A stretch of DNA of 64,000 nt. Source: Lophium mytilinum (taxonomy: Eukaryota). The DNA lies in assembly GCA_010093605.1 (NCBI GenBank), contig MU004196.1, positions 1,448,606-1,512,605 of the forward strand. The letters are read 5' to 3'. Positions 1 to 64,000 of the stretch are shown in pieces. The translations under genes were made by a program, and so were the position numbers. Below the pieces are notes generated by a model. It was not told the origin of the DNA, made no database searches, and saw only the letters and a program-made list of their open reading frames with translations. Numbering within the stretch: position 1 is the first letter of the stretch; every line of letters starts with the position of its first letter.

Positions 1-977
1 TAGGATCCGTTATTGGCCATGATGATCGTCGTTAGAAGGAGCTATTCGGTTACGGATAATTCAGGGTTGATGCGAGCTGGAGGTTGTGTGGTCCTGTGAG
101 ACCTTATTCAATCATTGCTGTCACGTGAGCTAGCTCTAAACCGCGGCAGAGCATCAACACCATTGCGTAGATGGATCACTGCTGAATACTGATTGATGAG
201 GCTAGGAGAGACGATACGAGTGGCAAATTAGAACTAAGGACATCTCTCTTCGCTCGTGCTTGTCGGTTAGCTAGCTGGGCCACTCTGAGAGGTTACCGAA
301 GTCAAGTAACGCATTAAAGTCGAGCCCATCATAGAATATAGATCTATGACAGCTAAATACGGCACTCAATGGGTTTTTGAGGCTTTCAAAGAGCCTTGAC
401 ACGAAAACTGTCACCGAGCATATGCCACGGAGAGATAGATTCGCATAGTTTATGGGAATGGTCGAGTCGAAATTGACCGCTCGAAGCCGAAAGGCACCGG
501 GGCCTACATATATGCTCGAACGCTCTTCCACCAGTACAGCAAGAAAGGACGCCGCCTTCTGCACTCCCCGGATTCCCCGGATTCTGGCACTCATCCAATC
601 AGTTGAGGCGGAAGGGCGTGCTGAGATGTGCGCAGACATGCTCGGACCCTTCCCCAGATCCGCGATCCGGGCGGAACGTCCCTTCTCCATGTGCCTCGCC
701 CACACCCCTGTCTTCCGTCCTTCTCCACGCGGGGAATCTAGATCGGCGCCATGCTAGCAGCTACAGCCTGAGCCTGAATCAACATACATAAGTACCAAAT
801 ACCATGATGCGCGCGTCTCGAGTGTTTTCATGTCCTTTTGCTCTCACCGCCTCGTGTTCTTGTCAAGGCTACGTCTTCTATCCACTCACGCGATCATTGT
901 CGTCCCATTTTCTGGCATGACAGACTAGAGAAACCGTATCAAAAGAGCTAGAGTGTCTGTATAGAGTGGGGTCCGGC

Positions 978-3305
978 ATGGAGCAGCGAACGCGCCGCAC
1001 GGTAAAAGCATGCGTCATCTGCCACAAGAAAAAGGTCCGCTGCGACATCGACATCGTCGAGGGCAACTCGTGTACCAATTGCGTGCGCGATGACTACGAA
1101 TGCGTGCCCAGAGAGAGAAAACGGAAACGGTATACCATCAGCACATCCCCACCAGCGACCACATCGCGGACGACGCGTGCGAAACAGGCCGCAGAGGACC
1201 AGCGCATCCACGAAGAGGACGCCCATACGACAAACGGCAATGGCGTCTCCATCCACGAAAATGGCTTTGGAGAAGGGCGTAGCCAGGCCCGAGATGACAT
1301 GCGGCAGGATAGCTACACTACCCCTAGCACCGGCCTCGCATCTGAGCATAACATCGACCCCTCCTTGCACAACTACGGCAGCGGCAACACACCCGTCAAC
1401 GCCAGCTATCTCGGTCGCCTAGAATACATCCGCAATGACGTCCCAGTGAACGATGAAGGCACCGTACCTGACCGAGCTCCACACCGACTCTCAGAAACAG
1501 ACCTCGAGATCATGCGCGTACAGCGCGTCTCCGAACTGCCACCACGAGCAATCCGCGAGTCGCTACTGGATGCTTTTTGGACGCGATGCTACCCCTGGAC
1601 GCCGGTGGTGGAGCGGCATTGGGTCGAAGACCAGCCTTCGAACAATGTTTCACTGTTACTGCTACACGCGATGCTCCTAGCGGGGAGTCGCGTGTCCTCC
1701 GTGTCTCCAGGGTACTCGCCCGAAGACTTCTACAAAAAAGCGAGGGTGTTGTTTTGGATGGGGGCGGAGGAAGATCCGATTGTCACAATCGCGGCGGCGT
1801 GTTTGCTGCACTGGTGGAATCCAGCGGGGCCGGAGAGGGTGTCGCTTGATACGAGTGGGTTTTGGCTGCGCATTGCGGTCGGTTTGGCGTATCAGGTTGG
1901 TCTACACAGAGAACCAGTAAAAAAGGCGGACGCGGGGTTGAGGAGGCGGATTTGGTGGTCTCTGGTGGTAGGTTTTATTTCCATCCTATCAGGAAAATGA
2001 GTTGTAACTAATTTTGCTCAAGGTGCGAGATTGCTTGATCAATGCTGGACATGGTCGGCCTCGCGCCATCGATTTGAAGCTGACAGATGTATCACCACCT
2101 ACGGCGCATGATTTCGAAGGCGATACCGCAAGAGCAAATCTATTTTCTTCTTATGTCACGATATCGTCTATTCTAGGTAAGCCGTAGGACTATCCTTCAG
2201 CTCCGAACCAGTAGCTGATGTAAGACAAGGCGACCTAACACAAAGTTTTCTCACCAAAACCGGCTTCCAAGAACAAAAAAGCCAGATAGAAAACCACCTC
2301 TATCGCTGGCTGAAAACTCTCCCCGATTCCCTCCATCTCTGCCGACCAGAGCATGGCAGGCTTCTAAAACAATACAACTTCGAGTCACGACAACTGCATG
2401 TCCAAGTAAAGCTCCCCTTCTCACGCCCCAAAACCGAGCACAGCTAACACTCGATAACCAGTACTTTACCGTCCTCATAATAATCAACCGCTCTCGCGAC
2501 GCCCGAGGTCCTCCATCAACCGCATCCCTCCTCGCCTCCTCCTTCCTCGCCGGCATCTTCGAAGACTTCCTCGCCCGCGACGAACTGCGCTACCTAGGTC
2601 CCATCTTCACCTTCTACCTCCTCGTAGCAGGCATGGCGCAACTATCCTGCTACCGCTACACCGGCCTCTGGGACGCCGCCGCAAAAGACCTAGACGTCAT
2701 GTTCCGCGCGCTCGACGAGCTCGCAAAAAGATGGCCGAGCGCAGTGGGGAGTTTGCGACATCTGTAAGCCTATGATCCCTGACCTTCAACCCCTGAAACA
2801 TGCTAACACTCCACGCTTCAGAACCGACGTACGAGACAAGATCGTCATGCGCCCAACCGCCCTCCCCCACTTCCCCCACCACAACCTCACCCCCGAACGC
2901 CTCCAATTCTTCGAAGACTTCGGCCCCGAGCTCTGCCGCATGTGGGTCGCCATCCACGAAGGCCACCGCGACGGCATCCAGCGCATCCACCCCTCGCGCG
3001 AGATCGAGACCGCGGGGATCCTGCAAGGGCTGCGCACCCCCGTCACGATGCTCGAAGGGCTGGGGGTGGATGGCGCAGACGGCGAGCTGAATGATGGAAG
3101 AGCGGACAGCGAGTGCACGAATGGGGACCGGGATGGGATCTACGCGTATGGCGGCCGGAGGGATGAGCTGGGGCATGCGTTTGGGGGGGGCATGGCGGGG
3201 TTGGGGTATGAGACGGCGCTGATGCAGCCGTCGGCGGATTTGATGGCGCAGTATGAGGGGATTGGGAATTGGTTGCTTATTGATTGGGATCAGGGGCTTG
3301 GATGA
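978..3305 (+). CDS. Zn(II)2Cys6 fungal transcription factor with fungal-specific TF (MHR) domain, Ctf1beta/FarB-like; multi-exon
   Basis: ATG 978; C6 cluster ACVICHKKKVRCD...CTNCVRDDYEC; MHR motifs 'AYQVGLHRE', 'RRRIWWSLV'; GT-AG introns from 1968 onward; final exon ends GNWLLIDWDQGLG*. Confidence 0.9.
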
Positions 3306-3569
3306 GGGGGTGCGGGCATGTAGTCATAGGAAAGTAATAGTTGGCACTGCTGCTGCGACTTCGTGCGGTGCCCTGGAGGGTCTTGAGACTTCGCATTTGA
3401 TGGAAAGGTGAGTGCAGTGGAAATTAGGTTGGTTTTCGACTGTCCATTGACATAATAACCGGGCTAACCTTCACACTCGTATCAAGCGAGCAAAAGTGGA
3501 GGCGGAAAATTCCAACAATCTATTGGGGCACTCCATGCAACTACAAGGAATGCCCATACCTATGTATAT

Positions 3570-6106
3570 TTACAGCTTAGACAATATCCGTTTTCCGTCG
3601 TCTCCGCTCCCCTTAACCACCTCCTCGCTCCTCCAATCCACATTGAAGACCGTCTTATTCATCTCGTCGTTCTTCCTATGCGCGCGATCGTACAAATCTT
3701 CGTACACTCGTCCATCATACCGTCCGAGGGCGCTGTCAAGCAGGTATCCCGGAATTGCCCATGCGTCCACGAGCTTCACGGCGTGGGGTCGTAGCTCGGA
3801 CATCAGCGATAGGATGGTGTCTGGGAGAGCGTCCAGGGTTGGTTGCGAGACAGCGAGGGAAGTTAGGAAAGGGAGGGGAGAATTTGAGAGGGTGTATAGC
3901 GTGTACAGACGGAAGCATGTGCGAAGGACGGAGGGGGTTGGTGCGCTGAGAGAAGAAGAGGATGTGGAAGCGAAGGCGCGGTGGAAGGTTGTGGTGAGGA
4001 TTTGCTCGGAGTAGGCTGTGGGCATTAGCTTCGGGACGACATGAACAGAGAGGAAGACAGCGTACCGCGGCTCAACTCGTGCAGTTGGATGAGGAGCGAG
4101 TTCCATGATTTCTTGTCTACGACGCGAGCGCGGTAGGCGCGGTAGGTCTAAGATGTTTTAGCATGACATGTTTGGTAAGAAGAGTAAGGGGAAGTACAAG
4201 GTCTGCTGCGCGCCATTGGAAGATTTCGACTATTGCTTTGTCGTCGATATTGGTTCCGTGGATGGCGTTCTGGGGTATCCGATGATCCCGTTGCCGGATG
4301 TACATCTGGAAGAGCTCGTCTACCGAGTCTGCTGGTGGTGAGTCTGGCTTTTCAACCGCTGTAGTCATCTTCTTGATGAGGTAGGCTGCGACTTGCTGAG
4401 TTATCATCCAGTTGTCGCCTTCGACGGTGGGTTTGGAGAGGTAGCTAATACCATTAGCTGCAATCTAGCGTTGGATAGGACAGGATTTGCGGACTAACTC
4501 GGCATTGATCCCAACCAACCCGCTTCCACCCCCAAACCCATGCCCACCCATAGCCCTCCGACACGTCTCTGAACATGATCATGAGTATCAAGGCCCAATA
4601 TGCACAAGACCGAGCCCAAACTCACCAATCCCATCCGCCGCCAAAGTCGTACACAAACTCTTCAATCCTGAGCTCGCACTATGCAACTCCGCAATCGTGC
4701 TGAAATCCCCCCTCTCAATACTCTCCCTCGTACTCCCATACAACTCAAACATCATCTCGCCCGTATAATGCAATGCAAAGGTCGTCGCTAGCAGCGGCAG
4801 AATCCTAATCTGCACCGTCGGATAATCCAACACCTTCATCTCCGGGCCTGCACCTTTCTCATCCCGGTCGTGAAACTGCCGTCGTACGCAGGAATACCTC
4901 ACCGCGATCGTCACGGCGCGTGCGAGGACGAGCCGGGCATTCATGATGATGTTCGCGCGGACGAAGGTGAGCGAGCCGTAGACGAGGCCGGGGTGGCCGC
5001 GTTTGGTGAAGGCGCCGGTGGAGTCGTCGAGGGTGGCGTAGCGGCTGAGCATTGCGGATTTGGAGACGCGGAAGTGGTCGAAGAGCATGTAGCCGTTGTC
5101 CATGGAGGCGTAGCCGTACTTGGGGCCGATGTCGCCAACGACGATGCCAGGAAGAGGCAGGTGGGTTTTGGTGTCGCGGATTTGCACGATGAAGGGATGA
5201 GGTCCATGCGATTTGAGCGCCGACCCAGATTTGGGCGATGGGATGAGAATCTGGGCGACTACGATCTATACGTGGTTTAGAGATACTGAACTGGCGGGGA
5301 CTTGTGAGGGTGTTGGGAAGATTACGGCGTGTGTTGCTGTCCGGCCCATTGAGCCGTTCCACCACTGTCATGTATCAGCTTTGAAATCGAATAGAAAGAT
5401 GACATGAAAGTACTTTCGAAGCTGTGAGAGTCGGACTATGGATCTCAAATTCTTTCTTTTCCGGATCCCATGTGGCGGTCGTCTCCAAGCCCCGGACATT
5501 GCTACCGTGACCAAGCTCCGACTGCGCATAGCAGCCCAAGATGCTCCAATCCATAATCTTAGGCATCCAGTAAGCTCTCTGCTCGTCACTCGCCTGTTCT
5601 CGTATGGTCGTTACTGCATTGTGGCATCAGCTCCGTATCATCTTCAAGGGGTTGTGGACACGTGCCGAACATGGTCAAATGTAAATGAAACGGCGACATC
5701 TCATCGGTGAGATACTCCGCCATCTTCGCGTCTTCATGGTCCCAGCTATGCTTGTGGACGAGTCTGCGTATTGCTTTCGCTCTTGCGAGGCCGAGATGGT
5801 AGCGGTCCTTCGTACTCGTTAGCATCAAGTTCCCTATGCATAGTCGCGTCTCTTATACTCGATGTCGATATCATTGTGTGGAAAAACAGTTCTCACCGGC
5901 CTCGAAAGGTTCATCTGCTGACTTTTATCAAACAGCTTCTCGCCCTCCAGCACCTTACAGATTCGGTTTTGCCTTTCCAAAAAGCCATCTCTTGACAGCA
6001 AGTGCTTCGACAGAGCATCCGCGTCTATATTAGACCCAGCTCGCTCCCCCGCAAGCGTGGCTGCACCATCGTAAGCAGGCTTAAGGGCGTCCGTGAAGTC
6101 AGGCAT
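3570..6106 (-). CDS. Peroxisomal acyl-CoA oxidase, multi-exon, C-terminal PTS1 SKL
   Basis: Motifs 'GCYAQSELGHGSNVRGLETTAT', 'GDIGPKYGY..MDNG', 'TIAVRYSCVRRQF', 'LRPHAVKLVDAW', 'SALGRYDGRVYE'; ends ILSKL*. Confidence 0.95.
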
Positions 6107-6259
6107 TGCAGTAGTCAATTGCCTAAAGCTCCGCGAAAAGGTCTTCCATGTATATAAAAAGGTCAAATGTAATACCTACTCCAGAACCTCATTCGATCTC
6201 GCATACGTCGCGTTCTCACGCGTCGAGTCTTTCGATCCATGTCGTGATGTCGTCGTAGT

Positions 6260-6265
6260 CCTCGG
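6260..6265. promoter_or_regulatory. Candidate FarA/FarB (Ctf1) site CCTCGG upstream of acyl-CoA oxidase
   Basis: CCTCGG about 155 bp upstream of the ATG at 6106; this is the known Far consensus, but a 6-mer can occur by chance. Confidence 0.35.
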
Positions 6266-6597
6266 CATGTCATGTGGGCGTAGCATGACATAGCGGGGCA
6301 AAGGGACCGGCGATCTTCGGTAATTCATGATCCAGGAACTGTTACTCGACAACGGCGACTAGATTAGTTTGGCGGGCCGATCGCGGGGAGGTGGATCTGG
6401 GTGGCTTGTGATTATTTCCGGCTTTATAAAATTTCCGGTGTTCTAGACTGTGTAGAGTATGATTGAAGCATCAGGATCCGGGACAGTAGTCTATTCCGTT
6501 TGAAGGTGGTAACTAGAGAAATTTCTATTGCGGGCTTCAGCACATGTGGCGCCTTTGAGTACCTATCTTCTTGCAATGATTTGAACATCCAAACTTG

Positions 6598-8952
6598 CTA
6601 GAGTATAACTATCTCAGTCTTCTGTTCCTCCCACTCGAGGCATGGAGGCTGGGCACCGCCCCTCCAAGGACGGATTCCAACATGGACCAGCCCAACACGT
6701 TGATACATATCTTCCCTGCCTGGTTTCTTCCGCAGTAGCAATGCGCATTCGCGCTCTTCCTCGCGAAGATCATGGAACACTATAGCAACCTTCGCTAGAT
6801 ACAGTTCGGTGGACTCCGATATCTGGTCGACTCCCTCGGCGCTCCAGTCGTAGTCGTGGTGGACCATACTATTATCTAATTGGGTATATTCTTCGGCCCC
6901 GGCTTCAGATGGTTGTTGTCGAGGGACAAGATGGTGTCCACCTCGTCCAGCATCTTTCCAAAAATCTCCGGTTCCGATCTGTACACGCCATGTTCGTACT
7001 TCCAAGTGCGCCTTTGCATGAATCCGTCCAGCAAGGGGATCAGGTTCGCCAGTGGGGAGTATATGCTGAGCAGCACAGTCAACGATATCTATCATGGGTC
7101 GAATGGATCCAGGCTCATCCCGAAATGAATAGTAGTCGATGGGGCCATCCACTGAAGCCCAAGACCATGAAGGCCAATAGAAACGATTCGCTGGCCTTGG
7201 AGGGCCTGGTTCAAAATTGTAGGACCGCATCCAGAGTAGATCTTGAATCAGAGTAGGTCCTTCCCAAAGTCCATCTAGATACTGGCCCGTAAAGAAGCGA
7301 CTCATTTGGCGTGCTATCCCACTGAATGCTGGTATTCGATCAGAGTTCTGCGTGAGATCAAGGGCGGTGTATTCGATGACCATCTGCCGCCATTGCACTC
7401 CAACTGTTGTTGCATCATTCCCAGTGACTGCGTTGATTTTGGCGTCGTTGTACCAGAGTTTGTAAAGGCTCGGCGGTTGCGTACCGGTGCATTGGCAGAT
7501 CTTGTGTTCGCTACACTCCCAGAGAAGCTCCCTTTTGGAAAATTTCAACATACGACCGGATAAAAGACGCTCTTGATAACCCCACCCACGAGTTAGAAGA
7601 GGCCAATCTTTAGCTTGGTGGTTATACGTAGGTCCACTGACGTGGGGTATTACCTCTCGGACGTAAACCTTGTTATAGCTTCCATCTTCACCAGCAACAT
7701 TGATTGTCGGCTCTTGATATATACAGCTCTCGGACGATTCCAGAGATGTCTTACGTCGTTCATCATCTTCGTCTTGGTGAGACAGCCGTTCTTGACTGCT
7801 GGCAGCAGAGACAGCCGCAAGCGTGAAAATCGCTTTGGAGTACACCGTGGCCATTCTATGGGCCTCGCGCTCCCAGTCCTCTTCGCTATCCTGGAGAATA
7901 CAGAGGCTATCGATCCATAAATACTGATACCCTAATCGTCTAGTAGTCTGCACCACGTCTGCGAAAAGTGGCGGGAGGCTGCGCAGAGGAATGCTAGTCT
8001 TGCGGTCCAAAAGAGTGTTAGTAGTGGTTGTAAGCGTCTGCTCGTCACGTCCCCAGCAGTGGCTCAAACAAACGTACTGCTCTTTTGTACCGCTCTCCGG
8101 CTCAATCAGCCTAATAGGGGCGTCTATCATTGATTGTGGAGCCCCGAGATCCAAGACTCTGGTGGGTAGGAAGGATGCTTCGTCTATCATGCATTTCTTG
8201 TGCTGAGAAAGACATTGATTGATCCATTTCCGAGCATCATCAAGGCTCTCTTCGGAAATTCCGGATAGTGGCACGCAGTCACCCTCTCCAATTGCTGACC
8301 AAGGCGTTGAATGACCTGCGATACGATCAGCCACATAGTGAACAGATCAGTAAAGAAAGAAGATGGTAGGTTAGAACTTCGGACCATGTTCAACGAAGAA
8401 ATCATAGAAGGTCGGACCCGACACTCCGATCCTCAAGGCCCTCGTTTGCGAGGCGGAGGGAGGGATTCCCCACAATGATTTTTCGTCCTTTACGAGCAGT
8501 GAGTTCCACGCAGCGAGTCCATCATAGACCAATTTACAACTTAGACATCCTCTTTCTGCGGCTGCTCGCACGTCCGACGATGTGCAATTGATGTATCTCG
8601 TTGAATTTGTGAGGTAGTCGGAGTGATGGCCCCCGAAGATTTTCCCATTCTTCCAGTCTAAGTCCAGACAATATGGGCAATGCGCAAATGTTCTCCCCGG
8701 CGCTGGTTTGGATACAGAATCTGAGAATTCTGTTGAATCGTCTTGAAATATTTGATGATCGAATTGATCTTTGCGACGGCGCAACCGGTCTTCTCTTGCG
8801 ACGACACCACCAGAGGCGAGGTCGCGCAAAGAGATCAATGGTTCACGGGGGTCCATCTCGATGAGCGTCACCTTCTTTAAAGAGTAGGTCGAGGGTGGTA
8901 CTGGAACGTGATGGATGGAGATGCGTGTGCTGTGGTTTTGACGCGAGGACAT
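6598..8952 (-). CDS. HET (heterokaryon incompatibility) domain protein, 2 exons
   Basis: HET motifs 'LPTRVLDLG', 'YVCLSHCWG', 'YLWIDSLCILQD..DW', 'RGWGYQERLLS', 'PSWSWASV'; ORFs 8371-8964 and 6598-8334 are joined by an intron at about 8315-8386; N-terminal CxxC...GCxxC. Confidence 0.88.
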
Positions 8953-9055
8953 CGCGCCGGGCAATCATAAAAGAAGTGGCACTCTTAACTTGTACAGGGG
9001 TCACTCGTGCATCCATATGCCACTGCTCGAAGAAACTTCAATCCATCTGCAGACT

Positions 9056-9430
9056 TACAGTCTCAGGACATAAAGTTGGGGATTTTTGGCAGATGCTTGG
9101 GGCACCCCAAAAGGCTTTTGAAATATTCAAGACAAAGTAAGGCCCAACGCAGTGGATATCAAACTACCTTTTAACAAAACTAAAACAAGCCAGCTGGGGT
9201 ACTCTCTACAGTGGCGTTGGGCAATCAAGAGTGGAGCTGTAGTATTGATATATGCATAGGCTCTCAAAGACCAAAGGCGATGTGAAGGACAACGCAGGGG
9301 AAATCAGACTGCCTCTTGACATATGTAATACGTGCTAGCCAGGGTGCTTCTTACAGTGGGTTTGAGCGAGCAAGCTTGAAGCCTGGGCAGGCTTATATTT
9401 GTGTGGCCAAACTGATGACTGAGTACTTTA
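9056..9430 (+). mobile_element. Degenerate composite (about two partial copies) of MITE family A
   Basis: Twice contains family A internal motifs (cttggggcacccc; cagactgcctcttgac; acagtgg) and has TIR-like ends. Confidence 0.55.
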
Positions 9431-9598
9431 TACACAGGAGGACGTCGTGAGTGAGCCAACTTCTGCCCAGTGTGGACATCTCAGCTAGGTTATCGTACCG
9501 GCCGCTAGAGCCCCTAAACCCTACTACCTTGTTTTAATACAGCTCATCATGATTCCGTACCCTCCACATTTTGGTACACCCAAAAGCTTAAGGGTTGC

Positions 9599-10036
9599 GT
9601 GTCAAACTTGCTCTTCTACTCAACTCTATACTGCAAATACAGCAAAGTCGCCATTAGTATCCAGTATCAAGCACACTTAACGACGCGCGATGGGAAATAT
9701 CAATGCGACGTCGCAGGGTTCACGTTCTCAGCTGATTCCGGCGTTAGCCCTGGTCAGCAGAAGCAACCAGAAACACTTCTTTGGGGCCGCTCAACTGGGC
9801 CGTGTGGCGTCCTTCTGGATGAGGAGGATGATATAGTCGCTCGCAATTCTGGGCGAAGTTGCCGCCTTGTTCTTATGTCAGAATATCGGCCGACGGTAGG
9901 GAGTGGGTATGAAAACTGGATGTTAGTTGCAGCGAGTGGTGAGAACTGGGAGCGTATTGCCATTGCGAGACTTGCACACGGGCGCTTGCAACTTTGGAAG
10001 CCGACAATATACACAACGGACATTTGTTTGATATAG
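9599..10036 (+). pseudogene. Possible remnant of a HET-type protein C-terminus
   Basis: No ATG start; ends with 'MLVAASGENWERIAIARL...TDICLI*', resembling the '..YQRVGL...EIVIL*' tail of the neighbouring HET protein. Confidence 0.3.
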
Positions 10037-11191
10037 ATTTACGAGGATGTAGCATTCGCCAGAGCACATGGGACCTGAACACGCCGGATTCGTGCCAATC
10101 AGGCTGTATAGTGCCTTCATAAATATGTCCGAGCGGAGTAAATCTGAAGCCGAGGGTGACACCGGAGTTCCAAGGGGGTTGTGCCACCGATCATGTGACT
10201 AATCTATCACCTGGTGAAGGTTACTAATTTAGAAAATACTCACGCATATGTACTGTACGTATCTTCTATATGTCATTGCACCTCAACAACACCAGTCTTT
10301 AGTCTTGTCCTTCCTATCATTCTTTAGCTGCAGACGAAGCCTGATATAAACTTAAATTTTAAATCTACACGCCTCTCCACCAAACCTCTCCCCGTCTACT
10401 CAAAGCTTGCGTGAGCAACATACTTCCTTTCAAGGACCGTTGCAGCACCCCTCGCTGGCTTAGGGCCTCCAATCAGCATTACGCGTTACTAGACTGAAAC
10501 AACCCGCACTTCGGCCCACTCCTTACCAATGATAGCAAGTAAGCTTAAGAACACGTCGTCTTCACGGAGACGCACCCGCCTTGGCAAACCTTCCACTACG
10601 CCTATATCTTTGAAGATAATAAGTCCTACCCTACTCAACCTACTTCAACGCCTGGCCTTCCGATAGATTGCTCTTAAGACTATGAAAGCGGACCTTGGAT
10701 CAGCTGAGGGAAAGATTGCGATCAGCGATATTACAAAGCTTGAGTGCAACTATAGTTGCGCCGTAGGACTCGCTTCATTTCCGGGCCACCTTTCAGATCT
10801 TTGGCCATCCTGTTAACACCGTCAGAGATTCTTCAACATACTTCCAGAGAAACGGTCAAGCTCGAAGCTTTCTGTGTACAATATCAAATCATCGATAAAT
10901 TTACTGGGCCACCTCCGACAACCTCTTATTGCGCCATCAGTAGCAAAGTATCGTCGACTTCGATTAAATTTTATGAGATATCTCATTCCCAAGTAATCAA
11001 GGGTATCGACCGCTTGTACTCCTCTGCCAGAATGCAGCCCACCGAAACTTAAGTCATGGACACATCTACAAAGCCAAAGCCAAAACCAATCCATGACTTC
11101 AAACCAGAACCAGTCCTATAACTACTCCACGCTTTTATTTTCCCGCGCCGCCCACCGTGCAAGAACTCCATTCCGACTTGAAACCCCCTCC

Positions 11192-12790
11192 TCACTCCAC
11201 CCACGTCTCCGCCCACGACTTCAACCCGTGCTCCTCCTCCATCAACCTCTTCATATCATCCCCTCTCAGCTGTATCAGCACCTCATACGGCGCCTCTTCA
11301 TCCATCGGCCGCGGATAAATCAGCACCGACCGATCGTGCTTGCTAAACGGCTTGCGCACAACCACACGCTTCCCAGGCTCCGTCGGCGTTTCAGTGCCAG
11401 GAATCCCCCAATCCGACACCAAGCCCCCGAAATCAAATGACGCCCAACTCGTGATGAAGACGTCCTGGGGGTAGTTGAAATCATAGAGATCGTCAGGGCT
11501 CGTCGCGGATCTGAGGCGCGCGAGGTGCGCCAGGCTCGCGGAGGGGCTCATGGACTCGATCTTCGCGCGGATGGCGTCGGCGGCGATGCTGATGGTGCGT
11601 GTAGAGACCCTGGTTGTGTGTGTCACGTTAGCATTGCTTTAAACCTATTGGGCGAATTTCGTCGCGCAGCAAAATCGGGAGCGGGAGGACATACTTAGGT
11701 TCATTCGTCAGCACTCCGGCGACTAATGGCGCCGCGATAATCGTCGACGCGTTCCCGATGAAGTCTTCATCAAGCGGCGGACGCAATCTGGGTCGCAGAT
11801 TGACGGCGACGGCGCACTGGGTTATCGAGTCTGGATCAACGCGCTCTTTGCGGGCGCGCGTAAAGTGCGTCCAGATCAAGGCGGCGAGGGTTTGGAAGAT
11901 TGTGAGAGTTTCGGGGGTTTTGACGTGCGGACGGAGCTCCTCGCGAAGCTTCGCAAGCTTCCCACGAGAGAAAGTGAAGAGCTGCGGTGTGCAATCGGGT
12001 ATGGGTGGAGAGTCGGGCGGCGACGAGGGGGTAGGGGAACCGACTTCGGTGCTTCCGGAGTCGGTGCTAGGGGTGGACAGTGGTATATCTTCTATGCGGG
12101 CGTCGATGGCGCGGCGGCTTGCGGAGGGGTCGTCGGTTGCTGTGAAGGTGTCAGTAGGTGGATTTGCCGCTGTAATGATCTTTTGAACGAGGAGCGCAAA
12201 CCTGGGGCATCGTCCCTTTTCAGTCGAATATTCTGTGCCAGCCTCGTCGCGAACGCGGAGAAGCCGCCGCCATCTATGACACCATGATGGCTGTAGAAGC
12301 TAAGAACAAGCCCCCCTTCGACAAAGAAAGCCTGCATGGCGAGAACAGGGATGGAGTGGGTCATTTCTAGACGTCCTTCAGCGACTGGCGACGCTATCCC
12401 CTTCCTATTTCGCAGTGATTCGGGCACCCAATCTTCGACGCGGATCATGCTCGGCGGAAAGCCTTGATCGTTGAGCCTTGCGTACGACAGTTGAGGGTCT
12501 GTCAAGTGGCTGGAGGCAAATACCCCAAATTCCTTAACATCGCGCACGTTGTCGGAGTAGAGGAGCGAGAACCTGCCTGTAGTTTCATCAACAGGCCCAG
12601 TGGTTCCCGCCAGGTACGGCCAGTGTTTAATGGTTGCTTGTAGCCCCTCCTTCAAGGCTTTTATCGCAAGCTGGCTCTTGTCGGCGTCTGGGAAAGGAAA
12701 GAGCATAGCAATCCGGACATAAGACCGGAACATTGTTTGGTCGATTGTCGAGAGGTAGAGGCTCGTAACGCCTACGTCAGGTTTTCCCAT
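11192..12790 (-). CDS. Transferase-family (Tri101-like) CoA-dependent acyltransferase, 3 exons
   Basis: 'WPYLAG', HxxxD motif 'SHHGVIDG', 'AVNLRPRL', DFGWG-like 'FDFGG'; introns at about 12140-12201 and 11610-11692 restore the frame. Confidence 0.85.
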
Positions 12791-15689
12791 GATTAGGTAG
12801 CTCGAGTGCTAGTAGTTGTACCGTCCGCCGGTGGATCCACGATCCTAGAGCGAAGAGAGTTTAGGTTAGGTATACTAGATTAGACTCAGTTGAGTACCGA
12901 TGTATAAACAGGGGTAATAGGGCCGAATGTTGCAGGTTCGCTACTTTGAGAGATGCTACTTACTTGTAGTAGGAATAGAAGCTACACAAGCTGGTCGTGT
13001 TCGATGAAGAGGCAGTAAACGGGTGTGTGCGTCTAGGAAAAAGCATGGAAAGGTAGCAGGCTGAGAAGTACCTGAAAGTAAGCCCTACTTATGACTTATG
13101 TCTTGTCCGCTTAATTCCCACCTCGGTGGTTCAACACCACGCACCGCTGTAAACGCCAACTCACTCACACGACAGTCAATGATACACTATCGCTTTGTTC
13201 CTAAATTTCGACTCGTGCAATGTCAGTGGTCACCTATAAGCACAAAGCGCTACGCCAATCTGCTGCCCGGCAATGATCTCGGAAAGCGTATGTACCTTCT
13301 TTGAACACTTGACGATTGAATGGAGTCGAAAGCGAGTAGACAATATTCGGAGGCACTCCGTGATATTGAGCCGCCGCCCAGTAAAAACCGTTGGAGATGA
13401 CTGCAGGAGCTTAGAGTAGCCATGGTAGAGCCGTATCCTACCGCTTGCCAACATCTAGCAAGTTCAGTAGTCCCAGCATTGCGGTGCTTGGCTTCCTCAC
13501 CGGTCAGGCTTGATGAACGCCGTACCAGTAAGGGTGGCGCAGGGCAAGAGGCGAGTCGAAGGGCATATTTTAAAAAAAGGCGCGTAAAATCCCAGCGCAC
13601 GGGGTCGGCATCGTCGATGTAACACCTCTTCACGGAAGATACAACTGTAGCCAAGCAACTCAGCGAAAGATCGGTGACGCATGCTTGGGGAAAGAAGGCG
13701 GTGACCTGAAAATGTGACAGATATCATTTGACGGAGCGACAGGGTGATGTTGTGGCACAGCTTTGCGGGCTGCCAGAGCGTGAGGGTCTGATTGGAGGTT
13801 GAGAACCCGATTCCCGAGCTACCCAATCTGCATGATCTCCACTGCGGATCGGGAGCGAAGTCTTCATGTCATGCATCCCACCCGTCGGGGGGTACGGGAT
13901 GTGGCCCACGGAATCCTCCTGTGTTGCCGGGAAACGTGACAACGATAGCAAAATCTACACGGGCGAAATCAGTGATAGTACGAGAAAGCAAATATATATG
14001 ACTCTTGTATCTGAAGCGGTCCCCTACACGGCTAGTCATTGGCAAATATCGAATTAAGTCCCGCTGACCCACGACATGCGGCCGAATGCTTCGATGGGTC
14101 CGGCCTCCATCCTACTCCGTGGTACAGCATAATCGGGACATGCCAGGTGCAGGATGACACGGATGTTGTGAGTAGAAATTAATATCGGCAGTTTAAATGT
14201 AGCAGGTACGTACTCTGATGTGGCTAAACAAAGAGTGTCGGTAGCACAGATTCAGTCCCCGAGCATGTTCCTCGCTTAATGACCAGCACACTTGACCCCA
14301 GCCTTGCTGACCGTCCATAGGGATGTCTATCCGCTTCCCCGAGCCGTATGAGGGCGCACGATGGTGCCAGAGACGCAGCAGCGGAATACGCTAAGTGGAG
14401 CTGAAGAAGCACTATATCCGTTGTGGACAGGGCGGCTTGTGTGTCCTGCATGATGCCGGCTCGAGCAGCGCTAGCACCTTCCTCGGCGTCCTGCATGTGC
14501 AAAGTGCGAATGGCCCGCTGCGGGGCAGAATGGAAAGGGAAGAAGGCTGAAGGTAAAGAAGTCAGAAAGCTTGCCTTGGTCAGGGTGTGCGCAGCCTGTC
14601 GCCTGCATGTTCCCGGCCCTTCCAGATCGTGATTCGGGAGCTCATGCGACCCAATGGGATCTTTCCTCATCATCCCCGGCGGCAGCCTGTACCTCGTTCC
14701 TCCAACACAGTTTGTGCAGTCCCAATGCAAGACATCATCATCAAATAACCTTTAAGCGCCATGAGGGCGGTTCCTGTGATGAGTAGAAGCACACGGACGA
14801 AAATTATCAATGTGAGCTCGCTGTAACCAGTAGGTGTTGTAGATTCGACTTGACAGCGGAAGTATTGGTACAACGGAGCATCGTGACCAAGAGTGAAGAT
14901 CACAGAAAGTACTCAGTTTTGGGCAAAGAGACTGCAAGAGCTAGAAGTACTTGCCCTATACCACAGGCGTAATACCTCAACGGCGGCCCCGTTGCCGTTT
15001 CTGAGAGAGAGAATATGGGTTAGTCACGTGACGGAATATCCAGACTCGCCAGACTTGGGTGCCAAAGCAGCTGCCCGATAGCGCTGCAGGTGTGTGTACT
15101 CGAGCACTCTGAGTCGAGCAGCATTGTGATTGTGTTCATGGAGACAAGCGGGTGTTTCTCAAAGAGACCGGGTGCAGAAATCGCGCGTGTTGAGACCAAT
15201 TTTCCGACCCGCCCATTGAGAGGGAATGGAGGCAGCAATTGATTGCATGGAACAACCCTGTGTGCTTTGAGTGGTGTTTATCAAGCGTGATACTGAAGTT
15301 GAGGTTAAGAAAGACTCACGACGGCTTCATGACCGGCGTGATGAGGAATCCGCGCGTGTCTTGGTACTTGTCAGCTGATCATCACAATGAACAACTCTAT
15401 GGGGATCCTATTGTTCTCTTATCTACCAAAGGCAAGAGATTCAGCCTCTAGGGAAGCATATCCGTCTAAGTCCGAGGATTGCTGACTGAGATCTAAGTTA
15501 TGATTCCATCACGTGACAGTTGCAACCAGAAGTATAGAATTATCGACAACGAGTAGACACGCGAAATTACGCCAGACAGCTTCAGCAGGGTGTACCCAGA
15601 GTATAGATCTATGCGCTGCCCATGGTACGGTGGAGCCCCACAAACTTCATCACGAAGGTATACCGATATCTATATCAAGACACTGTACA

Positions 15690-17628
15690 TCACAGCCTCG
15701 CCACAACCAACTCCTTTCCCTCCCACCGCTGCACATCCCCACAACCCTCCCAATCACCCGGGAAAAACTTCGGCCCCAGCACATTCTTCTGCACCTTCCC
15801 CGTAACCGTCTTCGGCAGCTCGCCCTCGACAATCCGCAAAAGCGTCGGCATCTTATACCCACTCAACCTCTGCCTCAACTCTCCCCTCAGGTCCGCAATC
15901 GTAAGCGCAAAACGCTCATTTCCATGATTTAGGAAGTATGCTGGCGTTAGCTCTTCGTCGCGAAGGGAGACAAGCGCGGCGACCCGTTGGCCAAACTCCT
16001 CGTCCGCAACGCCGACGACCATGACTTCGGCGATGTAGGGGAGGGCGATGATTTCGCGTTCGATGTCGAGCGCGGAGATCTTGTAGCCGCCGGATTTGAT
16101 AATGTCGAGGGAGGCGCGGCCGAGGATATGGTAGTACTTTCCCGTGCGGCGAGCAACTGTTACCGTGAGTAATCGAAAGGAGATGCCCATTTCCCATAGA
16201 GACTTACTATCGCCAGTTCGAAAGAACCCATCTTCATCATGCGCCTTTGCGGTCGCCTCGGGGTCATAAAGGTATTTCGAGAACATGTGCTAAAGAAATT
16301 CAGCTCGAAAGCCAGGGGGGAGTACTGCAGAAAACTCACCGGACTCTTCACTAACACCTCCCCCTCTTCTGCATTCAAAGAGCCCCCCAGCTTGATCTCC
16401 ACCCCAGGCTCCGTCTCCCCGACACTCCCCTCCGGTACATCCCCATCCTCCAGCCCGGCTTTGAAAACCGCCCCAAACTCCGTCGCCCCATATCTCTGCA
16501 GAATCCTCTTCCCTAGCAAGCCCCTCCAAAACTCTTCCAGCGGCCTCGGTAGAGCGCTCGTCCCGCATAGACACGCCCGGAACTGCTTCGCGCCTGCTTC
16601 ATACCCCCTCAACTCCTTCTGCGGCCGTTTTGACAAATGGAGCTGATAGTACCGCCGCATACGCATATAGATCGTCGGCACACCACTAAAGAAAGTCAAG
16701 CGCGGAGAAGAAGCATCATGATCATCGACGCCAGCTCGCCACCGCTCCCACATCCATCGTTCGTCGAAAGAGCCGCTGCGGAACTCGATCGCTGCCCCGG
16801 AAATCAGAAAAGGGAAAAATGATATCCCGACCCCGGTTGCGTGATGCACGGGTAAAACATGCAGGATTCGATCATTGGGAGTGAGAGCGTAGTGGTCGGC
16901 GACGGCAAGAGCGTGATCAGAGACGTATGCGCGGCGCATCACAGCGCCTTTTGGAGGGCCGGTGGTTCCAGAGGTGAAGATGACGATGGCGGGAGCGTTT
17001 TCGTCAAGGTAGCGGTTTGATGAAACGAGTATGTCTTCTGGTTTCAAGGCTTTATTCATTAGTGCTGGTCCGATGGATAAGTGCGTGAAGTCCTGCGGGT
17101 TCGGTCGGGCGGATGTTGGGGTAGTTGCTCGGATCCGTGATTCGAGCGCTTCGCCTTTCGAATTCTCGGGCATACTGGTTAGGATGAGTGCCGCTCGTGA
17201 CTTCTGGATGAAGTATACGGCTTCTTCGACGGGGAGTGCGGGCGTGATTGGTACGGCTGCTGCACAGATGGCGAGAATGGCGAGCACAGCAACGGCGTAT
17301 TCGTAGCCGCCGGCTGCGATGACGGCGATATAGATTTCTTCTTGGCGATGCAGAGCGGCGATTGCTGAAGGAGGGAGAGCATCGTAGATGACTACTCGGA
17401 GAGCGAGGACATCAGTGAGGAGGTCTATATGGGTGCGAGTCTGCGCAGTTCGGACGTCGTGGATGCATGGTCCTGGGGGACGTTGGTGAGCGAAGCGGAG
17501 GAGGCGTGAGAAGAGTGGCTGATATCAATATCAGAGTAGTCTTTGAGCAATGGGAGAATTGGGAGTACCGTGCATGGGAGGATGCTACACCCAGTGTGCT
17601 TCGGGACCAGGTGAGTACGGTCTACCAT
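15690..17628 (-). CDS. AMP-dependent acyl-CoA synthetase (ACSF3/MatB-like), C-terminal PTS1-like ARL; multi-exon
   Basis: 'IFTSGTTGPPKG', 'QRYGATE', 'FFRTGD', 'IIKSGGYKISALDIE', 'ELPKTVTGKVQK'; ends VARL*. Confidence 0.92.
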
Positions 17629-18631
17629 CTTGTGCTGCAAGATTCTCTATCGCTCATGAGCATCTAATTCGCGACTTTTCCTCTCTACTTTTTATCTTCT
17701 AAATCAAGCTTCAAGTTCTACATGTTGTTGTCTTTCCAGGTTCGCCAAGCTATAAGATCAAGTCTTCAACTCCGTTAGCAGTTACCTATCTCAACGTCGA
17801 GATTCCTGCCATTGCCGTCTCCGCTATCGCATTCTCTGGTATCCAATCGTACCCCGCTACATTCCTCGCGTAAGGATGGTCGTGGCGTTTCGGCAATCTA
17901 CGGTATTTGGTGGCGATCTCTAGGAACCCCGCGGTGACTACTGAGTCAGTTTGTGCGAACAAGATGATGAAGCTCTAGATTCAACTACAAGAGGCACGTG
18001 TCGGTAAACATGGACGTCGTCTAAGATCTGAAATGCTAGCCTGGATTGGTTGAAACCCTTGCGTTTACAGGGTGAAGCCAAGATAAATCGAACGACGAAT
18101 GATCAAAGAACCTAGTGTCTCATCAACCTGAAGAGTACTGAAACTAATTTGAGTTCGAATCGCACATTATCACCTTCAACAACGTATTAACAGACAGACT
18201 TTGACGTCAAAAGCTTCCAAAAGGCGCGGAATGTTCATAATCCGACGCACACTCCGTGTGACATCTCTAGGGTGATAGTAAGATGTCGCGGTGGTATTCT
18301 ACTAAGAGAAATCTGAAAGATGGGCGAGATGGAGACGAGATGAAGACGAGATGAAGATAATGCTGAGAGTTGAGATTGCTGGAAGGCGAGAGGCGGAGAA
18401 TCCATAAATCTCCCTAGTTGCGTCGTTAGCGCGGTATTATATGTATCCCGGAGTAGATTCGGCTTAGCCCGTGTCGCGGAACCTTTAGAACTACCGTCCG
18501 AAAAAGAAGGCTAGGTTTATTCATTTCCTTTAGATAACAAAAAAGCCAGTCCAGCAATCTAGAGCACTTTTAAAGAATTGGCATTCTATTAACTTCTATA
18601 CTAAGCCTGCCCAAGCTTAAGAAAGCACCTA

Positions 18632-18951
18632 CAGCCTCTTCTCGCATCCTGTGGTTAGCGTGCAGGTGGCTGCAAGGGTAAATTACGGTATGCACTTGAG
18701 CGGTTCAACGCCGTTTGAGGTGGCCCGGAGAACTTACAGGCTCGCCAACTTTCCCATTTTTTTTAAAAGTAATAGGATACTGGAGAACCCTAGATAGTGC
18801 TATATAGGCGCACTTATATATAGTAAAAGTAGGCATACTAGAAGTAGATAAGAGATATTCAATTAGCTAGAACCACTTTTACAGGTGTAAAAAGCCTTTT
18901 GTTACGCAGCATTTATAAGATGCGCTAACTACAGGATGCGAGAAGGGGCTG
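18632..18951. mobile_element. MITE family C, 320 bp, about 30-bp TIRs, TA flanks (Tc1/mariner-type)
   Basis: TA|CAGCCTCTTCTCGCATCCTGTGGTTAGCG ... CGCTAACTACAGGATGCGAGAAGGGGCTG|TA. Confidence 0.8.
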
Positions 18952-19061
18952 TAAGTACCACGTTACAAGAACGGAATGGTTTACAACTATGATATTCCAT
19001 TAACTTGCAAGATGAACCCAAACCTTGTTTTCTCACAGCATCTCTATTTCCATCATAATCC

Positions 19062-19990
19062 TCATTTCCCCACACCGTTCTTCCCACTCTCCCAATTCCT
19101 CTTCACAACATCCATCCCCATCATCTTCCCCAACAACCCCCCCAACAACTCATCCGTCCAAGCCAAAGGTATCCATTCGGCCACCGTTCTCACTACCAAC
19201 GCGTTATGACCCCTCCAGATCCGGTTGGGCCTCCCAAAGAACCAGCCCTTATCCAACAGATCCGCCACCACCCCCCCGCCCACCTTTCCGCATCCATCGC
19301 GTGCGCCATCGGCGCAGACCCCGACATCGCCTGCTCCACTCTCTCTCTCGCAACCTGGTAGATACTCTCCCCTGGCAACTTCGGCGCCCCGCCACCGGTC
19401 TGATTATCGTAGAACGGCGTTCTCACAGACCCGGTACGTAAATCCACGACGCGGATGCCAAATGGCTTGAGCTCGAGCCGAAGCGTATCGCTGATCATCG
19501 CGAGTGCCGCTTTGCTTGCGTTATACAGGCCCTGTATCGGCACCGGCGACACTGCCGCGATGGAGGTCTGGTTCACGACCGTTGCTTCGCCTCTTTGGCC
19601 CGCACTCTTTAGTAGTAAAGGGGCGAAGGCCTGTGTGACAGCGAGCACGGACCAAACATTCAAATCAAAGAACTCGCGGCCTTTCTGCAGGTCTGCGTCT
19701 AGGAGGGGGATGCTGTACCCGCCGCCGGCGTTGTTGACGAGCATGTCGAGGGTGCCGCCGGTGAGAGCGGACACCTGGGCTAATGCGGCGGCGCTGGAGG
19801 TCGAGGAAAGCACGTCGAGGGGGATGTGGGTGATGCCGAGCGCGGTGAGGTGGGTTACTTTGCTGGGGTTGCGGGCGGCAGCGAAGACACGATGGCCGCG
19901 GGCGTGAAAGGCGAGGGCGAGGGAGGAGCCGAGGCCACCGATAGAGGTGCCGGTTATGAGGACTGTGAGGGGGTTGGCGTTTTTGGGCAT
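19062..19990 (-). CDS. Short-chain dehydrogenase/reductase (Ayr1-like) with an apparent 1-nt frameshift in a G7 run
   Basis: 'VLITGTSIGGLG', 'LVNNAG', YxxxK 'YNASK', 'LRLELKPFGIRVV'; the C-terminus continues in another frame after the run at 19271-19277. Confidence 0.85.
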
Positions 19991-21242
19991 GGTTTGAAGA
20001 GTCTGCTTTGGTTGCACTCGAGGAGGGGTAAAGAGAAAAAATTTAAGATTCGCAGTGGAAGGATTGACTGGTTTTTTGATAAGAGAAATCGAACGTGAAT
20101 TGAAGAGATTGAAAACTAGAAGTTTTTGATGTACTCTATTGATTGACGAATGATTCTGATCGATGTGGTGGGTATGAATGGGTCAGGTGAGGGTTGAATT
20201 GGTATGTTGAATCAACTCTCAGGCCACCCATCTTTATATACCCCTTCTACCGATGATCCTGGGGGCTTTACCACAACTTCATCGTCATCTCATCTTCAGT
20301 CATCGAAGGATTCATGCATTTGGCTGTCGGGCGGAGAACCCGCCGACACGACTTATAACGCATCTCCGCCGGAAAACGTCCTTTACGAAAGTCGACATCT
20401 CAATACGGCGCCAAGCGAAGAAGGAACATTGAGCTGCTGACTTTTCCCAATTCGTGGCTTTGTAACAGCGTGTGTAAGCGGGGCGCTAGCTGTCTATGGA
20501 CGACACGCAATGCTAAGCGCCATCGGAGGAGAGTTCGTCCGCGTGAGGCTGTAGGAGCAACTCCGAGGAGGTTGGTTAGCGATGGAAAGGTACCACATTT
20601 CTGACTGTCAGAAAGCCTTGGTATGCCTCTGGTAATGACCATGACAGAAAGTCACCGAGTTCTTGTTTCAAGACCTGGCGAAGATAGATCTGTCGCGATT
20701 GATCGTAATGCTGAGGCCAAGTAGTGAGGTAAAAACGTCTTTGCCGTTGATGTCCTCGAGTACTGCGTGGAGAAATATGCCTGGAGAGCGCCGGCAGCCA
20801 TTAGACGCGGATCAATTGTTTCGAAGGTATAAAAGGAGAGGCTGGTGTTCTGAGCTTCTTGGTGAGAGAGGAGATGTGCGCAAGGGTAAAGCTGATGCCT
20901 CAAGGATCACGTGAATAGTCTTCACCATCAACCACGGAGATTCAGACTTTGCCCAATGCCGAGAAGATGGAGGGCTAAATGATGATTTGGAGAGAAAAGA
21001 TGACGGAGGATCTGAAATCGCAGAGTTTTGAACATAATTTTAGGTTCGAACAGAGGGTAATCTGGAAGTGGTTAGCGCCGGTCCCCCCGCCTGAGGCTCA
21101 GCGCTTCAGCCTTCACGATACCGACTTCTTCACACATTCATGGATAACTGTCTCTTCTTTGCATCCTTTCCACAGTACTTATAGCGTTGATGCATTGCAT
21201 GTTATCCTCCTGTTTCTATGCCACGCGCCCCTCCCTGTTGCT

Positions 21243-24200
21243 ATGGCCCCGACGTCAGATCTCGTAAGGGACTCGCGGCTGAGGACGCGGTTTCACTCAG
21301 GCGGCTATACACATCACACCTACTACGTCTCCGGGATTACTGCTCGGCAACGCACTGTGAGAAGAGAAGAACGATGGCAACGATGTGCCTCTCTTGGCTC
21401 GGGTGCTTTCGGAATGGTGTGGCTCGAGAAGTTGGTATCGGATGAGGAAGCGAAGGACCGGGCCGTAAAAGAGATCCGAAAGAACTCACATCGATCAAAT
21501 ACTATAGACTACAGCCGAGAGTTAGAAGCTATTGCCAAGTTTTCTCACGAAAAGTACGAGCGTTGCTTCGTGCGTTCCTTCGGCTGGTACGAAAGTGGAG
21601 AAAGCGTCTTCATCGCCATGGAGTACTTCCCGTACGGCGATCTTAATGAGTACATCTCTAGTCCGTTGCCAGAATCGGAAGTCCAGCAAATCACGTTTCA
21701 AATCTTGGAAGGAGTTGCGTTCATGCATGAGAATGGCTTCGCTCATCGCGACTTGAAGCCGACAGTAAGGCGTCCTCTCGTAACAATGATCTCCCTTTAC
21801 TCATCAATGGTGGAATACAGAACATCCTCGTGAAGTCAAGGGGCCCAGACTGGTGGGTTAAGATTGGTGATTTTGGTATCAGTAAACGCGCCGAAGAGGG
21901 ATTGACTGCTTTGCGAACCTTGAACGGCACCCTTGGATTTATGGCCCCTGAGATGCTCGTACAACTCGGTCTTCTTGACATGGAGAACCTGGCTGTTAGC
22001 GATCGGTATACCGTCGCCGTTGATATCTGGTCATTGGGAGAAATCACATTTCGTGCCTTGACCGGAGAATCACCGTTTCCAATTCGGCATCTAGGCCCTT
22101 ACGCCAAGGGAAAGACGAATTTTCCTGTCGAAGTCTTGCAGTCACACAACGTCAGCACTAATGGCTGCAATTTTGTCAAGTCTCTCATGGCTCCATTACC
22201 GAGAGATCGACTAACAGCTAAAGACGCTATTGCACATGATTGGCTTGAGCCACAGCGGCCATCTTCTGCAAGATCATCTTTGGAAATTCAAAGGTAGCAC
22301 CTTTTCCCTCCCTCTTCCTCTTTGTGAGCCGCAATGCTGATAGCCTCACCTTATTGGTAGTTCGGAGCACTTCTTTCTTGATGGTTCCACTTCCCACGGC
22401 CAAGACATCACAGAAGCCTCAGCAGCTTGGAGTGATGTAACCAGCCCAGGACCCACAGTAGCCCCAGTTGCTAGCTTCGAGAACAACGCTGCCTTGGAGC
22501 CCGAAGCACCTCGTGAAACGTCCATTGAAGAGCCGCCAGCACTTCCTGAGGTCCTCGTTCAAGAGACCTCTGGTGTAGTGGGATCGCATTCTTCCGGAGA
22601 CCCAGGTACGCTTTCAGATCTGGTATCACGTGTTGAAGAAACCACTCAAGCCACGGCCCCCATAATCAAACCTCAAGATACACGCGAACAGGTTGTTCAC
22701 AATTCAGGGAACGATGCTACAATCTTAACCCCATACGATCGTAAGAATACCTGAAATTGTTGAGTACCACGCCGTCAAACGCTCACATTTTTCAGACCTC
22801 GAGAATTCTATCACCACCTCCAACAGAGACAAGCATGTGCCAGCGATTAGAGACACCCCTAATCCGGACAAAGAAGAAACTACTATTCTTCACGTCGTTG
22901 CGCATGAACCTTTGCCCGAATCCTCACTTCCAGGTCCGGTTCTCAGACAAGCCAAATCAGATAACACCTATAAGCCAAGAAAACCAAATAAACTCAAAAG
23001 ATATGAGCGAGTCAAACCTGTTACTTGGAGCGATGAGGATGAGTCTGCAAGCAAAGAAATTGAAACCATTATCAGTCCTGAACCCAAAAAGAAGGTTCGA
23101 ACGACGCGGTTTGGGGAATACGAATTAGGACAGACCATTAGCGAGGAAGAGGGGGTAAAGGTGAAAATGGCTTTCCATTCCCAAACCGGAATGCGATACG
23201 TCATTCGGCGCTATCATCGACGCTTCAGGGAATTCCCCAGATCGGAAAGGGTGAAGATCATTCGCGAAGTTGATATCCAAAGAGATCTAGGCCACCCAAA
23301 CGTCCAGCGCTTCCACGAATTGGTTGAGACCGAGATGCACATAGGCCTGGTTCTGGAATACCCTTCTGGAGGCGAACTCTTTGAATACGTCTTGAACCAC
23401 AGATACCTTAGAGACAAACCGGCTCGTAGGTTGTTTGCACAATTGATTTCTGCTGTAGGTTATTTGCACTTGAAAGGGGTTGTGCATCGTAACTTGAAAC
23501 TCGAAACGGTACAGCTCGATAGGTACCTGAACATCATCGTCACTTGTTTCGATCTGGCAAAGACTTTCGACCCTACGAATACGACTAGGCTGCAAGAGGT
23601 GTCTGAGTACAGCTTACCAGTACGCGATCTCAAAGATATTGACAACAATGCAAGGTTCGGGGGCGACCTTATGCGTACATCTTATACGTCTTGTGGATCT
23701 CCTTGCTACGCCGCGCCAGAGTTGGTCGTATCAGATAGACTGTACACAGGTCGAAAAGCAGATATATGGAGTTGCGGAGTTATATTGGTAGGCCCACGCC
23801 GTATCAACCTTGTTCGTCCAGTCAATGTTGCTCACATAGATACAGTACGCAATGCTGGCTGGACATCTACCATTCGACGACGATCCAGCAAATCCCGACG
23901 GCGACAACATCAACCTTTTGTACAAGTACATTGTATCAACGCCTGTAACTTTCCCTGAGTATGTAACTCCTCACGCCAGGGACCTCCTTCGACGAATTCT
24001 GGTGCCGGACCCGAGTAAACGTAGCGATATGTACGAAATTGCGCGACATAGTTGGCTGAGCGAGTATGCTCACGTTGTTTCTCACATAACGGACAAAAAC
24101 ACACCGAAAGGTATTATAGGCACGACGATCCCGTCCCGTGCAGGTAAGAAGATGCCCGGTATGTACCGTTCCGTACCCTCGCAAGGTATTTATGCTAATC

Positions 24201-25838
24201 GATACACATAGAGGCTGGCTCTACACCTGCTCCACTCCCATCATACCCAGACTCTGCCAATTCTGCCAGGAATGCGCATAGTGCTGCTACTTTAGCCCAT
24301 CGACCATCCACGAAGGCTGCACCCCTAGGAAGCTCGAATGGATTGGGGTCTCCAGCTATGGAAGCGGCTCGAATCCAGCATGACAAGTCAATTCCGAGGT
24401 CAATGTACACCGAGCATACTCCCATTGATATGGAAACTAATGAGGCAAATCACCAAAATGCGCTTCGCGCTTCAGCATTATTAATGGCGCAGAAAATGTA
24501 CAATACTCAACAGAAGCACATCAACAATGCTAAAGCCGAAAGAGCTGCTTCGCATGGACAATCAGATAAGGACATGAAAGAACAAGAGATGCAGATCATC
24601 CACGCGCAACAAGCAGCACAAAGACTTGCCGCAGAGCATCTGGCGAGAATCCCAGTTGACAACAAGGCTGCGTATCGCAACTACTGGGCTACGAGTATAA
24701 GCGACGCTCCAAACTCTCCATGCGCGGGAGAAGGCATAGGCACGACGATCCCGTCCCGTAAAGGTCAGAAGATGCCCGGTATATACTGTGCCGTACCCTC
24801 GCAAGGTATTTATGCTAATCAATACACATAGAGGAAACAGCGGAGAGAGATGATACAACACCCAAGGTCTCAAAAAGGCGATCGGTCCAACCCGAGTATG
24901 TTGATGCGCCGCCAAGAGATACGCGAAAACGACCAGTAGTAGACGACATCATGTTCGAGTCGGAAGACGATTTGGCGCCGCTTAAGCGCTGGATCATCCC
25001 GAAGCTTGAAGGAGTGTGAGTTCTCCTACGGCGGACTATATAGAAACGTACTAACTAGATATACAGCTCAGATGCACATTCTGAGATCTTGGCCGACTAC
25101 ATTCTCGCTCTTGTCCGCAGCAGTGGCAGCGACGAGTACATCCGTAACAGCTGTCTTGACAAATTGGGCACCTTCCTCCATAGTAGTAAGACGCTCGCCG
25201 AAGGCACTAGTCGTGAGAGGGAAGCTAACCTAGCCTTAGATACCGTTGGATTCGTTGACGAGATGCTCACGGTTGTTCGCGAGAAATCTTATCGGCCTGA
25301 TTACGTTCCTCCTTCAACAGAATTTACTGCTGCACCGAGATCGAAATCGAACCCATATCAACGTGCGAGGGTGTATAACCAAGAAAAATTTACTGCTGCA
25401 CCGATATCGCAGCCATATTATGACGAGGATAACAAGGAGAATGGGCGCCCAGGACTGCTGGAGAGGAGGGTTAGCAGGAGAGTCGTGCCGGGCCTCCCGA
25501 GGCCGTTGACGTTCAAGAGGATGAACTCCGAGAAGAGGGATAGGCTTTTACCGGTAGACACGGGCAGTGAGGAACGCAGGGCGACGTCTATGGACATGAG
25601 GGGCAGTGAGCCGAAGACACTAACCCCGCCGGCCGTGTCAATTCCATCGCGCTCGATGCCTGAGATTCAGAGTCCGTTCCAGGAAGCACCAGGGAGACCT
25701 ATTGGAGGAGGAGATGATCACAAAAATCCGTCAAAGCAAAGAACAGGCCCGGATGACGGATCTAGCGGTACTGCGAGGAAACTCATGGACTTCTTCCGTC
25801 GCGGAGGGAAAAATGCACCAGATGAATTCAATTCTTAG
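21243..25838 (+). CDS. Tandem kinase-pseudokinase protein with integrated Eis1/Seg1-like, PWI-like and CorA-like segments (about 1372 aa, 9 exons)
   Basis: Exons 21243-21764, 21821-22293, 22361-22740, 22796-23787, 23846-24143, 24212-24763, 24832-25015, 25067-25185, 25240-25838 join in frame via GT-AG introns (4119 nt). Kinase 1 has GSGAFG/AVK/HRDLKP/DFG/APE; kinase 2 is Kin4-like but degenerate. Confidence 0.8.
24115..24834 (+). repeat. Direct duplication of about 100 bp (exon end + whole 68-nt intron) at about 24115-24214 and 24735-24834
   Basis: ataggcacgacgatcccgtcccgt..aggt(a/c)agaagatgcccggtat..ccgtaccctcgcaaggtatttatgctaatc(g/a)atacacatagagg occurs twice. Confidence 0.9.
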
Positions 25839-25916
25839 TTGCATGCGCCCAAGCCGCTCAACCAACAACGTCAGACCGAACGCCGCATGCAGAGTAGTGT
25901 GGCAAAGTGACAGTAT

Positions 25917-26153
25917 TACAGTCCTAGGCCATAAGTCTGGGCATACGGACTTACTATAGTTCGGCTCCAACCTGCTCACTTAACACCACTGCGAGGGGTA
26001 GCCTGGCCGCTGAGCAGGCAACCAGTCAAGAGGTGGTCTAATCTGCACTGCTTGAAGCTTGAAGCTTGACCTCGCCTTCAAGTCTTCGAAACCTTGTGCG
26101 GATTCCCCAAGCAGTGGTGAAGCAGTGTGCCAGACTTGTGGCCTGCCACTGTA
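25917..26153 (-). mobile_element. MITE family A, about 235 bp, TA-CAGT TIRs (Tc1/mariner-type)
   Basis: TACAGTCCTAGGCCATAAGTCTGGGCA ... TGCCAGACTTGTGGCCTGCCACTGTA; internal similarity to about 9 other copies. Confidence 0.85.
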
Positions 26154-26370
26154 CACTATGCTTCGATCGGCAGGCTGCAATGAAGCCAACAGCGCTGCGG
26201 CGTCTCGAGAAATGGGAATCCCTGTACACCGCGCCTCAAAACAACTAGGCACCAGCCAATCACACCCCTGCACCAACATCGCCCGATCTACGGCACAGCC
26301 TTATGCATATAAAAAGGTCTAAAACCACCGAATTACCTAATCCTCTTTTCTCCTTCAAAACTCCGCATTC

Positions 26371-28095
26371 ATGAAACCCATCATCCCTCTACACTTTATC
26401 CTTCTCCTTTCTTCCTTAAACCTCCTCGCCATGGCCGCAAACCCCCAAACCCCGATCCTGGACCCCGACCACGACCCCAACCCCGACACCCACGACCCGT
26501 ACGAAGGCCTTCCGCCCCTCGCCGCCAACATGACCTGGACCGCATTCCCCTTCAACGACCTCTGGCTCTCTGACACCGCGTGGTACGACTCGCTCGGAAA
26601 TTCTCAAGTCGTCGTACGCCGCATCTTCTCCTCGTTTTCCAAAAGCGAGCAAGTCGCCGCCGCCCTCACCCTCTTCGAAGAGTTCCCAGCTCGCGGCCGC
26701 GACATCATGTTCGATGCCGCGGTCAAGGGCAAAGCGTGGGTGATCTCCGCGCTGCTCGCTGCGGGCGTCACGCCGCAGCCTGCCCCGGGCACAGAAGACG
26801 ACGTGACGCTGGTGTGTCTGCATGCGGCGGCGCATAATGGGCAGCTAGAGGCCGTGAAGGTGATTGTGGAGGAAGGGGGTGCGGAGGTGGATGCGAAGGA
26901 TGAGCTGGGGGGGACGGCGCTGATGCGGGCGTGTTTTGGGGGGCAGGTGGAGGTGGTGGCGTGGTTGCTGGAGCGGGGGGCGGATGCGGGGCGGCGCCAG
27001 GATGATTCGGAGGAGCGGACGCCTGGGACGGGGGCGTTGGAGTTTGCGGCAGGGAAGGGTTGTGTGGAGTGTGTTAAGCTACTTTTGGAGTGGAGGAAGA
27101 GCGGAGGTGCGGTGGGTCGGGGGGGCGCGGAGGTGACGCCCCTGGCATTGGAGGCCGGGGCGCACTCGGGGAGCTTGGAGATGGTGAGGTTGTTGGTCGG
27201 GGAGAGGGGATGGCCGACGGACGAGGTTGATGAGAGGGGGGTTTGGAAAGGAGAGAGGCTGAGTGGGGAGCAGCGGGGCGAGGTCCTGCAGATGCTGACG
27301 CGGGTGACGACCAACGTTGATCTTCTCGAGTTCCTCGTGAGCTACCTGGCCAAACCGGATGCTAGTGGAAACTTCGAATACCTCGACTTGCCGCAGGATG
27401 TCAGAGAGAAAATCCTGGACCTCTTGTTTGGCATAACGAAGAACACCGAGGTTGTTAAACTCTTTTGGAACGTCACATTCAGCTCTCCGGAGCTGACGAC
27501 GATTGAATACGATGGGCAGCAGATTCCGAAAATCGAGTACATCAACGATATGATCCACGAAGCCGCCAAGACGGACACTGTTGAGACCGCCAAGTTCTTT
27601 TTCGCAATGCCAGGCGCCGATGTCAATACCCCCGGGCTCAAGAAAGTCGGCCACCTATACCGAGCAGCTATCGATGAGAAGCTAGATATGGTCCGCTACC
27701 TCCTAGAGAACCACAAGCCAGACCTCCACCAAGGGAACGGGCTCTACGCAAACGGAGGAACCGCGCTCTTTGGCGCTGTGCTGTCAGGCAACGCGGAAAT
27801 TGTGAAGCTGATTCTTCAGCATGGTGGTCCGCTCGAGTCTCCGATCCACGAAAGCATCAAATCGAAGGAGCCGAAGAAAGTCGTCGTGAAGTGTGTCCAA
27901 ACTTTTAGGGCGCCGGTGACGATGGAAGTTCATCCTGGAGATGATTCCTTGCCGACAGAGCAAGGCACGAAGTTTGTTGTGTTAGAGTTGGATGAGAACG
28001 ATGCCGAGTGGTTGGATAAAGTGGAGATCCGCAAGTCGGATGAAGAATTGAAGAAAGATGATAGAGGGGAACGAGAATTGAAGCCGCGAGGATAG
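26371..28095 (+). CDS. Ankyrin-repeat protein (possible hydrophobic N-terminal leader)
   Basis: 574-aa ORF; 'CLHAAAHNGQLEAVK', 'GGTALMRAC..G..EVVAWLL', 'GGTALFGAVLSGNAEIVKLIL'. Confidence 0.88.
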   Translation: MKPIIPLHFILLLSSLNLLAMAANPQTPILDPDHDPNPDTHDPYEGLPPLAANMTWTAFPFNDLWLSDTAWYDSLGNSQVVVRRIFSSFSKSEQVAAALTLFEEFPARGRDIMFDAAVKGKAWVISALLAAGVTPQPAPGTEDDVTLVCLHAAAHNGQLEAVKVIVEEGGAEVDAKDELGGTALMRACFGGQVEVVAWLLERGADAGRRQDDSEERTPGTGALEFAAGKGCVECVKLLLEWRKSGGAVGRGGAEVTPLALEAGAHSGSLEMVRLLVGERGWPTDEVDERGVWKGERLSGEQRGEVLQMLTRVTTNVDLLEFLVSYLAKPDASGNFEYLDLPQDVREKILDLLFGITKNTEVVKLFWNVTFSSPELTTIEYDGQQIPKIEYINDMIHEAAKTDTVETAKFFFAMPGADVNTPGLKKVGHLYRAAIDEKLDMVRYLLENHKPDLHQGNGLYANGGTALFGAVLSGNAEIVKLILQHGGPLESPIHESIKSKEPKKVVVKCVQTFRAPVTMEVHPGDDSLPTEQGTKFVVLELDENDAEWLDKVEIRKSDEELKKDDRGERELKPRG

Positions 28096-28357
28096 AGACG
28101 TCGTGTACCGAGTAGATTAAGAAACTCGCTTCTTTTATTCTTTTGATATCGTCAGAAGGGTTTCAGCGCCCAGCTAGCCCCGCGAGCTTTGGATATGCGG
28201 ATTCGCCTACGTAACGGCAAAACAGGCTGGCTCGAAACCTTCAATTATGCTCTGTTTTATGCTACGTGGGGGCGTACATCGTTCCTGGATTCTTCATAAC
28301 GGACCAGAGCACCTTAGACAGTGGCAAGCAAGAGTGCAAACTGATGTCCAGGTACTG

Positions 28358-28574
28358 TACATTGAAAGGTCACAAGCCTGGGCACACTGGCATGCCGCTG
28401 CTTGGGGTACCCCCACAGGGGCTCGAAGGCTTAAGAGCGATGTTAAGCTTCAAGCAGTGTAGATTAGACTACCTCTCAACTGATTGCCTGCTCAGCAGCC
28501 AGGCTAGCCCCGACAGTAGTGTTGAGTGGGCAAGTTGGAGCCGAGTATGCCCAGACATGTGGCCTAGAACTACA
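28358..28574 (+). mobile_element. MITE family A copy
   Basis: TIR-like ends (cacaagcctgggcacac ... tgcccagacatgtggcctagaactaca) and conserved core (gcagtgtagattagactacctct, gcctgctcagcagccaggct). Confidence 0.82.
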
Positions 28575-28771
28575 AGTAAAGGAGCCTGGTTGTTGGGCTT
28601 ACTTCGAGGCATGTTACTCTTGACTCTTGCATCGCACATATACGCAGGCAGTACAGGTACCAATTGGCGACGCGGAGTCTAAGAAGCTTGAAGGATAGTA
28701 AAGCGCGGCGACAAGGAATTGAAAGGAGGAGAACGTATATCATGCGACAAGCGAGAGATGTTTTCGTTAGG

Positions 28772-30037
28772 TCAGGCTCCGAAGACTTCTTCGAGGTTCT
28801 CCACTTCTTGCGAAAAGTAAGCGCCCAGTCCGACGTCAGGGGTGATTCGCTCTCCCAGAATCATGAAATCTAAACATGAAGCACAAAGTACTGTCACTCG
28901 GTGTCGACAAGGTTCGTGGCTGAAACGGCATGGATACTCACCGCGACAACGGGTCCGCTCATCGGTTTTCAATATGTCCGTATGACTAGCTAAACCAGTG
29001 CCTATAGCTTCGAGGTCATGTTCCCGCAAAGCGGAAAGTTGCGATACGGCGAGAAGGGAAGCCAGTCTGTGACTGAGCTGGATTGCCTGCTCAAGGTGGC
29101 CTGTTTCTGGAGTGTACATAGGCCAAGCATGGTCTTTATACGCTTCCAGGCTTTCGAGCCAGACTTCGCGACGATGTATCCAAGAAAGCTCGATCTCGAG
29201 CGCTGCCCATGCGGAGGAATCGTGACACCAGGAATCAGCACGAAGATATGCGTCCGCGAGCTGTTTCATATACTGTAGCTCGGCTAGTATATGCTGTTCA
29301 TCTTCCCAAACGTTTTTTGTAACTTCTTCGGTAACTTCTTGGCCAATCGTAGCACAACCCTCAATAGTAAATCGAGGGAAGCCGCGTAGGCAGGTGCGAT
29401 ATGGACGAAGAAGTGACTCATGTAGCCTAAGCGACGGCGAATCCCCCTCTGGAAATGAGACCAGTTTGAGAACTTGGTCAGCCTCGAAGAGGTCTGGAAA
29501 AGAAGGACTTTCCACAAAATGTGACCGCGTGAGCCCACGTAAGAAGATATCGAGGTCGCACGCCAGTAGAATGAAGTCATATGCCGGTAGCTGAGGGGCG
29601 ACGTTGATAGACATATCCTGAATTACATGGTGCATCACGTAGCCATTAAATGGCAACTCGTTCCCACGCCCCGTCCAGATGAGAAGCTGCCTTTCGAGGG
29701 CAATCCGGAACAGTAGAATTCCACGAGTCGTCACCCTTACAAAGCGATTCGTTCCGAGCATGACGTCTTTCGCTTCTTTATACACCATTTTGCTGACGCG
29801 GAGGATCTGGGTCTCGATCTTATAGCTGACCGCGGCGTGTCCCAGGGGAATTATACACGTTGAGCCGGGCGGCCTTAGAGATCCACGCAGGAATGTGCCA
29901 AAAGCTTCATTTCGAGGCAAACTGGGGCACAGAATGGCTGCGTAGATGAGATCTCGAAGCTCCCGTGGCAGTTTCATGAGCCGGAAAGGGTTTAAAGTAC
30001 GATGCGATGATTTAGGATCAGTCGTCTCCGAAGCCAT
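28772..30037 (-). CDS. Hypothetical protein with N-terminal F-box-like 'FRLMKLPRELRDLIY' motif
   Basis: 421-aa ATG-started ORF; the true 3' end may involve splicing. Confidence 0.65.
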   Translation of the reverse strand: MASETTDPKSSHRTLNPFRLMKLPRELRDLIYAAILCPSLPRNEAFGTFLRGSLRPPGSTCIIPLGHAAVSYKIETQILRVSKMVYKEAKDVMLGTNRFVRVTTRGILLFRIALERQLLIWTGRGNELPFNGYVMHHVIQDMSINVAPQLPAYDFILLACDLDIFLRGLTRSHFVESPSFPDLFEADQVLKLVSFPEGDSPSLRLHESLLRPYRTCLRGFPRFTIEGCATIGQEVTEEVTKNVWEDEQHILAELQYMKQLADAYLRADSWCHDSSAWAALEIELSWIHRREVWLESLEAYKDHAWPMYTPETGHLEQAIQLSHRLASLLAVSQLSALREHDLEAIGTGLASHTDILKTDERTRCRGEYPCRFSHEPCRHRVTVLCASCLDFMILGERITPDVGLGAYFSQEVENLEEVFGA

Positions 30038-30523
30038 GGTAGAGTAATGAAGGGCGATTCAAGATTGAATCTCGTGGATATTAGGAGAAGAGCAGATTTT
30101 AAGCCAAGGTGGGTGCGTTACTGCGAATATAGTTGGCGCTGTAAAGCTACTCAAGCCGTCGCCAGGACAGAAGTTAGCTTCACAGTTGAGAGAATGAAGT
30201 TGTCGCAGGGAACTCTAGGCTGAAGTGGCGCCGAGCTATCACGAGTTCATCACGTGACCTGTACTTGCATTACCACGTCTCGACCTCTGAGGTAATATTC
30301 TGCAGCATTACTTGTCTTGCTTCATTTATCGTACAATTGAAGAGCAAGACTCTTGTAGTGTTGCACAATCCCAGTGGTGTGACCGTTCCTAGCCTCGGGA
30401 GTTTTGGTTTCACGACCCGGCCCCAACCACCCACATCTTTTCCCAACCTCGCAACTCCATCACAACTACGAAAAATACGTTGAAACTAAGGCATTCAGAC
30501 GCTGTAGAGCCCATCAATCCAAG

Positions 30524-31285
30524 ATGCAGTCTATCGTTGAACACAGACGCCTCCTTACCAAACTCGCCATCGGCTTTGGCAGTCTCCCCATCCTCTCGTA
30601 TGCTTTTACCTCGTATCGCGGATGGCTCAGACTCGGACCAGGCGGCTTACCATACAACATCTTCGGATGGCTCATGAATGTAGCGGGGCACATCATTGCC
30701 CGCTCAGACACCCAAGAGCCAGCTCCGTACAATCCGGAACATCTAACATCGCTCTACGGATCCTCCGGAAACAAAACCTTCTTCCATGGCAAAGCCCTCC
30801 CTTCAAGATCAGGATCTCGGCCAGAGATTCCAAACTTCGTTGCTCCGCAACGCCAGATGACGGAGCAGGCGACGCCAGCGATGCTGGAAAGGATGAAAGC
30901 ATTTCTCGCCACGCTGGCCAACCAAAACCCGGAGATCATCCAGCTCAAACTATCCTCATTGGAAGGCCCATACCAACACGCTTTATGGCTCGCTGACGGC
31001 TTTGCGATTCCTGAGCACCTGAAGCCCAACAAAGGCGAGTTTGCGCATCCTCACGGCGAAGGCAGCACCCACGTGACGCTGAGTCTGGCCGATTCGGCCA
31101 AGGTCATTGCGCTCGGCTGGGCGGAACGGCACAAGCTCAGCGGCGTGAAAAATATGATTCCGTGGGGATACGTCCTCATCTATGCACCGAGAAATGAGGA
31201 AGAGTTTGGAGTGTGGAAACGTATTGTCGTAGCGTCGGCGAGGTTCGTTGCTGCTGCTGGCCCGGCCGTGCAGGTGCCCGAGTAG
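30524..31285 (+). CDS. Luciferase-like (DUF5519/PF17648-type) domain protein
   Basis: 'GPGGLPYNIFGW', 'APQRQ', 'GEFAHPHGEGSTHVTLS...GWAERH', 'IYAPRNEEE'. Confidence 0.75.
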   Translation: MQSIVEHRRLLTKLAIGFGSLPILSYAFTSYRGWLRLGPGGLPYNIFGWLMNVAGHIIARSDTQEPAPYNPEHLTSLYGSSGNKTFFHGKALPSRSGSRPEIPNFVAPQRQMTEQATPAMLERMKAFLATLANQNPEIIQLKLSSLEGPYQHALWLADGFAIPEHLKPNKGEFAHPHGEGSTHVTLSLADSAKVIALGWAERHKLSGVKNMIPWGYVLIYAPRNEEEFGVWKRIVVASARFVAAAGPAVQVPE

Positions 31286-31767
31286 TTTTGCATAAAAAGA
31301 AACGCAAACTACTGGACTTTTTGGCTTGCCTCTACTTGTCTCATTTTCATGTACCACATTAAAAATCAGCGCAACCAGCGCAATCAGCGCGCAAATATGG
31401 ACGCAAATTTCCACATTCTTGCTTCTAAATACTTTCACCCCGTCACTACTACTATCGTAGAGCTACTGTGTTCGTCCTAAATACCGCTACAGACTGAAAA
31501 GACCCCGGGGAATTTTCGCCACTTGTTCGTACGAAATGATCATCGCGTGGAGTTCTACTGATATCGTCTGAATTTCCTTCTGATTGATAAACGAACGAAT
31601 CAGGAACTCTTGAAAGTCATGAAACTGTTTAGCCAGCTGACAAAACAACTCGTGTCCTCAAACTCCTAGCAAACCATATCCCGGGACAAAGAGCCACGGC
31701 TGGCATATATCTTACACCGCCCCTACCTCAACGCTGGAACGCGAGCCCCACGGCACGATCAACCACG

Positions 31768-32988
31768 ATGTCCGGAAAACGACCGCCAACGTTGGCCGCG
31801 CCTGGCGAGAGGGATGCGAAGAGACCTTCAAGAGTGGACAAAATCCACCTTCTCCACCAACAAATTGCGGGTCTGGAAGCTGAACTCGCAACTACCTTGA
31901 GGAAGAAAGAGGAAGCAAGAAAGGGGAATTATCACGAATACCTGGAAGGCCAGCTAGTTAACGATACCCAACGTATGTTTGTCAGTTCGAATCAAACGTC
32001 AGCAAATTCAATCAGTCCATTCCGCTTCAAGGATCTTCCCAGAGAATTACGGGACGAAGTCTATCGCCATATAATCCACGCATCACACAGCACTTTGTTT
32101 GCTGAGCGGCCTAGCGATCCGAAAAAGCCCGGTGCAATCGGAGGTCACCCCTACCATCAGGCTATTCTTCTAGTGGACCGTCAACTGAAGGAGGAGGTGG
32201 TGGAATTCATGAAGATGTACGGCCAGCTTACCTTCCAGTTCGGTTGTCGCAACGAGGCCATTTGCACGAAATGCGACAATTGCCAGACCAACCACCTACT
32301 CGATGGACTATGGTGGGTGGAGTATACCCTTGGGAAAGACGTGCAACTCATGATACAGAGGCTTTGCAACCGTTATCACCATGTCTACATCGAGCTCGCC
32401 GTAAACCGCCAATTAGCACCGGAGAAAACGAAGCGTTTACATTGCGACCTACGCTGGTTTCTCGGACAATACGGCCACACGACCCGCTACTCCACAGACT
32501 TCACCACCGGTGGGCAGTGTCGGACCATCATAGACTTAGGGTCCCTCTTCCGCACGCAAGCAGATCCCATGTATTTGCTCTTGGCGGACGTACACCTCGA
32601 CGGCCGAGCTAGAAGTGTAGAATCTCCCCCTCCTTTTGTGCATCTGATTGGCCATGATCTCCAAAACCTGAAATCCTTTGCATTGGAGGTGCGAAAGCTA
32701 AAATTACGTCCTGGATGTTTTTCGATCATCTGTGATATCCCAAAAGACGAAGTCAGTGAAAGTTCGGAAGTCTCGCAGAGATTTAACGTTCTCAAGACGG
32801 GATGCAAAAAGAATGGGATTGAGCTGAGAGTGCGAAGCGATAAAGAAGTCACTCGTAACAATCTCTGGAGGGGACCGGCTTTTCGGCCTCCGGCGTTAGG
32901 AAGGGTGTTTGTGCGAAGGGTTATAAACCACGGGGGTGGTAGCGAACAAATCCGCTTCCGTCGGGTGGAAAGGGATGGAGTTGCTTGA
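31768..32988 (+). CDS. Hypothetical protein with coiled N-terminus and F-box-like 'FRFKDLPRELRDEVY' motif
   Basis: 406-aa ORF; probable short intron at about 31973-32016. Confidence 0.65.
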   Translation: MSGKRPPTLAAPGERDAKRPSRVDKIHLLHQQIAGLEAELATTLRKKEEARKGNYHEYLEGQLVNDTQRMFVSSNQTSANSISPFRFKDLPRELRDEVYRHIIHASHSTLFAERPSDPKKPGAIGGHPYHQAILLVDRQLKEEVVEFMKMYGQLTFQFGCRNEAICTKCDNCQTNHLLDGLWWVEYTLGKDVQLMIQRLCNRYHHVYIELAVNRQLAPEKTKRLHCDLRWFLGQYGHTTRYSTDFTTGGQCRTIIDLGSLFRTQADPMYLLLADVHLDGRARSVESPPPFVHLIGHDLQNLKSFALEVRKLKLRPGCFSIICDIPKDEVSESSEVSQRFNVLKTGCKKNGIELRVRSDKEVTRNNLWRGPAFRPPALGRVFVRRVINHGGGSEQIRFRRVERDGVA

Positions 32989-33069
32989 GCGACGCAAAGC
33001 AGGCACCTACGGCGCGTAAATCTCAGATGTGTATTCTTGTCGCCCTAGATGCAACCATATAGACTCATT

Positions 33070-33259
33070 GCAGCTTAGCTCCAACTTGCCCACTTAACAC
33101 CATGTGGGGTGTATCCTGGCTGCTGAGCAGCCAATTAGTGAAGAGGTAGTCAAATGTGCACCGCTTGAACCTCAACATGACCTTTGAATCTTCGAAATCT
33201 GATAGGGATACCCTAAACTGTGTCGATCCGGTGTCCCAAACTTGTGCCCTGTCACTGTA
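33070..33259 (-). mobile_element. MITE family A copy (one end degenerate)
   Basis: ctccaacttgcccacttaacacca...ggctgctgagcagcc...cccaaacttgtgccctgtcactgta. Confidence 0.75.
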
Positions 33260-34073
33260 GGATATGTTGCAGTACTCCGACGATGAGCAAAACTCTTAGC
33301 GGCTACACTCACGTCCTTGAAATCAACTATATGTAGACAAATACCAAGCGCTCTAAGTCTGGAGTGCATGCTTTCTTCGACAGTTCCCTTTGAAGCATGA
33401 AACAGACCACGTGACTTTGTCGACCAACCAGACCGCGAAGAAATCTCGAATGCCTAACCAATCAGGACAATCCCGTCACCTTTGAACATCCTCATCCCTC
33501 AAACGCTCTCTTCCCTCCCTACATATTGAACCGCTGCATAACCAGCACGACTCCCCTCAATACCTCCAAATTCCCAACACCCATCCAACAAAGCGCATAC
33601 ATTCCCCATCCCCTCGAAAGGCTGACAAGCGCGTTTCAGCGGGACCCTGCCTTTAAGCGCTCAGCCACAGCCGGGAGGCCCACAAAGGCACAAAGGCCGG
33701 CGATTGGGCCCAGCTCTTTGTGCCCTTGTGTCAGCCACGCGCCCAGGGATATTTTTAGATTTCTATGTCATGATCTGCATCAGGTAAACGACCTGCGTTT
33801 GGGCGCAGCGTTCAGCTCCGCTTACACCACTCTCTTTTGCTTCAACACTCTCTCGTTCTCTTGCGCCCTTTGCACACTCTCTTATTGTTGTATTTTTCGT
33901 TACGTCGTGATAAAGTGTTAAGATACCCTGGACCTGTTTGACCAGGAAGCGTTGCGCGGCCAACCTCCGCAGGAAAGGCATCGTTGAGCACTCCGTGAGC
34001 TGTAGAATATAGAGCATAGCTCCAGCTTCAACCTCGATCCACCTTAGAAGAAACCCACATCACAACAACCAAG

Positions 34074-35046
34074 ATGGTTCACTCCGCAAACTGCAGCACC
34101 ATCCCCTCCTCCGTCCCCTCCGACGCTGGCGTCGCGGGCGCAGGCGTAAGTCCCCCTCCCCTCCCAACCCCCAACCCACTAACACCCCCAGGTCCTCCTC
34201 TCCTTCATAATAACAAACTTCCTCGCCCTCTCCCTAAGCACCTACCTCATCCTCCGCAACCTCCGCTCCCCCCTCCTCTCCCCGATCCCGCGCAAACTCC
34301 TCCTCTCCTTCTCCGACCAACAACTCCTCACGGGCCTCGGCATCCAAAGCGTCGGCCTCGCCAAAATGAACACCATGGTTCCCTACCACTTCTTCATCAT
34401 CTGGATGCTCTCGCTGCTCGCAACCGCCACGCACCTCGCGACGCTGCTCGCGCTCGTGCAAGACTTCAAGCGCGACTGGGTGCTGCGGTGGCTGCGGCAG
34501 CTGCTCATGCTCGTGAGCATGAGCTTGAGCGTGGTGATGGGCGTGTTTGTGCTGAAGAGCGTGCTGCATAACCTCGCGCCGACGCTACCGATTGCGTGTG
34601 TGTGGGCGGTGCCGGCGGCGAAGGGGGCGACGAGCAATGCGGGGCTGAGTATTGCGGGGACGATTGCGGTGATGGCGGCGTCGGGGGTGCTGTTTGTGGT
34701 GTCGACGTGGTATCTGCATAACCGGAACAATCAGAAGTGGTTGAAGAGTATTCAGGTGGTTGGGTTGGTGTTGTTGGCCGCGATGGGGGTGGGCGCGGCG
34801 GCGCGGGTGGTGTTGTTGAGTCAGGCGTTCGGGAAGCCGAATCTGAACCTCAGTGATGAGGGGGAGAAGACGTGGAGTTTTGGGCAGTTGCTGCCGCTGT
34901 TGCTGCTGTTGTTGCCGGTGGTGAGTAGTATTGAGCTTTGGCGGGGGGAGATGCAGGTTGGGAGGGGGGCTGGGGAGGAGGAGGATCAGATATCGTTGAT
35001 TGGGGGGTTTCAGCCGGCGCCGTTTGTTAGGGGGTATGGGAAGTAG
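34074..35046 (+). CDS. Conserved fungal multi-pass membrane protein, 2 exons
   Basis: 'SDAGVAGAG' | intron at about 34146-34191 | 'SDQQLLTGLGI', 'YHFFIIWML', 'WSFGQLLPLLLL'; several hydrophobic helices. Confidence 0.75.
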
Positions 35047-35681
35047 CGGACGGAAATGTGGTAATGAGTATATGAAGCACTCCGGATAATGGCAATGTTG
35101 GTCGAGCAGAAGCGCTTGAAATCGCCTAACATCGTACTCTCTGAACTTTTGAATCGCGTCAAGATTTACGAAAATGCACTGAAGAACCTCGAATAGAGGT
35201 GAGCAGGTATGCGCAGACTTCTATCCAGGCACTGTAGGCATCCTCTTTAGATTTAGCGTGGTCGAGTGACGATGAACTCGTAGCTAGCAAGCTCCGTTGA
35301 GTATAAAGTGGCAATCAAACACCGTCCGAGGTGGCGCGGAGGGATTTCAGCTTTGTCTAAGATGGACGTTTTAATGTTTTCGATATATTCTGTAGTACCC
35401 TTGCAGCCTTGTACGAAGTACGCACAGACTAGTGCTGGTCCCAAGCGGGGAACATGTTCAGCCAAGAACATCTCAGCCTTTCCACTGGGCAACCTCCAGA
35501 GGGCTGGAAGGCTGAGCGGCTGCCTGCCAGCCTGATTGCGATGCCGCTGGATTATTTTCTTCTGCTTCCCTTCGCGCACCTAGCTATCAATCCGTACAAA
35601 AGCACTTCGCGCTGCTGGACATCCCATACCTTACTACTCACAGGTGTCGTGAAGTAGACCGCACTCTTGCTTGAAAGAACA

Positions 35682-38394
35682 ATGGACTTCCTATGGGCCC
35701 TCCTGAGCCTCTGCATCTTCCTCGCCTCATCAGCCGTGCTCCGCAGAGCGCTAGAAAAGAGGATCCTATACCGATACTCTCCACTCCGGCCAGAACCTAG
35801 CAGCATCCGCCTACTACGCCTTCTACCGCACGCCGACGAGACCGCCGTCATTCAATGCGAGCTCTTCGACTACTCGCTACAAAGCTCAAGCCAACGAACG
35901 CACCAGTATGAAGCCCTGTCTTATGTATGGGGTAGTCCGGAGGGGAAGTTGCCTATCATGATAGGCGGATGTGCGTTCGACGTTACGGTTAATCTCCATG
36001 CGGCGCTTTTAAGGATGAGGAATCATGCTATGGAGCGAGTGTTGTGGGTAGATGCGATTTGCATTGATCAGGACAATCTAAAAGAGAAGGAGGATCAGAT
36101 TCAGTTCATGGCAGAGATTTTTGGACAGGCGAGACAGGTTGTTGTTTGGCTTGGAGAGGCGGCAGAGGATAGTGATTTGGCGCTTGAGCAGATACGCGTT
36201 ATTGGGAGCAGAGTGTCTGGAGATTATCCCTTAGAGCTAGCGGATACGTGGAGCGACAACGACGAGTCAGGAGATTCTCTAGACGACGACGGAGGGTCGG
36301 TAGATCCTCTAAACGACGACCCAATGCAGCAAGCGATTCTTGCGCTGTTGGAACGGCCGTGGTTTCGGCGCATTTGGGTAAGAGTATATATATTCCGCAA
36401 AGCTCGTACAGTCTGCTAAAGGGTTAAATTAGATACTTCAGGAGGTTGCCGCAGCTCGACACATCTTGGTCATGTGTGGTGCCGCAGAGATCGACGGACA
36501 CGGCTTCTGCTTGGGCGTGGATTTGCTGGAGGGCATCTTCGGAACCCGCGCAGACTTACATAGTCTGATCCGTTCGGTGACTTACTTGATGAAGGGGGCG
36601 ATATTCAGGCCTGTTATGAGCAAGGCAAGCAGTACTTCGCGAGCCATATGTCCACTAGGCGAGCTGATGGATATGTACCATTCGCACGAGGCTACCAAGC
36701 GCCATGATAAGGTGTATGCGTTGCTTGGTATGAGCTCTGATGATCACAGCAAAGCAAATCTATCGCCAAACTACGGAGTTCCATGGGAGGACCTCTTGCA
36801 GCGACTAGTCAAGTTTCTTCTCCCTGGGACGATTTCCGTGGAGACTTGGGGCGATCAGGGGATCGCTTCAATCAGGATTAAGGGCTGCATGCTGGGTTAT
36901 GTGTCCTCTACAGAAAGGAGTGTTATTTCTGATGGCAGAAGGAGTGTAGAGGTAGTTTGCAAGAACATATCGGGAGAACTTGGAGATATCAAAGTGTCAA
37001 AGGCCAACTGGAATCTCAAACTCTCGGCAACACCCGTTCAAAAAGGAGATCTCATCTGCCTTCTTCAGGGAGCTTCAAAGCCTACTATCATAAGAGTGTG
37101 TAAAGACTGTTTTACCATCATCATCATGATTACAGTCTCTCCTCCGGAAATCATACAAAGTAAGTGGAACGAGTTTGATGCCAATTGGCCAAAGAATTTG
37201 GAGTCCAAAAAATTGTCCGCATGCGATTTTCTCCTCGTTTGGGACTGGGAAACCCCTCTGCTAGGATTGCAAGATCTAGGAAAATCCGATACCTTGATCC
37301 AGACAGATAAGTGGGTATCACAGCCCCCAAATACGATGCTAGAGGGCCACTTGGACCAACTAGCTAGAACATGGAGTGTTGCACGGATATTGGACGACTT
37401 GGGGAAGCAAGAAAAGGCAGAAGAGAGGCTTCAAGAAGTTGCAGAGGGCATTGCAACAGAAATTGGGCAAGAAGGTTTGTATCCACACACATTACTAAAT
37501 TATCAAAGCAAGACGCTGATTTTGAGAATTCCAGATAACAACTACGACGCCGTAAGGAACATAATACGGGAGAGGAATAATATTGATCTATACTTTGGGG
37601 ACAGTCAATACAGAAAGACGATGCTATTAAGAGCGGCAGGAAGCGGGCGCAAGGGTGTTGTTAAGCTTCTGCTTGAGACGGGCAAGGTCAATGTTGATGC
37701 AATGAAGACGGCGCTGCTACGGGCGGCATCTTACGGGCGCGAGACTATTGTGAAGGTGCTGCTTTTGACAGACAAGTTCACCTTCGCTGATGAGGGGCGG
37801 GTGCTGAGAACCGCGGCGTTTTGGGGGCGGGAGGCCGTTATTAAGCTACTGCTTGAGACGAGCGAAGTTAATCTTGATTCTAAGGATAATGAGGGACAGA
37901 CGGCGCTATCACTGGCGGCGAGTTCGGGGCAGACGGCGGTTGTTAAGCTGCTGCTTGAGACAGGCAAGGTTGATATCGANNNNNNNNNNNNNNNNNNNNN
38001 NNNNGGACAGACGGCGCTATCACTGGCGGCGAGTTCGGGGCAGACGGCGGTTGTTAAGCTGCTGCTTGAGACAGGCAAGGTTGATATCGACTTGAAGGAT
38101 AATGACGGACGGACGGCGCTATCATGGGCGGCAGAAAGGGGCCCCGAGGCTGTTGTTAAGCTGCTACTTGGGACCGGCAAAGTTGACGTTAATTCAAAGG
38201 GTACTAATAGGAGGACGGCGCTATTGTTTGCGGTAGAAGGGGTACACACAGCCGTTGTCAAGCTGCTGCTTGAGACAGGTAAGGTTGATGTTGAACTCGA
38301 GGATAATGACGGACGGACGGCGCTAGTTAGGGCGAAAGAGAAGGGACATGAGGCCGTGGTACAGCTGCTGGAGTCGTATCGTAAGCTCTTTTAG
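35682..38394 (+). CDS. HET domain + ankyrin-repeat protein (NLR-like effector-repeat architecture), contains assembly gap
   Basis: HET: 'IRLLRL', 'YEALSYVWG', 'LWVDAICIDQ', 'RPWFRRIW|ILQE' (intron 36379-36432), 'DKVYALLGM'; C-terminal repeats 'GQTALSLAA..G..AVVKLLLETGKVD'. Confidence 0.9.
37980..38004. other. Assembly gap (25 N) within ankyrin repeats
   Basis: Run of n characters. Confidence 0.99.
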
Positions 38395-38441
38395 CAGCTT
38401 ACACAACCATGTGCCCATTGGCCGCCTCCTGCTATTCCTCA

Positions 38442-38843
38442 CACGTTAGACTGGGTAGAGTGGCACACTCAAGCAGTCCAATGCTGTCTGAGGTGGCCCG
38501 GACAACTACCAGGCTTGCTAAAGCTGGCCTTTCATAGATGCTAATAGCATACTGGAGGATCCTCTACTAGTGCTAAATAAGTATAGAAGTGGTGGATATA
38601 TACCTGATAAGTTTATAGACTACTAACTTCTATTGTCACTTAAATACCACGCTATCTTGTAGATAGATACAATGTCTACTATTACCTAGAGTACTTTAAC
38701 AAGTTTTTACATAGCTAGAAGCTCAGAGTTTCTATCTCATTTACAATCTTTAAAAGGCATTAAAGCACTATAAGCAGCGGTAGACACTTGTCCAACAGGC
38801 ATGATACTTGCTGAGTCTGCAACCTTTTTCCATGCCCAGCGTA
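38442..38843 (+). mobile_element. MITE family B copy (degenerate TIRs, AT-rich)
   Basis: Colinear with 41960-42344 (gtggcacact, gctgtctgaggtggcccg, gcattaaagcac, cctttttccatgcccagcgt). Confidence 0.78.
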
Positions 38844-40343
38844 GTCCAACTTTGGGACTGACTATCTCGGAACACTGTACTGAGCTTTACTCGACAGGTA
38901 AATTTCGCAGCAGTTCTCGTCACTTAAGAGGCGGATTGGTCGAATGTTTATCGACAAGTTAGCTCTGAATGCGACGGACCAAAAACTATACCTCTTGTGT
39001 GGGAAGCTCTAACCCTGAAGTTCCGATATATTATAGAGAGTAGCATAGATAGCAGATAGAATGATAGAGACGGCGATTTATTCCCCATTACCAATAGGTT
39101 GTGAGAATGCTATTTCAAGAGGGGTTCACTAGAAAATGCCTGTTTGGCCGGCTTTCGAAGTCGAGATTGAGGTTGGCTCGATAAGTGACTCGTTGTCGCC
39201 TCGTGTCTAACGTAAAAGCAGAAAATGGTGGACGAATACGTACTGGCTCGGAGAAGATGGCACCTGGACCATCAAAGGACAAGACATCTCGATCAGGAAA
39301 CGAGGCTTCAAAGAAAGATAGTGGAAAAGAAAGACGAGCACAATCGTCCTAGTCATAGGGAGGAAGCAGTCCGACGCTTCAACGCCTCAACGTCAACAGG
39401 GTTTGATGAAAAGCCATGGAACCAATCCCTATCAAATATCGAGAAACCGTCTTGAGCCGGGTGGAGCTGAGGCATGAAGGAAAATTACCGCGCTGACTAG
39501 ACATAAGAGTAACGTTAAGAGGAATTTGGAGCCACTTTGATACGCTTCGCTTCATCCGCAATAGGTGTCATTAGGATAACCGGGACGAGAGTGAAATAGG
39601 TCAGCGAGGTTGATGAGAGTGGAGTGGCGCAGAGAGAACTAATGAAGCGATATGCAGGATTGGAAGGTAGATTTTGATATCAGACGACACCTGGAGCTAG
39701 AATAGAGGAAGGGGAGAGTGGCGCAGAAGACTACTCGGAATTGCGGGGTATTGCAAGATCCTGTTTCTGGATTTGAAATCTTCTGGTGGGAGGCCTAATC
39801 TGTCGTACTATTCTACCAATGACGAGAGTAATTAATTCACTCCCTTCAGAGTGCGGGGAGTTACCTAGATAGATGTGTAATCTAGCGAGGTCCAACAACT
39901 AGCGAACTACTACAGGGGATGCTTTATTCTCGTGAAGGATATGTGAATCGGTGATAACTGGACTGATGGCGGCGTCAAGAGATGGTACGAAAGGAGCTTA
40001 TCTTCTTCAGTCCTAGAACTTTTCTACCAAACGACCAAGATGGGGCGATGGATCAAAACTCAAGAAAAAAGGAATGGTACCTGGGGACCCAGGTAGGCAG
40101 AAGAAGAGGCAATACCATTTTCGATGGTCCCAAATGCCGTTGGGAAGAAGACCACTGCTCGCTCGTCGGGTCAGAGGCGGGCTCGGCTCCCCTCCTCATG
40201 CAAGCCTGTGGGGCTGTCGTCAGCCCATCTTCGCAACGCTCCCCGATTTCAGAGTATGGGGCGCGGGAGCGGGCGCGGAGAAGACGCTGAAGGACGACAT
40301 ACCACCTAGCTAACGTTCCACACTAGGCCCCAGGCCCCGCAGA

Positions 40344-40349
40344 CCGAGG
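40344..40349. promoter_or_regulatory. Candidate Far site (CCGAGG = reverse complement of CCTCGG) upstream of the monooxygenase
   Basis: About 130 bp upstream of ATG 40479; a 6-mer only. Confidence 0.25.
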
Positions 40350-40478
40350 CATGATGCTTTAGCTCTGGTGTATCTCACCTGTAATACATAATTGCAAGCG
40401 TCTCTGTCCATTGAGGCCCTCCACACCCTCTGAACCTCTCTCCACCTCCTCCTACATCTCCTTCACTCGACCGCCACT

Positions 40479-41945
40479 ATGACTACCGAAAGTATGCACG
40501 ACGTCCTCATCATCGGCGCAGGCATCTCAGGCATCAACACAGCCTACCGCCTCCAACAAAGCCTCCCCAACGCAACCTACGCCATTGTCGACGGCCGCAA
40601 CAACTGGGGCGGCACCTGGGACCTCTTCAAATTCCCCGGCATCCGCTCGGACTCGGACCTCTTCACATTCGGCTTCTCGTGGGAGCCCTGGACCGCGCGG
40701 AGTCCCATTGCGACGGGCGAGTCGATCCAAACATACCTCCGCCACTGCATATCCAAGCACGGCATCGACAAGCATGCCATCTTCCAGCACCACGTCGTCG
40801 CCGCGGACTGGTCGTCAGAAACCCAGCTGTGGCGACTCGAGACATCGCAAAACGGGCAGAAAAAATACTTGTATGGCAGACATGTGGTGCTAGGGACAGG
40901 GTACTACGACTACGAAGACCCCCTGGCCGCGAAGATACCCGGGCTGGAGAACTTCAAGGGCGACGTGCTGCACCCGCAGTTTTGGCCCGAGGGCTTCGAC
41001 TACTCGGGGAAGAAGGTCGTGATCATCGGGAGCGGCGCCACAGCCATCACCATCGTGCCCGCCATGGCGGAGAAAGCGGCGAAAGTCACGATGCTGCAGC
41101 GGAGCCCGTCGTACGTCCTCCCCGTGCCAATCCCCAAAGAAGCCAGCTTCGTCGAGAAATGGGCCCCAACCTCTCTCGCGCGCATGATCGTGCGCTTCCA
41201 GCACATCTGGGGGCTGTACCTCGTCTTCTTCATCCCGCGGTGGTTCCCGAACTGGTCGCGGAAATTCATCAACGACATCAACAAAGAGGAGCTCAAAGGC
41301 AGCAGCGTGCCCATCGACCCCCACTTCATTCCTAAATACAAACCCTGGGATCAACGTGTTTGTTACAGTCCAGACGGCGACTTCTGGGCCGCCTTCCGCA
41401 GCGGCAAAGCCGACGTCGCGACCGGCGTCATCAAAACCGTCACAGATACCAGCATCACTCTCGAATCCGGCCAGCAGCTCGACGCCGACATCATCGTCAC
41501 CGCGACCGGGCTGCGCATGCGGATCGGCGGCGGCATCCAGATCTCCGTCGACGGCACACAGATCATCAACCGCGAGAAGTTCCTGTGGCGGTACATGATG
41601 ATCCAAGACGTGCCGAACATGTACGCGATCGTCGGGTACACCGCGTTCTCCTGGACGCTCGGCGCGGACGCCACGGGGATCCTGATGATGCGGCTGCTGA
41701 AGCACCTCCAGAAGAACGGGTACTCGAGCGTCACGCCGCGCTGCTCGAACCCGAACCAGAAGCAGTCGCCGATCATGGGCACGCTGAACTCGACGTACGT
41801 GACTTCAGCGGCGTCGAGCGGGGTGCTGTTCAAGACGGGCACCGAGGGGCCCTGGCACAACCGCGTGCACTACCTGCAGGATCTGTGGCGGGCGTATTTC
41901 GCGAGTATCACGGCGGATATGGAGTTCTCGAAGGTGTCGACTTGA
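40479..41945 (+). CDS. FAD-containing Baeyer-Villiger-type monooxygenase, EthA/AlmA-like; intronless
   Basis: 'IIGAGISG', 'GGTWDLFKFPGIRSDSD', fingerprint 'FKGDVLHPQFWP', 'IGSGATA', 'IVTATG'. Confidence 0.93.
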   Translation: MTTESMHDVLIIGAGISGINTAYRLQQSLPNATYAIVDGRNNWGGTWDLFKFPGIRSDSDLFTFGFSWEPWTARSPIATGESIQTYLRHCISKHGIDKHAIFQHHVVAADWSSETQLWRLETSQNGQKKYLYGRHVVLGTGYYDYEDPLAAKIPGLENFKGDVLHPQFWPEGFDYSGKKVVIIGSGATAITIVPAMAEKAAKVTMLQRSPSYVLPVPIPKEASFVEKWAPTSLARMIVRFQHIWGLYLVFFIPRWFPNWSRKFINDINKEELKGSSVPIDPHFIPKYKPWDQRVCYSPDGDFWAAFRSGKADVATGVIKTVTDTSITLESGQQLDADIIVTATGLRMRIGGGIQISVDGTQIINREKFLWRYMMIQDVPNMYAIVGYTAFSWTLGADATGILMMRLLKHLQKNGYSSVTPRCSNPNQKQSPIMGTLNSTYVTSAASSGVLFKTGTEGPWHNRVHYLQDLWRAYFASITADMEFSKVST

Positions 41946-41959
41946 TGATGATATCTTAG

Positions 41960-42344
41960 CACGCTAGGCATGAAAAAAGTGGCACACTACAGCAGTTCAA
42001 CGCTGTCTGAGGTGGCCCGAAGAGCTATTAGGCTTGCGAAAGCTAGTATTCTATAAGTAGCAATAGCATACTAGAGGACCTCTAACGGTGCTAAACAAGC
42101 GTAGAGGTAGTAGGTTTACCTTTTTGTAGATTTATAGACTGCCAATATTTACTACCACTTATCTACTATACTCTCTTAGTACAGTAGGTGCTCCGGTCTG
42201 CCACTGCTTGGAGTGCCTTGACAAGTTTCCTTAGAGCCCAAGGCTAAGAATTTCCAATTCTTGAAAATGCATTAAAGCACCACAAGCAGCGGCGGGCAGT
42301 GCACAAAGCCAGAATAGAGTGCCACCTTTTCTATGCCCCGCGTG
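41960..42344 (+). mobile_element. MITE family B, 385 bp, CAC...GTG TIRs, 5-bp TSD CTTAG
   Basis: CTTAG|CACGCTAGGCATGAAAAAAGTGGCACACT ... AGAGTGCCACCTTTTCTATGCCCCGCGTG|CTTAG. Confidence 0.85.
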
Positions 42345-42988
42345 CTTAGATTATGGAGGAGCGAATCATCCTCGACTATGGCTTCTAATGATATACACGA
42401 TTTCTGGTCATGCAGTCTTCAATGGCCTCGTCTGCGTCCTGAGACTATACTCACCTTTTACAGCACAGGGCGTGTAATGCAACGCATACCATCTCTCAGC
42501 TATGCCATGTACGCTGACGGCACTAGCACCAATCCCATCCAGCTCCGTCGACACGGAACTCCTTAACCCGATCTCCCCCAACCCATTCGCTTTCCGTTCC
42601 CGTCAAGCCTGTATCTCTCTGATCCCACGTCTTCTAATCCTTGGCCTATCCCGTCCCTCCCCTCCTTTCTCCATCACCCAACCGCGTTTCTCCTCCTTAA
42701 CTCGCTGCCGCTAGCATCACCCCTTCTAGCGATGTCGACGTTTGAGTTCATATTTGTAAGATTTAATTCTAGATATGGTGGCGGTCGTATACACGTGCAC
42801 ATGCCCATCGAAGCCGCTAAATGCCACGCGAAAACGCTGGATATCGTCACCCCCTATACGCCCCCAATACGCGATACGACACCAAGGCCACCCTTATCCT
42901 CTCTCCCCTCCTTCACGTCACCTCCTCTCCATCCAAGGCCTCGGCCATTAGCGACAAGCCTAATCACCCAAACCCATCCAGTCCACTC

Positions 42989-45007
42989 CTACATCAACCC
43001 CCCCAACACCACCTTCCCCACCCCCGCCATCTCCCCCCTCTGCCCCACCCGACTCGCATCCTCAAACTCCCTCACCACGCCCGCCAGAATAATCTTCCTA
43101 ACCCTCGCATCCGCCTTCGCGAACAAATCGCCCACCACGGGCGAGCAGCTCTCCGGCCCACTCACCAAGCTCATCATCTTCGTGTACGCATCAATCAGCA
43201 CATCGCACAGCGTCGCGAACGTCTCGAAGAAGTCTGGGTCGAACGGCAGCGAAGGGGTGAGGAGGTGCGTGTACGTTTCATTCGGCAGCAGGTCATCACC
43301 CGTGGTTATAGGTAAGGAGGAGGAGGTGGTGGAATCCGGGGGCGTGGAGGCGTTGGAGATGCTGTGGTCGAGAGCGGGGAAGCCCATGTCTGTGGCGGCG
43401 GAGCTGCGGCGGCCTTTGGAGGAGCCGACGCCGACGTGGGTTGCTTTGCGGAACATTTGCGGGATGCGGCCGCGCGAGAGGGAGGAGGGGGTGGCGCCGT
43501 CCGGGGGGTGGATGGATTGGTAGGATTCGAATTCGATGAGGAGAGCGTTGAGGGCGCGGAGGTAGTCCGAAGGGGAGTGTGGGTGCAGGTCGAGGATGGT
43601 GGGACTTAAGGTGGCAATAAAGTTAGCAAATCTTTCAAAACTCGAGCAAGGAAACTAATAGTAATGACAGGTTATGCTGCGTAAAACACTCCTTCAGGGA
43701 ATTCCAAGACACCACTGTCTACTTTGCCCACTTAACACCACTGCTGGGGGGTAGCCTGACTGCTGATCAGGCAATCAGTTAAGAGGCAGTCTAATTTGCA
43801 CTGCTTGAACTTTGACATCGCCCTTTAGTCTTCAAAACCTGTGAGGGCACCCCAAGCAGTGGCGTACCAGTGGACAGTGGTTGCCTCGGAATACTCTCTG
43901 AGTAGATTTTCAAACAGACATATTGCTGGGAAATTTGTTATCTATATTGGGGGCTTACTTACAGGGAGAAGCCGAGGAGGAGGTAGTTTGTGGCGCGGCG
44001 GGCGAGTTTGGGTGGGGAGAAGTAGGAGAGGCGTGCGAGGTCGGGTTTAGAGAAGAGGAGGGTGTTGAACCAGTATATGCGGCCTTCGTGGCTGTGGAAA
44101 TGCGTTAGTGTGGGATTTAGGGTCGGAGGGTATTGAGATATTTGAGCCAGGGGATCGCGGATTGCGAGGCCGAGCGGTGGAGGAAATTTGGATTGGGGAG
44201 GATTGAGGAGAGAATGCGGCGGTGTATTGGGTGAATGAGAGGTGAAATTTATGAATATTGAAGATTTCAAACATACGCTTTCCGAAGATAGTCCAAGGTA
44301 GATATCCTCTTCGACGCCATCTCGTGTATATGCTGGAATACCACACTCGGATTATTTGACCCATTGCCCGCAGGCCCAATCTGTATAGGAGCCGGGGGTC
44401 CAAGACTTCCATAACTCTGCGCAAAGGTCTGCTGTTGCTGCTGCAGCTGCTTCTGCGAGGCCGGGTATCGTAGGGGGACAGCCATGCCGAAGGGTGTCTT
44501 GGGCTGGTCCACGGCAGACAATGGCGATTTTGAGTATGGTTGTCCCCCCCCTAGACCCACCGCTAGCGAGTCTAACGCCTTCACGTTTTCGGCACTCTTT
44601 TGCTTTCCCCTCGAGAAGGTTGATATCGACAGAGCTGGGCGCGAGGCATTGGACGCAGGAGCCTTCTCCGGCGAAAGGGACAGGGTGGTTGCCAGAGTGG
44701 CGGTCGAGGGCGTCTTCCGGTGGGAAGACGTAGAGCCCGAAGAGCGCGGCGAGGTGGTGCGCAGCGAGGCGGACCGTCGCAGCGTCGAGCCGAGCTCCGT
44801 CACCGAGCTGGAGATGCTGTGACGCGACGACGACTTGCGATGGCGGCGGGGCGGTGGTGGTGAAGCAATTGGGAACTGCGGCACTGGCGGCGGGCTCTCT
44901 GCGGTCTGCGGGGGCGAGGTGGTGTATTTGGCGGTGGGCGTTTGATTCCCTTTGGTGCGAAAAGCCCTGGCGAACAGTCCGCTGGGCTGGGACGGGGTCG
45001 TGGACAT
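42989..45007 (-). CDS. Conserved fungal hypothetical protein, 3 exons
   Basis: Spliced 'KRISTLDYLRKA|HEGRIYWFNT...LLLGFSL|PTILDL...YLRALNALLIEFE...LPFDPDFFETFATLCDVLIDAY'; S/P-rich N-terminus. Confidence 0.82.
43720..43875 (-). mobile_element. Truncated MITE family A copy inside intron 2 of the 42989-45007 gene
   Basis: ttgcccacttaacaccactg...gtagcctgactgctgatcaggcaatcagttaagaggcagtctaatttgcactgcttgaa...ccccaagcagtggcgtaccagtg. Confidence 0.8.
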
Positions 45008-46120
45008 GCTGCCCCCGCACGAGGGAGTGTGCCCCTGACTGCGGTGGTTTCAGGTCAGGTACGGCGGAAGCTAGCAGCGCAGCGGAGCGAGGATGTCGGG
45101 GGGCTTGCAGGCGTCGTGCAGCTGTCGGGATGCTAAGGGGTGGAGGAGAAGAGAGTCGGGACAAGAGATGTCGTCGGCGTCATCTGGCGGGGAGACGGGT
45201 CGCACCGCGCGATGCCTTGCTTTCAGCTGGCTTCGTAGTCGGGCGGCCTGAGAGATGGTGAAGGTCGGCGCGTCGTGGTGCTCTTCTCACAGCCAACCAG
45301 CTGCACCTATCGCCATCTGCCGGCCCGGGGGAAGCAGATCAGATCGCAGGGTTTCAGGGCCCACAATTTGGCTGCCGGTTCGTGTGCGCCCTCGCCGTTG
45401 AACCGCACTATCGCCAGCCCTGCACCCCTGCGAACACCTTTTATCGGAGACATGGTGACAGTTGCGGTCCAATTTTAGCGTATCGAGTTCTGGGATCGAC
45501 CATGGCGAACACTCTATTCTGCCTACACTGTGTTGAAATTGTCTGGAGTATCCTGGCGAGTTTACTAGTAATCCAAAATTTATGCAACACGTCTCTCATT
45601 TCTAACTCGGAAAGCTCAAAACATTCGAGGCTCTCTATGCAGTGGTAAACGGGTGCACGAATATGTATAATCAAGTATTGCATATACTTATTTTATTCCT
45701 ACTTCCTTGTGCGTACACCATCTTGACGCTATCTGGAGTGGCCCCGCGAGCTTCTAAGTAGTCAATATAGGATACTTCTCTTTCATTTGGCACGCTGAAA
45801 ATAACTTGAGGCTCCTCATGCAGGTGAACAAATACACGAATTTCTGAGACGAGAAACCGGGGTAGCGGACACGATTTCAATCTGCATACACCATCTGGAC
45901 ACCGTCTGGGGTGGCCTCACAGGTTTCTTACTCGTCCAAAATTGTACTTCCATCCTATTTGGAGCGCTCAAAATACTACAAGGCACCTCAGACGGCGGTG
46001 AACTGCTCGAGTAATGAGGCGGATCAGGCATGTGATTAGGCCTGCCAAGGATTAATTAAATATACAAACTCCCCGCGTTCCTGCACCCATCGTCGTCACC
46101 ACCCAACACTCACCGCCAAT

Positions 46121-47798
46121 ATGCAGCGCCGACAAAGCGCAAAGGTACGGCCCCCCTATGCTCACCAGCCTTATGTTAACATTTCTAGGGCGAATGGATA
46201 CCTCCGCCTGGCCAATGGCCCGTGGACCCTCAACAGGACGTGCCCGTTTCCGAACAGCGCATCTGGATTGACGGCTGCTTTGACTTCAGCCATCACGGTA
46301 GCGCCCTCTGCCATATACTTTGAACTATACTGACTTCCCAGGCCATGCTGGCGCAATGCTCCAAGCCCGCCAGCTCGGCACCGAGCTCCTCGTCGGCGTC
46401 CACTCCGACGAAGCGATTATGGAGAACAAGGGCCCAACCGTTATGACACTGAAGGAGCGAATCGCCGCCGTCGAAGCATGCCGCTGGGCTACCCTCGCCG
46501 TTCCCTCGGCCCCCTACGTAACCTCCCTCCCCTGGATCACCCACTACGGCTGCCAGTACGTCGTGCACGGCGACGACATCACGTCTGATGCCTCGGGCGA
46601 GGATTGCTACCGCTTCGTCAAGCAAGCCGGCCGCTTCAAGGTCGTCAAGCGCACCCCTGGCATCTCCACCACCGATCTCGTTGGGCGCATGTTGCTATGC
46701 ACGAAAACCCACTTCATACAGTCCCTGCAGAACATGCTGGCCGGGGACGAGGGCCCTGGGAGTGAGGAGGAGCGAAAGAGCACGGGTGAGGCCATGCGCC
46801 AGCGGATAACAGACTACGCGACGGATGAGAGCGGGCTGCGGCCAGGAAGTGACGTGTGGTACTGGCATGCAAGCCGGCCGGTGAAGGAGCGGAGGACGAC
46901 GCAGACGAGTACGTCAACTTCTTCGGATAGCGCTGGGAAGAGATCCTCTACCGACGGATCAGGAAAGCGGCCGAGCCATAGCCATCGCCATTCACATTCC
47001 TCGTCACATCACGCTGTCAAGGAGGAGAAGGGCACGTTCACCCAACTCGTAAAAGGCAAGGGCGCACGGAAAGGCCAGACAGTCGTCTACGTCGACGGCG
47101 GCTTCGACCTCTTCTCCTCCGGCCACATCGAGTTCCTCCGCCTCGTCACTCAAGCCGAGGAAGAGGCCGGGCGAGCCAGGGGATGGTACACCGAGGAAGC
47201 CGCAGCCGAACGGATCGCAGACGCAGGTGAGGACTACGGCCCCGTCTTCGTCGTCGCCGGGATTCACGACGACGAGGTCATAAACCACTGGAAGGGCATC
47301 AACTACCCCATCATGAACATCTTCGAACGCGGCCTCTGCGTGCTGCAATGCAAGTACGTCCACGCCCTCATCTTCGGCGCCCCCTTCTCCCTCTCCCGCG
47401 CCTTCCTCTCCTCCCTCCCGTACACCACGCCGCGTACCATCACGCCCTCCCTCCCCGAGGACAGTTCTGCTGCTGCTACTACAACCACCCCTCCCAACCT
47501 CACAGTGTACCACGGCCACACGACCTTCATGCCCCTCACCTACGATCCCTACGCCGTCGCCAAGTCCCTCGGCGTGTACAAAGAGCTGCCCAATCATGAA
47601 TATAACAACGTCAACGCGGGCGAGATTGTCGAGCGGATCCTGCGAGGCCGCGAAATGTACGAGGCACGGCAGCGCGCGAAGGGGGAGAAGAATGTCGGGG
47701 AAGAGGCGGTGCGGGTGCGCGAGGAGCTGGAGCGCGAGGCGGTGGAGCGGGAGCGGGAGCGTATGCGGCGCGAGGTTGAGGGCCAGTGGGGGTTGTAG
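46121..47798 (+). CDS. ECT1: Ethanolamine-phosphate cytidylyltransferase, 3 exons
   Basis: Two cytidylyltransferase domains: 'RIWIDGCFDFSHHG|HAGAMLQAR', 'KRTPGISTTDLVGRML', 'VYVDGGFDLFSSGHIEFL', 'NYPIMNIFERGLCVLQCKY'. Confidence 0.93.
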
Positions 47799-49757
47799 CG
47801 GGGATGGGGACGTGTTCGCTGCGCTGGGTTGTCGCTGTCGGAGGTGCCGCGGGCTAGCTGGCTGACTTGTGGGGAGTATTGTTTCTGGCGGGGACTGATG
47901 GGTGCTAGGGTACCTTAAGCCGTGCTCGGTGGGAAATGGCTGGGTGGGTGAAAGGAGGGGAGGAGAAAGGGGGTGGATTGCGTAGTACAGTGCATCACTA
48001 TAGATATCCATACACCCTTTTGCCGCTGTATGGCTGGCTTCAACACGCCGAAAACAATCCAGCCCGCTACGGGTACATTGCCAGCGTAGCTGTGCTCACT
48101 ACTTTACCACTATCTAGGGTTGCCCGCGCGGACCCAATCCCGCATTTCCTCTTCGTCCGGCAGGCTGGGAATACTATAATGGGGGTGGGGGGAAGTATTT
48201 TCAGCACTCAAACGTATAAGAGCGGAAACCGGGGTCCTTCTTGGGGGACTAGCTCTGGAGGACTTATAGTTGCCTCCTCATCTCTCAGACTTCTGGCTCC
48301 CTCGGCGTCGAAGAACCGGATGGCTTCAATCCCGCCGGCGATTCGGACGTGGCGGGAGCTTTTGCAGTGACGGGCGGGTTGGGTGGTCGTGGGCTGGGAT
48401 GATGATGGCGGGGAAACTTGTGCGGATATTTTGAGGTGGTTTATGCGGTGGTGAAGCAGTGTACGGGTGGCTATGATGAGGTCTTTATGTTAGACCTGGG
48501 ACAGAGGATATGCTTCTGGGATTCTGGTGTACAGCGTGTTGATGATGTCTGGAGTGCGCTCGGGAGGTTCCTGGGAGTCCAAAAGGTGACCAGCTGCGAG
48601 GATTAGTGCATGGGGGAAGATTGGATGGGGTGGCTGTGGGTTGGAGGTTATAGGATATCTATACGCGAGCGACACCATTGCGTGAGGAGTTTTGGGGACT
48701 TTTAGCACGATGGAAAGAGAGAGGTTTGGGGTTTTTGGATCATGAGGAAACTTGCGAGGGGACTTTAGATGGTGTGGATAGGTTGGACATGGATTGAAAG
48801 CCTGTCTGCTGGTCTTGGATTCTGGTAGTACGTTGCAGCTCGCCGTGTATTGGTAGAAGAGTGTATAGGTGTTTGGAGTCAGGCATTCTCCTTCATCCCC
48901 TAGCCCACAGAAACATCGAGAGTAGATCTTCTTTGCGGGTGTTTGCGCCGTGAGGTGCTGACGAGGCTGCTTTGGTGAAGCTTTGGATGCGGGTGTGGAG
49001 AATCTCTGAATGGGTTCGGTAAGGAGAATGAGTAAGTTGAGGAGTAGGTAGGGGGCTCCGTGATCTCGGTCAATTGTGAGCATCTTCGGCGCGAGTGCGA
49101 GGTGGTGCAGATCGAGCGTGACAAGTATTTATCTTAGACGATGGAAGTAAGATGAGAGCAGTCGAGGTGAATCCAAACATGCTTTTAAGCTTGTGGTGGG
49201 TCCACGAATGGGTTTCTCGGGTAATAGAGTGGGCGTGGAGTCGTGGCGCTTGAGATCTGGTCCGGGAAATGGGGTGGATATTAGGGTCTAGTTAGATGGG
49301 GACAGAGAGGGAACTGGGGTTGAAGAAGAGGGTTGGGGCCTTGGGAGTATGCGAATGGGGATTTCGGGACTCTGGTGTCGGGCCATCGGGCTTCGGAACG
49401 GACGTGCGGTGGGGAGAGGGGATATCAGGGGGAATGGGGATTGCCACTCTTGTGGTGAGTGGGAATGGGGCTGGGCTAGGAGGCGAAGGGAGATCGGGCA
49501 TGTTGGGTCGAAATGTTAGCGCAGATTTCAGGGGTTATACAATAATCATGTTGGATTTGTGTTGGGCTGAGTATCTATTCGCCGTTCTATACAGGAGGAC
49601 GTGGTGAATCTGGGACGGTAGACGGGTATGTGCTGACTAGCAGAAACTGTCACGTTGGATCATTAAAGGAGTAGAGGGTTTGAGTAGACAACCTCGGTGA
49701 AAGGAAGCAAGTGGAAAGAAAGAGAATGAAGATCTTTTGACTTGGAAGGAAGAAACA

Positions 49758-49987
49758 TACAGCGACTGGCCACGAGTGTGTGTACACTAGCTGCCACTGC
49801 TAGTGGTACCCTTATGAGTTTTCTGTACGATAGGTACAATGTCAAATACTGTGTAGCGTACTCTTAGCTACCTTTTGACTGAATAGCTTTGTGACAATGA
49901 AGCCGCCCTCGACAGCGGTATCCAGCTTCTAAAATCGGCGCTCCAGCAGTAGCATGTATGTGCCCAGACTTATGGCTTAGTACTGTA
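49758..49987 (+). mobile_element. MITE family A copy (diverged)
   Basis: TACAGCGACTGGCCACGAG ... GTGCCCAGACTTATGGCTTAGTACTGTA. Confidence 0.75.
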
Positions 49988-50130
49988 TTAGGCCTCGCAG
50001 ATGATCTCCTTCGGCCTTCCACTAGCATATCATTCAACGCTTGGTTTACGCCCACAAACTCCCTGCCTGCTTGCTTCTATTATAGAAGTAGTGCCTCGTT
50101 CAGGCCTGATCTGCAGCTATCTGGGCCGTC

Positions 50131-50811
50131 TCATTCCTGCTCCTCCAAGATAGCTGGCAAGAGGGGAACAGTGGACCTCGGGAGGTCGGTGGTCGGCTCG
50201 AGACTGATGATTGTGTCGTATAGTTCGTCTGAATACTCGGAGCGTAGTTCTCGTGAGACCGTCATCCAGCAGTTGCCCCATTCGACTCGCACCGAGCACG
50301 TTGGAGCTGGCGACATCTCCTTGCGTCCACCAGCCGGGTGTATGTGCGTATGAACTCTTCCAAAGACCCCAAAAACACCAAGTTCCTCGTCCTCGATATC
50401 TTTCTTATACCAAGTCGTCGTCAATCCGCCCTCTTGGTTGTATTCCATGTTAGGTAGAGGGTTGTAGTCGTCGCTCGAGGGGCTCCTCGGAAAACCAGCT
50501 CGTTGGTCGAAGGTCAAGAATTGGCGCTGTGAAGGCGAGAATTGGCGTTCTAAGCAAATCGAACTGCCGCTTGCAGTAGATGCTACAGCGCCAGTGGGAA
50601 AGCGGACGTCGATCTGGTCGTCGTCTTCGTGCTGGACGGTGAAGAGTACAAGCTTGGGATCTCCATCTGCGATTCTTGTGAAAGACCCTTCGAAAAGCTG
50701 CCTCGTGTACTTTGCGGGTCGACCCAAGTATCCGAAGTTGATGATGCATGGATTCGGTGCCGCTTTTGAGTTGGCGGGATTGTCTTGGTCATCTTGGTCT
50801 TGGTCGAGCAT
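50131..50811 (-). CDS. Hypothetical protein; distant RING-less member of the array ('IDVRFPTGAVA')
   Basis: 226-aa ATG ORF co-oriented with the array; weak motif similarity only. Confidence 0.55.
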   Translation of the reverse strand: MLDQDQDDQDNPANSKAAPNPCIINFGYLGRPAKYTRQLFEGSFTRIADGDPKLVLFTVQHEDDDQIDVRFPTGAVASTASGSSICLERQFSPSQRQFLTFDQRAGFPRSPSSDDYNPLPNMEYNQEGGLTTTWYKKDIEDEELGVFGVFGRVHTHIHPAGGRKEMSPAPTCSVRVEWGNCWMTVSRELRSEYSDELYDTIISLEPTTDLPRSTVPLLPAILEEQE

Positions 50812-51063
50812 GATTCCGGTTGAATGAGGGGATTTTGGTCCGCCCCTTGCTGTTGCAAATAATGAGAGGGGGTAAGGTGATTACTTGATGTGTTGAGCTC
50901 CCAAAAAACGCAGAGTGAGCAATGGAAAGCAAATAAAGGTGACATTCAGGGCTCTGGAGTGCCCCATGCACGCTAGTCTCGGCAGTCCGCTTGAGCTCGG
51001 GAGGGTCAGCGCCCCGGTGAATGTAAGGCTAAGAGGGGGGTGGGAGGCATATTGAACCCCGCA

Positions 51064-51278
51064 TACAGGAGCTTCCGCCCTTCGTTCGCCATTGTTAGGG
51101 GTACCTCCCAGGAATTCAAAGTACCCCTAATGGCAAGTATTGACCAGTGCAAACTAGACTGCCTCTTGACTAGATAGCCTCTAAGCAGCTAGGCTACCCC
51201 TTACAGTGGTGGCGAGGGAGCAAGATTCGGGCCAAGCAGTGGCAAATCCGTATGCTCAGACCTATGATCTAGTACTGT
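51064..51278 (+). mobile_element. MITE family A copy
   Basis: cagtgcaaactagactgcctcttgact...taggctaccccttacagtggtg...tatgctcagacctatgatctagtactgt. Confidence 0.72.
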
Positions 51279-51527
51279 TTTCTAGCAATATGTTATTATC
51301 AAATCATGTCACCAACTCTTCAAGGCGGGAATTTCAGAGGTAATGGTTTTATTAGTAAAGGTGTAGTGGACATCGAGGTCCCAGAATTCGCTTTGGAGCT
51401 CCTACTTCGTAGACTTTGCGTGGACTGGTTTGGCATAATGAACCGAGAGCTAAGCGTTGCCGTAGCTAAGTAAACACTATGTCATCATTGGCAAAGAACC
51501 ATCCAACTGCGCGGGGTATCCGCCAGT

Positions 51528-52256
51528 CTATCCTTGAATCCAAGCCCTGCAATTGGGGCATCGAGCCCCTGAAGCACTTGAAGGATGCCCGATCACCGCT
51601 AGTATGCATTTCTCCCCAAAGTAGTGCCCACAGCGAAGCCGAACAGCAACATGATCCTCGTCGTAATGCTCTAAGCAAATAGCGCAGTCATCAACACGTT
51701 TGAAAAGTTCGGCCTGTTGTGTTGGTTCGTTGCCCTCTTTGTCAACGCAGTGGATCAGCAAATGGTCTTCCAATCCCGCAATGACAATCATGTTTCGCCC
51801 TTTATGCTCAAGAACTAAGGTGGGATTGCCCTTGGCGTAGACAACATTCAGATAGTCGTTTCCGTGGGCCCTGGAAGGCGTGATATGAAACACCTCATTT
51901 GATCCCACCCAGGTGTGCTCGAGTAGCGCTCGCATTTCCTCAGTATCAGACTGAGCAAAGCCAACGTCCTTGTCGCCGCGGGCCAACTTGACTTTTGTAG
52001 TCAAGAGGTCCACCCCGTTCAGTGGCGTCACAGGCGGTTCACCGAACCAGAGCCGTGCGGTTACATCCTTACGAATGAAGACCCACACTTGCTGGGGTCG
52101 GCGGGGAGCTCTCCGAACTGTTATGGCGTTGTCTAGGACCCTTTTCGTCTGGAAGCCCACCCGGCCATCCCTAACGTCAGGCAGAGCCACGTTTTGGGTG
52201 CCATGACTGTCTGACATCATGATGTGGCCAGGGCTTTCGCTCATATTCGACGACAT
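51528..52256 (-). CDS. RING finger protein (putative E3 ubiquitin ligase)
   Basis: C-terminal CAICLEHYDEDHVAVRLRCGHYFGEKC...CPNCR. Confidence 0.85.
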   Translation of the reverse strand: MSSNMSESPGHIMMSDSHGTQNVALPDVRDGRVGFQTKRVLDNAITVRRAPRRPQQVWVFIRKDVTARLWFGEPPVTPLNGVDLLTTKVKLARGDKDVGFAQSDTEEMRALLEHTWVGSNEVFHITPSRAHGNDYLNVVYAKGNPTLVLEHKGRNMIVIAGLEDHLLIHCVDKEGNEPTQQAELFKRVDDCAICLEHYDEDHVAVRLRCGHYFGEKCILAVIGHPSSASGARCPNCRAWIQG

Positions 52257-52676
52257 GGTTGGTAGATGAATACACAAGAAAAGCAAACTGGTTTGGATGA
52301 AGGTGTAAAGTTAGAGTGCGAGCTGGGCAAGGAAGGGTTCTTATGCTCTTGAGGTCAAGCACTTGTACTTACTTCACGTACTTACTTCACCCAGCGGCAA
52401 CAGTCTCATTCAAGATCAACAATAACATTGTGCTTACTCGTCGCCCCAGAAGGTGAGGTAGTGGACAGACGAGATCTCGATATTGTTATGACAGAACAAA
52501 AACTTGAGCTCGAATAGTGAGCGGCAAGACCGAAGAAAACAGAATGCTCTACGCTATTCATCGTCTACCATATGAACACACCGGCATTCTTTGAGTTCAG
52601 AGTCCATAGAGTCGGTTACGACTTGGCGAGAATAGTAGACGTCAACTCAAATAATGACAAATACGCCAAGTCTCTC

Positions 52677-53477
52677 CTAGGTCCGTGAATTCTTCGGCCG
52701 TCGAGTGCCCTGGAACATCGGAGTCCGGCAGATAGGACAAAGGCTTGAAGTTGCAGTTTCTACGAGTTCTTTCAGACAATTCTTTCCATAAACGTGTCCG
52801 CATGGAACACGATATGGACGGTGATCTTTATCCCAGTCCTGATAACAAATAGCGCATTGATCTAGCTCAGTAGCAAAATCATCCACCTTAATCTCTCGAG
52901 TCCACTCTAGCGATACATCCCGAGTGTTTTGAGTCCCCGGAACCGGAAGCGAAATCGTTTCACGCAGTTGAATACGATCTTCCGGGCTGACTACAATCAT
53001 GACAGCTGTATCTCTGTACTGGAAGACAACGGTTGGATTGCCAGTGACCAGAATGACCCTCATATGGCCCCATTTATAAACGGGATATGCCCCCAATTGG
53101 GCCTCGGGGTCCAAAATCCAGCCATGGAATATCAGAGAGTCCACTGTATGTGGGTTGTCATGTGCAATGATAACCGGGTCAGACATTGCACTCCCAGGTT
53201 GGCGTGTCATACGAATGCTTGGCTCGCCAGGGCCTGTGCTGACGACTCTTTCCATAGTGAATTCAACTCGTATGTCGGCGTACTTCTCAATCAAGAGCCC
53301 GGCACTACCAAGGTAATGAAGGAACATTCCACGGTCGTCTTCGCCTGGGAGCTCACGGTTCCGAACACTGAGAGCCCTCGAGGTGAGGGTCCGTGTGACG
53401 ATGAAGGCGCGGCCGGGAATGCGGGTTTGCTGAGTTAGTAACTCTAGAGCTGGGCTGGACTCCGCTCGTGGATTCAT
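52677..53477 (-). CDS. RING finger protein (putative E3 ubiquitin ligase)
   Basis: CAICYQDWDKDHRPYRVPCGHVYGKNC...CPICR. Confidence 0.85.
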   Translation of the reverse strand: MNPRAESSPALELLTQQTRIPGRAFIVTRTLTSRALSVRNRELPGEDDRGMFLHYLGSAGLLIEKYADIRVEFTMERVVSTGPGEPSIRMTRQPGSAMSDPVIIAHDNPHTVDSLIFHGWILDPEAQLGAYPVYKWGHMRVILVTGNPTVVFQYRDTAVMIVVSPEDRIQLRETISLPVPGTQNTRDVSLEWTREIKVDDFATELDQCAICYQDWDKDHRPYRVPCGHVYGKNCLKELVETATSSLCPICRTPMFQGTRRPKNSRT

Positions 53478-53905
53478 CCTGAGGGTTTTATGCTTCAAGT
53501 AATATTTATGTCGTTGCCGCGCAAGTCAGATCCTGTGGTGGCGGAAGATGTGTTGACGTCCTTGTTGTGGGGATGAGAGATAAGTTCGAAGAGATGACGA
53601 AGCGGGAGCACTTATATGTGAGAATTGAGGCGACTAGTGAAACGAGAGCTGTCGTTGCAGGTGAATGCTCGAGGAGGTGAGCTAATACTGAAATGACTAC
53701 ACATTCGCTGCCTGCATACTAGACTATGCAACGAACCGTAGGGTGAATAAGAGGTCTCGAGCCACTTGACTAACATGGTTTCCCACTACAAACGAGCACT
53801 AGCGCTAGTGTCGCTATTGATCTGGTAGCCGTAAATCGAAGGCCCTGGAACGATTCAACGGTATCGGAAAGGCTACCTATGAAGGCATAATTAGAGGCAG
53901 GTGTC

Positions 53906-54136
53906 CACGCGGGGCATGAAAAAAGTGGCACACTTACCCACATTCTACCTCCTATGCACCTGTCTGCTGCTGTTGTGGTGCTTCGATGCATTTGAAGAAG
54001 ATACGAATAAGCTGATTACTATTAGCTTTGGTAATCTGAAAACTTATCAAAATACTCCAAGCAGTGGCAGACAGGTGTATATTTGACCGTAAAAGACAGA
54101 TCTTAATGAGTGTGCCTCTTTTTTATGACCAGGGTG
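53906..54136 (-). mobile_element. MITE family B, internally deleted copy in opposite orientation
   Basis: CACGCGGGGCATGAAAAAAGTGGCACACT ... GTGTGCCTCTTTTTTATGACCAGGGTG; flanks GTGTC / GCGTT. Confidence 0.75.
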
Positions 54137-54826
54137 GCGTTAAAACCTGGACATTTCAGGGGATGTATGGACTTATAAGGCCTAAAGATGCGTTTTGTGT
54201 ATGGCGCTCTGCAAATATTAGGCTAGGCTTGAAAGGATGTGAATGCACCACTCGAACAGTTGATGGATTGGAAACTACCAGCCATCATTGCTGGAGATTC
54301 TAGGATTTCAACGAACCGAAAGATTTCATCGTTCTTGTCACATACTACTGAGTTCTAGTTTACAATATCTAGTGCATAATAGAAGGTGGCGGAGATATAT
54401 TCAGAGCTCAAGAAAACATAAGAAATCCTACCGCAGACTGTAAATTGCGTTTTTTTTGCATGGCCAGTAAACGCAGCTACTAAGCCATTAAATCAAATCT
54501 CGGAGAAGGAAGTGGCGGGGCAGGGGCACTGGCTCACGATAGGATCACTAGGTGAAAATCATCACAGTGGCATATAGAAAAGCTCCTTGGGGTAATTGTA
54601 TGTATTGAGATGTCTGAAACATTGCAGTGCACTATACAGAGAAGAAAGGCAACGTAAACTTGAACAGGTGGCTGTTTTCGTCTTTTGCATCCATACGACT
54701 TTTCGTTGAAGCTGGGAACCAATCAGGCAGTCTAGGCTGAGAAATTTGAACTACAGCGCGCATGAATACGGTGACAACCAGGAGAATATCTCCAGCAGTA
54801 TCCTCTGAAATCAAGATCAGGAAACC

Positions 54827-55747
54827 TTAACCTCGAACGGCCTGGCGCTCCTTCTTTTTGAAGAGTTGGACACGGCAGTTCGGGCAAGTGTTGGAGGCAG
54901 CGAACCGGTGATTGAACATGACCGAAAGGCACTCCTCTCCAAAAATATGACCACAAGCATTTAATTTGACCGCGCGGTGGCCAACACCATACTGAGCATC
55001 CTGGCAGATGCTGCACTCGGGAAGATCTTTTTCGTCGGTAGGTTTGGCGAGCTCATCGACATTGGTGCGAGGACCGACGAACTCGAGAGGAACATCCTCC
55101 AAAGCCCCAGTTGGCATTTCCCAGATTTCCTCCTCAGAAGGGGAGTCATCGGGCGTCGCAGCTTGAGCCGCCCGGTGGTTTCCACCGCGAAGTCGACGCC
55201 AAACATTGCTGAAGCGCCGATGTCGAGCATGCTCATTTTGGCCGCTGGTGTCTTGGAGCTCGGTCTCGTCCTCGGGCTCGAGGCATTCCAGAGCGATCAC
55301 GCCATTCGTACGGACGCGGACTGATTGCTCGCCAAACTCAAAGACCGTAGTAGCTGGGCCCTTGGTGACCATACGCTTGTCAGTATCGTTCACGCGCTCA
55401 AGCCGAAAGTCCCGGAGGCCGGCATATGGGTTCCGACCATGGGGGAATTGGAGTCGTTCTCGAGCACGAGTCGCTGGAAGAATTGTCCGAACGTCGCGGG
55501 GGACAGTCGCTTCTCCATACCAACGCTTGACTATGGCTTCGCGGGGAAACAGAATATGGAGATCGCCATGTTGAGCCGCGTCGCCGTCGGCATGGATCAC
55601 AAGATTGCCATACGTGCAAGTACCTTCCACATGGAGATTCTTCATCACTCCACCGGTAAGTGCTTCGGATGGTCGAAGGATGATGTTTGCCGCGGGGGGA
55701 CGAGTGCTGTCGTCGACAACATTAAGAGTAGAAGTAGAAGCCGCCAT
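54827..55747 (-). CDS. RING finger protein with N-terminal array domain
   Basis: CSICQDAQYGVGHRAVKLNACGHIFGEEC...CPNCR; N-terminal 'LHILFPREAIV...GPATTVFEF'. Confidence 0.87.
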   Translation of the reverse strand: MAASTSTLNVVDDSTRPPAANIILRPSEALTGGVMKNLHVEGTCTYGNLVIHADGDAAQHGDLHILFPREAIVKRWYGEATVPRDVRTILPATRARERLQFPHGRNPYAGLRDFRLERVNDTDKRMVTKGPATTVFEFGEQSVRVRTNGVIALECLEPEDETELQDTSGQNEHARHRRFSNVWRRLRGGNHRAAQAATPDDSPSEEEIWEMPTGALEDVPLEFVGPRTNVDELAKPTDEKDLPECSICQDAQYGVGHRAVKLNACGHIFGEECLSVMFNHRFAASNTCPNCRVQLFKKKERQAVRG

Positions 55748-56102
55748 GGTGGAGTCTGTATTAGATACTTGTAAGTTCTGTTGAGGGTACTGGTGTTGGT
55801 GTGATAGAAAAGGATTTGGTGGGTGTGGTGTGCTTGACTGAGGGAAGTGATAATGAGGACGGACACGAGCAGAGAGACCTGGCTTTATGCACTCCTCAGG
55901 GGGTGAAAGTGCCCCCATAAGGTGAATTGAAGCGTCACAATGTCTTTCTCGGAGCAGTAACCATGCTGAGAGCACCTGCAGTGAACGTCATGGTGCATCT
56001 TTCCGATTGTACAATGTATAGTCGGACATTTTACGGGTGGCAGGTAAGATGAGGTAGCTTCTACACTATACGTTGTGCAGACGTGTGATTGAGACGAAGA
56101 GC

Positions 56103-56332
56103 TACAGTGACAAGCCACAAGTCTGGTCACACTGGTACGCCACTGATTGGGGTACCCCAACAAAGTTTTGAGGACTTAAAGGTGATTTTAACCTTCAAGC
56201 AGTGTGTATTAGACTGCCTCTTAAGCACTTGCCTGCTCAGCAGCCAGGCTACCCGAACAGTGGTGTTGAGTTGGCAAATTTGAGCCGAGATATAATGAGT
56301 CCATGTGCCCAGATTTGTGGCCTAGGACTGTG
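56103..56332 (+). mobile_element. MITE family A copy (well preserved)
   Basis: TACAGTGACAAGCCACAAGTCTGGTCACAC ... GTGCCCAGATTTGTGGCCTAGGACTGTG. Confidence 0.85.
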
Positions 56333-56617
56333 AGAACGTTGACGTGTACGTAGCATGAAGCTTAAGGCATGTAGAACTGCATTGCGAAGACGAAATATAC
56401 GGGGATAGGCCGCAAGAGAAGACAAAAGCAAAGGCAAATGGTCATAGGGAACTTGCACAAGGTACGTGAAGTGGAACGAGAAGAAGATTCAATTTAGCTA
56501 AGTCTATGCTTGCGAACTGTCCACATGAGCTTGGAGACAATTTAGAGCTCGAGATATGGGAGAAGATTGAGACGGGGAAGACCACTCGACGCATAGCGAT
56601 TCTCTCTTGAGACCCCT

Positions 56618-57163
56618 CTATGGCGAGGGAGGTGAGAAGAAAGTGTTGGGCCAGTCGTGGGGGAAAGGCGGCGATGATGAGGATGCGGAAGATGGCAACA
56701 CCGGCCGAGATTCGCGCTCCGCGAAAAGTTCGACGCGGCAAAATGGGCATCGGTTCAACACTGGATCGGTGGTACTTGCCATCAGCTTCAAGCACTCATC
56801 GCCGAACACGTGCTTGCATGCCTTTAGAACCATCGGGAGATGGCCATTGCCATAGTCTTCCAGACAGATGCTGCATCTATCGAGGCCGTTGGCCACCTCT
56901 TCTGGTGAACAAGATCTGGCGAAGGTGTTGATATCGATGGGTTCATCCACATACTCCCGCTCTACGTCTTCCAGTTCCTCGGGAACCTCATCTTCGTCAT
57001 CTGTAAGGGACGGAGCGGGACCCTGCATATCAAGGGTGATCTCGCTGTGAGGGCCAAAACGATCGATGTCATCACACCTCATTTCATACTCGTCCGAGAT
57101 CTCGGAATTGGGGCCTAACACGGTGACGATAGCTGAGGATCGGGGCTCAATGTTTCCTTCCAT
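56618..57163 (-). CDS. RING finger protein (short N-terminus)
   Basis: CSICLEDYGNGHLPMVLKACKHVFGDEC...CPFCR. Confidence 0.85.
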   Translation of the reverse strand: MEGNIEPRSSAIVTVLGPNSEISDEYEMRCDDIDRFGPHSEITLDMQGPAPSLTDDEDEVPEELEDVEREYVDEPIDINTFARSCSPEEVANGLDRCSICLEDYGNGHLPMVLKACKHVFGDECLKLMASTTDPVLNRCPFCRVELFAERESRPVLPSSASSSSPPFPHDWPNTFFSPPSP

Positions 57164-57800
57164 GACTTTGTTAGTGTTAGTGAAGAAGAGAACGAGATTG
57201 AAAGACGGAAAGTAGAGAAATTTGGAGATGTTCATATGTACAAAAATACAATGTTTGACTGTAAATTATATGTATATACATATGGTCAGATTGTAATGAC
57301 TTGATATGGCATCCTTGGATTACGATAGTTGTACCATTTACATTGAAAATTATGCCGCAAAGCTATTATATGTCTCGCCGCAAGATGTTACATCGTATGA
57401 CGACATTAATTCAAAGTAACTCTGATACGCGTCGATCAGAAGACGCGGTATAGTAGAGAAAGTGAAAGATGTGCGGAGATGACAAGCTGCGATAGTGGAT
57501 AATGTAGATAGCTAATTCAAAACTGAAAATCATATAGCGGTAAACGCGGATTGTTACATGTAACAGTGCATAAAAGTCACCAGAATTTCAGACTTTACAA
57601 TAGAGGTTATGAGGATGTGGATGTTAAAGTGATTTATTGGAAAATATCGAAGGAAAGAAACTGGCCTATGAGCTTGGGTCAATTTAGTGAGCTCTTAGGG
57701 AAGACAATGAGAGATCTTGGACCTCAATGGATCCTGAGTGCGAAGCAAAAGCTCTAGAGCTGAAGCTTAGTTCTTACTTGGCGAGATAGGAACCATTGAC

Positions 57801-58733
57801 TTAGTAGAGATCGTGAAGACACACGAGCCTATCTACAAGATGCTGCTCGTGTTCAGTCAGAACACCCTCTAGCGGCAACTCCATGAGCCGGCGCGCCTCC
57901 ATTTCAAGGACTGTGAGCGCGAAGCCTGAAGCTCTTGCTGTATAATCTTCGGTCTTGGGCGCCACATCCTTGGTAGGCACGTCGTGGTCATCTCGATAGA
58001 TGGGCACACCGTCGACCTCTACGTTAGGGATCGGTGTATCGCCATGTGGTGTCGGGTGGCGGTCTTCGACTTTCCGTCGAACCATGACCCGGTTCACCGA
58101 CCGCTTGAAACGGCCCTATCGCACGGTACCTGTAGGACGTGGGCGTTGGACCAAAGCTGGGTTATTGGTGTTTTGGGGCTCATCGATATTCCCCGGCTGC
58201 ATGGCCCCATTATCCCTTTGGAATAAGAGAGTCATGGCTCTGCGCAAAGATTCTTGCCGTTCTAGTGGTACACTCACCCTCAACGGTATGATCATCCACG
58301 GCGCGCGTAGCTTGATCGTGACGCCATCCATTTGGATCACCAAAGCTGGGGCGGCCATCGGTATCATGTACCGCCGACCTTCGGGAGATTCCTCGATACT
58401 CCAAGCGGCATTTTGGTCATCCGTGCCACTGTCGGATTCTGGATCACGAACAATAGCGTAAATATCGCTATCAATTGGCACGTTGCCCGGCATGATGCGG
58501 GCATCGGCGTCATGTGGGAAGAGGATTTCAACCTCTTTTTCGGACCAAGCTGGGCCCGCGTGTGCTCTGATGACAAGAGCTGGCCCGACAAGGCTATCTC
58601 CGGGGCGGAATTCGTACATGACGGTCTGGGCCCCGGAAGAGATGGAGACTGTTCCAACAACGGGAATATCTCGGTCAGGAATGATGTCCTTTGGATGATA
58701 CCTGAAAAGTTCCAGGAGATTCTGATAAACCAT
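57801..58733 (-). pseudogene. RING-less array paralogue interrupted by a single in-frame TAG at 58116-58118
   Basis: ORFs 58116-58733 and 57801-58097 share a frame; both halves align with the 59500-60390 protein. Confidence 0.78.
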
Positions 58734-59499
58734 GAAAAAGATTTTCTTTTTTAAACAAGTCTGAATTTACCGGTTGGCATGGTTGAAGTCTCGAGGTGTG
58801 GTTTTTGGGCTTCTTCGATCTTACGGATGTGGTTGAAGTTCTGATATGTTTGTGGCGAGCTTTTTAGAGCTTGCACGAAACTTCGCGAGTGTTTGTTGGC
58901 AAAATTTGAAGGACATATACGACCCAGGAGCTGTCTAAGTGTACGAGCTTCGCAGGAAATGTGAAGTTACATCTCGAAAAGAGGCATTGTATAAGAATGT
59001 TAGAATAGTATAGATCAGGGAACCACGTGTGAGTTAATATGTGCACGTACAATGATAAGGTAAGGTCTGAAAAGAAAATTGAGCTCCGCGTGAGTTCAGC
59101 GCAAGCCACATGGTGATATGGTTCAGAAGAAGACGCTCGATCATAGCTGTGAACGTCTGTCGAGAGGAAAGAATCGAGAATATGGTGTCACCGTCTACCT
59201 GCCACAAACGGAAAAGGGTCACCTAGCGGAGGAGAGAAAGCAGAGAACGATACTCAACGAGATGCTGCTCAAAGAAATAGGTCAATGTGAGAGGAAATAA
59301 TGAGTTGTTTGAATTATAGAGGAAGGAAGCATCAGATGTTGCAGTATAGAAGGGCATTTGAGTGCGAGAAGAATTTATTTGAGATTACTTTTGAAGAATG
59401 ACAGACCTAAGAGCTAGCGTCCATCATGAGGCCTGAGAAGAACCAAAGCTGGACAGCCGAAGCTCACTTGTGGGATGATAGCGTGGTAGATTCATTCAC

Positions 59500-60390
59500 T
59501 TAGAAGAGGCCGTGAAGATACACGAACCGATCTACGAGCCGCTGCTCATGCTCAGCAAGGGGACCGTTGATTGGCAAACTCAACAACTGGCGCGCTTCTA
59601 GTTCAAGTTCTGACGCGCCGAATTTTGCGAGTTTTGTAGGAGTATCTTGATTTATGAGCGCCGCATCTTTGTCAGGCACTTCCCAATCATCCCAGTCAAC
59701 TGGCGCGTCATGAAGCTCCACCCTGTGTATCGCTGCGATTTTAGCAGGCGAAGGAAGTGACTTCGGCATGACTTTTACGGTGGCATCCTGCATGGCGATT
59801 TTTGTCTCGCTCTGACTATCACGATGGAGTACAAAAGCCACGCCACGGAGAGAATCGGCTTCGCGCTCGATTGGAATAATTATCCTGCGAAGGAACATCA
59901 TCCACGGGGCGCGGATGGTGACTGTCATGTATGGACAATCGATACGAAGGGTGGGTATTGCCATTGGTATCATATGACGACGAAACGGTGGCCTGCGTTT
60001 CGGATCGGAGACGTCTTCTACAGTCCAAGCAGTATTGGAGTCATCCAAGTACCACTTCGCGTCTGGATTCCGGATGATAGCGTAGATAGTCTCGGGCACA
60101 CCTACCATAGCCGGTTCCATACGAGTTATTGCATTGCTTGGGAAGAGGACCTTCACCTCCTTCCCAGACCATCGTGGACCATCCGGCGCTTTGATCCGGA
60201 GGCCGGGCCCAGTGAGAGTGTCGCCTGGGCGAAGCTCGTAGCTTACTGCCGGCCCTCCCGAGGAGATAGTAACTGTCGCGACGACGGAAAGCTTGTCGCT
60301 GGGGTAATATTCGGGCGATTTGAAGTTGAAGAGCGCGAGGAGACCCATGCTAGAAGTGGCAGTAGAAATGTTGTCAGCTTGTCCGAGCAT
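59500..60390 (-). CDS. RING-less array protein (uncharacterised N-terminal domain + helical C-terminal motif)
   Basis: 296-aa ORF; 'VATVTISSGGPAVSYELRPGD..GP', 'EVKVLFPSNA', tail 'ELEARQLLSLPINGPLAEHEQRLVDRFVYLHGLF*'. Confidence 0.78.
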   Translation of the reverse strand: MLGQADNISTATSSMGLLALFNFKSPEYYPSDKLSVVATVTISSGGPAVSYELRPGDTLTGPGLRIKAPDGPRWSGKEVKVLFPSNAITRMEPAMVGVPETIYAIIRNPDAKWYLDDSNTAWTVEDVSDPKRRPPFRRHMIPMAIPTLRIDCPYMTVTIRAPWMMFLRRIIIPIEREADSLRGVAFVLHRDSQSETKIAMQDATVKVMPKSLPSPAKIAAIHRVELHDAPVDWDDWEVPDKDAALINQDTPTKLAKFGASELELEARQLLSLPINGPLAEHEQRLVDRFVYLHGLF

Positions 60391-60818
60391 AGGCAGTATT
60401 CCAGGGGCTTTTTGGGAGGAAATTTTCCAAATTTTTCAGAGACAACATGGGCTTAAATGTACGAATATAGCAGCAATGTTCACTCATATCGACCTAGAAC
60501 AATAGCGCACTGTACCAGAGTGTTGGAATGTACATGAGGAAACAATCATCGATTGTACGTGTGAGTACAATATTGAGATAAAGTCTGGAATGAGATGGTA
60601 GCTTCGTCCAGTTTGGCGCAGGCTGCAAAGGAAACGGCGCGACCGACTGCCAGCCACAAGCGGAGAAAGCGTTGTTAGGTTTTGGTATCAGGAAAGACGT
60701 ATACTAGTACTGATGGCGAGGTCACGTTAAAGACATGAATAAAGTCGTATGGGGAAGAATATATTGTTGTACATTGGTTGAAAAGAAGGGAAGCATGCCC
60801 AACTCACCAGCTGTGAGC

Positions 60819-61430
60819 CTAGGGCGCGAGAATTGGCCGCTTTTTCCTTTTCCGAAATAGGACCACGCGACAATTTGGGCACGTGTTGATGCAGGTGTTT
60901 GGCCCGTTGGCCATCCCATCCAGGCAAGTTCGGCAGAAGACATGTCCGCAAGCCTTTAAAACCACGTGTGAATGGTCATTGGCGGGATCATGGTTCTCCA
61001 GGCACAGCGTGCACATCTCGGGGAGATTCTCACCGGGGGAGAACTCATCGGCAATATCGTCGATTACGATACGAGGACCGATGAACTCAAACTGGACGTC
61101 TTCGTAGAGGGGCTCGAACTCGTCCTCGTCCCCCTCTTCATCCGAAGACCCGACCAAAAATTCAGAAGGACGCCGTGAACCATAATCCAAGGGAAGGCTC
61201 GATAAGTCCCCTTCCACGTCATCGTAGAAATCCCATTCCGAAGACTGGTTGAACACCTGCCTCTGTTGAGATGGGACCGGCGTCAACGGTCGCCACGTGC
61301 TGGGTCTCCGGCGGTGATCGTGATCTCTCGCCAGCCGACGGTGCTCCACAGTTGTTGTTGTTATGTACTGGGTGGATGTATCCTCCGAGTCATATTCCTC
61401 TTCGTCAGAATAACGGAAAGGAGGTGCCAT
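60819..61430 (-). CDS. RING finger protein (C3HC4 type), disordered acidic N-terminus
   Basis: 'EDVQFEFIGPR' linker; CTLCLENHD..HSHVVLKACGHVFCRTC...CPNCR. Confidence 0.85.
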   Translation of the reverse strand: MAPPFRYSDEEEYDSEDTSTQYITTTTVEHRRLARDHDHRRRPSTWRPLTPVPSQQRQVFNQSSEWDFYDDVEGDLSSLPLDYGSRRPSEFLVGSSDEEGDEDEFEPLYEDVQFEFIGPRIVIDDIADEFSPGENLPEMCTLCLENHDPANDHSHVVLKACGHVFCRTCLDGMANGPNTCINTCPNCRVVLFRKRKKRPILAP

Positions 61431-61808
61431 TCTAGAAATGAAAGCTTTTTTGGAAGCGTTCGAGAGGCGTTTTGTTTTGTGATGTTGTGTAAGCGGATTC
61501 CTTGCTGGGAACTGTGTTGAGAGATGAAGCCAGCAACATTGCTTATATACAAAATTATTGTAAAGATATACAAGCAACGTTGAACATTGCAACAATGAAG
61601 GCTGCGAGAGAGCTGTGCATACACAGTGTCGGTATCGTGGAACTGCATTGTACATGTCGATGCAGACGCCGATTCGATGGCGATATGGGCCATCTTTCGA
61701 GAAGCCTGTGAGGTCTCAACGAGCGGATCATTTTCTCGTGGTAGAGTCGAAAACCAGGCGTTCTCGGTCTTCCGGACTCCCTCACTTCCTTGATGGCGCA
61801 CGTCATGC

Positions 61809-62041
61809 TACAGTGATAGGCCGTAAGTCTAAGCACACTGGTTCGCCACTGCTAGGGGCACCTCCCAACGGTTTGAGAAGATTTATAGGCAATTACCAGT
61901 CTTAAGCCGTGCAGATTAGACTGCCTCTTGACTAGTTAGCTGCTTAGCGGCTAGACTTACTCCCTACAATGGTGTCAAGTAAGCAACATTGAAGCCAAGC
62001 GGTGACAAAAACGTGGGCCCAGACTTATGGCGTAGTACTTA
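61809..62041 (+). mobile_element. MITE family A copy abutting the stop codon of the 62044-62568 gene
   Basis: TACAGTGATAGGCCGTAAGTCTAAGCACAC ... GGGCCCAGACTTATGGCGTAGTACTTA. Confidence 0.8.
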
Positions 62042-62043
62042 CC

Positions 62044-62568
62044 TTACGTGGTAGCGTTTTCTTTAATCTTGCTCTGACCCGTCTTCTCCGGTTTCGGAAA
62101 AATCGTCCACCTTCTCAAGCAAACCTCCCCTTCCGCTTCAATCTCAACCATGACATTGTTCCATTCAATCAGCACCGACGGAAAGTCTCTCGAGAATATG
62201 CGGTACTGTCGCTTTGGCAGCGCTTGCAATACACACTCCGGGCTCTGGTCCATCTCGCCCCTAGCTTTCGACATAGCTATGCGATGACTCGTGCCCTCAT
62301 CATGCATGACCGACACAACATCCTCGGATAATTCGATATCCGAAGGTTCTATGTAAACAGTTGCATCGCGCGGAAAATCGACGTCGATAGAAGGATCAGT
62401 AGGCAGCTGGAGGCGCGGGCACTGGAAGAGGAATGCGTCGTGGGGACCCCAGAAGTGGATGCGACCGGGGTACATCTCAAAGCGCTCTGTTGGACCGCCG
62501 GATAAGATACTTACGGTCGCTACGCTGGCAGGTCGAGGTTGTAGCTCCGGACGTTGATGGCTAGGCAT
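62044..62568 (-). CDS. Stand-alone array domain protein (no RING)
   Basis: 174-aa ORF; 'VATVSILSGGPTERFEMYPG...GP', 'IDVDFPRDATV', 'FPSVLIEW'. Confidence 0.68.
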   Translation of the reverse strand: MPSHQRPELQPRPASVATVSILSGGPTERFEMYPGRIHFWGPHDAFLFQCPRLQLPTDPSIDVDFPRDATVYIEPSDIELSEDVVSVMHDEGTSHRIAMSKARGEMDQSPECVLQALPKRQYRIFSRDFPSVLIEWNNVMVEIEAEGEVCLRRWTIFPKPEKTGQSKIKENATT

Positions 62569-62850
62569 TGCGATGAATGGTTAGGTTCGAAGTTATGAGG
62601 ATGAAGATTGGGGCAAAAATATCCGCGGAGAATGCGCTGTGGCGAAGTAAGGGTTGAGATATACATGTTCAATATAGGGATCACGAGATCTGGTGTGATG
62701 TCTTGGCGCCAGTGCGTGAGACCAAATTTTGTGACACAAAGAGAGAAAACAAACGCTAGTCACACGGAACGGGAGTTAGAAGTAGTCGGAAGAGACAAAA
62801 TTGCGTTCTTTGTGGCACGGGTGTTTGTGTGTGGAAGCAAGACAGAGACT

Positions 62851-63082
62851 TACAGTGACTGGCTATGAGCATGTGCACACCAGTTTGGCACCGCTCGGGG
62901 TACCCCCATAAAGTCCTGAGCTTCTAGGCGCGAAGTCAAGTTCCAAGCAGTGGGAATTAGACTGCTACTTGACTCACTACCTAATAATTGGCTGGGCTGC
63001 TCCTCTCAGTGGTGTCAGCTGAGCAAGATTGAAGCGGAACAGTAATCAATCTTTGTGTCCAGGCTCATGGCCTAGTAATGTA
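62851..63082 (+). mobile_element. MITE family A copy (diverged)
   Basis: TACAGTGACTGGCTATGAG ... GTGTCCAGGCTCATGGCCTAGTAATGTA; core gcagtgggaattagactgct. Confidence 0.75.
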
Positions 63083-63319
63083 GCTCAGTGTCTCGCCCAG
63101 TTCTCGAAGCAAATACGTGGGGAATCAAAGCATCCTGTTCGGCCCCTTTCTTCGGAGACAGAAGTTTCCAGGGCGTTCGATGTGGCTTTGTAGGGATACT
63201 GAGTCTCTTTGCGGTCGATAATTTTAGGTGTCAGCGAGCTAGGTGGTCCCCAAGGTAACATATGTGCATTTCGGCTAAGAATTAAGGAGGATAACAGAAA
63301 CCAAACCAAATCCTCAATA

Positions 63320-64000
63320 TTACTCGGGCTTTTGGCCATAACAGACCCAACTAGAACCACATTAGCGTAAGCTCCCTTCATATAGGTAGAGCGTACTCAC
63401 AAGTCCAACAGCGCATGCAAACCTTTGCTTTTCAACTCCGTCCGAACTTTCCCGCATAGAACCTCAACCTCCTCAGGCGACCATTTCAAGATTTGGGTCA
63501 TCAGTCGGAATGAAAAGCCTTCTAATCCATCGATGATCTGGCAAAGGTTGAAAAGGCCAATTTCCTTTTGTTTAGGGTCCTTCGCCCATGGTCCAATAGG
63601 GAGCTTATGTCGCTTCGCAACGACGTTGATGAAACCCGCATCTTTCATCCAGCCTTCAAGTAGCGGACCCGGATTCGGTTCGCGGCCGTTTTGAGCGGAT
63701 AGGTCGATTAGGATCTGGTCCCAGCGGGCAACTTCGTGCTTTTCGGTGAGTGAGCCGTCTTCGGAGTGGTATTTGAGGTTCCAGTCTTGGAATTCGACGA
63801 AGCCGCCCGGGGCAACGTTGCTGTGATGGCGTTAGCGGCGACGGTAGAGTAACGAATTAGAAGATGCGGTGCTACATACTCGAACGCACTTTTGATTAGC
63901 TTTGGCCAATCCTGAATCGCGCAACATAGATATCTGGCAAAGATGAAGTCGAAAGGTGCGGTGTAAGTCCACGTGCTTTCGAGGTCGTCTACTTCGAATT
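63320..64000 (-). CDS. SAM-dependent methyltransferase (LaeA-like/Methyltransf_23), 5' part outside window
   Basis: 'FEVDDLESTWTY..PFDFIFAR', 'APGGFVEFQD', 'DAGFINV', 'LPIGPWAKDPKQKEIG', 'WSPEEVEV'; last exon 'WVCYGQKPE*'. Confidence 0.9.

Follow-up and report, generated by a model that had tools for sequence, protein, structure and literature searches.

A transcribed gene of Lophium mytilinum that joins a protein kinase, a Kin4-derived pseudokinase and fragments of other proteins of its own genome

Introduction

Plant immune receptors have recently been found to include a class of kinase-pseudokinase proteins with foreign domains built in, and a 64,000-nucleotide stretch of DNA from the wood fungus Lophium mytilinum (the window) raises the question of whether fungi encode proteins of similar construction. 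A first-pass annotation of the window had joined seven separately called open reading frames into one frame of about 1372 residues, read as an active kinase followed by a Kin4-like pseudokinase and pieces of unrelated housekeeping proteins. Here we ask whether this locus is a single gene, where its parts came from, and what a protein of this kind might do.

Gene model and transcripts

The locus is one real, transcribed chimeric gene and its source is a Dothideomycete. The assembled gene model and the supporting contig have the following features:

21243..25838, + strand: whole coding region, nine exons, 1377 aa, stop codon at 25836-25838
21243-21764, 21821-22293, 22361-22740, 22796-23787, 23846-24158, + strand: exons 1-5
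24212-24763, 24832-25015, 25067-25185, 25240-25838, + strand: exons 6-9
21765-21820, 22294-22360, 22741-22795, 23788-23845, + strand: introns 1-4, GT..AG joints in run X1 contigs
24159-24211, 24764-24831, 25016-25066, 25186-25239, + strand: introns 5-8, GT..AG joints in run X1 contigs
22294..22360, + strand: intron 2, 67 nt, beginning G/GTAG, spliced out in the 5107-nt contig
20900-21764, 21821-22291, 22359-22740, 22796-23786, 23845-24157, and 24211 plus 51 nt: aligned pieces of the 5107-nt contig

All eight introns were found spliced, as GT..AG joints with 0 mismatches, in contigs of public run X1. A 5107-nt contig, also with 0 mismatches, links kinase 1 (K1), a linker, kinase 2 (K2) and the start of the exon derived from Eis1, and a 694-nt contig links exons 6, 7, 8 and 9; the listed own-locus contig pieces omit 24263-24400 and 25268-25591, both internal to exons. 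Such contigs are not proof that single RNA molecules cover the whole gene, and a contig may run across two genes; the 5107-nt contig extends another 2034 nt upstream of 20900 and reaches the neighbouring gene. The spliced model contains 1377 in-frame codons without a stop. The single spliced frame proposed earlier therefore stands, but its counts do not: there are nine exons and 1377 residues, and the earlier splice set had overlooked the in-frame 54-nt intron at 25186-25239.

A TAG triplet (22295-22297) sits at the donor site of intron 2, and retention of this intron would give a K1-only protein of 332 aa. Public annotation divides the locus into a 323-aa "partial" K1 (NCBI protein P0393, Lophium mytilinum, 100 % identical to K1) and a 191-aa protein from the last exon. 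The tail pieces, taken singly, matched no Pfam model even at E ≤ 10.

The two kinase domains

Two kinase-type domains lie in one polypeptide, as given by the spliced contig and its single frame:

21243..22293, + strand: K1, CAMK-like kinase with intact catalytic motifs, aa 1-332, Pfam Pkinase on both exons
22361..23103, + strand: linker, aa 333-561, about 230 codons with no stop and no Met
23104..24139, + strand: K2 pseudokinase, including intron 4, aa 562 to about 890, located by tblastn with residues 252-577 of the genome's own Kin4, P0117

The two exons of K1 matched Pfam Pkinase with E values of 3.7e-22 and 7.4e-21. The Gly loop (GSGAFG), the VAIK Lys (AVKEI), the alphaC Glu (ELEAI), HRDLKPTN, DFG and APE are all present, in keeping with the first-pass annotation, and by these motifs K1 would be classed as an active eukaryotic protein kinase. 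Its nearest solved kinases are RAD53, CHK2, CDPK, CaMK1 and DAPK. The annotated orthologues of Mytilinidion resinicola (332 aa) and Lepidopterella palustris (353 aa) consist of K1 alone, and the annotated end of orthologue P0273 (...LEIQR) is the K1 end at intron 2, as is that of one paralogue.

Fusions are common among the relatives of K1. By manual count from the precomputed domain lists of the 120 best matches, 47 carry an extra domain, one of 14 kinds, and 25 of the 120 have WD40, TPR or ANK repeats joined to the K1-family kinase. Several partner domains in a rescanned subset were partial (Ras 41-160 of 162, VPS13_C 20-98 of 114, ENTH 3-95 of 124). One distant member of the family, P0391 from Ilyonectria, joins its kinase to the C-terminal ~165 residues of Kin4 (E 1e-34), and the first ~33 residues of the Lophium linker align with it; the rest of the linker gave no local match to relatives. 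No Met follows aa 332 until aa 583.

K2 is recognised by Pfam Pkinase on exon 4 (E 8.2e-31) and differs from Kin4 at GEGEFG (SEEEGV), VAIK (YVIR, with Arg for the beta3 Lys), HRD..N (HRN..T) and DFG (CFD). Five catalytic residues or motifs, namely the Gly loop, the beta3 Lys, the HRD Asp, the catalytic Asn and the DFG Asp, are gone, which bears out the earlier description of K2 as a Kin4 derivative with lost motifs. With its fold kept and the essential catalytic residues missing, K2 would be a pseudokinase in the usual sense. It is 59 % identical to P0117 over 380 residues, and its divergence is centred on the ATP site: 94 of 107 residues (88 %) are identical in the C-lobe at aa 749-858 and 4 of 28 at aa 584-612. 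Whereas this domain is >90 % conserved among Kin4 orthologues, K2 has diverged by ~36 % in protein, and among 36 Kin4 orthologues its branch length was 7.16 against a median of 0.044, with no supported placement. K2 is a paralogue and not the Kin4 orthologue, since the true Kin4 (P0117) exists elsewhere in the genome. A longer search with K2 returned ordinary Kin4 alone, at 49-58 % identity.

Integrated fragments and their donors

Downstream of K2 the gene alternates between remnants of Kin4 and pieces of other proteins:

24116..24214, + strand: copy 1 of a 99-nt direct repeat (family D1), splice joint 24157 to 24211
24214..24735, + strand: Eis1 fragment, residues 233-419 of P0121, with a 13-codon deletion
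24736..24834, + strand: copy 2 of the 99-nt repeat, 93 % identical to copy 1, supplying intron 6 (24764-24831)
24835..24944, + strand: Kin4 tail remnant with KRRSVQPEYV, weak and short local matches to Kin4 ~550-665 (E 0.002-0.35)
24945..25313, + strand: RBM26-like fragment (PWI + CCCH + RRM family) with two introns, 25016-25066 and 25186-25239
25314..25424, + strand: segment aa 1203-1240, with a 23-nt direct repeat at 25321 and 25387
25425..25714, + strand: third fragment, with the basic motif RRVVPGLPRPLTFKRMNSEKR, N-terminal residues ~60-190 of a conserved fungal kinase protein
25715..25838, + strand: Kin4 extreme C-terminus SSGTARKLMDFFRR and stop codon, matching Kin4 C-ends at E 5e-5 to 1e-4

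In copy 1 of the repeat, 43 nt of exon from Kin4 are followed by intron 5 in full (53 nt, 24159-24211) and by the first 3 nt of exon 6; intron 6 is the duplicated intron, with a donor site different from that of intron 5. All 521 nt of insert between the two copies derive from Eis1, and the last 16 codons of the fragment lie in a shifted frame. Each of the 36 protein matches to exon 6 contains PF12757 (Eisosome1), the best being 78 % identical over Eis1 residues 233-403. The fragment itself had no PF12757 match at E ≤ 10, and in P0121 this domain occupies residues 462-582, downstream of the fragment (233-419); judged by homology, the fragment is a piece of the Eis1 protein outside its named domain. 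At 24214 a contig loose end translates AVSESARRKR, which is P0121 residues 223-232. At the protein level the piece has diverged by 15 % (24 of 158 aligned residues replaced), and this divergence, the 13-codon deletion and the shifted end fit relaxed constraint.

The RBM26-like fragment begins 6 nt before the donor ATG (24951) and extends ~86 codons. PF01480 (PWI) lies at the matched place, residues 9-74, in three of five homologues checked (P0232, P0253, P0255); scans of single exons and of the read-through frame gave no match, the putative domain being split across three exons. Because this piece retains introns, the fragments appear to have been copied as DNA rather than mRNA. The third fragment is ~96 % identical in DNA to its donor transcript (a depth-471 contig), and after 25714 a contig loose end reads DSNIPSG, as in P0158. 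The donor's family comprises conserved fungal proteins of ~900-1100 aa with a protein kinase domain: among 42 proteins that match the fragment, 29 have a kinase domain downstream of the match, 8 have no family and 5 have other domains. The first-pass annotation had likened this segment to the N-terminus of CorA, which is present in 0 of the 42, and the donor is instead the N-terminal region of another kinase. In a metagenome scan, all nine loci found matched the third donor's region alone.

Local comparison found no recognisable relatives for 25314-25424, its likeness to the Kin4 tail being weak and not significant. The product of 25715-25838 also matches P0391 (E 5e-7), and the gene ends ...MDFFRR as Kin4 does, with ~400 residues of the Kin4 tail missing. 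Thus the active kinase, the Kin4 pseudokinase, the short Kin4 tail motifs and the Eis1 and, through homologues, PWI origins noted from the sequence alone were all recovered, and CorA was the one donor name to be replaced.

Donor genes also exist elsewhere in the genome. Both P0121 (Eis1) and P0117 (Kin4) are recorded from this species, donor transcripts are present in run X1, and at 24214, 24945, 25313 and 25714 the contig loose ends carry on with donor protein sequence. Integrated decoys derive from host proteins that are encoded elsewhere in the same genome and are targeted by foreign effectors, and an altered copy switches the receptor on; in their own-genome origin the Lophium fragments would resemble such decoys. 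Each of the three insertions is in the donor's own frame and orientation, and the integrated pieces are <10 % diverged in DNA from their own-genome donors. Their ages differ; because fragment divergence differs, the integrations probably took place at different times. Of 14 listed donor-versus-copy differences within coding sequence, 11 are synonymous, compared with a chance expectation of ~24-33 % (P = 0.0007 when tested against one third at third positions, P = 0.014 against 0.46); they were listed only for contigs with a likeness of 90 % or more and at positions clear of contig ends, so that ascertainment is biased. Synonymous differences are thus in excess in at least the youngest piece. 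A repeat search saw no transposon ends or terminal inverted repeats around the inserts. Neither the K2 search, nor a representative search with the last exons, nor the metagenome scan found an orthologue with K2 or the mosaic; the only close match in the representative search was the window's own 191-aa protein.

Comparison with known systems

Plant tandem kinases, among them Rpg1, WTK1/Yr15, WTK4 (with an HMA-like integrated domain), Lr9/WTK6-vWA and Sr43, give race-specific immunity through recognition of a pathogen effector, often together with an NLR helper. In the parts covered of papers on plant tandem kinase and kinase fusion proteins, integrated unrelated pieces figure as recognition modules, either proposed or demonstrated (PMC13478195, PMC8761531, PMC10260399, PMC10260397). 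The Lophium gene resembles these in holding a kinase, a pseudokinase and integrated foreign pieces in one polypeptide. It differs in belonging to another kingdom with independent origins, in its N-terminal, CAMK-type active kinase, in a pseudokinase that is a copy of a housekeeping cell-cycle kinase, and in integrated pieces that are sub-domain fragments so close in DNA to their donors; the immune role is that of the plant proteins, and the likeness is one of sequence architecture alone. For fungal NLRs with integrated CHK2/PRD-4-like kinase domains, the authors propose, in the part of the paper covered, that these are putative decoys (PMC12258605). As described there, they share with the present case a housekeeping-kinase copy inside a protein of a variable gene family of the nonself-recognition type, but the Lophium protein has no NOD/NACHT or repeat domain and its carrier is itself a kinase, related to RAD53/CHK2. 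The covered portions of the literature on kinase-pseudokinase proteins with integrated domains contain plant cases and the one fungal-NLR proposal, and no fungal gene of this kind.

In Pezizomycotina, Kin4 is a CAMKL spindle-position checkpoint kinase. K2 and the tail remnants descend from it and retain its C-lobe and its ...MDFFRR end, but K2 lacks the five catalytic residues or motifs and ~400 residues of the tail, and has a very long branch. GCN2 and JAK each pair an active kinase with a degenerate kinase domain that regulates it in cis, and in GCN2 a HisRS-like domain, descended from a housekeeping enzyme, also regulates the kinase as the ligand sensor; those domains are ancient, conserved and whole, whereas the Lophium gene appears lineage-specific and holds recent fragments. 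Pack-MULE chimeras of plants and jingwei of Drosophila are young chimeric genes made of duplicated gene fragments. They share with the Lophium gene a multi-parent mosaic transcribed as one unit; the Lophium inserts differ in lacking transposon ends or terminal inverted repeats, in keeping the donor frame and, in one case, in being flanked by a 99-nt duplication that includes an intron.

Origin and possible function

The reading we favour, with a confidence somewhat above even, is that of a transcribed chimeric gene built by serial integrations at the DNA level, in which K1 provides the output and the other parts act as non-catalytic mimic modules. The Eis1 piece may have entered by copy-and-paste or template switch, duplicating 99 nt with an entire intron, so that the insert could at first have been spliced out and was taken up as an exon later. 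K1 would be the sole output of the protein, and K2 and the fragments would keep the surfaces or short motifs of their parents: from Kin4 the C-lobe and C-end, from Eis1 a segment, from the RBM26-like protein the PWI fold, and from the third donor the basic RRVVPGLPRPLTFKRMNSEKR motif. Such modules might bind whatever binds or modifies the parent proteins, and so direct K1 there or gate its activity; their ligands could be the cell's own regulators or foreign molecules.

It is very improbable that the locus consists of separate genes or an assembly error, with K1 stopping at the TAG that ends at 22297 and the remainder a decaying Kin4 pseudogene. That TAG lies directly at a donor site, it marks the annotated end of K1 orthologues and of a paralogue, and a contig that runs into a neighbour need not represent one molecule; yet intron 2 is canonically spliced in the 0-mismatch contig and the frame continues, the ~250 following codons hold neither stop nor Met, the linker opens with a stretch homologous to the tail of a remote member of the K1 family, and independent RNA-derived contigs match each DNA junction shown, including Kin4 to Eis1 and Eis1 through Kin4 to PWI. 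A young chimera without function, in which fragments piled up behind a kinase gene in a variable region and the frame stayed open by luck and survivorship, is unlikely. The mosaic appears lineage-specific in the searches made, the Eis1 fragment carries its deletion, shifted end and replacements, the linker and 25314-25424 lack recognisable relatives, and public annotation has no single-gene model. Against this, K2 has diverged so far while the whole frame stayed free of stops with eight introns spliced, its change is centred on the ATP site with the C-lobe kept, most donor-versus-copy differences are synonymous, and all three insertions kept donor frame and orientation.

Somewhat less likely still is an integrated-decoy immune sensor, with baits that would mimic the targets of effectors, toxins or viral proteins; attack on a bait would free K1 to trigger defence or cell death. 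In architecture the gene resembles the plant tandem kinases that carry integrated domains, as presented in the parts covered of PMC13478195 and PMC8761531, and kinase decoys have been proposed in fungal NLRs, in the covered part of PMC12258605. The repeat fusions and partial housekeeping domains among the best K1 matches, the independent joining of K1 to a Kin4 tail in P0391 and the recent serial integration of fragments would fit it as well, as would the HET genes (6598-8346, 35658-36419) and ankyrin genes (26341-28095, 36433-38394) that the first-pass annotation had correctly placed in the neighbourhood. However, the gene has no NOD domain and no NOD gene was found among 30 scanned ORFs of the window, the donors have no evident common theme, and ordinary domain shuffling for targeting or regulation fits the same data.

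A wider proposal, which we regard as doubtful, is that the K1 family as a whole consists of NOD-less fungal kinase fusion sensors, convergent with the tandem kinase and kinase fusion immune receptors of plants. If so, the conserved CAMK-type head would be the trigger, and the changing partners (repeat domains, a dead Kin4 copy, and fresh partial copies of own cortical, trafficking and RNA-binding proteins) would recognise molecules of antagonists or incompatible strains; the Lophium gene would then be a receptor caught stacking baits singly, each entering in or next to an intron and then becoming exonic. The locus is a concrete transcribed fungal example whose stepwise integrations can be dated and whose donors can be named, and its small size lends itself to dissection. 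Three questions become testable with it: whether mimic or bait modules occur in fungi outside NLRs, how a gene fragment becomes a new exon, here perhaps through duplication of a whole intron around the insert, and whether the large K1 family with its many fusion partners is a sensor family. Since loci like this one are broken up in public annotation, the number of similar genes is probably underestimated.

Gene structure and transcription

Two protein kinase matches were found by Pfam on plus-strand stop-to-stop ORFs between 20979 and 25838, and a continuous frame runs across the locus once canonical GT..AG introns are tried.

21243-21833 and 21731-22297, plus strand, Pfam Pkinase ORFs, first kinase (K1)
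22729-23958 and 23840-24211, plus strand, Pfam Pkinase ORFs, second kinase (K2)

X1 is the sole public run listed for the stretch, with its RNA status marked 'RNA?'; its contigs skip exactly the predicted introns, and it therefore holds spliced RNA. A 5107-nt X1 contig matches 20900-21764, 21821-22291, 22359-22740, 22796-23786 and 23845-24157 without mismatch and passes from 24157 directly to 24211, with a further 51 letters, and a 694-nt contig covers 24401-24761, then 24832-25015, 25067-25185 and 25240 onwards. The joints carry GT..AG in 8 of 8 cases, and the final model comprises nine exons, its 1377 codons ending in a stop at 25836-25838. The single spliced frame proposed in the first-pass annotation is thus borne out at all joints, except that a 54-nt in-frame intron (25186-25239) had not been predicted. 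Two stretches within exons, 24263-24400 and 25268-25591, are absent from the own-locus pieces shown among the X1 contigs; at both, assembly would be interrupted by transcripts of the paralogous donors.

Intron 2 starts G|GTAG, and its splicing deletes the TAG that otherwise ends a 332-aa protein (22294-22297). Downstream of this TAG the frame contains no stop, and a Met is reached only after 250 codons, at residue 583 within kinase 2, which leaves little room for a separate downstream gene. The stop of this possible 332-aa form, which would hold only kinase 1, shares bases with the 5' splice site of intron 2, and retention versus splicing of this intron could decide whether a free kinase or the 1377-aa fusion is made. 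A short form with kinase 1 only is annotated for orthologues of two other genera, P0273 being that of Mytilinidion resinicola; the leucine-rich end of P0394, the kinase 1 orthologue of Lepidopterella palustris, was taken for intron read-through.

The locus is split by public annotation into two proteins only. P0393 ('kinase-like protein, partial [Lophium mytilinum]', 323 aa) shows no difference from model residues 1-323 and belongs to the 90% cluster formed by the best relatives of the first exon, and P0157, a 191-aa NCBI protein, matches the last exon with full identity, starting at that exon's first Met. No annotated protein of at least 579 aa containing kinase 2 was found among proteins of 579-2000 aa. 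The parent genes in this organism are P0117 (Kin4) and P0121 (Eis1), both named for Lophium mytilinum.

Kinase 1 and its family

Kinase 1 retains GSGAFG, the AVKEI lysine, the alphaC glutamate, HRDLKPTN, DFG and APE, and its closest solved structures are RAD53, CHK2, CDPKs, CaMK1 and DAPK. Its family is widespread in Pezizomycotina and fused to many partner types. An extra non-kinase domain, of 14 kinds, is present in 47 of the 120 best matches by hand count from precomputed Pfam lists (TPR 12, WD40 11, ENTH 4, RhoGAP 4, PF26118 3, ANK 2, VPS13_C 2, KA1 2, SH3 2, and chitin synthase, alpha-kinase, Ras, WW and ricin-type lectin 1 each). When 24 were rescanned, truncated partner domains were seen, among them Ras (41-160 of 162), VPS13_C (20-98 of 114) and ENTH (3-95 of 124). 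Among 122 family members in which the kinase was located, 76 have a C-terminal tail of at least 80 aa, 18 an N-terminal extension of at least 80 aa and 29 neither.

A second fusion of a kinase 1 relative to a Kin4 tail was observed in a distant class, in the Sordariomycete protein P0391 (Ilyonectria sp., 677 aa). Its kinase is followed by the last ~165 Kin4 residues, including ...SSGTANRIMDFFRRRGKARGG, this tail being 47% identical to a Fusarium Kin4 C-end (E 1e-34), and the protein also aligns to the first ~33 residues of the linker of the Lophium gene. The linker itself gave no local match and no Pfam match at E <= 1 or E <= 10. The tail of P0315, a family member named 'Magnesium transporter', has no significant likeness to the tail of the Lophium gene.

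Kinase 2

Among proteins of 579-2000 aa, exon 4 matches Kin4 proteins only, at 49-58% identity. Relative to the species' own Kin4, GEGEFG is replaced by SEEEGV, VAIK by YVIR, HRDLKLEN by HRNLKLET and DFG by CFD, and identity is very uneven, from 4 of 28 residues at 584-612 to 94 of 107 at 749-858. Kinase 2 departs from 61 of the 249 columns that are invariant across three Kin4 sequences. In a tree built with 36 Kin4 orthologues its end branch measures 7.16 against a median of 0.044, and placement among the 36 failed owing to this excessive branch length and to the use of a 'quick' method. Depth over kinase 2 in X1 equals that of its own contig, so no donor contig of at least 90% identity lies on it, which points to an old or fast-evolving copy in which the C-lobe was kept.

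The apparent top match, P0001 (Fusarium odoratissimum 'KIN4', 1527 aa, 433 bits), was considered as an orthologous tandem kinase and rejected as an ordinary Kin4. Its N-terminal ~430 residues (N-terminus and kinase start) are repeated exactly within the record; this repeat, probably an assembly or gene-model artefact, raised the score of what was a false 'tandem kinase' match.

Tail composition

The tail holds short stretches like the Kin4 tail at residues 858-894, 1079-1115, perhaps 1203-1240, and 1337-1377, two of them only weakly alike, and three foreign pieces are interspersed among them.

24214-24735, plus strand, piece (i), Eis1 residues 233-419
24945-25313, plus strand, piece (ii), start of an RBM26-like gene
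25425-25714, plus strand, piece (iii), N-terminal region of conserved 750-1350-aa fungal kinase-domain proteins, containing the RRVVPGLPRPLTFKRMNSEKR region

When each tail piece was tested separately, no Pfam match was obtained at E <= 1, nor at E <= 10, and assignment was made from the matching proteins. The Eis1-like and PWI-like origins named in the first-pass annotation both held. PF12757 is present in 36 of 36 matches to piece (i), the best being the species' own Eis1, at 78% across residues 233-403 with a gap of 13 residues. The Pfam domain itself is located further downstream in Eis1 (462-582 in P0121), and the last 16 codons of the piece persist in a shifted frame. The X1 donor contig joins at 24214, and the 30 letters before it read AVSESARRKR, exactly Eis1 223-232. 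Piece (ii) begins 6 nt before the donor's ATG and spans the PWI region with two introns included; in the five matching proteins scanned, PF01480 was found at residues 9-74 in three, and RRM and/or CCCH domains in all five.

The segment previously described as CorA N-terminal-like has a different source. None of the 42 proteins scanned that match piece (iii) contains CorA; 29 contain Pkinase, eight no domain and five other domains, and the kinase domain lies at about 310-630. The third donor contig departs from the locus after 25714 into ...DSNIPSG..., as in the orthologue P0158. Elsewhere the N-terminal module of this donor (...VPGLPRPLTFKRM.SEKR...) adjoins WW, MIT and aspartyl-protease domains, and it also precedes a different kinase (P0177, P0224, P0247, P0250 and P0178, from other fungi or metagenomes); from its distribution it appears to behave as a portable module.

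Origin of the inserted pieces

Two copies of a 99-nt segment, 93% identical to each other, immediately flank the Eis1 insert (24116-24214 and 24736-24834). The segment is made up of 43 exon nucleotides, an entire 53-nt intron and 3 nt of the following exon. The insertion would have been duplicative and template-switch-like. Since the duplication took in an entire intron, the insert would originally have been spliced out, from the first donor to the second acceptor. Each intron copy is now spliced independently from a different donor site, GTATGT at 24159 for the first and GTCAGA at 24764 for the second, and in the X1 contigs the insert is now an exon; an intron was thus gained by duplication of the 99-nt segment around it. 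The PWI piece kept its introns and was therefore copied at the DNA level. A repeat search found no flanking duplication or inverted repeat marking this piece or that of the third donor. Between these two pieces lies a 23-nt direct repeat (25321-25343 and 25387-25409, 96% identical, spacing 66 nt), which may be a junction scar.

Divergence differs between the pieces: the copy of the third donor has 13 listed differing sites in 290 nt, the aligned protein of the Eis1 piece is 85% identical, and kinase 2 is 59-65% identical to its parent. This suggests serial integration.

Constraint on the coding sequence

Differences between the coding sequence and the donor contigs are few, and their listing was restricted to contigs of at least 90% likeness and to positions clear of contig ends; 11 of the 14 are synonymous, all 11 at third positions, whereas among all changes possible in this sequence just 24-33% would be synonymous. 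The excess gives P = 0.0007 against one third at third positions, and P = 0.014 against 0.46, the estimated share if only the donor were constrained. In the third donor's piece, with roughly 11 synonymous and 2 replacement changes, replacements would be far below the neutral-drift expectation by our own informal estimate, and the Eis1 piece looks less constrained. The open frame of 1377 codons, kept despite the large divergence of kinase 2, and the spared C-lobe of that kinase likewise argue for constraint. No RIP signature was evident: 17 of 20 listed differences are transitions, but in both directions, with 7 of RIP type in the window copy and 10 in the donor copies.

Orthologue search and proposed function

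No orthologue with the mosaic was found when kinase 2 was searched against proteins of 579-2000 aa, the last exons against proteins, and the 191-aa last-exon protein against metagenomes. The metagenome scan confirmed 9 of 166 candidate stretches; these match only residues ~46-160, the region of the third donor, and are therefore orthologues of that donor, not of the mosaic.

The structure of the gene and its stepwise origin at the DNA level are well supported. For its function we commit to a model of mimic modules: kinase 1 is predicted to supply the catalytic output, the Kin4-derived pseudokinase and the fragments would keep surfaces or motifs of their parents, and by binding the binders of the parent proteins they would place or gate kinase 1. 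A hypothetical immune-decoy version is attractive because of the plant tandem kinase parallels, the putative kinase decoys of fungal NLRs and the behaviour of the kinase 1 family. In the literature excerpts retrieved, plant tandem kinases parallel the Lophium gene in architecture, kinase decoys are proposed in fungal NLRs (excerpt of PMC12258605), and no fungal gene of this kind, with kinase, pseudokinase and fragments, was found described.

Gene neighbourhood

The genes surrounding the locus are as follows.

6598-8346, minus strand, HET gene (ORF domain scan)
19193-20182, minus strand, short-chain dehydrogenase gene, upstream
26341-28095, plus strand, ankyrin gene, 500 nt downstream of the kinase gene
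35658-36419, plus strand, HET domain ORF, running on into the ankyrin ORF 36433-38394
51528-61715, minus strand, RING-finger paralogue array (51.5-61.7 kb)

The downstream ankyrin gene was compared with the ANK tails of the kinase 1 family members P0346 and P0352, and the likeness was set aside as generic ankyrin similarity only (33-36%). The ORFs across 35658-38394 (plus strand) are probably one HET-ANK gene. The paralogue array comprises at least five ORFs (51528-52310, 52677-53525, 54827-55987, 56618-57265 and 60819-61715, all minus strand), each ending in zf-RING_2.

Follow-up and report, generated by a model that had tools for sequence, protein, structure and literature searches.

The origins of new exons and introns have mostly been inferred from old, eroded cases. 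The described systems that come closest to the locus reported here are classical exon shuffling, the chimeric genes that plant Pack-MULEs and Helitrons build from captured gene fragments, the tandem-duplication (AGGT) model of intron gain and the intron gains of the Daphnia type. The latter are described as break-repair insertions flanked by short direct repeats (PMC3443670; see also PMC3020277; PMC4202315).

We analyzed a stretch of 64,000 nt from Lophium mytilinum (hereafter the window, whose numbering is used throughout; the parts of the host gene described below lie on the + strand). One gene in it carries a footprint that is legible to the base: the donor gene, the limits of the inserted piece, the duplicated target and the nearly blunt junctions can all be read, and the use of the product is shown by spliced RNA. 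The event is an exon gain via DNA capture combined with an intron duplication. Our literature search yielded no publication on this locus, nor any account of a captured exon enclosed by a target duplication that spans an intron.

Host Gene Architecture

The host gene (21243..25838) has nine exons, 1377 codons and eight GT-AG introns. Contigs from three runs of two studies were searched, two of them DNA runs and one an RNA run. Six GT..AG segments are missing from the contigs of the second study, which show 0 differences otherwise, and these contigs therefore represent spliced RNA. Joints in them support six of the eight introns. The intron at 22294-22360 was placed from a contig that starts at 22359, and the one at 21765-21820 from the sequence alone.

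The gene encodes an N-terminal protein kinase domain (21384..22293; Pfam PF00069, E 9.4e-22) in which HRDLKPTN and DFG are present and which appears intact. A second, KIN4-like domain follows at 23149..24058 (PF00069, E 1.6e-30 and 2.5e-05). Its motifs are degenerate when compared with the KIN4 protein P0148, with VIR for VAIK, HRN for HRD and CFD for DFG, and on this reading of its residues it is a pseudokinase. Many of the named top matches to this kinase exon, at 49-58% identity, bear a KIN4 or CAMK/CAMKL/KIN4 label given by the source, and the domain shares 55-58% identity with fungal KIN4s. No close orthologue of the pseudokinase was found among the proteins of length 619-2000 that were searched, the best reaching 58% identity. 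The last part of the gene, 25740..25838, encodes a KIN4-type C-terminal tail (…MDFFRRGGK…) that aligns locally with the P0148 C-terminus (E 9e-05), and it ends with the stop codon. The host is a patchwork in which a kinase and a KIN4-like pseudokinase are followed by a tail containing at least two further captured pieces. A dispersed repeat of ~240 nt lies 80 nt past the host stop codon; the window contains seven additional matches to it, of which five measure at least 135 nt.

A Direct Repeat Brackets an Eis1-Derived Insert

The first-pass annotation, made from the letters alone, had described a ~100-bp unit that occurs twice with few mismatches around a symmetric, eisosome-like exon. The duplication is indeed present. 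Self-comparison of the window identified a 99-nt direct repeat with copy 1 at 24116..24214 and copy 2 at 24736..24834, the starts being 620 nt apart. The copies are identical at 92 of 99 positions with zero indels (self-blastn E = 3e-37), the seven mismatches falling at 24140, 24141, 24146, 24163, 24167, 24170 and 24201. None of 300 shuffles matched the alignment score, and a global alignment revealed that both edges of the repeat are sharp, with similarity dropping off abruptly. No third copy was found within the 64-kb window. Each copy comprises codons derived from KIN4, one whole short intron and 3 nt of the following exon. In copy 1, these are the codons for GTTIPSRAGKKMP, a 53-nt intron that is spliced in RNA, and AGG; the true KIN4 P0148 reads NTTVPSRE at the position matching GTTIPSRAGKKMP. 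The repeat edges 24116 and 24214 fall within recipient exon sequence. One DNA contig covers 22300-24261, that is copy 1 and 47 nt of the insert, with 0 differences, and another covers 24388-25252 (insert, copy 2 and downstream sequence), also with 0 differences. The copy-specific exon parts are reproduced with 0 differences by the RNA contigs, which come from a different study.

The whole piece between the two copies is Eis1-derived (24215..24735, 521 nt). Its translation is 78% identical to residues 233-403 of the Lophium mytilinum Eis1 protein, P0001 (BLASTP E 3e-89), and PF12757 is present in 36 out of 36 homology matches of the insert, the best of which is 78% identical (E 7.5e-68). The eisosome-like character proposed for the exon was thus confirmed. 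A homologue search with the insert retrieved 160 representatives at E up to 0.001 and 80 at E up to 1e-10; among the best 150 of the 160, the matched stretch lies mostly at about residues 80-440, as in Eis1. Comparison with the genome's own Eis1 gene had also been proposed: a parent copy is present in same-genome contigs at ~90% DNA identity. These contigs fit 24234-24414 with 15 differences, 24388-24565 with 20 and 24570-24735 with 18.

The homology to the parent ends exactly at 24214/24215 and 24735/24736 in the same-genome contigs. Translation of the loose ends of the parent contigs yields the Eis1 residues found on either side of the piece in P0001, and both DNA and RNA contigs of the parent continue as Eis1 coding sequence past both insert ends. 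The insert is an internal part of the Eis1 coding sequence, corresponding to residues 233 to ~420 of 839, the stretch after 403 being matched in another frame. The Eisosome1 domain of P0001 is located at residues 462-582, downstream of the copied stretch, and this position explains why no Pfam match was obtained for the cassette at E up to 1. Although one of its exons is derived from Eis1, the host gene, judged by its predicted domains, is not a member of the Eis1 family, as the Eisosome1 domain is absent. The insert edges carry neither terminal inverted repeats nor poly(A), and the junction microhomology amounts to 1 nt (G at 24214) and 0 nt.

Splicing and Reading Frame of the Cassette Exon

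RNA joints and the open frame define a cassette exon at 24212..24763, with 552 nt, 184 codons and phase 1-1. Upstream of it lies a 53-nt phase-1 intron (24159..24211; GTATGT ... GCTAAT ... TAG) and downstream a 68-nt phase-1 intron (24764..24831; GTCAGA ... GCTAAT ... TAG), which is the duplicated, newly gained one. The corresponding RNA contig joints are 24158|24212, with 51 nt on the cassette side, and 24763|24832, with a side of 186, and they place the cassette in the mRNA. Neither of the two cassette joints is visible in the DNA runs. The repeat unit therefore holds a functional intron, as the spliced contigs attest and as had been predicted. The prediction of a 68-nt phase-1 intron in each unit, however, was correct only for copy 2 (24764-24831), the RNA contig using the 53-nt intron in copy 1. 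There, GTAAGA at 24144 is not used as a donor in the RNA contig; the donor in use is GTATGT at 24159, 15 nt beyond the predicted one, with the phase unchanged. The counterpart of this GTATGT in copy 2 reads GTATAT, because the mismatch 24163/24783 hits donor position +5.

The exon is symmetric as annotated, its 552 nt being divisible by 3 and its frame open, and skipping it in silico kept the frame, in agreement with the proposal that the cassette can be removed without a frameshift. Among the contigs listed, which drop rare forms, none showed exon skipping (24158 or 24143 to 24832), and no strain or relative without the cassette was found among the three runs.

Compared with the parent, the cassette has undergone a net 39-nt loss at 24566..24569, where the parent has 43 letters and the window 4, and a one-nucleotide loss at 24686..24687, the parent having an extra C behind 24686. 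The 39-nt loss corresponds to 13 codons that Eis1 orthologues have and appears as a 13-residue gap in the alignment with P0001. Between the 1-nt loss and 24735, the Eis1 DNA is translated in a frame other than that of Eis1. When the extra letter of the parent was restored in silico, the exon became 553 nt long and met a stop, so the present in-frame state needed the 1-nt loss. The frame of 1377 codons is open throughout the cassette.

Divergence and Selection

The high identity of the introns had been taken as a sign of a recent event. This does not hold: the repeat copies differ by 7%, the insert and its parent differ by ~10% at the DNA level (53/~525 nt) with a dS of ~0.34 over 84 codons, and three amino-acid changes occurred on the parent's side. 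When the cassette is compared with its parent, dN/dS comes to 0.17, from 10.3 non-synonymous against 16.7 synonymous differences, a value that covers the 84 codons with all differences listed and is not polarized. Third codon positions account for 18 of 27 differences between cassette and parent. These figures suggest that the cassette is not decaying freely, and the piece may have been retained by selection. The constraint on it is at least relaxed, since 10 of the 24 amino-acid differences are cassette-derived and lie at conserved Eis1 sites.

Within the intron part of the repeat, 5 of 68 sites differ between the copies, as against ~17 of 61 synonymous sites between cassette and parent (Fisher p 0.004). 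This unequal divergence counts against a single neutral event, after which both should be alike. It could be caused by splicing constraint, by gene conversion between the copies or by faster GC-to-AT drift, the last of which could act on the formerly codon-optimized third positions of the insert, the window having A/T where the parent has G/C in 18 of 27 differences; it could also reflect a donor other than the present Eis1 locus, or two steps. RIP-type mutation was considered as a source of the divergence between insert and parent and was rejected, as a CpA/TpG context was seen in only 1 of 6 C-to-T and 3 of 9 G-to-A changes. The pattern is one of third-position GC-to-AT drift, not of RIP.

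Further Captured Pieces in the Host Gene

A second captured piece was recognized at 24945..25313 from same-genome DNA contigs that have a loose end at 25313 and that differ from 24945-25252 at 36 positions without any gap. Two introns (25016-25066 and 25186-25239, both with RNA joints) were carried along with it, identifying the piece as a genomic copy. It may resemble the N-terminus of RBM26/Rmn1-type RNA-binding proteins. Its protein-atlas matches are weak and unrelated, its PDB matches have E 0.57 or worse, and no Pfam match was found. A homologue search with 25068-25838 matched only the other kinase family and gave no parent for 24945-25313. That family supplies the third captured piece (25425..25714), an N-terminal region from kinases of ~1000-1250 aa, with 75% identity to P0302 and 59% to P0305. 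One contig matches 25425-25621 at 8 differences, and a loose end lies at 25714. The stretch “SMDMRG…” had been considered as KIN4 sequence, and homologue comparison assigned it to this third piece instead.

No flanking duplication above chance was found at the second or third piece, the score being reached by 200/300 and 70/300 shuffles, respectively. The host gene also contains a small arrangement of the A-X-A kind (a repeated sequence A on either side of a sequence X), in which 43 nt are enclosed by a 23-nt repeat (25321/25387). Besides this case, the window contains no other A-X-A footprint; its other repeats are an ankyrin-repeat array.

Proposed Origin and Alternative Explanations

The structure was probably produced by one insertion of ectopic DNA accompanied by a 99-bp target duplication that spans an intron. 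A piece of the 561-nt class, taken from the Eis1 coding DNA of the same genome, would have entered the KIN4-derived pseudokinase gene in a single insertion, with 99 bp of the target, including a complete short intron, being duplicated on either side of it. The likeliest route would be a break with a 99-nt stagger, after which both overhangs would be filled in and the foreign fragment end-joined between them. The 1-nt and 0-nt junction microhomology fits blunt end-joining. On the other hand, the length of the stagger counts against fill-in, as it is far beyond the few-bp repeats of break-repair insertions given in the sections of PMC3443670 consulted here. Since a donor, a branch site and an acceptor are all present in each copy of the target, the captured fragment would at once have been an internal exon between working introns. 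A single event would thereby have yielded one new exon and one new intron, and the old mRNA would still have been obtainable through skipping of the cassette. The 39-nt and 1-nt losses, whether later or concurrent, would have brought the 552-nt cassette in frame with the downstream exons, and a G-to-A change at +5 of the copy 2 donor would have shifted splicing 15 nt upstream to GTCAGA.

One possible, if rather unlikely, alternative is replicative template switching (FoSTeS/MMBIR-type) that made the A-X-A structure in one error-prone round, the strand leaving at the end of A, copying ~560 nt of Eis1 and re-entering 99 nt back. Two switches are expected to give an insertion flanked by the duplicated departure region. 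The copy also carries 1-nt and 39-nt losses relative to the parent, and error-prone break-induced synthesis makes losses of this kind, even if they may equally be later mutations. The small 23-nt A-X-A and the two additional foreign pieces give the impression of a region in which such events happen readily; these two pieces, however, lack a flanking duplication above chance. The junctions themselves have just 1 nt and 0 nt of microhomology, whereas microhomology-mediated switching usually involves a few bases. A history in two steps, with a 99-bp tandem duplication of the intron first and the Eis1 fragment arriving later at the A|A joint, is improbable. Intron gain through tandem duplication has been demonstrated, according to the consulted sections of PMC3443670, and differing ages would explain why the copies are more alike (7%) than the synonymous sites of insert and parent (pS 0.27). 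This order of events would nevertheless require that a second independent event strike the exact duplication joint, and Eis1 homology occupies all the space between the copies to the base. Moreover, the duplication must then predate the insertion, yet it looks younger.

Delivery by a mobile element, through Pack-MULE or Helitron-like capture or through LINE-mediated retrocopying with a long target-site duplication, is very improbable. The insert is flanked by direct target repeats, as in mobile elements, and the ~240-nt dispersed repeat lies 80 nt past the host stop, but there is zero element sequence between the copies, Eis1 homology running up to both edges. Terminal inverted repeats and poly(A) are lacking, and the piece is internal to the coding sequence and not its 3' end. 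No transposase is known to us to generate target duplications of 99 bp. It is hardly credible, finally, that the duplication or the chimera was created during assembly. The DNA runs that reproduce the structure may be the assembly's own reads, which makes the RNA run the sole independent support. Separate 0-difference contigs nevertheless bridge both junctions, and spliced contigs of the other study join the copy-1 exon to the cassette and run on from the cassette, via the copy-2 exon, into the exon downstream. We therefore reject an assembly artefact as the source of the duplication.

Implications and Comparison with Known Systems

Insertion with an intron-spanning target duplication would mean that a captured coding fragment can be a proper exon immediately, provided that the duplicated target includes an intron. 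Exon gain and intron gain, which are usually separate questions, are linked by this case, and later steps are legible as well, namely the frame-restoring 1-nt loss and the donor-site shift after the +5 mutation. With a host gene derived from at least four sources, the locus offers a natural system for the study of gene birth by fragment capture. We tentatively raise the idea, although we consider it doubtful, that the host locus is a serial collector of same-genome coding DNA in the disordered tail of the pseudokinase, with all pieces in frame and transcribed. If this were true, intron-spanning target duplication would be a general and so far undescribed route to an exon and an intron in one step, and one that would serve intron-poor fungi, as the donor gene needs no introns. 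Should such footprints recur genome-wide, the mechanism of gain would become measurable through target-duplication lengths, junction types and ages.

The locus shares features with each of the systems named at the outset. As in Pack-MULE and Helitron chimeras, one transcribed gene is patched from several unrelated genes of the same genome; unlike in those chimeras, the pieces are without transposon ends and the host is a fungus. The first-pass annotation had called the structure an exon-shuffling footprint, and this is right insofar as a foreign coding module, flanked by two introns, now forms a symmetric phase 1-1 exon and is spliced in frame. The donor piece, however, is no exon, and the event is therefore not classical intron-mediated exon shuffling. 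The module was cut from continuous Eis1 coding sequence and is neither an intron-bounded exon nor a domain. The recipient breakpoints are exonic, one lying 43 nt upstream of the 53-nt intron (28 nt upstream of GTAAGA) and the other 3 nt downstream of that intron, and the second intron was created by the event itself.

The comparison with intron gain can be made against the consulted sections of PMC3443670. As in the tandem-duplication (AGGT) model and in simple intron duplication, duplicated gene sequence gave rise to an extra functional intron. The copies, however, are 521 nt of foreign DNA apart and not head-to-tail, and the new intron copies a whole existing intron and not exon sequence between AGGT sites. 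The Daphnia-type insertions, as presented in the same sections, likewise combine foreign DNA with a flanking target repeat that is read as the fill-in of a staggered break, and the nearly blunt junctions found here are a further likeness. They differ in that the repeat here is 99 nt long, not a few bp, and contains an intron, and in that the inserted DNA became an intron there and an exon here.

A duplicated intron-bearing unit around an Eis1-derived exon

A unit of about 100 bp, which the first-pass annotation had described as occurring twice with few mismatches, is indeed a direct repeat of 99 nt, located at 24116-24214 and 24736-24834 with a start-to-start distance of 620 nt. The copies are identical at 92 of 99 bases with no indels, and global alignment showed sharp edges, similarity ending abruptly on both sides. 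Self-blastn gave an E value of 3e-37, and none of 300 shuffles reached the alignment score. No third copy, or other repeat of this kind, was found within the 64-kb window. Each copy runs from the codons GTTIPSR(A/K)G through a short intron, with a GCTAAT branch site 13 nt upstream of the TAG acceptor, to AGG; the seven mismatches lie at 24140, 24141, 24146, 24163, 24167, 24170 and 24201. Because the true KIN4 protein of L. mytilinum (P0148) carries 'NTTVPSRE' at the place corresponding to the repeat's 'GTTIPSR', the repeat is host sequence and was not imported with the insert.

The bracketed exon, or cassette, had been called eisosome-like, and our searches agree. The translation of 24214-24762 retrieved 36 homologues, all carrying the Eisosome1 domain PF12757, and the best of them was L. 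mytilinum Eis1 itself (P0001, 839 aa; 78% identity, E 7.5e-68). By BLASTP, the cassette matches Eis1 residues 233-403 from its very first residue (E 3e-89). An exhaustive search of cluster representatives yielded 160 with E ≤0.001, and in the best 150 of these 160 the matched stretch lay mostly at an Eis1-like position. The same translation had no match in Pfam, as the captured piece lies upstream of the P0001 domain at 462-582. The protein match stops after 'AAYRNY', and the DNA beyond still encodes Eis1 in another frame (…KRRSKLSMRGRR…, compared with P0001).

The stretch was present in three public runs from two studies, whose contigs were aligned to 22300-26000 at 80% likeness. Two are DNA runs (X1 and X2) of one sample, possibly the source of the assembly. 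Their contigs match 22300-24261, 24234-24414 and 24388-25252 with no differences and thus reproduce both junctions between insert and repeat copies. X1 and X2 also hold a second sequence, about 10% diverged, that fits the insert only (15 differences over 24234-24414, 20 over 24388-24565, 18 and one gap over 24570-24735). Compared with the window, it carries 43 letters in place of the 4 at 24566-24569 and one additional C after 24686. Its loose ends start exactly at 24214 and 24735 and translate into the Eis1 residues flanking the piece in P0001 (…AVSESARRKR before, RAASDPEEAD… after), and its codons, rebuilt from the listed differences, give the P0001 residue at 83 of 84 positions. The diverged contigs and this agreement therefore place the parent Eis1 gene in the same genome; the organism is accordingly L. 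mytilinum or a very close relative. The insert spans 24215-24735 exactly, the entire piece between the repeat copies.

The cassette is included in mature RNA

Contigs of the third run (X3), which comes from the other study and is recorded as RNA only by guess, show no differences from the window but are missing six stretches, each 51-68 nt long and bounded by GT..AG, that are present in the DNA contigs, which identifies X3 as spliced RNA. One X3 contig (record 15) has joints at 22740|22796, 23786|23845 and 24157(8)|24211(2) and extends 51 nt into the cassette; another (record 17) starts within it at 24401, with joints at 24763|24832, 25015|25067 and 25185|25240. Together these joints place the cassette (24212-24763, 552 nt, phase 1-1) in mature RNA. 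The 68-nt phase-1 intron proposed for both copies holds for the downstream one (24764-24831, donor GTCAGA), but upstream the RNA contig uses a 53-nt intron (24159-24211, donor GTATGT) and not the 68-nt version with GTAAGA at 24144. The mismatch 24163/24783 is a G-to-A change at donor position +5 of GTATGT in copy 2, which accounts for the 15-nt, in-frame shift of the splice site following the duplication. The exon is symmetric, as had been noted, and can be skipped without frameshift: joining either 24158|24832 or 24143|24832 in silico leaves the reading frame intact.

The host gene is a patchwork

The RNA-supported exons join into an open frame, and with two more inferred introns the host gene comprises 9 exons and 1377 codons, starting with the ATG at 21243 and ending with the stop at 25836-25838. 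At the N-terminus is a kinase whose motifs are intact (Pfam E 9.4e-22), followed by a linker and a KIN4-like domain with 55-58% identity to KIN4 across fungi, including P0148. As this domain has HRN for HRD, CFD for DFG and VIR for AIK, it is a predicted pseudokinase. Behind it come the Eis1 cassette, a short KIN4-like stretch (weak match, E 0.32), two further captured pieces and a KIN4-type C-terminal tail (E 9e-05). The same genome carries a second, diverged version of the piece at 24945-25313 (36 differences over 308 nt), and since its two introns are present there too, the piece is a genomic copy; the piece at 25425-25714 matches the N-terminal part of a different kinase family (75% to P0302, 59% to P0305). 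The gene has acquired at least three foreign pieces. A search of proteins 619-2000 aa long returned no close orthologue of it.

Several other features of the gene were observed. An inferred 67-nt intron at 22294-22360 (GTAGCA ... TAG) would take out the stop that ends the upstream kinase ORF and join that kinase in frame to the pseudokinase, giving a two-kinase-domain protein; an RNA contig fits from 22359 and reaches 3370 nt further upstream, the aligned stretch beginning at 22300 with the donor side outside view. Resemblance to KIN4 varies along the domain, the C-lobe exon (23845-24080) showing 10 mismatches in 78 residues against P0148 whereas the catalytic N-lobe (23149-23787) is far more diverged, which could reflect gene conversion or unequal constraint. 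DNA contig depth is elevated at 23788-24035, as if the true KIN4 fitted there at ≥80%. Summed contig depth over the linker at 22424-22671 is elevated in all three runs, suggesting a fit of ≥80% to some other locus of the genome; this stretch is perhaps one more captured piece. The RNA-supported 54-nt intron at 25186-25239, within the 24945-25313 piece, is a multiple of three with no in-frame stop, and its retention would add 18 residues with the frame intact. In the tail, a 23-nt direct repeat (25321-25343 and 25387-25409, 22 of 23 identical) brackets 43 nt, a small-scale arrangement resembling the main one.

Repeats in the neighborhood

A dispersed repeat of about 240 nt, in both orientations and at 72-80% identity, has a copy at 25918-26158, beginning 80 nt past the stop of the host gene, where DNA contigs reach a depth of about 3000, compared with about 158 over the gene. 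It matches 56103-56331, 28353-28571, 43725-43872, 33078-33259, 61809-62039 and 51145-51278, with a 30-nt fragment at 49961-49990 (90% identity), and looks MITE- or SINE-like. An inverted pair of its copies (25961-26060 and 28445-28544; 100 nt, 86% complementary) encloses an ankyrin-repeat gene at 26341-28095 (Pfam Ank families) and could have arisen from two separate insertions or mark the termini of a larger element that carries the gene. In an ankyrin-type array at 37610-38369 (units of about 90-111 nt), the units on either side of a run of 25 N (37980-38004) are identical in letters, which suggests a collapsed or unresolved assembly repeat.

Origin of the arrangement

An insert foreign to the base between two copies of host sequence indicates that the target was duplicated when the 521-nt piece entered. 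Overlap with the parent amounts to 1 nt at one junction and 0 nt at the other, the insert has neither inverted termini nor poly(A), and it is an internal part of coding sequence; together these points make a transposon or retrocopy unlikely. We favor a model where a DNA fragment was captured at a break with 99-nt staggered ends, which would have been filled in and then joined. Two template switches during repair synthesis are the main rival, and a two-step origin, in which a tandem duplication was followed by insertion precisely at the joint, is unparsimonious. As the duplicated unit contains a whole intron, the insert would have been an exon between two introns from birth, and skipping of the cassette would give back the old mRNA.

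Evolution after insertion

With the parent's extra letter restored, the cassette becomes 553 nt and its Eis1 frame meets a stop inside copy 2; the present in-frame state therefore depends on a 1-nt loss at 24686/7, whether this occurred at insertion or later. Over the 84 codons with all differences listed, cassette and parent differ by 16.7 synonymous and 10.3 non-synonymous changes (dS 0.34, dN 0.056, dN/dS 0.17). Of these 27 differences, 18 fall at third codon positions and, counted by base, 18 have A/T in the window where the parent has G/C; the insert-parent differences show no CpA-to-TpA excess, hence no clear RIP signature. Cassette and parent differ at 24 of 158 amino-acid residues; comparison with six outgroup Eis1 proteins assigns 10 of these changes to the cassette and 3 to the parent, with 11 unclear. 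The cassette has lost codon bias and some conserved residues, yet does not appear to be decaying freely. Enough time has passed since the event for the parent to change as well, and this, along with the dS, speaks against the recent date earlier read from intron identity.

One comparison does not fit neatly with a single event: mismatches occupy 5 of the 68 intron sites in the repeat, while cassette and parent differ at about 17 of 61 synonymous sites (p 0.004). The discrepancy could come from constraint on splicing, from gene conversion between the two copies or from rapid GC-to-AT drift at third positions that had once been optimised. Overall divergence of the repeat (7/99) and of insert from parent (53/525) does not differ significantly (p 0.46).

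Comparison with known systems

The interpretation of the first-pass annotation is supported overall, with corrections. Its exon-shuffling footprint stands in that a symmetric phase 1-1 module is spliced in frame; it departs from classical exon shuffling, however, in that no intron-bounded exon served as donor and the breakpoints lie outside introns. The intron was gained via duplication of a pre-existing intron, a class that the review PMC3443670 separates from the AGGT tandem-duplication model, although here the copies are parted by foreign DNA. The flanking repeat resembles the signature of break-repair insertions as that review describes them, but spans 99 nt instead of a few bp, and the insert became an exon and not an intron. 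The literature, in the portions consulted, yielded no description of the locus or of such an exon- and intron-gain combination. This single locus of a non-model fungus, with its mechanism inferred, offers a clean, RNA-backed and base-resolved example of exon gain by DNA capture, coupled to intron gain through an intron-spanning target duplication.

Follow-up and report, generated by a model that had tools for sequence, protein, structure and literature searches.

The window analysed here, a 64,000-nucleotide stretch of contig MU004196.1 from Lophium mytilinum, contains a row of small genes at 50131-62568 in which RING-finger genes lie among genes that lack a RING. This arrangement raises the question of whether the two kinds belong to one family and, if so, how RING proteins and RING-less relatives came to share a locus. 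A sequence-only reading had proposed tandem RING proteins and RING-less paralogues with modular architectures and a common uncharacterised domain, and our analysis supports that part of the proposal; the rapid diversification and the role in defence or in meiotic or sexual-stage conflict that it also suggested are conjectural.

Layout and transcription of the array

The ORF list places nine minus-strand ORFs at 50131-62568, and all nine were confirmed as the co-oriented genes originally described; eight of them are uninterrupted. The N-terminal domains fall into families that we label A (58733, 60390 and 62568), B (55747) and C (53477 and 52256).

g50811: 50131..50811, minus strand, 226-aa ORF, RING-less; possibly the domain in a strongly diverged form
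g52256: 51528..52256, minus strand, 242 aa; C-type N-domain and RING with Gly at metal ligand 5
g53477: 52677..53477, minus strand, 266 aa; C-type N-domain, RDVSLEW linker, RING with Gly at ligand 5
g55747: 54827..55747, minus strand, 306 aa; B-type N-domain, disordered linker, EDVPLEF, RING with ligand-5 Gly
g57163: 56618..57163, minus strand, 181 aa; short N-terminal remnant, EDVEREY linker, RING with ligand-5 Gly
g58733: 57801..58733, minus strand; A-type domain, in-frame TAG, then helical-tail ORF
g60390: 59500..60390, minus strand, 296 aa; A-type domain, disordered stretch, conserved two-helix tail
g61400: 60819..61400, minus strand; RING-only, with acidic N terminus, EDVQFEF linker and full C3HC4 RING
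g62568: 62044..62568, minus strand, 174 aa; A-type domain alone
Intron: 61964..62042, minus strand, 79 nt, GTAAGT..TTGTAG; one base past the TAA stop of g62568, at the joint of an RNA-derived contig
MITE-like repeat: 56101..56331, about 230 bp, with 24-28-nt terminal inverted repeats (self-blastn, alignment and inverted arms)
Further MITE-like copies: 51084-51276, 61807-62039 and 62840-63082, and a fragment at 53906-54075 (self-blastn)

Three ORFs extend upstream of the starts given: that of g55747 reaches 55918 (and is also labelled g55918), that of g57163 reaches 57235 and that of g61400, for which the start at 61400 was chosen, reaches 61655 (also labelled 61655). The translations of g50811 and g55747 are identical to deposited proteins (P0012 and P0003, respectively). 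g60390 is deposited in a 282-aa form, compared with 296 aa for the ORF (P0001), g58733 in a 205-aa form (P0005) and g62568 as P0006. Exact translations of 52256, 53477, 57163 and 61655 are absent from the deposited proteins, and neither start of the RING-only gene (61400 or 61655) matches a deposited protein.

At least two array members, 62568 and 61655, are transcribed, and the RNA cover seen here is confined to them. A spliced RNA-derived contig of 1752 nt covers 62586-60756 with 0 mismatches and spans both genes, although transcript cover of two genes by one contig is no proof that they form one transcript. The splice joint defines the intron next to g62568, and the description of the genes as intronless did not hold at this point. 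This intron sits within the MITE-like copy at 61807-62039, and such copies occupy four or five of the spacers of the array.

RING fingers, helical tails and relatives

Pfam RING models match five of the genes (52256, 53477, 55918/55747, 57235/57163 and 61655) and none matches 50811, 58733, 60390 or 62568, which agrees with the proposed division into five RING and four RING-less genes. Four RINGs score above the curated cut-off of 27.3 bits for zf-RING_2 (PF13639; 39.9 for 52256, 45.6 for 53477, 34.1 for 55918 and 36.8 for 57235). That of 61655 lies just below it (26.4 bits) and is detected by zf-C3HC4 (PF00097; 21.4 against a cut-off of 21). The RING genes also match one another by blastp, both g52256 with g53477 (2e-15 over 151 aa, stretching past the RING) and g57163 with g61655 (9e-22) and g55918 (3e-18). 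Alignment places the pre-RING motif (E/R)DVxxE(F/Y/W), reported for four RING genes, in 53477, 55747, 57163 and 61655, and an HMM of RING plus linker gives no match in g50811. An AF2 model of g55747 (mean pLDDT 70.5) incorporates the EDVxxEF linker into the RING unit (pLDDT ~85). VIA-align comparison of this model gave 13 chains at Z >= 5, every one titled RING or RING-type zinc finger, the best for the RING part being the Deltex 2 RING (Z 7.5, rmsd 2.6, 72 residues aligned).

The RING of 61655 has all eight zinc ligands in a C3HC4 arrangement. The other four (52256, 53477, 55747 and 57163) have seven and carry Gly at ligand 5; together with P0004, a protein of Mytilinidion resinicola, they follow the spacing C-x2-C-x14-16-C-x1-H-x2-G-x2-C-x12-15-C-x2-C. 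Because they are without the fifth zinc ligand, four of the five RINGs may be impaired. All five paralogues and P0004 have an additional invariant His 6-7 residues ahead of ligand 3; this His, in the loop between ligands 2 and 3, might substitute for ligand 5.

g58733 is the one interrupted ORF. Its domain ORF (58116-58733, 205 aa) ends at an in-frame TAG (58116-58118) and is followed in the same frame by a 94-aa ORF (57801-58085) that matches the tail of g60390 (blastp, 2e-20). The orthologue P0007 (320 aa) is uninterrupted at the corresponding position, so that this gene, first taken for a domain-only form, is really a domain-plus-tail gene broken by a stop codon. The same tail motif has been kept in g60390, in the 58085 ORF, in P0007 and in P0010, a protein from a metagenome.

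Relatives of the array are few. When 1.84 billion proteins were scanned exhaustively with an HMM, only 7 carried the A domain, comprising three from the window, two from M. resinicola and two from metagenomes. The A-family profile matches the three window genes, P0002, P0007, P0008 and P0009 with E values of 5.5e-9 to 7.7e-86. The M. resinicola proteins KAF2801462-KAF2801465 (P0002, P0007, P0004 and P0011) are uncharacterised orthologues with 64-69% identity. Their accessions are consecutive and lie on one contig in the gene order of the window, indicating that the array is conserved in that species, with the interleaving of RING and RING-less genes retained. P0004 and P0011 are 65%-identical orthologues of g55747 and g53477, respectively; P0002 is shorter at both ends, and P0011 departs from the RING pattern past the first Cys pair. 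P0010 shares the domain-plus-tail architecture at ~30% identity. The array is a lineage-restricted curiosity of Mytilinidiales-type Dothideomycetes rather than a system of a novel kind. The stop in 58733, the break-off of the RING pattern in P0011 and the MITE-like insertions between genes are signs of decay that run against a functional reading.

The array might be mostly debris, with young, lineage-specific duplicates of one small RING gene decaying through truncations, lost domains and transposon insertions, and the RING-less 'paralogues' functionless. Besides the signs just listed, this would fit a gene in which little or nothing of the domain is left (57163), a tiny family and the four translations missing from the deposited proteins. 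We nevertheless regard it as unlikely. Most of the ORFs are intact, the orthologues keep their order, RING ligands and tail motif across species, the architecture of P0010 persists at far lower identity, and two members are transcribed and spliced.

Membership and fold of the N-terminal domain

The three A-family genes share a beta-rich domain of ~150 aa that is detectable by blastp (E 1e-48, 1.6e-9 and 1.8e-6, the latter two being the matches of g62568 to g58733 and g60390, respectively). Links to the RING genes emerge at the profile level. In hhalign, A and B align with P 1.6e-4 and a probability of 50% over 103 co-linear columns that span the same motifs. Their profile score of 34.8 compares with 12.8 +/- 2.4 for column shuffles, of which 0 of 60 reach it (~9 SD). 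B and C score 25.1 against 13.3 +/- 2.1 for shuffles, again reached by 0 of 60 (~5.6 SD), and both scores also exceed the reversed control. The direct link between A and C is not significant (18.0 against 13.0 +/- 2.7, reached by 5 of 60 shuffles).

These values bear on whether there are instead two unrelated, interleaved families, the RING genes on one side and 58733, 60390 and 62568 on the other, with an N-terminal likeness that is due to chance or composition. In keeping with this alternative, an HMM built from the single-family core (A), run against the 661 window ORFs, picks up 55747 with no better than E 0.025 and detects none of the other RING genes, P0003 and P0004 are absent from the exhaustive A-profile scan at E <= 1e-3, and the direct A-C link and the A-B probability are as given above. 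The alternative is improbable, however, given scores that beat all 60 shuffles and the reversed control in both comparisons, co-linear alignments of ~100 columns over the same motifs, and adjacent, co-oriented genes whose interleaving recurs in M. resinicola.

The recurring N-terminal pattern described in the sequence-only reading therefore stands for 58733, 60390 and 62568 by blastp and for 55747, 53477 and 52256 at the profile-profile level only, and is not significant for 50811 and 57163. 50811 is the top non-member in a search of the 661 window ORFs with a combined N-domain HMM (E 1.3, two co-linear motif matches), and has no significant hhalign link to any of the families and no Pfam match. 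In g57163, residues 29-63 match residues 9-43 of g62568 at E 0.045, a remnant of ~35 aa at most.

No curated Pfam family matched the N-domain in our scans. AF2 models predict a beta-sandwich. In g60390 the strands lie within residues 22-170 and are followed by a helix (174-193), a segment under pLDDT 50 (194-257) and the two tail helices (261-269 and 280-295). The g55747 model has the same strand run followed by a helix, although it is not independent of the g60390 model because its alignment included the A family. VIA-align comparison of the g60390 model with 48,161 chains yielded none at Z >= 5. Among the best 50 rows, 20 have FHA titles and 8 SMAD-MH2/IRF association domain titles, all of them weak: the best is the MEK1 FHA (5yyz_A; Z 4.1, rmsd 3.1, 74 residues aligned), with the Pellino2 FHA (3egb) at Z 4.0 over 91 residues and Smad7, MAD, SMAD4, IRF4, IRF3 and IRF9 at Z 3.4-3.7. 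Of the matches listed for the g55747 model, the four that cover the N-domain only are likewise weak, comprising Smad7 MH2 (Z 4.4, 93 residues aligned) and three FHA rows (Z 4.0-4.1). Judging from these models, the fold of the N-domain may not be entirely new; the structures nearest to it, all at weak scores, are mostly FHA and SMAD-MH2 sandwiches.

Were the N-domain a highly divergent FHA, a fold of eleven strands in a beta-sandwich, the RING genes would be phosphothreonine-directed E3s of the Dma1/CHFR/RNF8 type and the RING-less genes phospho-peptide-binding competitors. The preponderance of FHA and MH2 titles (28 of the best 50 rows for g60390 and all four for the g55747 N-domain) points in this direction, but Z ~4 is under the level that the tool itself calls informative. 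For neither model did Foldseek give a match at E <= 1e-3 (what it ranks highest are different folds, with TM ~0.1-0.2), Pfam FHA and MH2 models match 0 of 8 family members at E <= 10 and none of ten ORFs at E <= 1, and a PDB-sequence profile search found no FHA. The phosphothreonine-binding loops of FHA domains carry conserved Gly-Arg, Ser-x-x-His and Asn residues. By inspection only, the invariant positions in alignments of the family (F, A, P, R, I, P, I, R) do not include these loop residues, and neither a Ser-x-x-His nor a Gly-Arg pair is conserved. We accordingly give an FHA identity a low probability.

Origin of the array and known RING systems

On balance, the locus probably holds a tandem, lineage-restricted family of modular RING E3 ligases and non-catalytic paralogues that arose from one ancestral domain-plus-RING unit. 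That unit would have been a small cytosolic protein with an N-terminal beta-sandwich of ~150 aa, a disordered acidic/basic linker, a conserved EDVxxEF strand and a C-terminal RING. The RING forms 52256, 53477 and 55747 are putative single-chain E3 ubiquitin ligases; their sandwich would bind the substrate or a partner, while E2~ubiquitin would be recruited by the RING. In 60390, 58733 and the metagenome relative, the binding domain appears to have been retained, with the conserved two-helix tail standing where the RING would be. Such proteins could compete for the same ligands, or serve as adaptors to them, without being catalytic. The adjoining 62568 (domain only) and 61400 (RING only), spanned by one RNA contig, may be a split ancestral unit. 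57163 would have lost most of its domain, and 58733 would be a recent truncation by a stop codon.

A more elaborate interpretation is very unlikely. It would make the array a ubiquitination circuit complete in itself, with a recognition domain of its own that is FHA/MH2-like. RING ligases would direct a target, or one another, to degradation and would be opposed by dedicated RING-less, tail-bearing antagonists with the same recognition domain. The set would evolve through conflict, in an accessory region rich in HET and ankyrin genes, and the ligand-5 Gly and extra His would form a variant zinc site.

As read from its sequence, the array is so far a matter of description, in a fungus that has received little study. 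The specificity of RING E3 ligases comes from their non-RING domains, and here the RING is coupled to a domain outside any curated family, known in only a handful of proteins worldwide, with natural 'RING-swapped' and split versions adjoining within one array. Should this domain turn out to bind in the manner of a divergent FHA/MH2, the array would serve as a small-scale natural experiment on how tandem duplication gives rise to ligase, decoy and split forms.

Three known systems invite comparison. FHA-RING E3 ligases include yeast Dma1 and Dma2 and human CHFR and RNF8, and Pellino combines an FHA with a RING-like domain. Like them, the RING members of the array are small single chains with an N-terminal beta-sandwich binding module (predicted here), a linker and a C-terminal RING; unlike them, their N-domain has neither an FHA sequence match nor the FHA loop residues and resembles FHA structures at Z ~4. 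FHA-RING ligases are also single, widely conserved genes, whereas the array is tandem, confined to one fungal lineage and accompanied by RING-less paralogues. The best structural matches of g55747 residues ~225-299 are RINGs with an N-terminal extension of the Deltex, RNF12, RNF13, RNF38 and Arkadia type (Z 5.8-7.5). These proteins share 19-29% identity with g55747, carry other domains and have no ligand-5 Gly.

The third comparison is with plant RING-G. This type has Gly at metal ligand 5 in otherwise RING-HC spacing, C-x2-C-x16-C-x1-H-x2-G-x2-C-x13-C-x2-C, and is a singleton per plant genome, with one in Arabidopsis and one in B. rapa (PMC5240574). All window RINGs but that of 61655 have the defining Gly, as does P0004, with x14-16 and x12-15 in place of x16 and x13, a likeness of spacing only. 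Against the plant singletons, Gly is the majority form in the array family and is accompanied by the invariant extra His. This conserved RING-G variant would offer a handy case for asking whether a RING functions without its fifth ligand.

Array layout and RING fingers

The minus strand between 50131 and 62568 carries nine ORFs of 174–363 aa separated by spacers of 420–1349 bp. Four (50811, 55747, 58733 and 62568, named by 5' coordinate) are deposited as exact single-ORF translations and 60390 as a 282-aa form; exact translations of 52256, 53477, 57163, 61655 and the tail ORF at 58085 find no match among deposited proteins. A tblastn search of the window with all 16 family proteins found nothing significant outside the nine genes (rows within 5 nt of gene bounds were removed; the three strong rows escaping this filter sit on 60390, 61655 and 62568). 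When the nine upstream regions are compared, any one 8-mer is common to at most three genes.

Pfam RING models match five of the nine genes (52256, 53477, 55918/55747, 57235/57163 and 61655) and find no match in 50811, 58733, 60390 and 62568, confirming the division made in the sequence-only reading. The linker (E/R)DVxxE(F/Y/W), which that reading placed before the RING in four genes, is present in 53477, 55747, 57163 and 61655. The 61655 RING is a full C3HC4. The other four window RINGs, and that of P0004 (the Mytilinidion resinicola orthologue of 55747), follow C-x2-C-x14-16-C-x-H-x2-G-x2-C-x12-15-C-x2-C, in which Gly occupies the position of metal ligand 5. All five window RINGs share an invariant His 6–7 residues ahead of ligand 3, which might stand in for the missing fifth ligand. 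Two further candidates were rejected: a degenerate RING in 50811, hinted at by a MAFFT alignment, gives no match to a RING-plus-linker HMM at E <= 10, and retention of the pre-RING linker motif in the helical tail of RING-less genes is not significant (hhalign P 0.11).

In 58733, a TAG at 58116–58118 is in frame with a 94-aa ORF (57801–58085) that matches the tail of 60390 (blastp, E 2e-20), and the M. resinicola orthologue P0007 (320 aa) has no stop at the corresponding, conserved peptide. The gene is therefore a domain-plus-tail gene broken by a premature stop or an assembly error, and not the native domain-only form that had been proposed. Decay of the array as a whole keeps some weight as an alternative.

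A shared N-terminal domain

58733 and 60390 are 41% identical (all-vs-all blastp, E 1e-48) and match 62568 at E 1.6e-9 and 1.8e-6, respectively, which firmly indicates a homologous domain in these three RING-less genes (family A). Among the RING genes, a family A HMM run over 661 window ORFs matches 55747 alone (E 0.025). Profile–profile comparison with hhalign links family A to family B (55747 and P0004) at P 1.6e-4, with a probability of 50% over 103 co-linear columns, and family B to family C (53477, its M. resinicola orthologue P0011, and 52256) at P 0.005 over 100 columns; neither A versus C nor 50811 versus any family is significant.

Profile–profile scores and column-shuffle controls
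A–B: score 34.8; shuffles 12.8 +/- 2.4; 0/60 reach the observed score
B–C: score 25.1; shuffles 13.3 +/- 2.1; 0/60 reach the observed score
A–C: score 18.0; shuffles 13.0 +/- 2.7; 5/60 reach the observed score

The A–B and B–C links, with their shuffle controls, therefore point to a domain common to six genes through the chain A–B–C. In the joint alignment the motifs hxhLFPxxA and RxhhxxxxPThhhxh, then a strand and an acidic turn, are all in register. The N-terminal pattern said to recur in both classes thus holds for 58733, 60390 and 62568 by blastp and for 55747, then 53477 and 52256, by the profile chain, but it does not reach significance for 50811, ranked first among non-members by the combined HMM (E 1.3, with motif matches at two co-linear places), or for 57163, where no more than some 35 aa may survive as a remnant (blastp, E 0.045). 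61655 has no domain. That two unrelated families are interleaved here keeps some weight beside the common-domain reading.

A HMMER search of 1.84 billion representative proteins with the family A profile (E <= 1e-3) returned seven proteins: three from the window, P0002 and P0007 from M. resinicola, and the metagenome proteins P0008 and P0009; the cluster of P0008 also contains a fuller sequence, P0010. When the N-regions of 55747 and 53477 served as queries in word-based searches, a method that can miss distant relatives, each returned a single M. resinicola orthologue (P0004 and P0011). The nearest protein matches come from this species, in which KAF2801462, 463, 464 and 465 lie together on one 340,728-bp contig in the window order of 60390, 58733, 55747 and 53477, so the interleaved array is older than the split of the two species. 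P0011 (KAF2801465) tracks 53477 to the first RING Cys pair and then becomes unrelated sequence, which suggests a frameshift or gene-model error in the M. resinicola genome.

Pfam has no match for the domain in ten ORFs, or in any of eight family members at E <= 10, and a profile search of PDB sequences found none. A literature search confined to M. resinicola and RING returned only unrelated work and no account of the array family. The earlier observation was largely right overall, and the domain is, as far as these searches extend, unnamed and very narrowly distributed.

The AF2 model of 60390 (8 aligned sequences, mean pLDDT 66.9) has 12 strands and then a helix at 174–193, with block-mean pLDDT of 66–92 over residues 21–190; residues 194–257 are disordered and tail helices follow at 261–269 and 280–295. 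The 55747 model (12 sequences, mean pLDDT 70.5) has the same strand run and helix, then disorder in the linker and a linker-plus-RING unit of good model quality, and is not independent of the first because its alignment took in families A and C. Foldseek found no PDB match to either model at E <= 1e-3. VIA-align of the 60390 model against 48,161 chains gave no chain at Z >= 5; the best 50 rows listed include 20 FHA and 8 SMAD-MH2 or IRF association domains, led by MEK1 FHA (Z 4.1, rmsd 3.1, 74 residues aligned), with Pellino2 FHA at Z 4.0 over 91 residues. The list for 55747 is mostly RING domains, Deltex 2 scoring Z 7.5; four of its rows fall entirely within the N-domain, one to Smad7 MH2 (Z 4.4) and three to FHA domains (Z 4.0–4.1). 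These N-domain values lie under the level that VIA-align itself calls informative. ESM Atlas searches with P0001 and with residues 1–200 of P0003, the deposited 60390 and 55747 proteins respectively, gave no usable feature match (poor Atlas models, pLDDT 0.39 and 0.42; TM <= 0.34). A SMAD/FHA-like sandwich is a lead from modelling, not a finding; that the domain is a true FHA-type phospho-reader keeps some weight.

Transcription, repeats and surroundings

One run, X1, labelled 'RNA?', contains 17% of sampled words. A 1752-nt contig of this run spans 62586–62042 and 61962–60756 with 0 mismatches, and the 79 nt that it omits have GT..AG ends when read on the minus strand. Splicing is also seen in a second contig, over the adjoining methyltransferase gene; run X1 therefore includes RNA-derived sequence.

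Introns spliced in run X1 contigs
61964–62042, minus strand: 79-nt intron, GTAAGT donor one base past the TAA of 62568
63351–63400, minus strand: 50-nt GT..AG intron of the neighbouring methyltransferase-like gene (stretch 63248–63500)

62568 and 61655 are both transcribed, and the description of all genes as apparently intronless fails at the intron after the 62568 stop. A single contig over both genes is no proof of a single transcript. Run X1 covers two of the nine array genes, and absent cover of the other seven says nothing on silence. A 62568–61655 fusion was considered: the two share a frame after intron removal, but ten in-frame stops (the 62568 TAA and nine more) lie between, so the RNA seen yields no fusion protein.

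A repeat of about 230 bp, which resembles a MITE of the Tc1/mariner kind, is dispersed through array spacers and other intergenic regions. Copies are 67–81% identical, with terminal inverted repeats of 24–28 nt starting TACAGT, and many run X1 contigs carry short pieces of it.

Repeat copies
25918–26153
28358–28545
33056–33260
43723–43872
51084–51276
53906–54075
56101–56331
61807–62039
62840–63082

The end of one copy abuts the 62568 TAA and provides the GTAAGT donor of the 79-nt intron; a putative transposon remnant therefore became a 3'-UTR intron.

Outside the array, the gene content resembles that of an ordinary accessory region in an ascomycete, with an AMP-binding enzyme, an SDR, a flavin monooxygenase and a Zn-cluster transcription factor beside HET, ankyrin and kinase genes, which are typical of such regions in fungi. 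An assembly gap (25 N, 37980–38004) lies within an ankyrin-repeat ORF.

Genes upstream of the array
6598–8346, minus strand: HET (heterokaryon incompatibility) domain gene
22729–23958: kinase
26341–28095 and 36433–37977: two ankyrin-repeat genes

Origin and possible function

The simplest account would start from an ancestral protein that joined a beta-sandwich, a linker and a RING, the array arising from it by tandem duplication with domain loss or swap. Judged by architecture, each RING form most likely works as a single-chain E3 ligase whose sandwich would pick the substrate. The two-helix tail is conserved in the RING-less forms and occurs in the metagenome relative P0010; these forms, as sandwich plus tail, may compete or cooperate for the same ligand. 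The results weigh neither for nor against the defence or meiotic-conflict role suggested in the sequence-only reading. Gly at ligand 5 is the 'RING-G' pattern known from single plant genes (PMC5240574), and the four Gly-bearing window RINGs and P0004 have that pattern. The kind of system is familiar: small RING ligases that have expanded within one lineage and are accompanied by variant paralogues.
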